Below, one piece after another: positions 1 through 32,365 of a stretch of DNA of 32,365 nucleotides. This stretch comes from Nemertoderma westbladi (lineage: Eukaryota > Animalia > Xenacoelomorpha). The notes under the pieces are model-generated. The model made no database searches and was not told where the DNA came from. It was given only the letters and a program-made list of their open reading frames with translations. The position numbers and the translations under genes are program-made. The stretch's first letter is position 1. Every line of letters begins with the position of its first letter. The stretch is from assembly GCA_032718475.1 (NCBI GenBank), contig JAUCBJ010002950.1, forward strand, positions 1 through 32,365. Direction: 5' to 3'.

Positions 1-669
1 CATATACTGTACATACTAACAAATATACAAATATAATTAATTCACAAATACATTTGCGCGTGCCACATACTGTAGTAGGCGAAGCATTTGTACAGTAAAC
101 TGGCAGTGTTGTGGGGGGGGGGTCATTTAAAGGGAAATACAGTAGGCTACTTGCCATTAGTTTTTGTCGCGTAAGCCTACAGGCTTATTATTATTAAAAC
201 ATACAAAAATATAGCAAATAATTAAAATAACATATAGAATCTAACAATTAATAACTGAATCAGATTCTCCATCATCGTTTACCCGAGATAGTGAGATTAT
301 ATAACTAACTGTAGGCCTACAGTAGCAATTACAGAATTGCTAGTATATTCTGTTACACTGAACGAGCAGTACTCTAAAAAAAAAGTCGCCCAATAAGTTT
401 TATGGTAGGATGGTAGGAGTCGGGTACACGGCCTGTAGGTTGGCAGACTGAATTATTCGTTATGTCGTTATATTCCATTTCAAAATTACATTTGATTAAG
501 GAAAATAATAGACAACTGTAACCTAAATTACCAATAATTGATAGTGGCTAACCTACACAGTAGGTTGTCAGTAATAATACTGTAGCTAATTTAGAAGCAC
601 CATTGAAGACTCTATGTCATTTGTTACTCTCATTAATTGTTTTTTATATTTTTGTGTGTCTTAATAATA

Positions 670-928
670 GAGACAGGGGGGGGAAACTGGACGCAAAACC
701 CGCCTTGGCGAATTAATATCCCGCCTCATGTTAAATTCGCAATATAGGGAAAGGAACAGGTTATAGTGGCACGTTATTTTAACCAAAACAATAAACTAAA
801 CACAATAGAACAGGTTACAATTTTATTTTTGAGTGTAATCAGCTGTTATTTGCGTCGAATTTCCCCTGGAGAGGGATGAATTTTTTGCGTCCAGTTCCCC
901 CCCCCCCCCCCCCCCCCCCCCCTATCTG
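670..928. mobile_element. MITE-like element with G-tract terminal inverted repeats, flanked by TA
   Basis: Left end GAGACA(G)n-AAACTGGACGCAAAA (670-698) is an imperfect reverse complement of the right end TTTTGCGTCCAGTT(C)n-TATCTG (883-928). TA lies on both sides (668-669, 929-930). No coding capacity. Confidence 0.55.
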
Positions 929-1081
929 TAATAATAATATGCATCAAGTACTTTTCCCCAAACGACACCTCTTCTGGTAATTAGGCCTGACCTACACACC
1001 TTTTTAGTAATATCTACCCCTACCCCCCCCCCCCCCCTCCCCCGAGTATTGGAACTGGAACTACTGTATAAAAGTTAATTC

Positions 1082-2079
1082 TCACCACCCCGCATCGTGT
1101 TCTTTTAGGTATTGTGTGTTGAGTGTCGGTCTGTCTCTTTTAATATAGAATTTCTCCGCTAATTTACGTTCGGTCCAGTCTTTACATATGCGTTTAATTT
1201 CTACTGTAAATGGGTTGGTGTAATTAGTATTCCCCGGGTGTTTATCTACGTAGTGCTCCCCTATAGCTTCCTTTCTATTCCCTAGCCTCACGGAGTTCTT
1301 ATGTCTGTTAATCCTTTCGCAGAGGGGCCCTACCGTTTCTCCAATATAATTCTCTACGTGTTGGGTGCAAGCCGTGCACCTAATCTCATAGACAGCGTTC
1401 CTCACTGTACACCTTGTTACACCGTTGTCACACGTGTAACAGATAGTTCCGGCAGTAGACGGACACCTCTCGGGTTGAAGGCTGGATCTGATTAGAAGCT
1501 GGCGGAGCTTAGTGCCGCCAGGTGTACAAACCAACCTTGCCGAGCTTCCTATTGGGGAGTTCTTAATGGCGCGTTCCACACCCCGTTTCAATCCTTCGTT
1601 ATAAAATGGTAAAACTAATGGAACTTTATTATCCAGGGTTCTAGAAGTGGTATTCCGGTTATTATGTACTCTACCCATTTCTTCATTACGTATAAGTGCA
1701 TTAATTATATGTGGGGGGTAGTCGTTATTACTGAGCATATTATATATTTTATCCAAACTGCGCCCTCTGCCTTCTACTGTAGAGCTATTTCGTATAGCTC
1801 GTTTAACTGCGGAACGTGCGGTGGCTGTAATAATGGTACGTGGGTGGCTACTATTATAGTTAAGTATAATCCCAGCATTAGTGGGTTTAATGTATAATTC
1901 AAAATCAATAGAACCCTGGCTATTAACACTTGTAAGGACATCCAGAAACGGAAGGCTAGAGTAGGACTTTTCTAGTTTTCTAGTACCGGTATATATTTAA
2001 TGGTGGGGTGGCAACTATTCAAATATTCTAAAAATAGCACCAGTTCGTCCTCCCCATGCGGCCATATCGCCCATCCATC
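1082..2079 (-). pseudogene. 5'-truncated Penelope-like retroelement ORF: RT C-terminus plus GIY-YIG endonuclease
   Basis: Manual translation upstream of the 224-aa ORF gives DGWAIWPHGEDELVLFLEYLNSCHPTIKY / LPFLDV / YIKPTNAGIILNYNSSHP (PLE RT motifs from the second D of YxDD onward). The 224-aa ORF has NAVYEIRCTAC...YIGET...RINRH...E...PTLN, a GIY-YIG with the PLE Cys motif. Frameshift near 1968-1983. Confidence 0.92.
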
Positions 2080-2094
2080 TTTTCTTAATAATAA

Positions 2095-2128
2095 TGTTAT
2101 ATTTCAGCCAACAGGCATCTATCAAGCA
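2095..2128 (-). ncRNA. Degenerate minimal hammerhead ribozyme motif (PLE-associated), copy B
   Basis: Minus strand TGC-TTGATAG-ATGCC-TGTT-GGCT-GAAA-TATA-ACA. Tandem partner of the 2150-2188 copy, with substitutions in the core (A9G) and stem I. Confidence 0.5.
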
Positions 2129-2149
2129 GTAATCGTTTCTTAATAATAA

Positions 2150-2188
2150 TGCTATATTATATTTCAGCCAACAGGCCTTTATCAAGCA
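2150..2188 (-). ncRNA. Minimal type I hammerhead ribozyme motif (U3:A8 variant), copy A
   Basis: Minus strand TGC-TTGATAA-AGGCC-TGTT-GGCT-GAAA-TATAATATA-GCA: stem I TGC/GCA, core UUGAUAA, stem II GGCC/GGCU, GAAA box, AUA cleavage triplet. Same orientation as the Penelope ORF just downstream. Confidence 0.68.
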
Positions 2189-2246
2189 GTAATCAATCAA
2201 TCAATCAGTAGTGTAATAGTTTCTAGTATCCTTACCGGTTAGACGC

Positions 2247-2251
2247 ATAGT
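2247..2251. repeat. Left 5-bp target-site duplication (ATAGT) of the BEL/Pao element
   Basis: ATAGT immediately precedes TGTT at 2252 and recurs at 18193-18197 immediately after ...TACA. Confidence 0.95.
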
Positions 2252-2625
2252 TGTTCGCGCTTTCAGACCTTTAGCAGTTTAACCTGTCAATTTTAGGTGT
2301 CCTCTTGTTTATAAATCGACTTTAGCCTATAACAATTATTTAATGCACATGAAGTAACATTAGCCGAAGCCAGTCTATGCGCGATCATTAACCCACAGTT
2401 AAGGGAGACTGGACTCGGATGCTTTGACCTTATTGCGTTGCAGACCTACTGTATTATTCGATTGATTGTTACTATATAATCTCTGACAATATTATTCACT
2501 TTCGGGGAAATATTAACAGTTCCTTTAGGACGTGGCGCTTTAAGTATAAAACAGAGTTATGACTTATACTAAACACAACGAGATGGCTACTGATTTTCGT
2601 AAATAGCGCATTCTTTAGGAGATGC

Positions 2626-2631
2626 TTTATT
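2626..2631 (-). promoter_or_regulatory. Candidate polyadenylation signal AATAAA in the 3' LTR
   Basis: TTTATT on plus = AATAAA in element sense. The same site is at 17322-17327 in the 5' LTR. Confidence 0.45.
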
Positions 2632-3362
2632 ATCTGTCACACTGCTGCATACGATTTCACACTGCTGCACACTGATCTGCCGACCGTCACTGAATTTGAT
2701 CATATATAAGGAGGATAGCAACTGACACATGTAGGGATTATGAAATAGCATTTAATGCACACTAAAACCACTGTAATGTAAGTCGCAATTGCTACCGGTA
2801 ACCGGTCCCTCTAACCTTTAGTAATCAAGAAGATTGGGGGTTTTATGATTATTTATCGATATTCTCCAAATATAACAACATATCCATCAACATATAACCA
2901 TTAATAACAGACAGTAAACAGAAGTACAATAATGCGGTGATATTCAGCCAGTATCGGTAATACCGGTACCGCAGGTGCCAAGTGACCAGTTGTTATGGTT
3001 AGTTGCACAGTTGCATAGTGCAGCAGGGCCAGGTGTTATTCAGTCAGTCCAGTTGACAGGTGATGCAGTTGATGGCCAGATAATAGATTTACGTTCTTGT
3101 AATCAAAGCCGTCTAATGTTGGCCAAAGTCTGAAACTTCTAACACAGAAGTACAGAATAATTTCCAAGCAGTTGTTCTCGCTCAGAAAGGTAAACAAAGA
3201 CCGTAATGCATTGCGCGATTTCCTGTAGGTTTCTGTGCAATATAAAATTAAAATCGCTCTGATTGGCCGAGCGAGCCTGAACAAAGAAAGTTCCACATCG
3301 ACAGCAAATCAGCTGACAGATTTCGTCATCTGAACTACACTCTATTTAGAGTATTTGGCGTA

Positions 3363-3491
3363 TTGCGGCATAAAATGGCTTGTTATGTCCGCTAAAACAC
3401 CTACAGGGTACATTGCGGAGAAAATGGCTTGTTATGTCCGCTAAAACAACTAAACAGTTAATTGCGGAGAAAAATGACTGGTTATATCCGC
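3363..3491. repeat. About 50-bp tandem repeats (2 full + 1 partial) with internal dyad GCGG...CCGC at the U3 end of the LTR
   Basis: TTGCGG(C/A)...AAATG(G/A)CT(T/G)GTTAT(G/A)TCCGC starts at 3363, 3413 and 3462. Mirrored at 18051-18179. Confidence 0.85.
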
Positions 3492-3504
3492 AAAAGCTTT
3501 TACA

Positions 3505-3512
3505 CCGCTCCC
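3505..3512 (-). other. Short polypurine tract (GGGAGCGG) abutting the 3' LTR
   Basis: Minus strand reads ...CTGGGAGCGG|TGTAAAAGC, the expected position of the plus-strand primer. Confidence 0.6.
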
Positions 3513-3582
3513 AGAAAATGGGATTTAATTCTATAAAATATAAAAAATCACAGTTTCTAAAATATAAAAATACTCTAAACAG

Positions 3583-5136
3583 TTAGTCTTTCTTACGCGA
3601 ACGGCGTTTACGCGGTTTTTTGAGGCTAGCAAGAGTCCTTTTCTCTTTGGGGCGAGCCACTTTTCTAGGAGGGCTATAACTCCTAGGTGAAGGGTGCAAT
3701 ACAATTGCCTCAGAAGGTTTAGGGTTACGGTCAGTGTGTCCGCCGGTCGAGGTACCCGGTTGATCGGTATCAACCTCAGTGGAACGAGGTCGAACAACCT
3801 TGAGAGCGCGTTTTAAGACAGCAGCTCTTACTGGTCCCTGACGGGTCGTTTGCACGAGAGCAGTAGGTGGACCGTGTGTAGTGAGAAATTTCCTCAGTTT
3901 GATGGTTCTTTCCGACTCGCGTTCTCGGGCTCTGTTGAAATCGATATGCTTCTCCTCGAGCTGATTTTCCTCCGCTTGTCGTTGGAAGCATTCATCCAAA
4001 ACTCTTGCAGAGAGTAGGGTCGTCCAAGTTCGATATCTTCTTAGAGGTTCTGGATTTCCCGATCAAACTGAGATAAAGCTAATTCGTTTACCGCTTGGAC
4101 TTGCTGCTGCAATTTACGTTTCTCTAAACAATCGTAGGTTCCTTTTCCGATCTTTTGTCGAATAGTGTCTAACGCGTTTCGTTCAACTCTCTCCTCCACC
4201 TCGGTGACAGGTTGTATCGGGGTTAAACCGGGACGATTATACGGGTTGAACGGCGATATTAAATGTCCGCATCCCAATCCGGCTAGGTAGGATGGGCGAA
4301 TATCTAGGGAGCCCACAACCGGAGTGCCACCGACTAATTGTTCGGGTAACACCAGATCTTTGAACAGTGAGTACAGTTCAGGAGGATCAGTTATACTATT
4401 AGGATCAAGAGTCTGAGGTCTCACTAGGGAATGAGGAGGTCTGACCGAGTATTCCGGAACTCTGATCACTGATTATTTAAGGATCGTTTGAGTCGAGCGA
4501 GCGTAGGTGATACGTCGAACAAGTTTTGCTCGAAACTCCCATAAGTATAGCGAGTAAAAACTGTGTTTAGCGCAACGTCTCCGAGGATGCTTATGTCTTT
4601 CCGTATGTTGGTTGGGTCCAGGGCACTCATCGTAACAATACCAAAGACGCACGTCCCGTAGGGGAAACGCTGGTGATCTTTCTCCAGTTTTACAATGTCT
4701 CTCTCAAGAATTCCAAAGATACGTTGAAGTCACTGCGTTTATCCGGTTCTTTAACGTCTTCTCTTTCGAGTTAGTTTCGAATAGAATTTTCGTGTTCGAT
4801 TCTCAGTTTATTGTTCCGACTCCGCTGGGTATGATATTTAAATATGATCAATTCCCTTTCGGTGTCTACATCGTCCATATCGTGTAAATCGATAGGATGG
4901 CCAGTAGTAAAGAAGTCTATATACGTACCATTACGATGCGTATAGCGAGCGGTGAATTTTCTATAGTCCAATTCACGCATGAGCTGTTCCTTTGACATTG
5001 GCAGCTCGATATAACGGCCATCGTCCTCCGTAGTGGGTTGACTAGCGTCGCCGCGTATTAAACTATCAACAAACGCTTGCAATGGTAGGGTATATCGCTC
5101 CCTGATACCAAGATCATCTTCTATCAACTCAGTCAT
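3583..5136 (-). pseudogene. Degenerate accessory ORF(s) of unknown function between pol and the 3' LTR
   Basis: Consecutive sense-strand reading segments: 5136-4771, ~4728-4466 (LQRIFGILERDIVKLEKDHQRFPYGTCVFG...), 4469-4041 and ~4045-3583. They form a higher-GC island flanked by AT-rich DNA, start at ATG 5136 and end in the basic tail KKPRKRRSRKKD. No signal peptide or TM segment seen. Confidence 0.6.
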
Positions 5137-5945
5137 AGCTGCTATATGAGTTTATCGATATTATAATTAATTATAATTTAGACTAGCGGTCGTTGCTGCC
5201 TCCCCCTCAATGCCCCCGGACAGCGCAAGCTCCTCAGCGCTGATGTACTTTCATCGCTGTGTCTATCGCCAACGTAGTAGCTGCACAACGACAACAACAA
5301 CCAGCGCGAGTCACTCCACTGTCCGTCCCAAGGGCTTAGATTTACTTCAGGTTCTTACTGCAGGGGTAGGGCTACTTTCACAACTGCGACTCGCTACTGT
5401 AAACACACTTTAGTAGTAACATTCACCTATAAACACACAAATTCCACACAACTGTCACAAATTGTACACATTCGGGCCATTTGTCCGTTAGTCAAGTGCC
5501 TTCCAGAATGCCACGTTATTATTATGTATCCCTGGATACTAGCAGTGCGCTATTTATTCCGTATGCTATTCAATGGGGCAAGCTTTATATTGTTCTTTTA
5601 ACTCACATCTAATTCTAGCGTGGTGGTTGCTATGGTGACATTATGGAAAGCTAGCGGTAGAATTAGGGTAATTCTCATGCATACAGATCTGGGATGCTAT
5701 TTAATAGTAATTCTTTAATTGTCAATATTCCCCCTTATACATGATTTTATGAATTTTATCGGCTATTGACTATATATTGGAGATTCTCTCACACTAATAT
5801 ATTTAATAGGGCGAATCTCCGCTCCCATGATCTATTAATTAATGGAATTTTGGGAATGTTATAAATTGTATAAAATGATAATTTATCAAATTCATGAGAG
5901 GATATGAATTTAAAAATTTATTCCCGTAAATTTTATTATTTAATA

Positions 5946-6299
5946 TTAAAATAGGCACAATTTTATTCCAGAGCATGTCTGGGGACTGGGATCCTTGATT
6001 CTAGGAAATTTGTCCTTTTAAGAGTATCGGTGAGTACTACGATATCTTAATCGATTTTAAAGGATCTAAATTTTAACAGATTTTGATTTATAGATTTTCT
6101 TGGTTTACAAACTCCTTAGAGTTTATTTGTATGCATTTACTCTATTATAACATTTGTTTTAATAGATTTTATAAATATTAACTATGTAATATTTAAGATG
6201 GGCACCGATTTATTCCAGAACATGTCTGGGGACGTTAACCATTGATTCTAGAATTTTGTCTTTCAAGTATATCGGTGGGTGCCGCGATATCTTAATCGA
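5946..6299. repeat. Two diverged ~110-bp direct repeats, 247 bp apart, in the pol-accessory ORF spacer
   Basis: Shared blocks TTTATTCCAGA(G/A)CATGTCTGGGGAC, TTGATTCTAG, TATCGGTG and CGATATCTTAATCGA at 5946-6054 and 6193-6299. Confidence 0.85.
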
Positions 6300-6863
6300 C
6301 TAGAATTACAGATGGTCAAAGGGTTTAACAGATTTATTTTGCGTTGTACGCTACTGTTAAAGGGACATCACACTACTATATGTATTATTTAATATACGGT
6401 ATGAGAGCAATATTGCAAGAAGCAATGTCAGTGAGAAGAGGCAAGTCATTTCCAAGGTCTACCCAGAGCTTGGTTTAGCCGAGACACGAGGATCTGAACT
6501 TTGCATTCCTAATACTCTACTTACCAATAATACTTGAGTATAGTAGGAGCTTTATTGTACTTTAATAAGTACGGACATTTCATCTTACTGTAGTCACATA
6601 TTTATAATATGATACGGACAGTAAGGAAAGAGGAAAGAATTATTTCTCGCCGTTGCACTAAATATATATAATATAAGTAATTAAGTAATAAACGCGAATA
6701 TATATGGCACTAATTCTACTAAATAATCGCTAAAATAACATTCTACTAAATAAAAATTAAAGAAAACGATTATTATAAAATTACATAATAATACATACCT
6801 AAATATAAAAATAATAAAAAACGAATATAAAATAATATGGTCACACACCCACTCCAGACGCTG

Positions 6864-8405
6864 TTACGTTGGGGAGTCCCTAGATGTTTGTTGGATTAGG
6901 GAGGTGGTCGTGGGAAGAGTATCTTGCCTTCCATTGTTTCCGGACAGTTCTCTGTCTCTTTCCAGTAAACATAAACGACCAACTGGGCGATTGAGCTGCT
7001 GTGTTTCGAACACAATTCCAATTCCACAATTCCATCATCTGAGATATGAGTCTCGATGATACGACCTGTCTGCCACCGCTTACGTGGAAGATCTGATTCC
7101 ACAATAAGGACCATGTCTCCGGCACTGACGTTTTCTTGCTGCGCAAACCACTTGGTTCGAAGTTGTAGCGTAGGCAGATAATGTTTTTCGAAATGATCAG
7201 CGAAACGACGGGATAATAACTGCATAAGTTGCCAAGTTTGTCGGCAGTATTCATCTCCGTCCGTGATTTCCGATCGTGGGAGCATGGCTACAGGTTTCTT
7301 CAGTAGGAAGTGCACGGGTGTTAGCGCTTCCAGGGAATCGGGACTCGATGAGACTGGCATAAGCGGTCTTTCGTTAAGATAGGCGGCGATTTCTTCCATT
7401 AACGTCCGCAAAAGTTCGTCGGTGAGATACGCGCGGCACGGCACTATAAAGTGAAATGCGGTCTTCACGCTTCTTATTTATCTCTCCCAACTTCCTCCCC
7501 ACCAAGGGGCGTCGGCGGCGTTGAATGTCCAGCTAGACGCTGTTACTCTTAGCTGATCGTCCACCTGTCTTTGGTTCCAATATCTAACGTAAGCCTTGAT
7601 CTCATTATTGGCGCCAATGAAGTTCGTTCCCTTATCAGATCTCATCGTGTTGCTAGTTCCAAAGCGAGCGATCTGTCGGCGTAGACTCAGTATGAAGCTG
7701 TTGGTAGATAGATCGTTCACCATATCTAAATGGATCGCTCTACAAGTCATACAGACAAAGATGGCACACCATCGCTTGACTATAGTCCTGGCACGATATA
7801 CTTCAATAGGGCCAAATAAATCCACACCGGTATTAGTAAAGGGTGGTTCATAGAAGCTTACTCGTTCCCTAGGTAATTCTGCCTCTCGCTGTGTTAAAGG
7901 CCTACTGAATGCTTTCCTACAGGGTATACAGTTCCTAAGAACTTGGTTCAGAGCTCTACAGCTCGTAAGAACTCGTTCTCTACCAGCATGGTAAAGCTTA
8001 CTGTGAACATCTACAATCATCTTGATTTGTATTTCAAGATTTCTAATGAGTATGGGAAACTTAGTGTCAAAGGATAATGGAGCATTAGTTAGCCTCCCTC
8101 CAACGCGTATTAGCCCATCTATCATTGTGCTAGAGAAACGATCCCTTAAGCGCATCTGTGGATTTCTCAACAACAGGAAATACTTATCGGAATCTTCATA
8201 GCATTGCAGTAGTCTCAGTATCTGCTTATTGGTTTCTTCATGCTCCTGGTAACTGATCTTCTCCGTCAGAAACCTATCTGAGATTTTATATTTGGGAAGA
8301 TCTTTAATAGCATGGACCTGCACAGATGTCAGTGGAGCGGTATCACTAGCGATCTTCGTCCTGGAGTAGTGATAATGGAAGCATCGCTTGAAATACGCAA
8401 CGGCC
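6864..8405 (-). pseudogene. pol: BEL/Pao pol: integrase (HHCC Zn finger, DDE core, C-terminal domain), disrupted
   Basis: HSKLYHAG...CIPC, GVDLFGPI, SDKGTNF, WGGSWER, then an in-frame TAA at 7478-7480, then NERPL...LTPVHFL. A frameshift near 7020 restores the canonical RPVGRLCLLE, ending at TAA 6864-6866. Confidence 0.93.
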
Positions 8406-10533
8406 TTACAAGCCGATTCCAGGAGCTATAGTGATGTATCGCTCTCTGTAGGAGAGGTGAGAGTCCCTGCGAAACGTCTGGTGTTCCAGATTTCCAGTCT
8501 CTCTCTCTGATTTCCACAACAGACTTATTTGTGGTGGGGGAGTTTAGATCCACAGCGTCGTCTCCGGAAATATGTAGTACAGACAGATCTATCACGGGTT
8601 TAAATAACTTCGATTTACTCGTCTGGGTTTTAGGTTTGACTTTCTCCGCTCCCTTGGCTTGTCTAATCTCAGCCGTGGTAAGATGAGGAGGCCATTCATC
8701 TTCTTCTTTACTTAGGAAGTCGGGTCCACCTAACCAGTCTGGAGTGTCTACCAGTTCTTGAGGAGTTGCTCCTCTGGAGGCGATGTCGGCTGGATTAATC
8801 GTCCCAGGGCAATGTCTCCATTGATCTACACTAGTGCGACTAAGTATAATGGCTACTCTGTTGGTAACGAAGACGCTGAACTGACAGACTTCATTGGTTA
8901 TATACTCCAAAACGAGTAAAGCATCAGTCCAATAGACAGTTTTCTCCAGTGGATAGTCGATCTGTTCTGTGACGTTCCGGCCGATGGCTGTAGCGTATAG
9001 AGCCGCCTTTAACTCCGCTCGAGGAACTCGTAGTTTGTTGTTTATCAAGGCCTTAGAGGTAACCAAGGCAACTTTAATTCCATCCGGAGTTTCAACTCTC
9101 AGGTAGGCTACTATACCTATTCCCATATCGCTGGCGTCTCCAAACACATGGAGTTGAAAGGAATACGTGGGGAGAACATGACCAAAATATGAACGAGAAA
9201 TCGTAAAGTTCTCGATGGATGGTAGAGAATCTTCCCATTTCATCCACTTCTTTAGTAGTTCTCCCTTAAGTGGATCGTCCCACGAGTGGTTTTCAAGCCA
9301 CATTTGTTGAACTAAACTCCGAGAAACCAATATAACTGGGCTAATAAATCCCAATGGATCGAAATAAGTGCTCAGGATACTTACACAAATCCGTTTAGTT
9401 CGAACTGGATTATCTCGCTGTTTTAGCTGGAAAAACAGGATATCTCTCTCCGTGTCCCATTTCAAACCAAGCGTCTTGGTTTCTGGAAGATCGTCCTTGA
9501 TTAGGTCCAGGTCTTTAACTCCTCGGTCTTCTACCGGGATCGATTCCAGAAACTCACGGGAGTTACTGGTGAATTTAGTTAGTCGAAATCCACCACGTTT
9601 CAAAAACTCTACCGTTCCCTTGGCAACATCAATGGCTTCTTCCACCGATGGGAGGGACTTTAAATTATCGTCCATGTATATATCCCGTTTGATGTTGTCG
9701 ATAACCGCTTTAGAGAAGGCGTCTCGGTTGTCATCAGCAGTGGTGCGCACTACTGAACAGGCATTCGAGGGGCTCGAGATGATTCCGAAAGCCTGGATGG
9801 TCATCCAGTACTCCACAGGTTTTTGGCTGAGGTCTCCTTCAGGCCACCACAGAAATCGCAGGCTGTCTCGATCCCTATCCAGCGCCTTAACTTGTAAGAA
9901 CATGCCTTCTATATCTGAGGCGAAGGCGATCGAATATTGCCGTAATCTTAAGAGTATTCCCAACAAGGATTGGAGTAATTTGGGTCCCGGCAACAACTCC
10001 GAGTTAAGGGATTGGCCCATGTAAAGGGCGGAGCCGTCAAATACTACCCGAACTTCATTGGGTTTACCGGGTTTGGGAACGTAATGATGGGTTAAATAAT
10101 ACGTTATCTTAGTTATGGGTATTTCTTCCGGTACTCGCTCCGCATATCCCTTATCGATGAATTTCTTCAGCTGTGTCTTGTACATCTCTTTAGCTGAAGC
10201 ATTTGCCGTAAGGCGTCGATGTAGTTGCGCGATTCTTTTCTCCGCCAAGGGTCGGTTATTTATAAAATTAGGTTCTCGCTTTCGGAATGGCAGACCAATC
10301 TCATACCTCCCTTGATCACTAAGGAAACGTGTAGTCGTTGCCTGGATCTGCTTGGCTCTTTCCTCCTCGACTGATAGTGCTTTGTCATAGGAATTAGGCT
10401 CTACAGCTTCTTGAGTAAAGAATCGTACGGCGTGTTCGTTGCGAATCTTAGCGTTATGTCGATCTATCACCTCATTTAGCTCATCGTCATAGTTGAGTTG
10501 TCCGCCATGATGGACGAGATGGCAAAGGTGCAC
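8329..10533 (-). pseudogene. pol: BEL/Pao pol: reverse transcriptase and RNase H
   Basis: YYLTHHYV, RVVFDGS, SLNSELLPGP, DIEGMFLQV, FGIISSP, YMDDNL, KTLGLKWD, FDPLG; RNase H LHVFGDAS/PRAEL/WTDA/NPAD. A 1-nt frameshift near 8405 (RLVR/AVAYFKRCF) joins it to the integrase frame. Confidence 0.96.
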
Positions 10534-11466
10534 TTGGTTTCTCCAAGCTTCACTTTCAGTGAGGAGGTCTATCGTATTTTCCTCGTCAAATAGTTGGGTA
10601 ATATCGTCGTTATCTGAGGGGTATGGTGTTCCCTCAGGTGTGATTTCTCCCTCACTGATTTATTCTTCCCATTCACTCACTTGGTGGATTTGTTCAGTGG
10701 GTAATCTTTCCATGAGCGTTCTACGGGAAGGTCCAGTGAAGTACCAACCTACTCTAGTTCTTCCCGCATAGGTTTGCAATGGTTGCGGTCGAGCAGGTCG
10801 TTTCTCTAATGTCTCAAGCGCCTCATGCGCATTTTAGCCGATTAATATTTGCACCCCTGGGTAGCCAGTGTTGAATCTAGGGATATTATGTTGCTGGGTA
10901 AAATCTTCTTCATCCCAGTTGTAAGGTTCTACTTGGCTGGTAGCAAAGTTCTTTATCGCCACCATTTTTACTGACCTTATGCTGTGTTCTCCTAGTTCGT
11001 CTTGGGGAGTGGACAACGCGCCTACATAGTAGTCTGTAGCTACTGTAGATTTCCAAACCTGCATAATTCCTGAAAGGTTCAACTTAGTTCGGAACTTGGG
11101 TTGTCCTGCAAAGATGTCTTCAGCTAGTTCTTTATCGATGAAAGTTCCTGTACTGCCGGAGTCCAGGAGTGCGTTGACTATAAAACTCTTACTTAATCCA
11201 TGGACTCTTAGCTGAACTACGGGGAATTCCCGGATTCCAACGTTGGAAGTTGGTGCTTTCCAAGATGGTTGTCGGTCAGGAATAACCGGGTGCGCTTCGT
11301 TATCGGTTTCAGTCTCATACGTAAGCGCTCGATACACCGCGGTGTTTATCAAATAACAGGATTCGTTTTCGTCTGAGAATTTGTCCATATAGAATCCTTC
11401 CATCTCAGAACTTTGGTCAGTGTCGTTCACATCACTGAATTGGACATGTAGTTCGGACTCACTCAC
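10534..11466 (-). pseudogene. pol: BEL/Pao aspartic protease and linker, with two in-frame stops
   Basis: NALLDSGSTGTFI active site; VQILIG then TAA at 10834-10836; in frame AGRTRVGWYFTGP; second TAA near 10660; continues in frame into RT. Confidence 0.92.
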
Positions 11467-14400
11467 TTACTCGGGCTGTTTCTTTCAAATTCGGTGTGCA
11501 ACAAGATATGATGTTTCGCGCCGCACTTAGCACACCTCGCATCGGAGTAACAGGTACGCCGTTGGTGTCCTTGTCTGAGACAATTATAACACAACCGCTT
11601 ATCCCACATGACATCACGTCAATCTTTTAGGGATTTCTTTAAGAATTCATCACACACACTTAAACGGTGGGGCCTGTCGCACAATGCACATTTTGGTTTG
11701 ATGTTACGTACTTTACCTTGGGTAATGTTGTGCACACTCGTTCTTTCCTCGGGCTTTCTTCCATGAACTCTCTTAGGAGACGTAGGAGGAGTTTTTGTTA
11801 CCTGTTCTCTCCTGTCACTGGTTCGAGACTTAAATTTACTTACGTCTTTAGGTGCTTTGTTGACATAGTAAGATCTTTCGGTGTCTTTCCCGTTGTTCTC
11901 CTCTTGAGAGGTCTGGCTTTCGCTGTCGTCTGTATAACACACTGGTGTTACCTTTCTCCTAGAAACGGGTTTTTCACTTACCTTATTTTCCGGTGTCTTC
12001 TCTCTGGACTGCTTTAGGAGCTGTAATTTTACCTCTCCATCTAAGAATGACATGAGGTCAGCCATGGTAGGGTCTCTTCGTTGTTGTTCCATCATATATA
12101 GAACTCTTTTGTCCCAACGAGTACCTACTCCACCCTTTGGCAAGGTAGATGCTACAGCTCCAATAACCATAGAACTCTGATACTCATGAGACTTACCTAG
12201 CCAATCTAATTGTCTACAAATCTCCTGGATCTCATCGGAAAATTCTATAATCCCGCTGCTAAGAAACTTTCGTGGCGCTACCAATTTCGGTAACAAGTAC
12301 CTAGCTATGTTATTCCTATTACCATACCTGATGTTTAGTGTATCCCAGACTTGTCTTAATCCATCTGGATGTCCAATAAACTTTAACGCCATTAACTTGG
12401 GAGATCCTTCCAAGCACTCGATGAGGAATCTAAGTTTCTCTCCGTTAGATAGCACAGAGTTCTGTATGTTATCTTTATAATATTCATTAAAAGGTAACCA
12501 TTTCATCTCATCTCCATTGAACTTGACGATCTCTCCCACCGTTACCGCTTGACGGGCTTCGGTTCTAGCCATTTGACGCGTAAAACTTTCTTGGGCCATC
12601 GTATTATTTAATATCGAGTTATCAGTATATAAATTTCTAGGATTATGATCAGGTCTATATGGAATATCATTATCAACAGGTTTATCATTACCCTTAATAG
12701 GGTTTACTATAGGAGTTTCTACTTCACTAGCAGTATAGATGTGTGTAGGCTCCACACCTTGCGCATGAAATACTTCAGACCTAACAGGTTGACACATTGT
12801 TACAGGGGGTGGTGTTATACCCCTTTGTATATTTACTAATTTATCGCGTTCTAATGCGATACTCTGCTGCACTTCTTGCAGTTCTAACCTACCCTCTCTT
12901 ACTGTTCCCTTTAACTGCTGCACAGTCCCTTCCATTTCTCGGACGTGCTGGGAGGAACGTAGGCGCTGTTCCTCCAATTGCCCAAGCTGGAGATCCATCC
13001 CCCGCCGTCCCTCATCCACCCACTCGACCGCCGAAGCGGGAGCTGCCAATATAGTAGCGGGTAGACGAGGGACGACGGGCGATAAATCGTTGATGTCTCG
13101 CTCGGCGTCCAAGACTGGGACTGTTTCTGTGGCTATTCTATTGGGCACAGGTAATTTAGTACTGTGCAAAGGGAATTTAGAGTTAGGTTCTGGAAGTACA
13201 GGTGTCTCTATCACCGAAGGGGTGGCTTCGAGAACAGGCCTAATTATTTCAGGCTCATCTACTATAGTAGGGAGTCTTTCTACTCTAATAATTTGGTCTG
13301 TGGGTTCTGTACTACCTAAGTCTGCACTAGCTAGTTGTCTTCTCACAGCTGGGGGCAAATTAGGCAATTTCTGATGGTGAGGTGTTCTTCTACGTCTGCT
13401 GGAACGAGATCTATTTCCTCCGCCTTCAGGATCTGTTGTATCGCCTTCATCAGATGATGTAAATCCCTGTCTCTTGGGAGTAGATCGACTTATCATCTGC
13501 ATCTGCTTATCTGTTCTTTGTTTATTGAAGTAGTCTTGCTTCTCTTGAAGATTTTCCAACTCTAGTTGGACTGTCTCTTCAGATGCCCTCCGTTCTGCTG
13601 CTGCCACTGCCTCTGCCGCCTTTCTTTCCGCTTCTGCCGCTGCTACCTTTCTTTCCGCTTCGGCCTCTGCCGCTGCCATTTTTCTTTCCGCTTCTGCCGC
13701 CTTTCTTTCCGCTTCTGCCGCTGCAGCTGCCGCTTTTCTTTCAGCTTCTGCCGCTTTTCTTTCCGCTTCTGCCGCTGCAGCTGCCGCTTTTCTTTCAGCC
13801 TCTGCCGCTGCAGCTGCCGCTGCCGCTTTTCTTTCAACTTCTGCTGCGGCCGCTGCTGCTGCCTTTCTGTCTTCTATCCGTTTTTTCTTTAATTGTTCTT
13901 CCTGTTCCCTAGCGATGAGGATACTTTCATCAAATTTAGCTTGTTCTACGGCTAACATTTCTGCATCTAATGCGTCTAACACAAATTTAGCTCCCTCACT
14001 AGAAGGATGAAGTCCAGATAGTCGTCTCCTTAGCTCTTCGTCGCCTATAAATCGTTGATAGTCCGACAGATAGATGTCAATGGCGTCCTTCTTCTGAGGT
14101 TTCTCTAATGTAACCTCGCTTTCCACCTGAGAAAAGGTAGCGTCTGTTGATTCTCCGTGGGTCGAGCGCTCAGTTAGCTGAAATTTCCATTGGGTCGTTC
14201 CTTGAACTTTGAGACTCACCCGTTGGAACCAAGTCTTTACGGCAACTTGCAACGACGTGTCTTGGCTTCTTTTCGAAGCTTCCTCAAAGGCCGATAGGAT
14301 TAGTCTGATTCTTAGGATACGTTCTCGAACTTGATAAAGCAGCTCTCCCTGCTCTTGGGGTCCTTGGGGTTGTTGAAACAGTTGTTCCTCTAATCGCTCC

Positions 14401-15041
14401 AAAGAGCTGAAGAACCCCTGTACATATCCTGCTGCCGACCTCTTCCACACAGCTGGATCTCTAGTGCCCTTCACCACTCCCATCCTGTATAAGTCCTCCC
14501 AGGCAGCTTCCGATAATTTAAACGGGAGTCCGGGTCCGGGGAAGTTCCATTGCGTCTCGACAATAGACTTCAGTTCCTCCATTGTGTATCCCGCATAACT
14601 GTCCTTGGTCGATCGCTTACTTCTCGCCCAATCGATTTGATGTTCCTCCACCGCAATCAATACTCTAGTGAGTACGGCTTCAGGAAGAATGAGAAGTGGA
14701 TCCGAATAAACTACTTCTGCTATCTTTGCTCCGCGCTCGGGTGTCAACTCTACAGTATCGGAACTACTGGAGCTATCGGGCCGCTGAGAAATAAGTTCTC
14801 GGCTCGGGTGTTGCTGCTGTTTAACAGCTGCCTCTTGGTCCCGCTTGACTTGAGCCCGAGTGCCTATGATAGACCTACGGTGCTTTACTAGCCTAGGGTC
14901 TGATACTACTACTGAAGGGATGACTTTTCTTACAGTAGGAGGGGACTTGAACTTTGGTCTCAAATGTTCGGTACTCCTGTCGGAGTCGCAGAAGGTTGTT
15001 TCTAGGAGACTATCTGACAGAGTTTGCTTTGTGTAAGCCAT
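11463..15041 (-). pseudogene. gag: BEL/Pao gag with long N-terminal extension, capsid-like (DUF1759-type) region and three Zn knuckles
   Basis: 1140-aa ORF with KFNGDEMKWLPF...EKLRFLIECLEG...LNIRYG. CALCDRPHRLSVC precedes a premature TGA (11619-11621); in frame after it come CYNCLRQGHQRRTC and CAKCGAKHHILLH. Frame change to protease at ~11466. Confidence 0.92.
13595..13868 (-). repeat. Coding tandem repeat (AAAAEAERK)n inside gag
   Basis: Repeated GCAGCGGCAGAAGCGGAAAGAAA(A/G) variants, about 9 ERK units; alpha-helical/coiled-coil composition. Confidence 0.9.
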
Positions 15042-15177
15042 GTTTGATTGTACAGTTGAATGCCTACTACTATAACAACAGTTAAAGCAAATCTAGTAAT
15101 TCAGTATCAACTGTTAGCCTAGTAATTAATTACCGATATCATTACTCAATGTAACGTGATATATATATAATATATTA

Positions 15178-15431
15178 GAATACCGGTATACACTTATAGT
15201 ATATATATAAGTATTATTACAGACTAGGGTTTGTCACAGAATACCGGTATATAATTTCAGCATAAATATATATAAATATATAATAAGCCTACCGTGAATA
15301 CCGGTATGCAGCTCACACTTATAGTATATATAAGTATAATTATAGACTAGAATTAATTACAGAATACTGGTATATAATTTCAGCATAAATTTATATAAAT
15401 AAATATAATAAGCCTACTATAAATACCGGTA
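15178..15431. repeat. About 120-bp tandem duplication in the 5' leader, punctuated by ATACCGGTA roughly every 60 bp
   Basis: CACTTATAGTATATA...AGACTAG...CAGAATAC(C/T)GGTATATAATTTCAGCATAAAT...AAGCCTAC occurs twice (15178-15296, 15296-15420). Confidence 0.85.
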
Positions 15432-16936
15432 ATGTCAATTATTTTAGAATAACTGAATTTCTGAATTTTAGGATTACTTTCCTTTACTTTATTACTGTTA
15501 TTAAGCAGTAGACCAACTGATATTAAGACCTAATTGATGTATGACAGGCCTACTATTTTATAAATCGGTTTGATTTGATTTATAATATATATATACCCTT
15601 ATAATGGGTTTTTGACAATATTTGAAATAAATGTTATTATTTCTGGTAAGGAGTCACTACACAGAAGCTGTACGCTCTCAGTGAAGTGCTACTTGTTGGA
15701 CACTAAAACAAATAATTCTACTTGACTAAGTTACTTATTACTACAAATTACGTACAATTACTGGGTGAGATTACAATCTCTAAATAAACACAAAAATTAC
15801 ACGTACAAATTTTAGGGTAATCTTACAGGAAATCTACAAACCAGCCTAACAAGGGTTAGAATTTCTGGTTATTACAAACGGAAAGGAAACTACGGTATTT
15901 GAAAATAATTAAGCAGTAGTAAATAAATTGCGTTGTCCAGATAAGAAAATACCACCGTCTGACGACTTATAGTCTTTAGCTGTACAGCTCTATAAGTACT
16001 ACGTTATGTACCCGGAGTGTTCTTACCTAGAAGTTAATTACCGCAGCCAACCAGAGCTAACGTGCCTATTAACCACTTTACAACACAAATATACCGCCTA
16101 CACACTAATTACCTTCGGAAAGTATTGTACACTAAACCCTAAATTAGGTACAAGTACTTATACAACAAATAACCAGCAGTTAAAAATACTTGTACAGCCA
16201 AAAGAACCACGGTATCTGCTGGAGTGACTAGAGCATAAAATCACCAGTCTTCACCTACGCCAAGCAGCCCTGATGTAGTACCGGGGTTAATTTAACTATA
16301 ACGGTATGTATAACAAGCACAATTACTGTAGGAATAAACTTGGGGAGTTATGTATGTTGCGAATACTCGCATATACTCTGAATAATAAATATTACGCTAC
16401 CCGTGCAGACTACACAAACAAAATACAAACCAAACGCTGGCAGACTACTATCAAGCCTAAATAAACTACAGTATATGCAGACTCCGAAATGGTTAGTTAG
16501 TATGCGTTCTAACTGAGTAGTATGACTTATTCTTTCGGGGGGGATTTACCTTACAGCACTGGATGCCCCCACCTTCCTAACTAGTACTTTATCGGACATA
16601 CACTCTACACACACTGCAATCTCTTCAGACTTAACGACAGTCAGACAACAATCCAGCCTACAAATTATTTATACAATCTGAGCAGGCTTACACGCCTTCT
16701 GCTCAATATTACACTTACAAATAAATAAAACTGACAGAAATAAGTAAAATCCCAATAAAAAACCAGGGCTGCAGTCCCTGATTAAATTTCAAGACCTACC
16801 GGTATATAATTATCAAAATCGAATAATACTGCTGTACCTGTAAGTACCGGTTCGGGTAGTCGGGCAGTCAGGCCTACAGCTTACCGGTCGACCGGTACGT
16901 TTGACTTTATTGCCTACGGTGTAATAAAGAATCTGA

Positions 16937-16947
16937 AAATCTATTAT
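16937..16947 (-). other. Non-tRNA primer-binding site candidate (ATAATAGATTT), complementary to LTR 17768-17778
   Basis: First 11 nt after the 5' LTR in element sense. No TGG start. Perfect reverse complement of element-sense AAATCTATTAT in both LTRs (17768-17778, 3080-3090). Confidence 0.65.
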
Positions 16948-18192
16948 TGTTCGCGCTTTCAGACCTTTAGCAGTTTAACCTGCCAATTTTAGGTGTCCTC
17001 TTGTTTATAAATCGACTTTAGCCTATAACAATTATTTAATGCACATGAAGTAACATTAGCCGAAGCCAGTCTATGCGCGATCATTCACCCACAGTTAAGG
17101 GAGACTGGATTCGGATGCTTTGACCTTATTGCGTTGCAGACCTACTGTATTATCCGATTGATTGTTACTATATAATCTCTGACAATATTATTCACTTTCG
17201 GGGAAATATTAACAGTTCCTTTAGGACGTGGCGCTTTAAGTATAAAACAGAGTCATGACTTATACTAAACACAACGAGATGGCTACTGATTTTCGTAAAT
17301 AGTGTATTCTTTAGGAGATGCTTTATTATCTGTCACACTGCTGCATACGATTTCACACTGCTGCACACTGATCTGCCGACCGTCACTGAATTTGATCATA
17401 TATAAGGAGGATAGCAACTGACACATGTAGGGATTATGAAATAGCATTTAATGCACACTAAAACCTCTGTAATGTAAGTCGCAATTGCTACCGGTAACCG
17501 GTCCCTCTAACCTTTAGTCATCAAGAAGATTGGGGGTTTTATGATTATTTATCGATATTCTCCAAATATAACAACATATCCATCAACATATAACCATTAA
17601 TAACAGACAGTAAACAGAAGTACAATAATGCGGTGATATTCAGCCAGTATCGGTAATACCGGTACCGCAGGTGCCAAGTGACCAGTTGTTATGGTTAGTT
17701 GCACAGTGCAGCAGGGCCAGGTGTTATTCAGTCAGTCCAGTTGACAGGTGATGCAGTTGATGGCCAGATAATAGATTTACGTTCTTGTAATCAAAGCCGT
17801 CTAATGTTGGCCAAAGTCTGAAACTTCTAACACAGAAGTACAGAATAATTTCCAAGCAGTTGTTCTCGCTCAGAAAGGTAAACAAAGACCGTAATGCATT
17901 GCGCGATTTCCTGTAGGTTTCTGTGCAATATAAAATGAAAATCGCTCTGATTGGCCGAGCGAGCCTGAACAAAGAAAGTTCCACATCGACAGCAAATCAG
18001 CTGACAGATTTCGTCATCTGAACTACACTCTATTTAGAGTATTTGGCGTATTGCGGCATAAAATGGCTTGTTATGTCCGCTAAAACACCTACAAGGTACA
18101 TTGCGGAGAAAATGGCTTGTTATGTCCGCTAAAACAACTAAACAGTTCTTTGCGGAGAAAAATGACTGGTTATATCCGCAAAAGCTTTTACA
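16948..18192 (-). repeat. 5' LTR (1245 bp)
   Basis: Direct repeat of 2252-3504, upstream of gag in element sense. Contains a CCAAT box (GGCCAATCAG, minus strand, ~17947-17956). Confidence 0.97.
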
Positions 18193-18197
18193 ATAGT
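18193..18197. repeat. Right 5-bp target-site duplication (ATAGT)
   Basis: Identical to 2247-2251. Confidence 0.95.
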
Positions 18198-18204
18198 TGA
18201 TTAC

Positions 18205-18238
18205 TGCTTGATAAAGGCCTGTTGGCTGAAATATAGCA
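18205..18238 (+). ncRNA. Minimal type I hammerhead ribozyme motif (U3:A8 variant), inverted copy
   Basis: TGC-TTGATAA-AGGCC-TGTT-GGCT-GAAA-TATA-GCA. GAAAUAUA parallels the GAAACGUC of minimal PLE hammerheads, with a palindromic stem III. Reverse complement of the 2150-2188 copy apart from a 5-nt duplication. Confidence 0.72.
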
Positions 18239-18646
18239 TTATTATTATTATAAACCGATTACGTGATATAGACCACATTCAACTTATATTACTATGATTG
18301 CTCCCGTAACCTGGGCGATGAATTATCTTAGAAGTTTACACACCTTTTTGCTATGGGATAGTGTTAGCCAATGAGGTGAGCTTATTTAAGGAACAACCAA
18401 TTAATTAGAAGCCCAGAAATATTTCCATAGGTAGAAACGATACCCCAATTGGAAATATGCCACCGGTTCTGCAATAAATCTGTATTCTTCATTTTTTATC
18501 CTCTGTATTATTTTTTTTCTTGGTCGACATTCATTTTATTTTATTTATGGTGAGCATCATACCAATACACTGGCTACCCAGACACTACAGTAACTCTATT
18601 TCACCAATCAACGATTGCGATCATAGATTCCCAGTCCCACCACCTC

Positions 18647-19560
18647 CGGATCCCACACTTCTCTCTGCATCAACCTGGTATTTGGTTCCATCAGTTGGAA
18701 GCGTATTTCTCCATGAAAAAAAAACTAGCGATGAAGATCCGATAAACCTACTGTTTACCCAGTTGCCAACAGAGCAGACTGCGATCATTTCTTCTTCTGA
18801 ACAAAACCTTCAATGATGCGAAGGAGTTACACAAACACTCAATCAGTGAATCAAAATTCGAACTGATTAGAAAGGCCATTGCATCTTTTACAGTTCAGGA
18901 AGGAGAACGCCCATATTCTGCCATCCAACGAATTAAAATATTCGCCAATGCTGTTGATATGCCAGAGAAGAGAGAACAGGAGATAATTGCACACCTCATT
19001 GAGGCGATGCCTACTGAATCAGCTCCATCCGCATGTGCTACCCTGACCAGAAATCAACTGGGCGACTTCCTCAAAATCACTTGTCCCTGCTTTTGCAGCA
19101 ACGGCGATGCACACTCGACCTACGTACCCCCACTACACAGTGAATGTTCTGCAACACGACTATCATGAGCAAACAGGAATCTGCAGTAATTATCGGGATC
19201 GGCTGGTGTTCCGCCACTTTTCCCGCAATCCATCGCCGCCTCATGATCGCTATCAGCCTCAGACCACGCACCCTGACACCCTTCTCCACCAACCACTTCA
19301 CCAAAGTGTACAAGGCCAGTATCTTTTTGGTTTCCCATTTGTGCCAATTTCCAAAGATCAACAGTCAAAACCCTCGGGTGTTCTCTCTGGTGAACCATCG
19401 CAGGAACCATCTCCCCACTCATGTCCACAGCCAGGGAACTAGACACCCGTCCAGTCAACGCAAGTCATTCACTACATATTGAAACCCAGATCAACAACAA
19501 ACCCATGGATTTTCTTGTAAATAGTGGGGCAACTGACAGTGTTTTACCTCCCTCGATGTG
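18647..19560 (+). pseudogene. Degenerate Ty3/Gypsy gag-protease relic
   Basis: An alternative frame reads RIPHFSLHQPGIWFHQLEAYFSMKK-TSDEDPINLLFTQLP (invertebrate Gypsy gag N-terminal motif). A gag-like end ...PGN* at 19442 is followed by INNKPMDFLVNSGATDSVLP (protease with catalytic D changed to N). Multiple frameshifts; no RT or LTRs recognised. Confidence 0.72.
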
Positions 19561-20346
19561 TTCCAATATATATTCATTTATGCATACACTTTTAGAGCAT
19601 GTAATCGATTTTTCACGCCTTCGTAGGCAGCACTATAAAAATATACTCCCTCGTGATTCTAATTTTAGATGCATGTATTTAATTATTCCCATATTATCCC
19701 CATCCGCACCCCTTAATTCAAGCCCCTGCCATTTGCCATCCAATATACAACGCATGACAACAATGCATTGATATGCATGATATACAATGCATTACGACAC
19801 TATATTGCGGGGGTATAATTGTTAATTTTAATCGTTAATCAGTATTTCACGAAATACCATCCGCATTATTAATCTTCTTGTTGTTCTTCCTTCACATTGC
19901 TTTTCTTAATTCAACTCAATAAACAGTAATTATATATAAAAAAAATCTCAAGATACAACTTGTCTGGATACAAGCGGTGAGTTTCGTTTATCATGTTTAC
20001 AACATCTGCAGTTAGACTCCTACAGTGTTGCAGATGTATTTATGTTCCTTACCAACCGCCCTATCGCGGCGTGTCTAAAACTTGTAAAACTGCTACAAGT
20101 ACTTCAGGCGACGGTAATTGGTAACAGTCTTGACACAGACATTTTCCCCATGACTTTCCTGGAAGAGCTACAGTATATTCTATTACTCATTAGTTGCTCC
20201 ACTACCTCCTCAACCTGACTATCAGGTACAGAACAACCTTTAATAATTGGTCTGTCACTCAAGGGCACACAGAACAAGATAATGCTGTCAATTATCAAAT
20301 TTATTTTCCATCATAGACATACAGTAGTATTTTATAGGCTTCACCT

Positions 20347-22091
20347 TAGAGATGGACACGACACGGGCCGGGCCGGGGGCCGCATTTTAAATATTTGAAC
20401 GCCCGCTATTGTTGAATAATTATATTATCCAGTTAAAAAAAAAATATGACAATTTTTGTATACTTTTTATTCACAAAATTAAATGTATATATTTAATTTT
20501 CATGTTAGTAGGGTTGTTTCATGATTTAATTATGTCTTTGTTTAACTTTGTAATGTACATTTGCTACATACTCAGACTCACATACGGTACATATATATAC
20601 CTATAATACACAGACTCATAAGTAGGCTTACCACCTGGTTACGCGAACTTTGTTCCAATGAGAGTAGCTCAACTGCCAACTTTGTTCCAATGGTAGATAA
20701 CTTTGTTCCAATGGTTAAGATCTTTGTTCCAATGGTTGCGAACTTTGTTCCAATGGTTGTGAACTTTGTTCCAATGAGAGTAGTTCAACTGCGAACTTTG
20801 TTCCAATGGTAGAGAACTTTGTTCCAATGGTTGCGAACTTTGTTCCAACGGTTGCGAACTTTCTTCCAATGGTTGCGAACTTTGTTCCAATCGTTGCGAA
20901 CTTTGTGCCAATTAGAGTAGTTCAACTGCGAACTTTGTTCCAATGGTAGAGAAGTTTGTTCCAATGGTTGAGAACTTTGTTCCAATGGTTGCGAACTTTG
21001 TTCCAATGAGAGTAGTTCAACTGCGAACTTTGTTCCAATGGTAGCTAGAACTTTGTTCCAATGGTTGTGAACTTTGTTCCAATGAGAGTAGTTCAACTGC
21101 GAACTTTGTTCCAATGGTAGAGAACTTTGTTCCAATGGTTGTGAACTTTATTCCAATGGTTGAGAACTTTGTTCCAATGGTTACGAACTTTGTTCCAATA
21201 GATGCGAAACTTGTTCCAATCAACTTAATATAGGCTAACATAATAAAGTTTTACGCAAAATATAACAAAGTTTTGTCAGTCAGGAAGCATTTGGGTACGT
21301 TTAGAAAGATAAGGAAACGTATCTGCAAGGTGGTCAGTTAAGCAGACTGATGGGAATCAACCTGGGCCTGGGGCAATACACTACACAGCTGTATACCACT
21401 GTCTCCTCTTAATTAATACAGATCCCGTCAGAGTCTGGCAATTTACAAATAGGTATTTTCAAACTTCACCCGTGTAATAATGCAAGCTAAGGTGATCAGG
21501 ACGAAACTTGTCCATTATCTCTATAGAGCATCACACACTGTATTCTCTACACTATTATAGGCCTACATCTCGCCTCACCCTAGTCTGCTAAAATAACCAA
21601 CCAATAGGCTAGTCAACTAGGCCTACTACAGTAAAACAACGACAACAATAGGCCTACTAACAACAAAGTGAATTCCGGTACCGGTAATGTTTGCTAAGCA
21701 AACAACAGCATATTTTATCAGTTTCTGCTGTTGAAATCAAACGTGTAACGCGTACTACATTATTTCATTTTAAACAACAAACATAATGTATTAATTAACA
21801 TGGTAAACCTACGCAACGTGTACCGGTATATCTGTCTGCATCGTATATTTCGAGTTTTCTAATGCACAAACAACAATAACAATGGCTCACGATGACAAAC
21901 TGATATTGTATTTGGAATCAGTGTATGTAAAATGGTCAGAAACGCAAAAAAATTATTTTATGCTGTACTGTTTAGAAAAATTAAAATTAACGGCCTTGGC
22001 CGGGCCGGGCCGGGTAGGGGCTGGGGCGGCCGAGACCCAACGGGCCGGGGCCGGGCCCAGGCCGCGAAATGCTGTCCCGTGTCCATCTCTG
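20347..22091. mobile_element. Non-autonomous hAT-like DNA transposon
   Basis: TIRs TAGAGATGGACACG (20347-20360) and CGTGTCCATCTCTG (22078-22091), 13/14 match. GGGCC-rich subterminal repeats at both ends. Flanking 8-mers CTTCACCT / CTTCATCC (6/8) fit an aged 8-bp TSD. No transposase. Confidence 0.8.
20645..21220. repeat. Composite minisatellite of 21-bp (GAACTTTGTTCCAATGGTTGC) and 32-bp (GAACTTTGTTCCAATGAGAGTAGTTCAACTGC) units
   Basis: Roughly 24 copies of the core AACTTTGTTCCAATG with two alternative tails. Confidence 0.95.
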
Positions 22092-23062
22092 CTTCATCCA
22101 CGGTCTTCTAATCGTAACTTCACCTTATTAAAGTTACTAACAGGAGTGGGGCCTTCGTGTAGCAGAACTATGCAAGCCATCTCAGCGAACAATTAATAAT
22201 TATACTATGGCTAGTGTTATATTATTATATTGGCTTTGGGCTTCCGATCCGACACACACTCACACACCTACACGGACTCCGGACCCCGAAACCGCACCCG
22301 GACCCGGACCTGGACCCGGACCCTAACACCAAGTTGGAAAACGGCCATAACAGCTCGCTGATGGCTCGCAGTTCAGACTCGTCCCACAACGTAAATGGAT
22401 TGGGCTTGGGCGGGCGAATACACATGCGTTGTCAATATAATTAATACTGTACTGGGTGAGTATGGAATGGAATAGATAGCAAGTACTGTAGTGTTAGTGT
22501 ATCTGGTATTAGTAATCATCTCTCTGGTGAATTCGTTCTTATTTAATCCCAAGTAAATGATTGAATGAAGATGGGTTCTAGGGAACTAATTTTACATTTG
22601 CCAGCTTTCGTGACGCAAAGACAATGCCATGGGTATGCGTGAATGTCAATAAAGGGAGCATGGTCCTGGTTGCCCAAGGAGGGGTAAGGCAAACCAGCTA
22701 GCAGCTGGCTCTGTGAGGAGGCATTGTGGTGGTAGCCTAGGTAATAAGATTCCTTAGGCTGAGGTTTTACTTTATAGATCAAGCATAAGGAAATATGGCA
22801 TCATTACTTAAGTTTATTTATTCCTTCACCATTTTGGCTATGAAAGTACATGTATAATTCACAACTACATTTCATTGGCGCGTATAAAACCTTATAGCTT
22901 AGCCTTGTTTGTAAAGCAAAAGCATTTTAACAGTTGTACAAAAATTATTTAAAGTCAATGTATTATTATTCCGTAGTTCATAGTCAAAATTCTCCATACT
23001 CCAGGCATATACTATTTTTGTACAAGATGAATTTTAATTTTTTTTTTATTTCCCCTTATTTA

Positions 23063-24110
23063 GTGTTTTTTATAGCGCTTATTTCTATCTTATAACTTAA
23101 ACTCATGTACAGATACTAATTCGATTATTGCTTTGGTTAGATTCAGCCCCTTCTGTAGCCTTGGTCTTTAGTGTAAACCTGATCTCGCCTCTATGTGAAG
23201 AATACCAGGATTTCACTTTTCGGTCGACTTTTTAATGGAATTTTATATAATGAAGATTTTTTATTTTTTTTAATTTATCTTTATTAAGTGTTTTATAGCG
23301 CTTATTTCTGTCTTATAACCTTTACATATACTAATTCGTTTATTGTTTTGGTTAGATCCAGCCCTTTTTTTTAAGCTGTGTTAAACTGCAAAAAGAAATA
23401 TAACGGCAGAAAGTCTGGTATTCTTCACATGGGCCCCTGATCTTCTTCACGGTAAACTGCAAAGTAAATGTAACAGCAGAAAGTCTGGTATACTTCACAT
23501 AGCCTAAATAAGCACAGCACAGTACACTTTAAATATTATTAACAACGAGATTTATTTATAACATGGAATAAAAGGGGACCTTATTTTATTATCGTGTGGT
23601 ATTTTATTTACCGAACACTAGTTCGGTTAATAAAGTGTCCTGAGAGAATAATGATAAAGTACTATATTTACAATGTATTATGTAATTTTATTCTTAAATT
23701 GATACCTTTTGTTGCCTGAATTTGTATTTCAGTACTTCATTATTAATTAAAAATATATTGGAAAGAAATAATGTTTTCAAATAAATTTCACTGTAGTATT
23801 TGCAATGTTAATTTTATGTTACTGCAATTCGAATTATTGTACTCTAATAAATTCAAATCCTGCTGTTGCTTACAAGAAAGCGATCTCAGATAGAGATAAC
23901 AGGACGCCCATGTGAAGAATACCAGGTTTTCACATCTCAGTCGACTTTTTATTGGAATTTTATATATGCAGAATTTGTAGTAATTTCTCCATTAAGTGTT
24001 TTGAAGAGTTTTTCGTTATCATAACCTTGAACCTGTGCAGAAACTAAATTGGTTTAGACTTATCGTTTTGGTTAGATTCATCCCTTCTGTAACCTGGGTT
24101 TTTAGTGAAA
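23063..24110. repeat. Cluster of diverged repeats sharing ATGTGAAGAATACCAG and TTTGGTTAGATTCA blocks
   Basis: ATGTGAAGAATACCAG...GTCGACTTTTTA.TGGAATTTTATATA at ~23193 and ~23910. The motif is inverted at ~23415-23430 and ~23485-23500. ATAGCGCTTATTTCT...TTGGTTAGAT blocks at ~23072 and ~23295, partial at ~24068. Confidence 0.7.
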
Positions 24111-24369
24111 GTGTGTACGTACAGTTCTTGTACATCCTCGAAACCCGTAAAGAATTCGGAAGTGGCGAAACGACCTCTCTAAGGCACATAATGAGTCCCA
24201 CCGGCTTGCCACTCGGGCACATTAGGACAGCCAAGGATGCAGTTAAGGCTGCATCTAGGTCCTTTAATAGACATAGACAATACTCTGATAAATCTGAAGG
24301 AGTTTATTAATAAGAAATTTGATGCCATTAACCATAACTGATGATTTGTGTCATTGATCAAGAAAACTT

Positions 24370-24585
24370 ACCACCTCCATGCAGCTTGACATTTGTTGTA
24401 CGGAGCTGCCTCATCTTTGCAAGACATTGTTTCGCCGCCGTGAGGACCAGCCAGTGCATAATCTTGTGCTTTGGTGGCCTCATGGAGTGAATAAACATGG
24501 TACACAGCCCATGACATTCTTGAAGCGCCTCTTAAAGGACACTCGCCTTGAAGATGCGGTTCATCTAACAATTGTCATGGGTGAT
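24370..24585 (+). pseudogene. RTE-like LINE 3' remnant
   Basis: RREDQPVHNLVLWWPHG...PMTFLKRLLKDTRLEDAVHL; paralogous to the minus-strand remnant at 25065-25260. Confidence 0.7.
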
Positions 24586-25064
24586 ATGGCGGTTGATATG
24601 GGGAGTTATGGCGGCGCAATTTTGTCAACAAGCCGTCACAGCATTCTTAATATGTATATATTTAATATATATAATGCAGCTGCAATGTAGCATGCCGATA
24701 GTAGTAGTAGTATTAACAATTCCGATGATATCAAGCAATCAGACCAGGCATGACAATCAATTAACCTGCCCGCTGGGAGGAAACGCCAACCAACCACCAA
24801 TGTTAATGCTGAATCTACAGCTGAATGCCTCAATAATGGTTGGAAGGTCCACTTTGAGAAGCAATTACTAAACAATTGCACGCAAAGGGTATTGCCTGAT
24901 AACTTCAAGGTACATTGTGTGTCTGAATCTGTGCTCACTGATATCCACATTGCATTGATGGCATCTTTGCTGAAGTTAAGACTGCCGCAATGAGTACAGA
25001 CTGATGCACCATGCAATCCACAATTGGCATAAGAATGCTCTGCTGGCTTATCGACAAATTTACT

Positions 25065-25990
25065 CAACCAAAACTCCCTATCCTCAATGACTTTCGCGAG
25101 ATTATCCGCATCTTCGAGGCCAGGCCCCTTTAAGAGCCGTCTTAAGAAAGTCATTGGCTATAAATCTCCACCTTGCATATTTTCTCCATGAGGCTGCCAA
25201 AGCACAAGAATGTGCTCAATCTGGTCCTCATGGCGATAGCAATGTCCTGTGAAGCGTAGTCGTCTTTGTTGAAGTGCCAAGAATGGGGGTACCAATGAGA
25301 CACATCCAATGTTATATGGTGTCCGATTGCGATGTGTAGATTGTATTTGACACAGAGAACTCAATGTAGCATTATTGTGTATGTGCCATCCAGACTACCA
25401 GATATTTGATGTCCTCAGCAGTTGTCCTAGCATGGACTCCAATATAGGAGTGCTGGTTTTACTGCTGCTCTAAATAATCGAATCGTAAGTTTCCGACATT
25501 TGCCTATGTGACTTCCAAATACTGGACACCCCATTCAATGCTGCCCATGTCTTTCGAAGGCTCACCTGACTTCCGGATGCATGATCCCGGGAAACATAAA
25601 TCATCCACATACTGAACATCAGCTTCCTTAGAGCTTATGCTCATACAATAAGAGATTTCCTGAAAACTACTGTACTATCGAAGTTAACTGTTAAAATGTT
25701 GGTCTTCTTTGAGTTAACAAATAGACCAATACTTGATGCAGCCCGTACTAATGAGCTTAGGCGCCATCGGGCTCCCTCTAGTGATACTAATAGTTTTACT
25801 CTCACGATTCCTGGATGGAGCATGTCTTAGCAAAGTCTAAATCAGCTACAGTAGGTGCTTGGTTAGATATCCTTGGCATCTGGAGCCTGTATGTGGTGTT
25901 ACAATCACCCCATCTTCATTATGACTATCTATAAGGACATGCGTAGTTCATAGTCAACCGCAATTATGAATTATGAACCAGATTGGTGCA
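25065..25990 (-). pseudogene. RTE-like LINE remnant: RT motif 4 to C-terminus
   Basis: Fragments APIWFII/IAVDYELR, VADLDFA, AASSIGLFVNSKKT, IRLFRAAVKPALLY, QQRRLRFTGHCYRHED...LWQPHG, DREFW; many frameshifts. Confidence 0.8.
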
Positions 25991-26959
25991 AACCCAGATT
26001 TAATGCAACCCGACCTACACTATGGAATAGTAGACCCCCCCCCCCCCCCCCCCCCCCCCCTACTCTGTGGAGGGACATACCCGACTATTTTGAAACCACT
26101 ATGTATAAAAATCAATAATCTAAACTGAATATCCTTACACCACTATCCTTAGATCATTACGCATTATTTTAATTTTTAATATAATTTACATCGTAAATAG
26201 TATATAATACCTACATATTGTGTATAATATATCTTTTAGTTTTCTACAAAGTACACGTAACTCTAATTCAATTGTTTTTGCATAATTAGTTTTAGATATT
26301 TAGCATACTTATTTCATATTTACTATACTATGTACTATATACATATTGCATTACAATAAATACAATGACTTCAGCTTTATATACTAAAAGAAACCAACTG
26401 CTCCTGTCTATTCTGTAAATTTTCCGAAGTTAATGATTATTTTATCTGATTATGTCACTCACTAATCAAGGACAATATAATAAAACACCTCCATTGCAGA
26501 AACAACTCAACTATATCAACGGAGGAAGACTATCTGGTATGTCGAACAAATTATATCTAGAGAGACAAACTGGAAAGTATTTTAGCCAATAACGGAACAA
26601 TTTCGGTATCTGTAATAAAAGTTTTAAATGTGAATTTGCACACTAAAATTAAATACTGTATTTACATCAGTTTACATTAAATTTATCGTTTTCGGAGTTA
26701 TGGCCCGAATGTATTTATGTACCGCACCGTACCGTAAAGAGTGAGCGCAACGGGAAAGGTAAATAACATAATTTTAACAAAAGTCTTAAAATCCGAACTG
26801 TGCTTTTCAATAAACAATGATGTACGTATGTCATCTATTTTACTATCTTACATATGTCAACTAATCTGGTTCTGAACGTTTAATTAGACACTCTAATAAT
26901 AAACATTAACTAATAAAAGTAAATGAAAGCAGTTTGTGCTTGAGCGAGATACTGATGTT

Positions 26960-27792
26960 ACTTGTAAGATAAGACATTTTAGGGTAGCAGAAACTGAATA
27001 AACAAGAGCCAAAAAATATCAACGATCTTGAGAAAGCTAATGAAGATCTCAAAGTGGCTTGGAACATCAGCCAAGAGAAGTACATAGAGAGGACAAGATT
27101 GAAGAAATTAGAACTGCTCACATACAGCAACAATCAAGACTTACCTGGCAAACTGTAAATGAGATATCTGGTCGTAAAAGTTGTACTAAGGGGCGCCTCA
27201 AACCTGGAAAACGTGTTGGGAAATGGAAAGATCACTTCAGCAACTTGCTTGGGCAGCCACCAAACATCGAGGTCAGCCCTATAAAGAAAATATATGACAA
27301 GACGCTACCTATAGAAACAGGGGACTTCACCCCCACCGAACTCCATAAAAGCATTAAAACATTTCAAATCATAAACCGAGTCCATCTCTTTAAAGGAGAC
27401 CTCGGTGTAACAAACTATCGTGGGATCTGTCAGCTTGTGGTAGCTGCCAAAATATACAATAAAATTATAATTTAAATTAAATTAATATAGAATGAGGCCT
27501 TCACATAGAGTAACTGCTGCATAATAGCCAAAACGGATTTTGACCAAAAAGATCAATAATAGCTGAGATATTAGCGCTACCGAGTACTGTATGGTAGAAA
27601 TTCTTAAATCCAAGAGCCTTCCTATAGTAATCACCTTTCTTTGTGGACTTCAATAAAGTATTGGACTCCATATCCATAGAGGTAAAATGCTTGAATTCAT
27701 AAAAGCTTTATGGAATATTAAAAGTATTTGTCGCTGGCATTGGATTGTTATATTGTGATACAGAAGCTCAGATACTCTCGCCCGATGTTGAA
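26960..27792 (+). pseudogene. RTE-like LINE remnant: pre-RT region to RT motif 3
   Basis: WQTVNEISGRK, KWKDHFSNLLG, GDFTPTEL, KGDLGVTNYRGI, AAKIYNK, QNGF, VDF...DSI, LYCDTEAQILSPD. Confidence 0.82.
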
Positions 27793-28635
27793 AATATAAA
27801 TAAATAAAAATACTAAAAGATAATAATATTAGATTTCCAATAATTTTTATCCTAGAAGTGCTATAATATAGATTAGAGTGTTCAATTAATTCTCCGCAAA
27901 TAATGATGTGACAGGATATGACGGGCGAGTCAAAACTGGGAGCCATCAATGAACCGTTATAATTATACTATCTCAGTTTTCCAAATCTCTCTGTGTGTGT
28001 CAGTATGTCTGTCCGAAATCATAATATAGTCGTAAATAAGCATAACATGCAATAGTACTCTATGATTACTGTTCGATGAGATGCTTGCAGTATTCCTGTA
28101 AATTATAATGTAAATTTTCCTCATCTTGATATATAAAGTTTACATTACGTCATTACAGACTACTGAATATTATACACATAAAGCTCTAATTGTGCTATGA
28201 GGCAAACCAAATTTGAAAGGTGCTATATTTTGCAATATAGGTAACAACACTCTCATTGGAGGTCAAGATACTCATCTCCTACAGCCGCCACACCTGTATG
28301 AGAAGGCTGCGGGAGCCAGACGATACACGTCGCGATTATCTAGTATCCAACGAGGCGTAGTCGACTTGCGACTAGCGCACCGAGGCGATGCTGCACACGG
28401 AGTAGCACAGGACGAGACATTGGCGCGGCCGAGGTACAGTCTACCCCACAATCTCAGTGGTGTTACCCTTAAAGGGAACAACCTCATGGGACGGGAAAGG
28501 ACAATGAGTACAGTCTCCATGGTGAAGACGTGGCGGGGATCAGAAATGATAGACGAAAGTACATTGAGTCTTTATATTCAGGCTGAGAAGGAAACAAAGG
28601 AAGGCAATCAATGCTGCACCCTACCTGCCTGCATA

Positions 28636-29907
28636 ATGGGTATACAAGTAAGTTTCATTCCCAAACGATTGGGTATACAAGTAAGTTTAATTCCCAAACG
28701 ATTGGGTATACAAGTAAGTTTCATTCCCAAACGATTGGGTATACAGGTAAGTTTCCTTCCCAAACAAATGGGTATACAAGTAAGCTTCATTGCCAAACAA
28801 ATGGGTCTACAAGTAAGCCTCATTGCCAAAAGATTGGGTATACAAGTAAGTTTCTATCCCCAACGAATGGGTATACAAGTAAGCTTCATTGCAAAACGAA
28901 TGGGTATACAAGTAAGCTTCATTCCCAAACGATTGGGTATACAAGTAAGTTTCTTTCCCAAACGAATGGGTATACAAGTAAGTTTCATTCCCAAACGATT
29001 GGGTATACAGGTAAGTTTCCTTCCCAAACAAATGGGTATACAAGTAAGCTTCATTGCCAAACAAATGGGTCTACAAGTAAGCCTCATTGCCAAAAGATTG
29101 GGTATACAAGTAAGTTTCTATCCCCAACGAATGGGTATACAAGTAAGCTTCATTGCAAAACGAATGGGTATACAAGTAAGCTTCATTGCAAAACGAATGG
29201 GTATACAAGTAAGCTTCATTGCCAAACGATTGGGTTTACAAGTAAGTTTCATTCCCAAACGATTGGGTATACAAGTAAGTTTCTTTCCCAAACGATTGGG
29301 TATACAAGTAAGCTTCATTGCCAAACGATTGGGTATACAAGTAAGTTTCATTCCCAAACGATTGGGTATACAGGTAAGTTTCCTTCCCAAACAAATGGGT
29401 CTACAAGTAAGCTTCATTGCCAAACGATTGGGTATACAAGTAAGTTTCATTCCCAAACGATTGGGTATACAAGTAAGCTTCATTGCCAAACGATTGGGTA
29501 TACAAGTAAGTTTCATTCCCAAACGATTGGGTATACAAGTAAGCTTCATTGCCAAACGAATGGGTATACAAGTAAGCTTCATTGCAAAACGAATGGGTAT
29601 ACAAGTAAGCTTCATTGCCAAACGATTGGGTATACAAGTAAGTTTCATTCCCAAACGATTGGGTATACAGGTAAGTTTCCTTCCCAAACAAATGGGTATA
29701 CAAGTAAGCTTCATTGCCAAACGAATGGGTATACAAGTACGTTTCATTCCCAAACGAATGGGTATACAAGTAAGCTTCATTGCCAAACGAATGGGTCTAC
29801 AAGTAAGCCTCATTGCCAAAAGATTGGGTATACAAGTAAGTTTCTATCCCCAACGAATGGGTATACAAGTAAGCTTCATTGTCAAACGATTAGGTATGTA
29901 TACAAGT
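28636..29907. repeat. 33-bp minisatellite, about 38 copies (consensus ~ATGGGTATACAAGTAAG(C/T)TTCATT(G/C)CCAAACGA)
   Basis: Uninterrupted 33-bp period. The variant unit TTTCTATCCCCAACGA recurs at ~28851, ~29115 and ~29841. Confidence 0.97.
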
Positions 29908-30632
29908 CATCGAAACGAAATCGAAACTGAAAACTTTTTTTTTTTCAACGAGAATGTTTAGATGCAACTTTATAACTCATTTTCAAATAAAATACATCTC
30001 AAATATTTTTGAGTAGTAATGATTTTTCGGCGGATGATTGTAAGTTTAGCACCACATTTTTAAATCAATGGTTTGTGTCCTCTTCTTTCTAGCGTTATAC
30101 GGGCTTCTTAGGGGCCCGCGTCCAATGGAATAAATGAGAATGGCACTTGACTTTGCAAACTTCTATTTTTCAGCTGTGAGTGGAAAATTTGGTGCTTGGA
30201 CAAACATTGTACGTCAAAAATTCGACTACCAAAGAGTTTTCATAAATATTTGTAGATTTCAGAGCGGTGGAGGGTGAAAATGACTCCCACCAGTATTTTT
30301 ACAAAATGATAGCCCGGTATTAAAAGTTAAGGTATTGTATTCTACCCTTGAACGATTAGATTATTTGCATACCACTCCGACCTCCTCACATTAGATGTAA
30401 TGATTCTGGGCCCCTCAAACTATCTGTGGTATAACATCATGTTTGTAACTAATTCTATATTCTAGCTTATGTTTACAAAATAATTTATCACATGTCAATC
30501 ATTACAATCAATGACGGATAATTATTAAATTGATGTGGTATATGGTTGTGATATAGATAGATTTTGTTCGTCATCAACCAACAACCCAAATGCGCCTGAA
30601 TGATTATGGATTGTAGCTGAAAAAACCTATTA

Positions 30633-31100
30633 TTACAAGTAATCAAATGGTGTCATTTCAGAAGTTGAGAAGTAATCGAATTCTAAATTTAGTGGCCCCT
30701 TAGTGAGTGGCCCTTTCGTCGGAGGTCCTTTAGTGGGTCGTGTAGTTGTGCCCAATGTTGCTGGTCCAAGGGTTGGTGGGGTTAATGTTTCAACAACATG
30801 GAACGCATAGATTGAAGCTGTTATTGATTGAAAGATGATTACCGACGCCACGAGGACGAGGAACCACAACTTATCGGAACCAAGTGCACCACTTTTGAAC
30901 CACCATATCATAACTAATCCCACAATCCCACTGATAATCATATTCGTCGCCACCAGGTACATGTAGTTGTTGCCACTTCCTTTTATTAAGCAAAATATGA
31001 TTGACAGGCCGACCAGAGCAGCAGTTAGAGCCCCGTAGAGTTTGGAAGCAAAGAGAAGTTTGGGAGAGATCTCGTGATAAATTGGACCTGACACATCCAT
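30633..31100 (-). CDS. TMEM243-like: TMEM243 (DUF2678)-like three-TM membrane protein with Pro/Thr-rich C-terminal tail
   Basis: Intact 155-aa ORF in AT-rich Kozak-like context with three hydrophobic segments. PIYHEISPK...GALTAALV...IWWFKSGAL...ITASIYAFH resembles, from memory, TMEM243 PLFGETSAK...GSLTSLL...IYWYRQGDL...CANLYFH. Confidence 0.72.
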   Translation of the reverse strand: MDVSGPIYHEISPKLLFASKLYGALTAALVGLSIIFCLIKGSGNNYMYLVATNMIISGIVGLVMIWWFKSGALGSDKLWFLVLVASVIIFQSITASIYAFHVVETLTPPTLGPATLGTTTRPTKGPPTKGPLTKGPLNLEFDYFSTSEMTPFDYL

Positions 31101-31716
31101 AATAATAACAGCCTTAAATACTTTTTTTCAACTAAAGACTTAAATTCTATCTACACTAGAAAAGCATATGTTAAATGAAGTTTGAACAAGATAATTTTAT
31201 GTTTGTCAATTAAAGTTAAAAACATACTTTCAAATAACCATAATATTTATAGGCCTCTCCAGAATATTTCGCAAGCTATACTGGCTGGTTATGTGGTTAA
31301 GTTGCACAATGCATATTTTATTAAGATTTCTATATCTATATCTAACATTACATACATATTGAATTGCGTTAAAATGTAGGCTTGAAGTAGCAAATAAATG
31401 TTGTAAATGGAGGCTATTAGCAATAATTAGCAAACAATAATAATTATATACAGTATTTTTTTTTGTCTGTTTAATATTAGTTGACCGCAGTCAGCCGATC
31501 AGTAGGTTTAGCACTACACAGACGGGCGGCTTTCTCAACGGCTTGAGCCCGAAAATGACAATGGGATGATTTTCTAAAGGAAGAGTGAGCGTGGGTAATG
31601 CAATGAAATGAAACGTAGCAACAACCACTGGGAAGCAGCACTTGAAGTTTACCCCAATCTTTTTTCTGCTTCTTAACCTCCTGACATTTGTGTTTCAGTC
31701 CCGTTATCACATCTTA

Positions 31717-31729
31717 TGCCCCCTAGCGG
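31717..31729 (-). promoter_or_regulatory. CTCF-like core motif CCGCTAGGGGGCA
   Basis: Close match to the bilaterian CTCF core consensus, ~620 bp upstream of the TMEM243-like ATG. Motif match only. Confidence 0.3.
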
Positions 31730-32365
31730 TCTAGGCAGAAGTGAGATCGTCTTGTACCATTGCTCAGTCTGTTGGGTATTTCAATTAATATTCTTAGCTT
31801 CCTTAGTATAGAGGTATGTAGCCCAACCCGCCCCCCCCCCCCCCCCCCCATCCCCGCCCCGCTCACGTCGACAGAAAGATTTTATCTCGTATGGGACAAG
31901 CAGAACGCTATTGGGACAAGTTTGCAGTGCTGTTTCCCAATGGATAGTTGTTGCCATGTTTCTCGTTGCCCGTTCTCCTTCTCCCTTTCCGCTTCCACGC
32001 TATTGGGAACTGCGTGGGGCAAAACCAAAGGGTCACGGTTGCTTTTTAGTGTATGATACTGTTGACTACCGGTAAAGACTTTTTACATTTGTTTTACTTT
32101 ACAGTAATTATTAATTATTTGAATTGTTGCTCATTGAAGCCTGCTATATTTATTTATCTTTGATATTTTTCCCCATCTAATAAACGGCAATCCTGTGGAA
32201 TTGTCGTAAATACTTATTATTTTAGAAATATTATCTTATAATTACATTCAAGTAATCTTATGGACTTTTAAAAGACGTCGTTTGTTTGTATATCAACGGA
32301 AATACAAGATAATCATTGGTACTTTGGTCATTGTATTTATAATGGAAAGTCACACTATGCCAGGC

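Follow-up and report, generated by a model that had tools for sequence, protein, structure and literature searches.

The retrotransposon in this window (the whole 32,365-nucleotide stretch of Nemertoderma westbladi DNA analysed here) raises the question of what occupies the env position, between the end of pol and the 3′ LTR, in an element that appears to have no envelope gene. The element is a complete LTR retrotransposon of 15,941 bp (15.9 kb) that lies on the minus strand and runs from 18192 to 2252. Its 5′ LTR (16948–18192, 1245 bp) and 3′ LTR (2252–3504, 1253 bp), both of the form TG...CA, are 98.3% identical (13 mismatches and 1 gap over 1254 columns), and both flanks carry the 5-bp target-site duplication ATAGT (2247–2251 on the left, 18193–18197 on the right). 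Between the LTRs, again on the minus strand, there is a 1.9-kb 5′ leader (15042–16947), which is non-coding by the tiling test described below, a gag ORF (11619–15041) that contains DUF1759, is unbroken across 3420 nt and has one C-x2-C-x3-H-x4-C knuckle ahead of its stop, and a broken pol (6864–11618) comprising protease, RT, RNase H/Peptidase_A17 and integrase/DUF5641. The final pol frame stops at 6864, leaving 3.36 kb to the 3′ LTR, which is itself adjoined by a short purine-rich, PPT-like tract (3505–3514, minus strand). The first part of this interval is an AT-rich, non-coding spacer of 1.7 kb (5137–6863, minus strand) and the remainder contains a sense-strand coding island of ~1.55 kb (5136–3583), termed here the extra ORF.

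The element is a BEL/Pao (Belpaoviridae) LTR retrotransposon. This assignment follows from the minus-strand Pfam matches to DUF1759 (3.4e-11), Peptidase_A17 (7e-37) and DUF5641 (5.2e-18), together with the occurrence of Peptidase_A17 (PF05380) in all 120 pol relatives listed; the gag then PR-RT-RH-IN order is accompanied by Pfam families specific to BEL/Pao. Among the best matches listed, the nearest database pol proteins are 35–43% identical, and the named relatives are from cnidarians, fishes, molluscs and further animals, most of them marine. The ICTV profile of the Belpaoviridae gives a genome of 4.2–10 kb and LTRs of 0.2–1.2 kb (PMC8742986), a typical range and not a strict criterion, which is exceeded here by the 15,941-bp length and the 1.25-kb LTRs; in the accessible part of their survey, de la Chaux and Wagner accepted BEL/Pao elements of up to 15 kb (PMC3118150). 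The excess reflects the 1.9-kb leader, the long gag and the 3.36 kb that separate the pol stop from the 3′ LTR. A PBS (tRNA-Arg or tRNA-Gly in Belpaoviridae) was not recognised, no TGG occurring within 47 nt downstream of the 5′ LTR. The gag is unusually long (~1140 aa) and includes an Ala/Glu/Arg/Lys-rich tandem repeat at 13593–13863 (minus strand), while duplicated units occur in the leader (15190–15431, 123 bp), in the spacer (5927–6054 and 6172–6299, ~245 bp apart) and in both LTRs (49 bp; 3362–3495).

Elsewhere in the window, the insertion site is a small repeat, of which the flanks 2086–2196 and 18197–18262 match in inverted orientation. A fragment at 1082–1996 (minus strand) holds a GIY-YIG domain (Pfam 1.3e-05) and we take it to be Penelope-like. 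A 33-bp tandem array of ~38 units at 28505–29960 is open in two plus-strand frames (586 and 447 aa), and a 164-aa open frame at 30633–31127 (minus strand) has several hydrophobic segments, with all Pfam matches sub-threshold.

The island at 5136–3583 is coding. The minimum number of breaks required to tile 5136–3586 with open sense frames is 4, compared with 14.4±2.1 in shuffles that preserve dinucleotide content (minimum 8), and the corresponding values are 14 for the antisense strand, 22 for the spacer and 20 for the 5′ leader. When a codon model was trained on gag and RT of the same element, the best-path score for the island was 87.6 against a shuffle maximum of 19.1; equal-size pol windows scored 54, 77 and 128 (the last belonging to the training set), and the spacer and leader, at around -60, were at chance. 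It could be argued that these are chance open frames in a GC-richer non-coding island, as the region had been picked for its openness, which somewhat flatters the P values, no homologue is evident and one of its four pieces is ambiguous. It should be emphasized, however, that none of 1000 shuffles reached so few breaks and none of 300 so high a codon score, that the antisense strand is at chance level and that the open frames are also those favoured by the codon model. This explanation is thus largely refuted, and we regard it as extremely improbable.

A frame-likelihood test selected the open frame in every piece of the island, with margins of 83, 18, 68 and 39 bits for pieces 1 to 4, respectively; in calibration it was right for 25 of 26 held-out gag/pol chunks, and non-coding chunks gave 1–31 bits (n=13). 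Piece 1 (4702–5136, minus strand, as are all four) begins with the ATG at 5136, is acidic and has an in-frame stop at 4771–4773. Piece 2 (4469–4701) is the least certain, and its frame is provisional because the 18-bit margin falls within the non-coding range and a second frame is open from 4703 to 4476. These ~230 nt are therefore open in two frames, the disfavoured one being rich in Cys, His and Arg; this Cys/His-rich alternative is disfavoured by 18–21 bits, which is short of exclusion. In piece 3 (3990–4468) a Pro-rich half is followed by a predicted long helix (~4202–4047) and an in-frame stop (4041–4043), and piece 4 (3583–3989) consists of a charged helix and a low-complexity linker before the stop at 3583–3585. 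Five breaks fit better than four by the same test, namely the two in-frame stops and frame changes near 4700, 4470 and 3990. Pieces 1 and 4 lie in one frame, and the ORF counted from the ATG at 5136 is 517 codons long. The description of the locus in an earlier, sequence-only reading is upheld in these respects: pol ends near 6864, more than 3 kb before the 3′ LTR; four abutting, stop-free sense segments, with the C-terminus it quoted, are located as it described; a protein of ~500 aa broken by stops and frameshifts is recovered as 517 codons with 2 stops and 3 frame changes; and the acidic N-terminus, Pro-rich centre and later helical, charged character are seen in pieces 1, 3 and 4.

Is the extra ORF peculiar to this copy? 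All or part of the stretch is present in five of the seven public runs listed, which derive from four studies and two organisms. In each of the four runs compared (X1, X3, X4 and X5, the last possibly from RNA), the best of which may be the window's own source, the extra ORF is covered by assembled contigs at ~84% identity, mostly without gaps. The suggestion that the segment is an insertion unique to this copy is overturned by its presence in all four of these runs and in both organisms. Regional comparisons were based on 32 contig pieces, the longest of ~55,900, which overlap and are not independent; two that straddle a border were left out of the region classes. The extra ORF accounts for 18 of the 32, at 15.8% difference from the window, with 12 of the 18 gap-free and 2.7 gaps per 100 differences. 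The equivalent figures are five of six gap-free and 0.5 gaps for pol, and two of six and 8.1 gaps for the spacer. One gap-free piece in the extra ORF extends for 421 nt and contains 83 differences. Judged from these few, overlapping pieces, the gap pattern is that of a coding region. Codon positions 1, 2 and 3 hold 4, 7 and 8, respectively, of the 19 listed places of difference that fall within the extra ORF, with no clear third-position excess; the listed places number 40 of 1248 in all and are mostly sites where this copy departs from nearly all others. Three of the listed pieces run across a frame change; judged by net length, one of these copies would be in a single frame there and the other two would not. 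No unbroken copy of the extra ORF was seen among the listed contig pieces, none of which spans the whole ORF. Some DNA contigs skip 53–209 bases inside it (3737–3944, 4526–4580 and 4899–5109); deletion derivatives thus exist as DNA, and joints at those places do not reflect splicing.

This copy is dead: pol and the extra ORF are broken and gag is whole. There are 0 breaks in the 3420 nt of gag versus ~13 in the 6.3 kb of pol and extra ORF (Poisson P ~0.001), ~8 of them in pol if the stop that terminates gag is included. It may be that this lineage is non-autonomous, a derivative that keeps only gag. As the LTRs differ by only ~1%, most of the breaks are likely to predate the insertion of this copy; assembly error is an unlikely source of the breaks, the LTRs differing by a single gap over 1254 columns.

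The five breaks within 1.55 kb could suggest that the extra ORF is a captured host or viral gene, encoding for example a nucleoprotein or another basic-tailed protein, that hitch-hikes in the element, is decaying in all copies and has no present role. The deletions within the ORF in several contigs, and the failure to see an unbroken copy among the listed pieces, would fit such a history, and the blank database searches (see below) weigh little against a capture as the host lineage is absent from databases (nearest pol 35–43%). Break densities in the extra ORF and in this copy's pol, however, do not differ (P=0.20), codon usage matches gag-pol, and long gap-free pieces at 15–20% divergence, which occur in the second organism too, would be hard to keep without selection. 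We therefore view a functionless passenger as rather unlikely. The best reading is that the extra ORF is a real, family-wide, non-envelope gene that is dead in this copy.

With respect to the product, the extra ORF is not env-like. The highest Kyte-Doolittle value for a 19-mer is 1.06 over the four pieces and 0.12 in piece 4, indicating that there is no TM anchor. No signal peptide was found, the N-terminus being acidic and the best 9-residue hydropathy in the first 40 residues being 1.46 on a simple scale, and the four pieces contain 3 Cys and 2 N-glycosylation words. The hydropathy maximum and the Cys count agree with the earlier statement that signal peptide, Cys pattern and TM anchor are lacking, and the basic C-terminal tail that had been reported is likewise unusual by count. 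This putative NLS-like tail (3586–3675, minus strand) has 15 K/R in its last 30 residues and is preceded by two SP sites; 12 K/R fall in 20 tail residues, a value attained in 4 of 2000 residue shuffles, with gag and RT-RH having only 7. The frequency of NES-like and K[KR]x[KR] motifs is not above that of shuffles. A long helix is predicted at residues 91–142 of piece 3 (block pLDDT 51–79). In the structural modelling and fold search that the sequence-only reading had proposed, the two AlphaFold2 models, made without an alignment, are of low confidence (pLDDT 37.8 and 50.5), and the Foldseek search with the first of them, which returned no match at E<=0.001, is meaningless at so low a pLDDT.

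It is possible to envisage a structural protein in this position, either a second capsid- or nucleocapsid-like product or an atypical env remnant, that packages or moves the element. The env position would suit such a role, as would the one RLKR and one RKRR word and the SP- and Arg/Lys-rich tail, which resembles the nucleic-acid-binding tails of viral core proteins, and an ATG-started, hydrophobic ORF of 30 codons in the spacer (6357–6449, minus strand) could in principle supply a signal peptide. This small ORF, however, lies within T-rich DNA, in which hydrophobic translations arise in many frames, and is probably a product of that composition. The lack of a transmembrane segment, the low numbers of Cys and N-glycosylation words, the absence of similarity to the element's own gag and the lack of any Pfam or PDB match also argue against a structural role, which we consider very unlikely. 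Separately, a contig from the second organism keeps 6196–6535, which includes the small ORF, at ~97% identity.

Searches of sequence databases did not identify relatives of the extra ORF. No Pfam family was matched at E<=1 by any of the four pieces, and there were no matches to PDB sequences under E 0.8 (two queries) or to PHROGs under E 0.1 (five queries). In a word-seeded protein search, 0 of 36 candidates were retained for piece 1 against longer proteins and 0 of 19 for piece 3 against proteins of near length. The sole HMMER match of piece 3, among 1.84 billion representatives, was a bacterial repeat protein in which no single stretch passes (BLAST, 25 bits per repeat), and the best ESM Atlas result for piece 1, a bacterial DUF4919 (0.84, recognition 1628), is at chance level; both were rejected. 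Pattern matches in metagenome contigs came to nothing for piece 3 (0 of 598) and for pol (0 of 44), as did those in viral contigs for piece 1 (0 of 8), and phage records yielded none for piece 4. An internal duplication of gag or pol was not apparent either, tblastn giving no match under E 0.2 in the rest of the window and blastp none to 121 stored proteins. In the database and structure searches, neither a homologue nor a fold linked the protein to a function. As the nearest pol proteins are only 35–43% identical, the lineage is unrepresented in databases, and the blank says little about the age or spread of the gene.

What, then, might the protein do? We give about an even chance to the view that the extra ORF is what remains of a third gene, now broken, in a BEL/Pao family of high copy number, and that unbroken it would encode a soluble nuclear protein of ~515 residues that helps the RNA of the element to be made or exported. 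Unbroken copies probably exist or existed recently. Provided that they do, it is highly probable that the extra ORF would have its own message, spliced from the 5′ LTR or transcribed from an internal promoter, because it lies 1.7 kb behind the pol stop and follows many upstream ATGs and stops. The two acceptor-like 10-mers to which the sequence-only reading drew attention (5436–5427 and 5406–5397, minus strand) do exist, but they do not stand out, neither ranking among the 15 AG sites that are richest in pyrimidines in the spacer; 7 GT[AG]AG donor-like words lie between 17600 and 15042, in part of the 5′ LTR and the leader. The basic, SP-flanked tail would quite plausibly be a phospho-tunable NLS or a nucleic-acid-binding arm, with the long helix mediating oligomerisation, and the protein would enter the nucleus via the tail and act on nucleic acid of the element itself. 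Any element that relies on splicing also has to get its unspliced RNA out of the nucleus, and the single most likely job, proposed tentatively and by analogy, would be a Rev/CERV-like one in which intron-containing genomic RNA leaves the nucleus. With both pol and the third gene lost, this copy would need other copies to provide them, and the retention of gag alongside these losses is in keeping with a third-gene product that works when provided in trans. The fuller proposal, in which a deep-branching, very large and abundant BEL/Pao lineage carries in the env slot an independently evolved, Rev/CERV-like nuclear factor of a new family that is supplied in trans to gag-only copies, seems to us doubtful.

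The same accessory gene might instead act in anti-silencing or transcriptional control, its product binding either the DNA of the element (repeats of the LTR or spacer) or a host silencing factor. Parallels are provided by the VANC proteins of plants and by viral suppressors of silencing. Such a role would be consistent with the combination of a basic tail and an acidic N-terminal piece, with the very high representation of the family among public runs and with the duplicated units of the LTR, leader and spacer, which could be binding sites, and nuclear aORF proteins have been described in plant elements in the accessible text of PMC7264820. The favoured frames, however, contain no DNA-binding or zinc motif and have no homologue, and we judge this role to be unlikely. 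Of the candidate jobs, we would place RNA export first, followed by anti-silencing or transcriptional control, a decaying passenger and, last, a structural role.

If an accessory protein that assists the element's RNA is indeed encoded here, a soluble, basic-tailed third gene would represent a complex-retrovirus-like accessory factor in BEL/Pao. It would also provide a handle on how a 16-kb element with a long leader and spacer brings its unspliced RNA past retention in the nucleus or silencing by the host and becomes so abundant. The locus also cautions against calling every post-pol ORF of BEL/Pao 'env'. The value of the finding is capped by this being a dead copy, by an unbroken gene being unseen among the listed pieces and by orphan extra ORFs being common in other LTR groups. 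Overall, the sequence-only reading is partly supported: the ORF is coding, non-env and family-wide, and it has a basic tail.

The extra ORFs of Tas and Cer7 are env-like. Other env-like ORFs of BEL/Pao include the F-type of roo and, in mosquito elements, a Chuviridae gB-like glycoprotein, according to the accessible parts of the relevant reports (PMC13524379, PMC8742986 and PMC3118150). The ORF described here resembles these in its superfamily, sense orientation, location between pol and the 3′ LTR and similar size, but lacks a signal peptide, TM anchor or Cys scaffold and ends in a basic, hydrophilic C-terminus. We found no non-env third gene for BEL/Pao in the open-access literature, although Repbase, GyDB entries, subscription journals and supplements could hold one, and the accessible text of a mollusc survey (PMC6238403) has nothing on extra ORFs. 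The earlier description of the ORF as undescribed thus stands for the open-access literature and the protein searches, but not in a broader sense: post-pol ORFs that are not env, some of them nuclear, are already known in Gypsy elements and other LTR superfamilies, and it is for BEL/Pao that none was found described.

Bdelloid rotifer LTR elements carry non-envelope ORF3s of GDSL, DEDDy, coiled-coil and TM types, which are typically separate spliced units (PMC5408684, available in part). Like these, the extra ORF is a family-specific sense ORF after pol that is not env, and some of the bdelloid examples are coiled-coil only; the ORF3s, however, belong to Juno, Vesta, TelKA and Mag, and those that are enzymatic match Pfam, in contrast to the extra ORF. 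Gene23 of Grande and the aORFs of Retand similarly occupy a long pol-to-LTR region as orphan ORFs, and the additional-ORF product of Grande is nuclear and has its own promoter, but in the accessible text they are antisense and from plant Ty3/gypsy elements (PMC7264820), whereas the ORF here is sense and in BEL/Pao. The sORF1 of the Drosophila MDG1 group, as presented in the available portion of the preprint (bioRxiv 10.1101/2025.03.14.642691), is a nuclear accessory protein of an env-less LTR element, as we infer the present protein to be, but it is ~110 aa long, lies upstream of gag and belongs to Metaviridae. The final comparison is with CERV of the C. elegans Ty3/gypsy element Cer1, a 517-aa nuclear protein made from a spliced mRNA and needed for export of the genomic RNA, according to the part of the report accessible (PMC10309623). 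CERV has exons that overlap gag, a Cys loop and a G-protein-like domain, in contrast with an ORF that follows pol in a BEL/Pao element, and the equal length (517) is a coincidence and not evidence. The likeness is one of functional analogy only: as with CERV, the extra ORF would encode an accessory protein of an animal LTR element with a helical oligomerising part (here predicted), a candidate basic NLS and no homology outside its own lineage.

Follow-up and report, generated by a model that had tools for sequence, protein, structure and literature searches.

A BEL/Pao retrotransposon of Nemertoderma westbladi whose primer site is complementary to its own long terminal repeat

Results

The retrotransposon described here was found in a window of 32,365 nt from Nemertoderma westbladi (the whole stretch of DNA analyzed), where it occupies positions 2252 to 18192 of the minus strand (15,941 nt). 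It is flanked by a 5-bp target duplication, ACTAT (18197-18193 and 2251-2247; descending coordinates follow the sense of the element). The 5' LTR (16948 to 18192, minus strand) is 1245 nt long, with TGT...ACA ends, and the 3' LTR (2252 to 3504, minus strand) is 1253 nt long; an alignment of the two has 13 mismatches and 8 gap columns, a divergence of about 1%. A purine-rich tract (3505 to 3512, minus strand) adjoins the 3' LTR with zero spacer. The whole element lies between perfect 39-nt inverted arms (2158-2196 and 18197-18235), which points to insertion into a hairpin-like repeat.

The gag frame (11619 to 15092, minus strand; 1157 aa, first ATG at 15041) matches the Pfam family DUF1759 (E = 3.4e-11) and includes a low-complexity Ala/Glu/Arg/Lys repeat (13572-13880, minus strand). 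Pol (6896 to 11466, minus strand) is spread over several broken frames, so that this copy is defective though young, and comprises a protease piece, a reverse transcriptase (RT) with the YMDD motif, RNase H/Peptidase_A17, an integrase-like piece, and DUF5641. RT with RNase H/Peptidase_A17 was matched at E = 7e-37 and DUF5641 at E = 5e-18. DUF1759, Peptidase_A17, and DUF5641 passed the Pfam cut-offs; the aspartyl protease match was weak and below cut-off, and the integrase piece had no Pfam match. The element's frame also has four acidic motifs at the positions usual for RNase H.

These assignments agree with the original prediction of a BEL/Pao element: gag and pol families lie in PR-RT-RH-IN order between TG...CA LTRs with a short target duplication. 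Protein searches returned 66 homologues at E = 1e-30, most of them with PF05380, and identity to the closest relatives in RT-RNase H is about 40%. A chromovirus-type Ty3/gypsy pol, as in the Tf1/sushi group, was not found; both the Pfam families and the homologues are those of BEL/Pao. The gene order, Pfam families, LTR ends, and purine tract are likewise shared with Belpaoviridae (Semotivirus) as profiled by ICTV (PMC8742986). That profile describes an 18-nt site that pairs with the 3' end of tRNA-Arg or tRNA-Gly, tRNA-primed replication only, and lengths of 4.2 to 10 kb, whereas the element here is 15.9 kb long and has no such site. It is thus BEL/Pao by its proteins and departs from the family description in the primer-site trait.

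Several other features lie within the element. Between the integrase and the 3' LTR (5151-3583, minus strand) are extra broken frames of 126, 143, and 159 aa, the last with a very basic run at its end; they have no Pfam match, and the first piece has no Atlas match at 0.9 (only scores of <0.9). The 3' region also holds a duplication of approximately 110 nt with 245-nt spacing (5946-6299). In the 1.9-kb leader there are donor-like words at 16884, 16799, 16718, and 16691 (minus strand) and an acceptor-like stretch that ends at 15070, 29 nt before the gag ATG, and a large leader intron (16884-15070, minus strand) is possible from these words. An Rfam search (E up to 1) found no match at the LTR; it yielded two microRNA matches, both below threshold and located in gag.

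Elsewhere in the window, a 304-aa frame (1082-1996, minus strand) has a GIY-YIG match (E = 1.3e-5) and is perhaps a piece of a Penelope-like element. A 586-aa frame (28201-29961, plus strand) consists largely of a 33-nt tandem array with 38 overlapping copies listed, and its Pfam matches were rejected as repeat artefacts. There is also a repeat of 21-nt period (20624-21241) and a 66-nt inverted repeat around a 173-aa frame (24436-25235).

The 5' LTR ends in GCGCGAACA, and the 11 nt that adjoin it, the primer-binding position (16937 to 16947, minus strand), read ATAATAGATTT. The original prediction was that these 11 nt replace a tRNA site and are perfectly complementary to a stretch inside the LTR, and both points are correct. 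There is no TGG in the 38 nt from 16947 to 16910, and the reverse complement of the 11 nt occurs once per LTR, at 17778-17768 in the 5' copy (the partner; 17768 to 17778, minus strand) and at 3090-3080 in the 3' copy. The 3' end of the partner is the predicted 3' end of the primer. As predicted, pairing ends at 11 nt: no match of at least 12 nt is found anywhere in the LTR, and site offsets of -5 to -1 give 8 nt or less. The element therefore has one trait of the Tf1 type, a site adjoining the 5' LTR that is complementary to LTR (R) sequence. Since no tRNA site is present and the primer position pairs with the element's own LTR, priming by its own RNA is likely. A donor-like GTAAA at 17780 overlaps the partner.

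The probability that such a match arises by chance was first estimated at 0.002, which is about right: the 11-mer was present in 27 of 20,000 dinucleotide shuffles of the LTR (0.0014), and pairing of at least 11 nt was obtained from 5 of 13,427 internal start points and from 2 of 1,898 in the AT-rich leader. The pairing alone is a 1-in-700 event and falls short of proof. It could be a coincidence, the original tRNA site of this defective copy having been lost, as the broken pol, the AT-rich 11-mer, and the fact that screening many windows meets 1-in-700 events would allow. The same LTR-end context nevertheless recurs in two other sequencing runs, in one of them with the same first 7 nt after the LTR, and the family and cross-family conservation described below is not expected of a coincidence, the probability of which we consider close to negligible.

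The family data consist of thousands of short element contigs from four runs and two coded organisms, and 368 contigs could be placed on 17735-17830 (190, 104, 72, and 2 by run; runs X1 and X2 come from a single sample). For 17763-17797 no variant reaching 1% is listed, and several appear from 17798 onward; the block from 17767 to 17797 (minus strand) is thus invariant at this level, and the copies diverge directly 3' of it. Summed depth falls in X1 from 49,425 at 17775-78 to 308 at 17759-62, and the corresponding drops are 70,752 to 790 in X2, 31,127 to 212 in X3, and 3,437 to 0 in X4. The drop is no edge effect, since a long stretch shows an identical one. The loose ends at 17765 disagree with one another (agreement of 0.5 to 0.6 in X1 to X3), and so many different sequences follow the partner. 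Taken together, the invariant block and the collapse in depth mean that conservation ends within a few bases of the predicted primer end. The statement concerns the partner side; on the primer-site side, 40 of 386 variant rows were listed. The LTR stretch right after the partner (17614-17766, minus strand) is hypervariable, with 44 to 152 nt replaced by other letters in contigs.

One candidate for a primer of another kind is the 5' half of the host tRNA-Phe, its anticodon arm pairing from the fourth or fifth base after the LTR and the LTR match being due to chance. Among 120 loci matching the search pattern, 42 are tRNA-Phe(GAA) genes, and all 42 pair over 11 to 12 nt at offset 3 or 4; half-tRNA primers are reported for copia lineages in the accessible part of PMC6317226. 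The pattern was, however, chosen after the likeness had been noticed, the tRNAs come from viral contigs and not from the host, and pairing at offset 0 is 5 nt or less. In organism B, a loose end in run X5 retains the initial 7 nt of the primer site and differs in the remainder, the part that would pair with the tRNA. Priming by tRNA-Phe would also leave the invariant LTR block and the relatives unexplained, and we regard it as extremely unlikely. No tRNA genes were found within the window.

The original prediction went on to propose a strict Tf1 geometry, with the transcript starting at 17778 and its first 11 nt serving as the primer. The duplex is exactly 11 nt long and begins at a pyrimidine-purine step, as that geometry would have it, and the invariant block, which extends some 19 nt upstream of 17778, might serve as a core promoter without a TATA box. 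The lack of a clear TATA box 30 nt upstream had been recognized from the start and proved general: among 17 elements, none has a TATA match of at least 7/8 in the interval 22 to 38 nt before the duplex, while 8 of 16 relatives have such a match 114 to 202 nt upstream. Given this lack, a start at 17778 is unlikely, and the primer is more likely the 3' end of a longer leader. No run identified as RNA contained this stretch, and run X5, which may be RNA, has no cover at 17621-17915. In this element the candidate promoter (17927 to 18036, minus strand) has TATA-like words at 18036 and 17934, which would put the start near 18005 or 17900. The CCAAT at 17954 and the AATAAA, a candidate poly(A) signal (17322 to 17327, minus strand; about 440 nt downstream of the partner), are both present as first described. 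A poly(A) hexamer follows the predicted primer end in 14 of the 17 elements. Together with the TATA positions, these hexamers make it likely that the partner belongs to R and terminates a leader of about 100 to 240 nt.

Two further points tell against a start at 17778. The duplex is predicted to extend beyond the 11-mer on its 5' side (17786-17782 with 16931-16927), and the partner of most relatives is interrupted by a predicted intron, which would leave a first exon of only 4 to 9 nt in the spliced relatives. The strict geometry is therefore unsupported, and we consider it unlikely.

Folding gave a less favorable picture of the duplex. In Tf1-type self-priming, a flanking U5/leader stem supports the primer duplex, and such a stem had been proposed here. 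A local U5/leader hairpin that spans the LTR boundary (16930 to 16965, minus strand) is indeed predicted, with pair probabilities of at least 0.9 for five of its seven pairs in all four folds, but it competes with the 11-mer helix and does not flank it, and so this Tf1-type support is absent. At equilibrium the 11-mer helix had a probability of 0.0 for all four assumed starts, being outcompeted by the hairpin. The partner is outside the eight best 31-nt LTR windows by duplex energy, and the AU-rich helix of this element ranks second when compared against 16 other leaders. As a family trait the stem was rejected, since it is the best own match in only 1 of 17 elements.

Relatives were collected as 80 loci from metagenome contigs (80 of 507 confirmed); a search of viral contigs with protein and alignment found no relative. 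Sixteen loci were first examined, and the LTR end was fixed in 13 by the divergence of the two LTR copies; we excluded L059 and L061, whose repeats turned out not to be LTR ends, and L068, which duplicates the family of L042. For L018 and L074 the end was adjusted manually, and that of L049 is uncertain. Two of the 13 have TGG-type sites, and the one in L078 matches a tRNA-Met site quoted in the available portion of PMC5445492. Allowing one G-U pair, a duplex of 11 to 15 nt with the own LTR is formed by 11 of the 12 non-TGG elements, the window's element included, and one of only 4 and 5 nt by the two TGG elements. When each site was paired with another element's LTR, 11 nt or more was reached in 2 of 182 combinations. 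Pairing is thus kept with different letters across families, the compensatory change that had been named as a test of the original prediction. One cross pair, the site of the window's element with the U5 of L022, reaches 15 nt and counts against this reading.

In 7 of the 11 self-pairing elements the partner forms only when two segments of the LTR are joined at a GT-AG junction; it is contiguous in the window's element, L049, L057, and L070. The predicted intron is a T-rich stretch with GT-AG ends between two paired LTR segments. L042 was missed by the acceptor filter and reached 10 nt with a looser one. This first test was not blind, as the splice rules were set after the pattern had been spotted by eye. 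A fixed rule was then applied to 63 of the 80 loci, and it gave 18 matches compared to 13 among 3,906 cross pairs. Nine of these matches come from the 41 loci that were neither in the first set nor duplicates of it, and four (L033, L035, L069, and L072) are at loci never inspected before. The other 45 of the 63 loci had no match, many of them lacking a whole LTR there; L036, which has the 5' LTR start, had none of at least 9 nt. A scan with unspecified LTR ends was discarded because its cross control reached 12 nt and there was no discrimination.

Each of the 13 predicted introns examined carries a GTA(A/C)G donor, a pattern that was part of the search, and 59 to 88% pyrimidines before the acceptor. 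In all 13 intron elements the predicted duplex is stronger with the intron removed than with it in place, though with the splice constraints removed a GT-AG split is among the longest pairings in only five of eight. The predicted primer ends are AC in 13 of 17 elements, AT in 3, and CT in 1. The L025 site (56-80) pairs with the LTR of L054 (6608-7027) over 14 nt across the junction compared to 9 nt unspliced; it begins with TGG yet pairs with a predicted junction, and could be mis-annotated as a tRNA site. For the window's LTR, a spliced partner was rejected, since the best of 10 candidate introns gave 8 nt against 11 nt unspliced. The element accordingly reads as an intron-less form of a wider splice-junction pattern, as judged from its letters.

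The duplex begins 0 to 4 nt after the LTR end in the self-pairing elements. In 6 of 13 this offset equals the spacer between purine tract and 3' LTR (Spearman 0.63, p = 0.02; four elements to which the spacer rule is not applicable were left out), a weak hint that both mark the ends of the linear DNA. These positions bear on another explanation, in which the pairing is real and selected but structural, with a role in packaging, dimerization, or a splicing or translation switch, and some other RNA is the primer. Long-range U5/leader pairings are common in retroelements, and the donor-like word at 17780 could explain part of the conservation of the partner. Against it, the duplex always begins where a primer must end, and conservation stops at the partner's 3' end; the relatives have no other primer candidate in common, and the equality of offset and spacer counts weakly against it as well. 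We consider this explanation very unlikely, and priming by the element's own RNA remains the best reading, supported by conservation within the family and covariation across families.

In a tree of 40 rows, with insect BEL/Pao proteins as the outgroup (L076 was left out, also from a larger FastTree), a branch with a support of 88 sets 15 self-pairing loci to one side, and another (99) carries three TGG loci. L061 (about 730-760) and L043 (17-45) have TGG-type sites like that of L029, on the same well-supported branch. The self-pairing L025 groups with the TGG branch (83), so that self-pairing occurs on either side of the fork; a single origin followed by a return to tRNA and several origins are indistinguishable. 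The window's element is a long branch (1.42) at an open fork, and because it is unplaced in this way the evidence from the relatives carries over to it by analogy.

Discussion

On this evidence, the element likely primes its own reverse transcription, and it is likely that the primer is the 3' end of a longer 5' leader of its own RNA and not the first 11 bases of the transcript. Transcription would start about 100 to 240 nt upstream of the partner, and the partner would anneal to 16947-16937, probably with the help of nucleocapsid, the helix being weak. The RNA would then be cut just 3' of 17768 by a nuclease, for which the RNase H of the element is the most likely candidate, following what is described for Tf1/Tf2 (PMC5341516); RT is described as cleaving the self-primer in the Tf1 group in the available parts of PMC5341516 and PMC4600332. 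From the cut end, RT would copy about 820 nt of U5 and R until it reached the cut again, and the minus DNA would jump to the R copy at the 3' end of the RNA, between the cut and the poly(A) site. The 3' R copy would supply everything upstream of the cut, the intron included.

In most relatives the same primer end would be built by splicing the LTR intron out, whereas this family would carry it ready-made. As the upstream sequence would come from the 3' copy, that copy must stay unspliced in intron-bearing families, and the model thus needs an unexplained escape of the 3' LTR copy from splicing. Splicing of that copy, where it happened, would produce intron-less families such as this one. A spliced transcript that primes an unspliced one in trans would fit equally well.

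The closest known parallel is in Metaviridae. Tf1 and Tf2 of S. pombe, Tj1 of S. japonicus, and Tf1/sushi elements likewise use no tRNA and have a site by the 5' LTR that is complementary to their own R; Tf1 primes with 11 nt of its own mRNA. The element here differs from these in several respects. It belongs to BEL/Pao and not to Ty3/gypsy, its partner is likely at least about 100 nt inside the transcript and not at the 5' end, the partner is split by a predicted intron in its relatives, and its U5/leader stem is not conserved and the loop is about 820 nt. It likely works like a self-primed retrotransposon without being a member of Tf1/sushi, and an origin independent of Tf1 is plausible.

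Self-priming is reported for Tf1/sushi and Tj1 in the accessible sections of PMC6317226 and PMC4600332, and the former shows that it has been proposed outside Tf1/sushi: the copia TAR elements (Houba, Osr-1) and plant Tcn1 chromoviruses are also predicted from sequence to be self-primed. These are plant elements of other superfamilies, and the part of PMC6317226 available mentions no splice-built primer. The fungal GalEa copia elements with a Conserved Hairpin Site have also lost a tRNA site kept by relatives, but in their case the site has given way to a local palindromic hairpin, and no complementary sequence was found in the LTR (PMC5445492, in the portion accessible), in contrast to the partner within the LTR found here.

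For BEL/Pao itself, replication in Belpaoviridae is called poorly understood (PMC8742986). The main texts of three BEL/Pao surveys (PMC3118150, PMC6238403, and PMC8556966) do not contain the words primer, PBS, or priming; the available text of the Sinbad paper (PMC554778) uses primer only for PCR, and the available text of PMC8220671 and PMC3601003 has nothing on self-priming of BEL/Pao. Within the literature covered, which does not extend to subscription papers and Repbase reports, we found no report of a self-primed or splice-primed BEL/Pao element.

Element-encoded primers take other forms, such as the tRNA-like primer of Cer7 in C. elegans, for which our literature search returned nothing.

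We are evenly divided on a broader proposal, namely, that a broad BEL/Pao branch of marine-invertebrate type primes with an internal 3' end of its own capped leader. This end would mostly be splice-built from two exons, possibly on a separate transcript that primes the unspliced genome; families like the one in Nemertoderma westbladi would have lost the intron or never had it, and a nested tRNA-primed group may have switched back. The model makes exact predictions: cleavage after 17768, and splice junctions specified for individual loci. Such elements are missed or mis-called by LTR annotators for which a tRNA site is obligatory. If self-priming is true here, a further superfamily uses it, with a geometry unlike that of Tf1. 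A splice-made primer, if true, would link host RNA processing to the initiation of reverse transcription, and it would pose the puzzle of how an intron survives copying through RNA.
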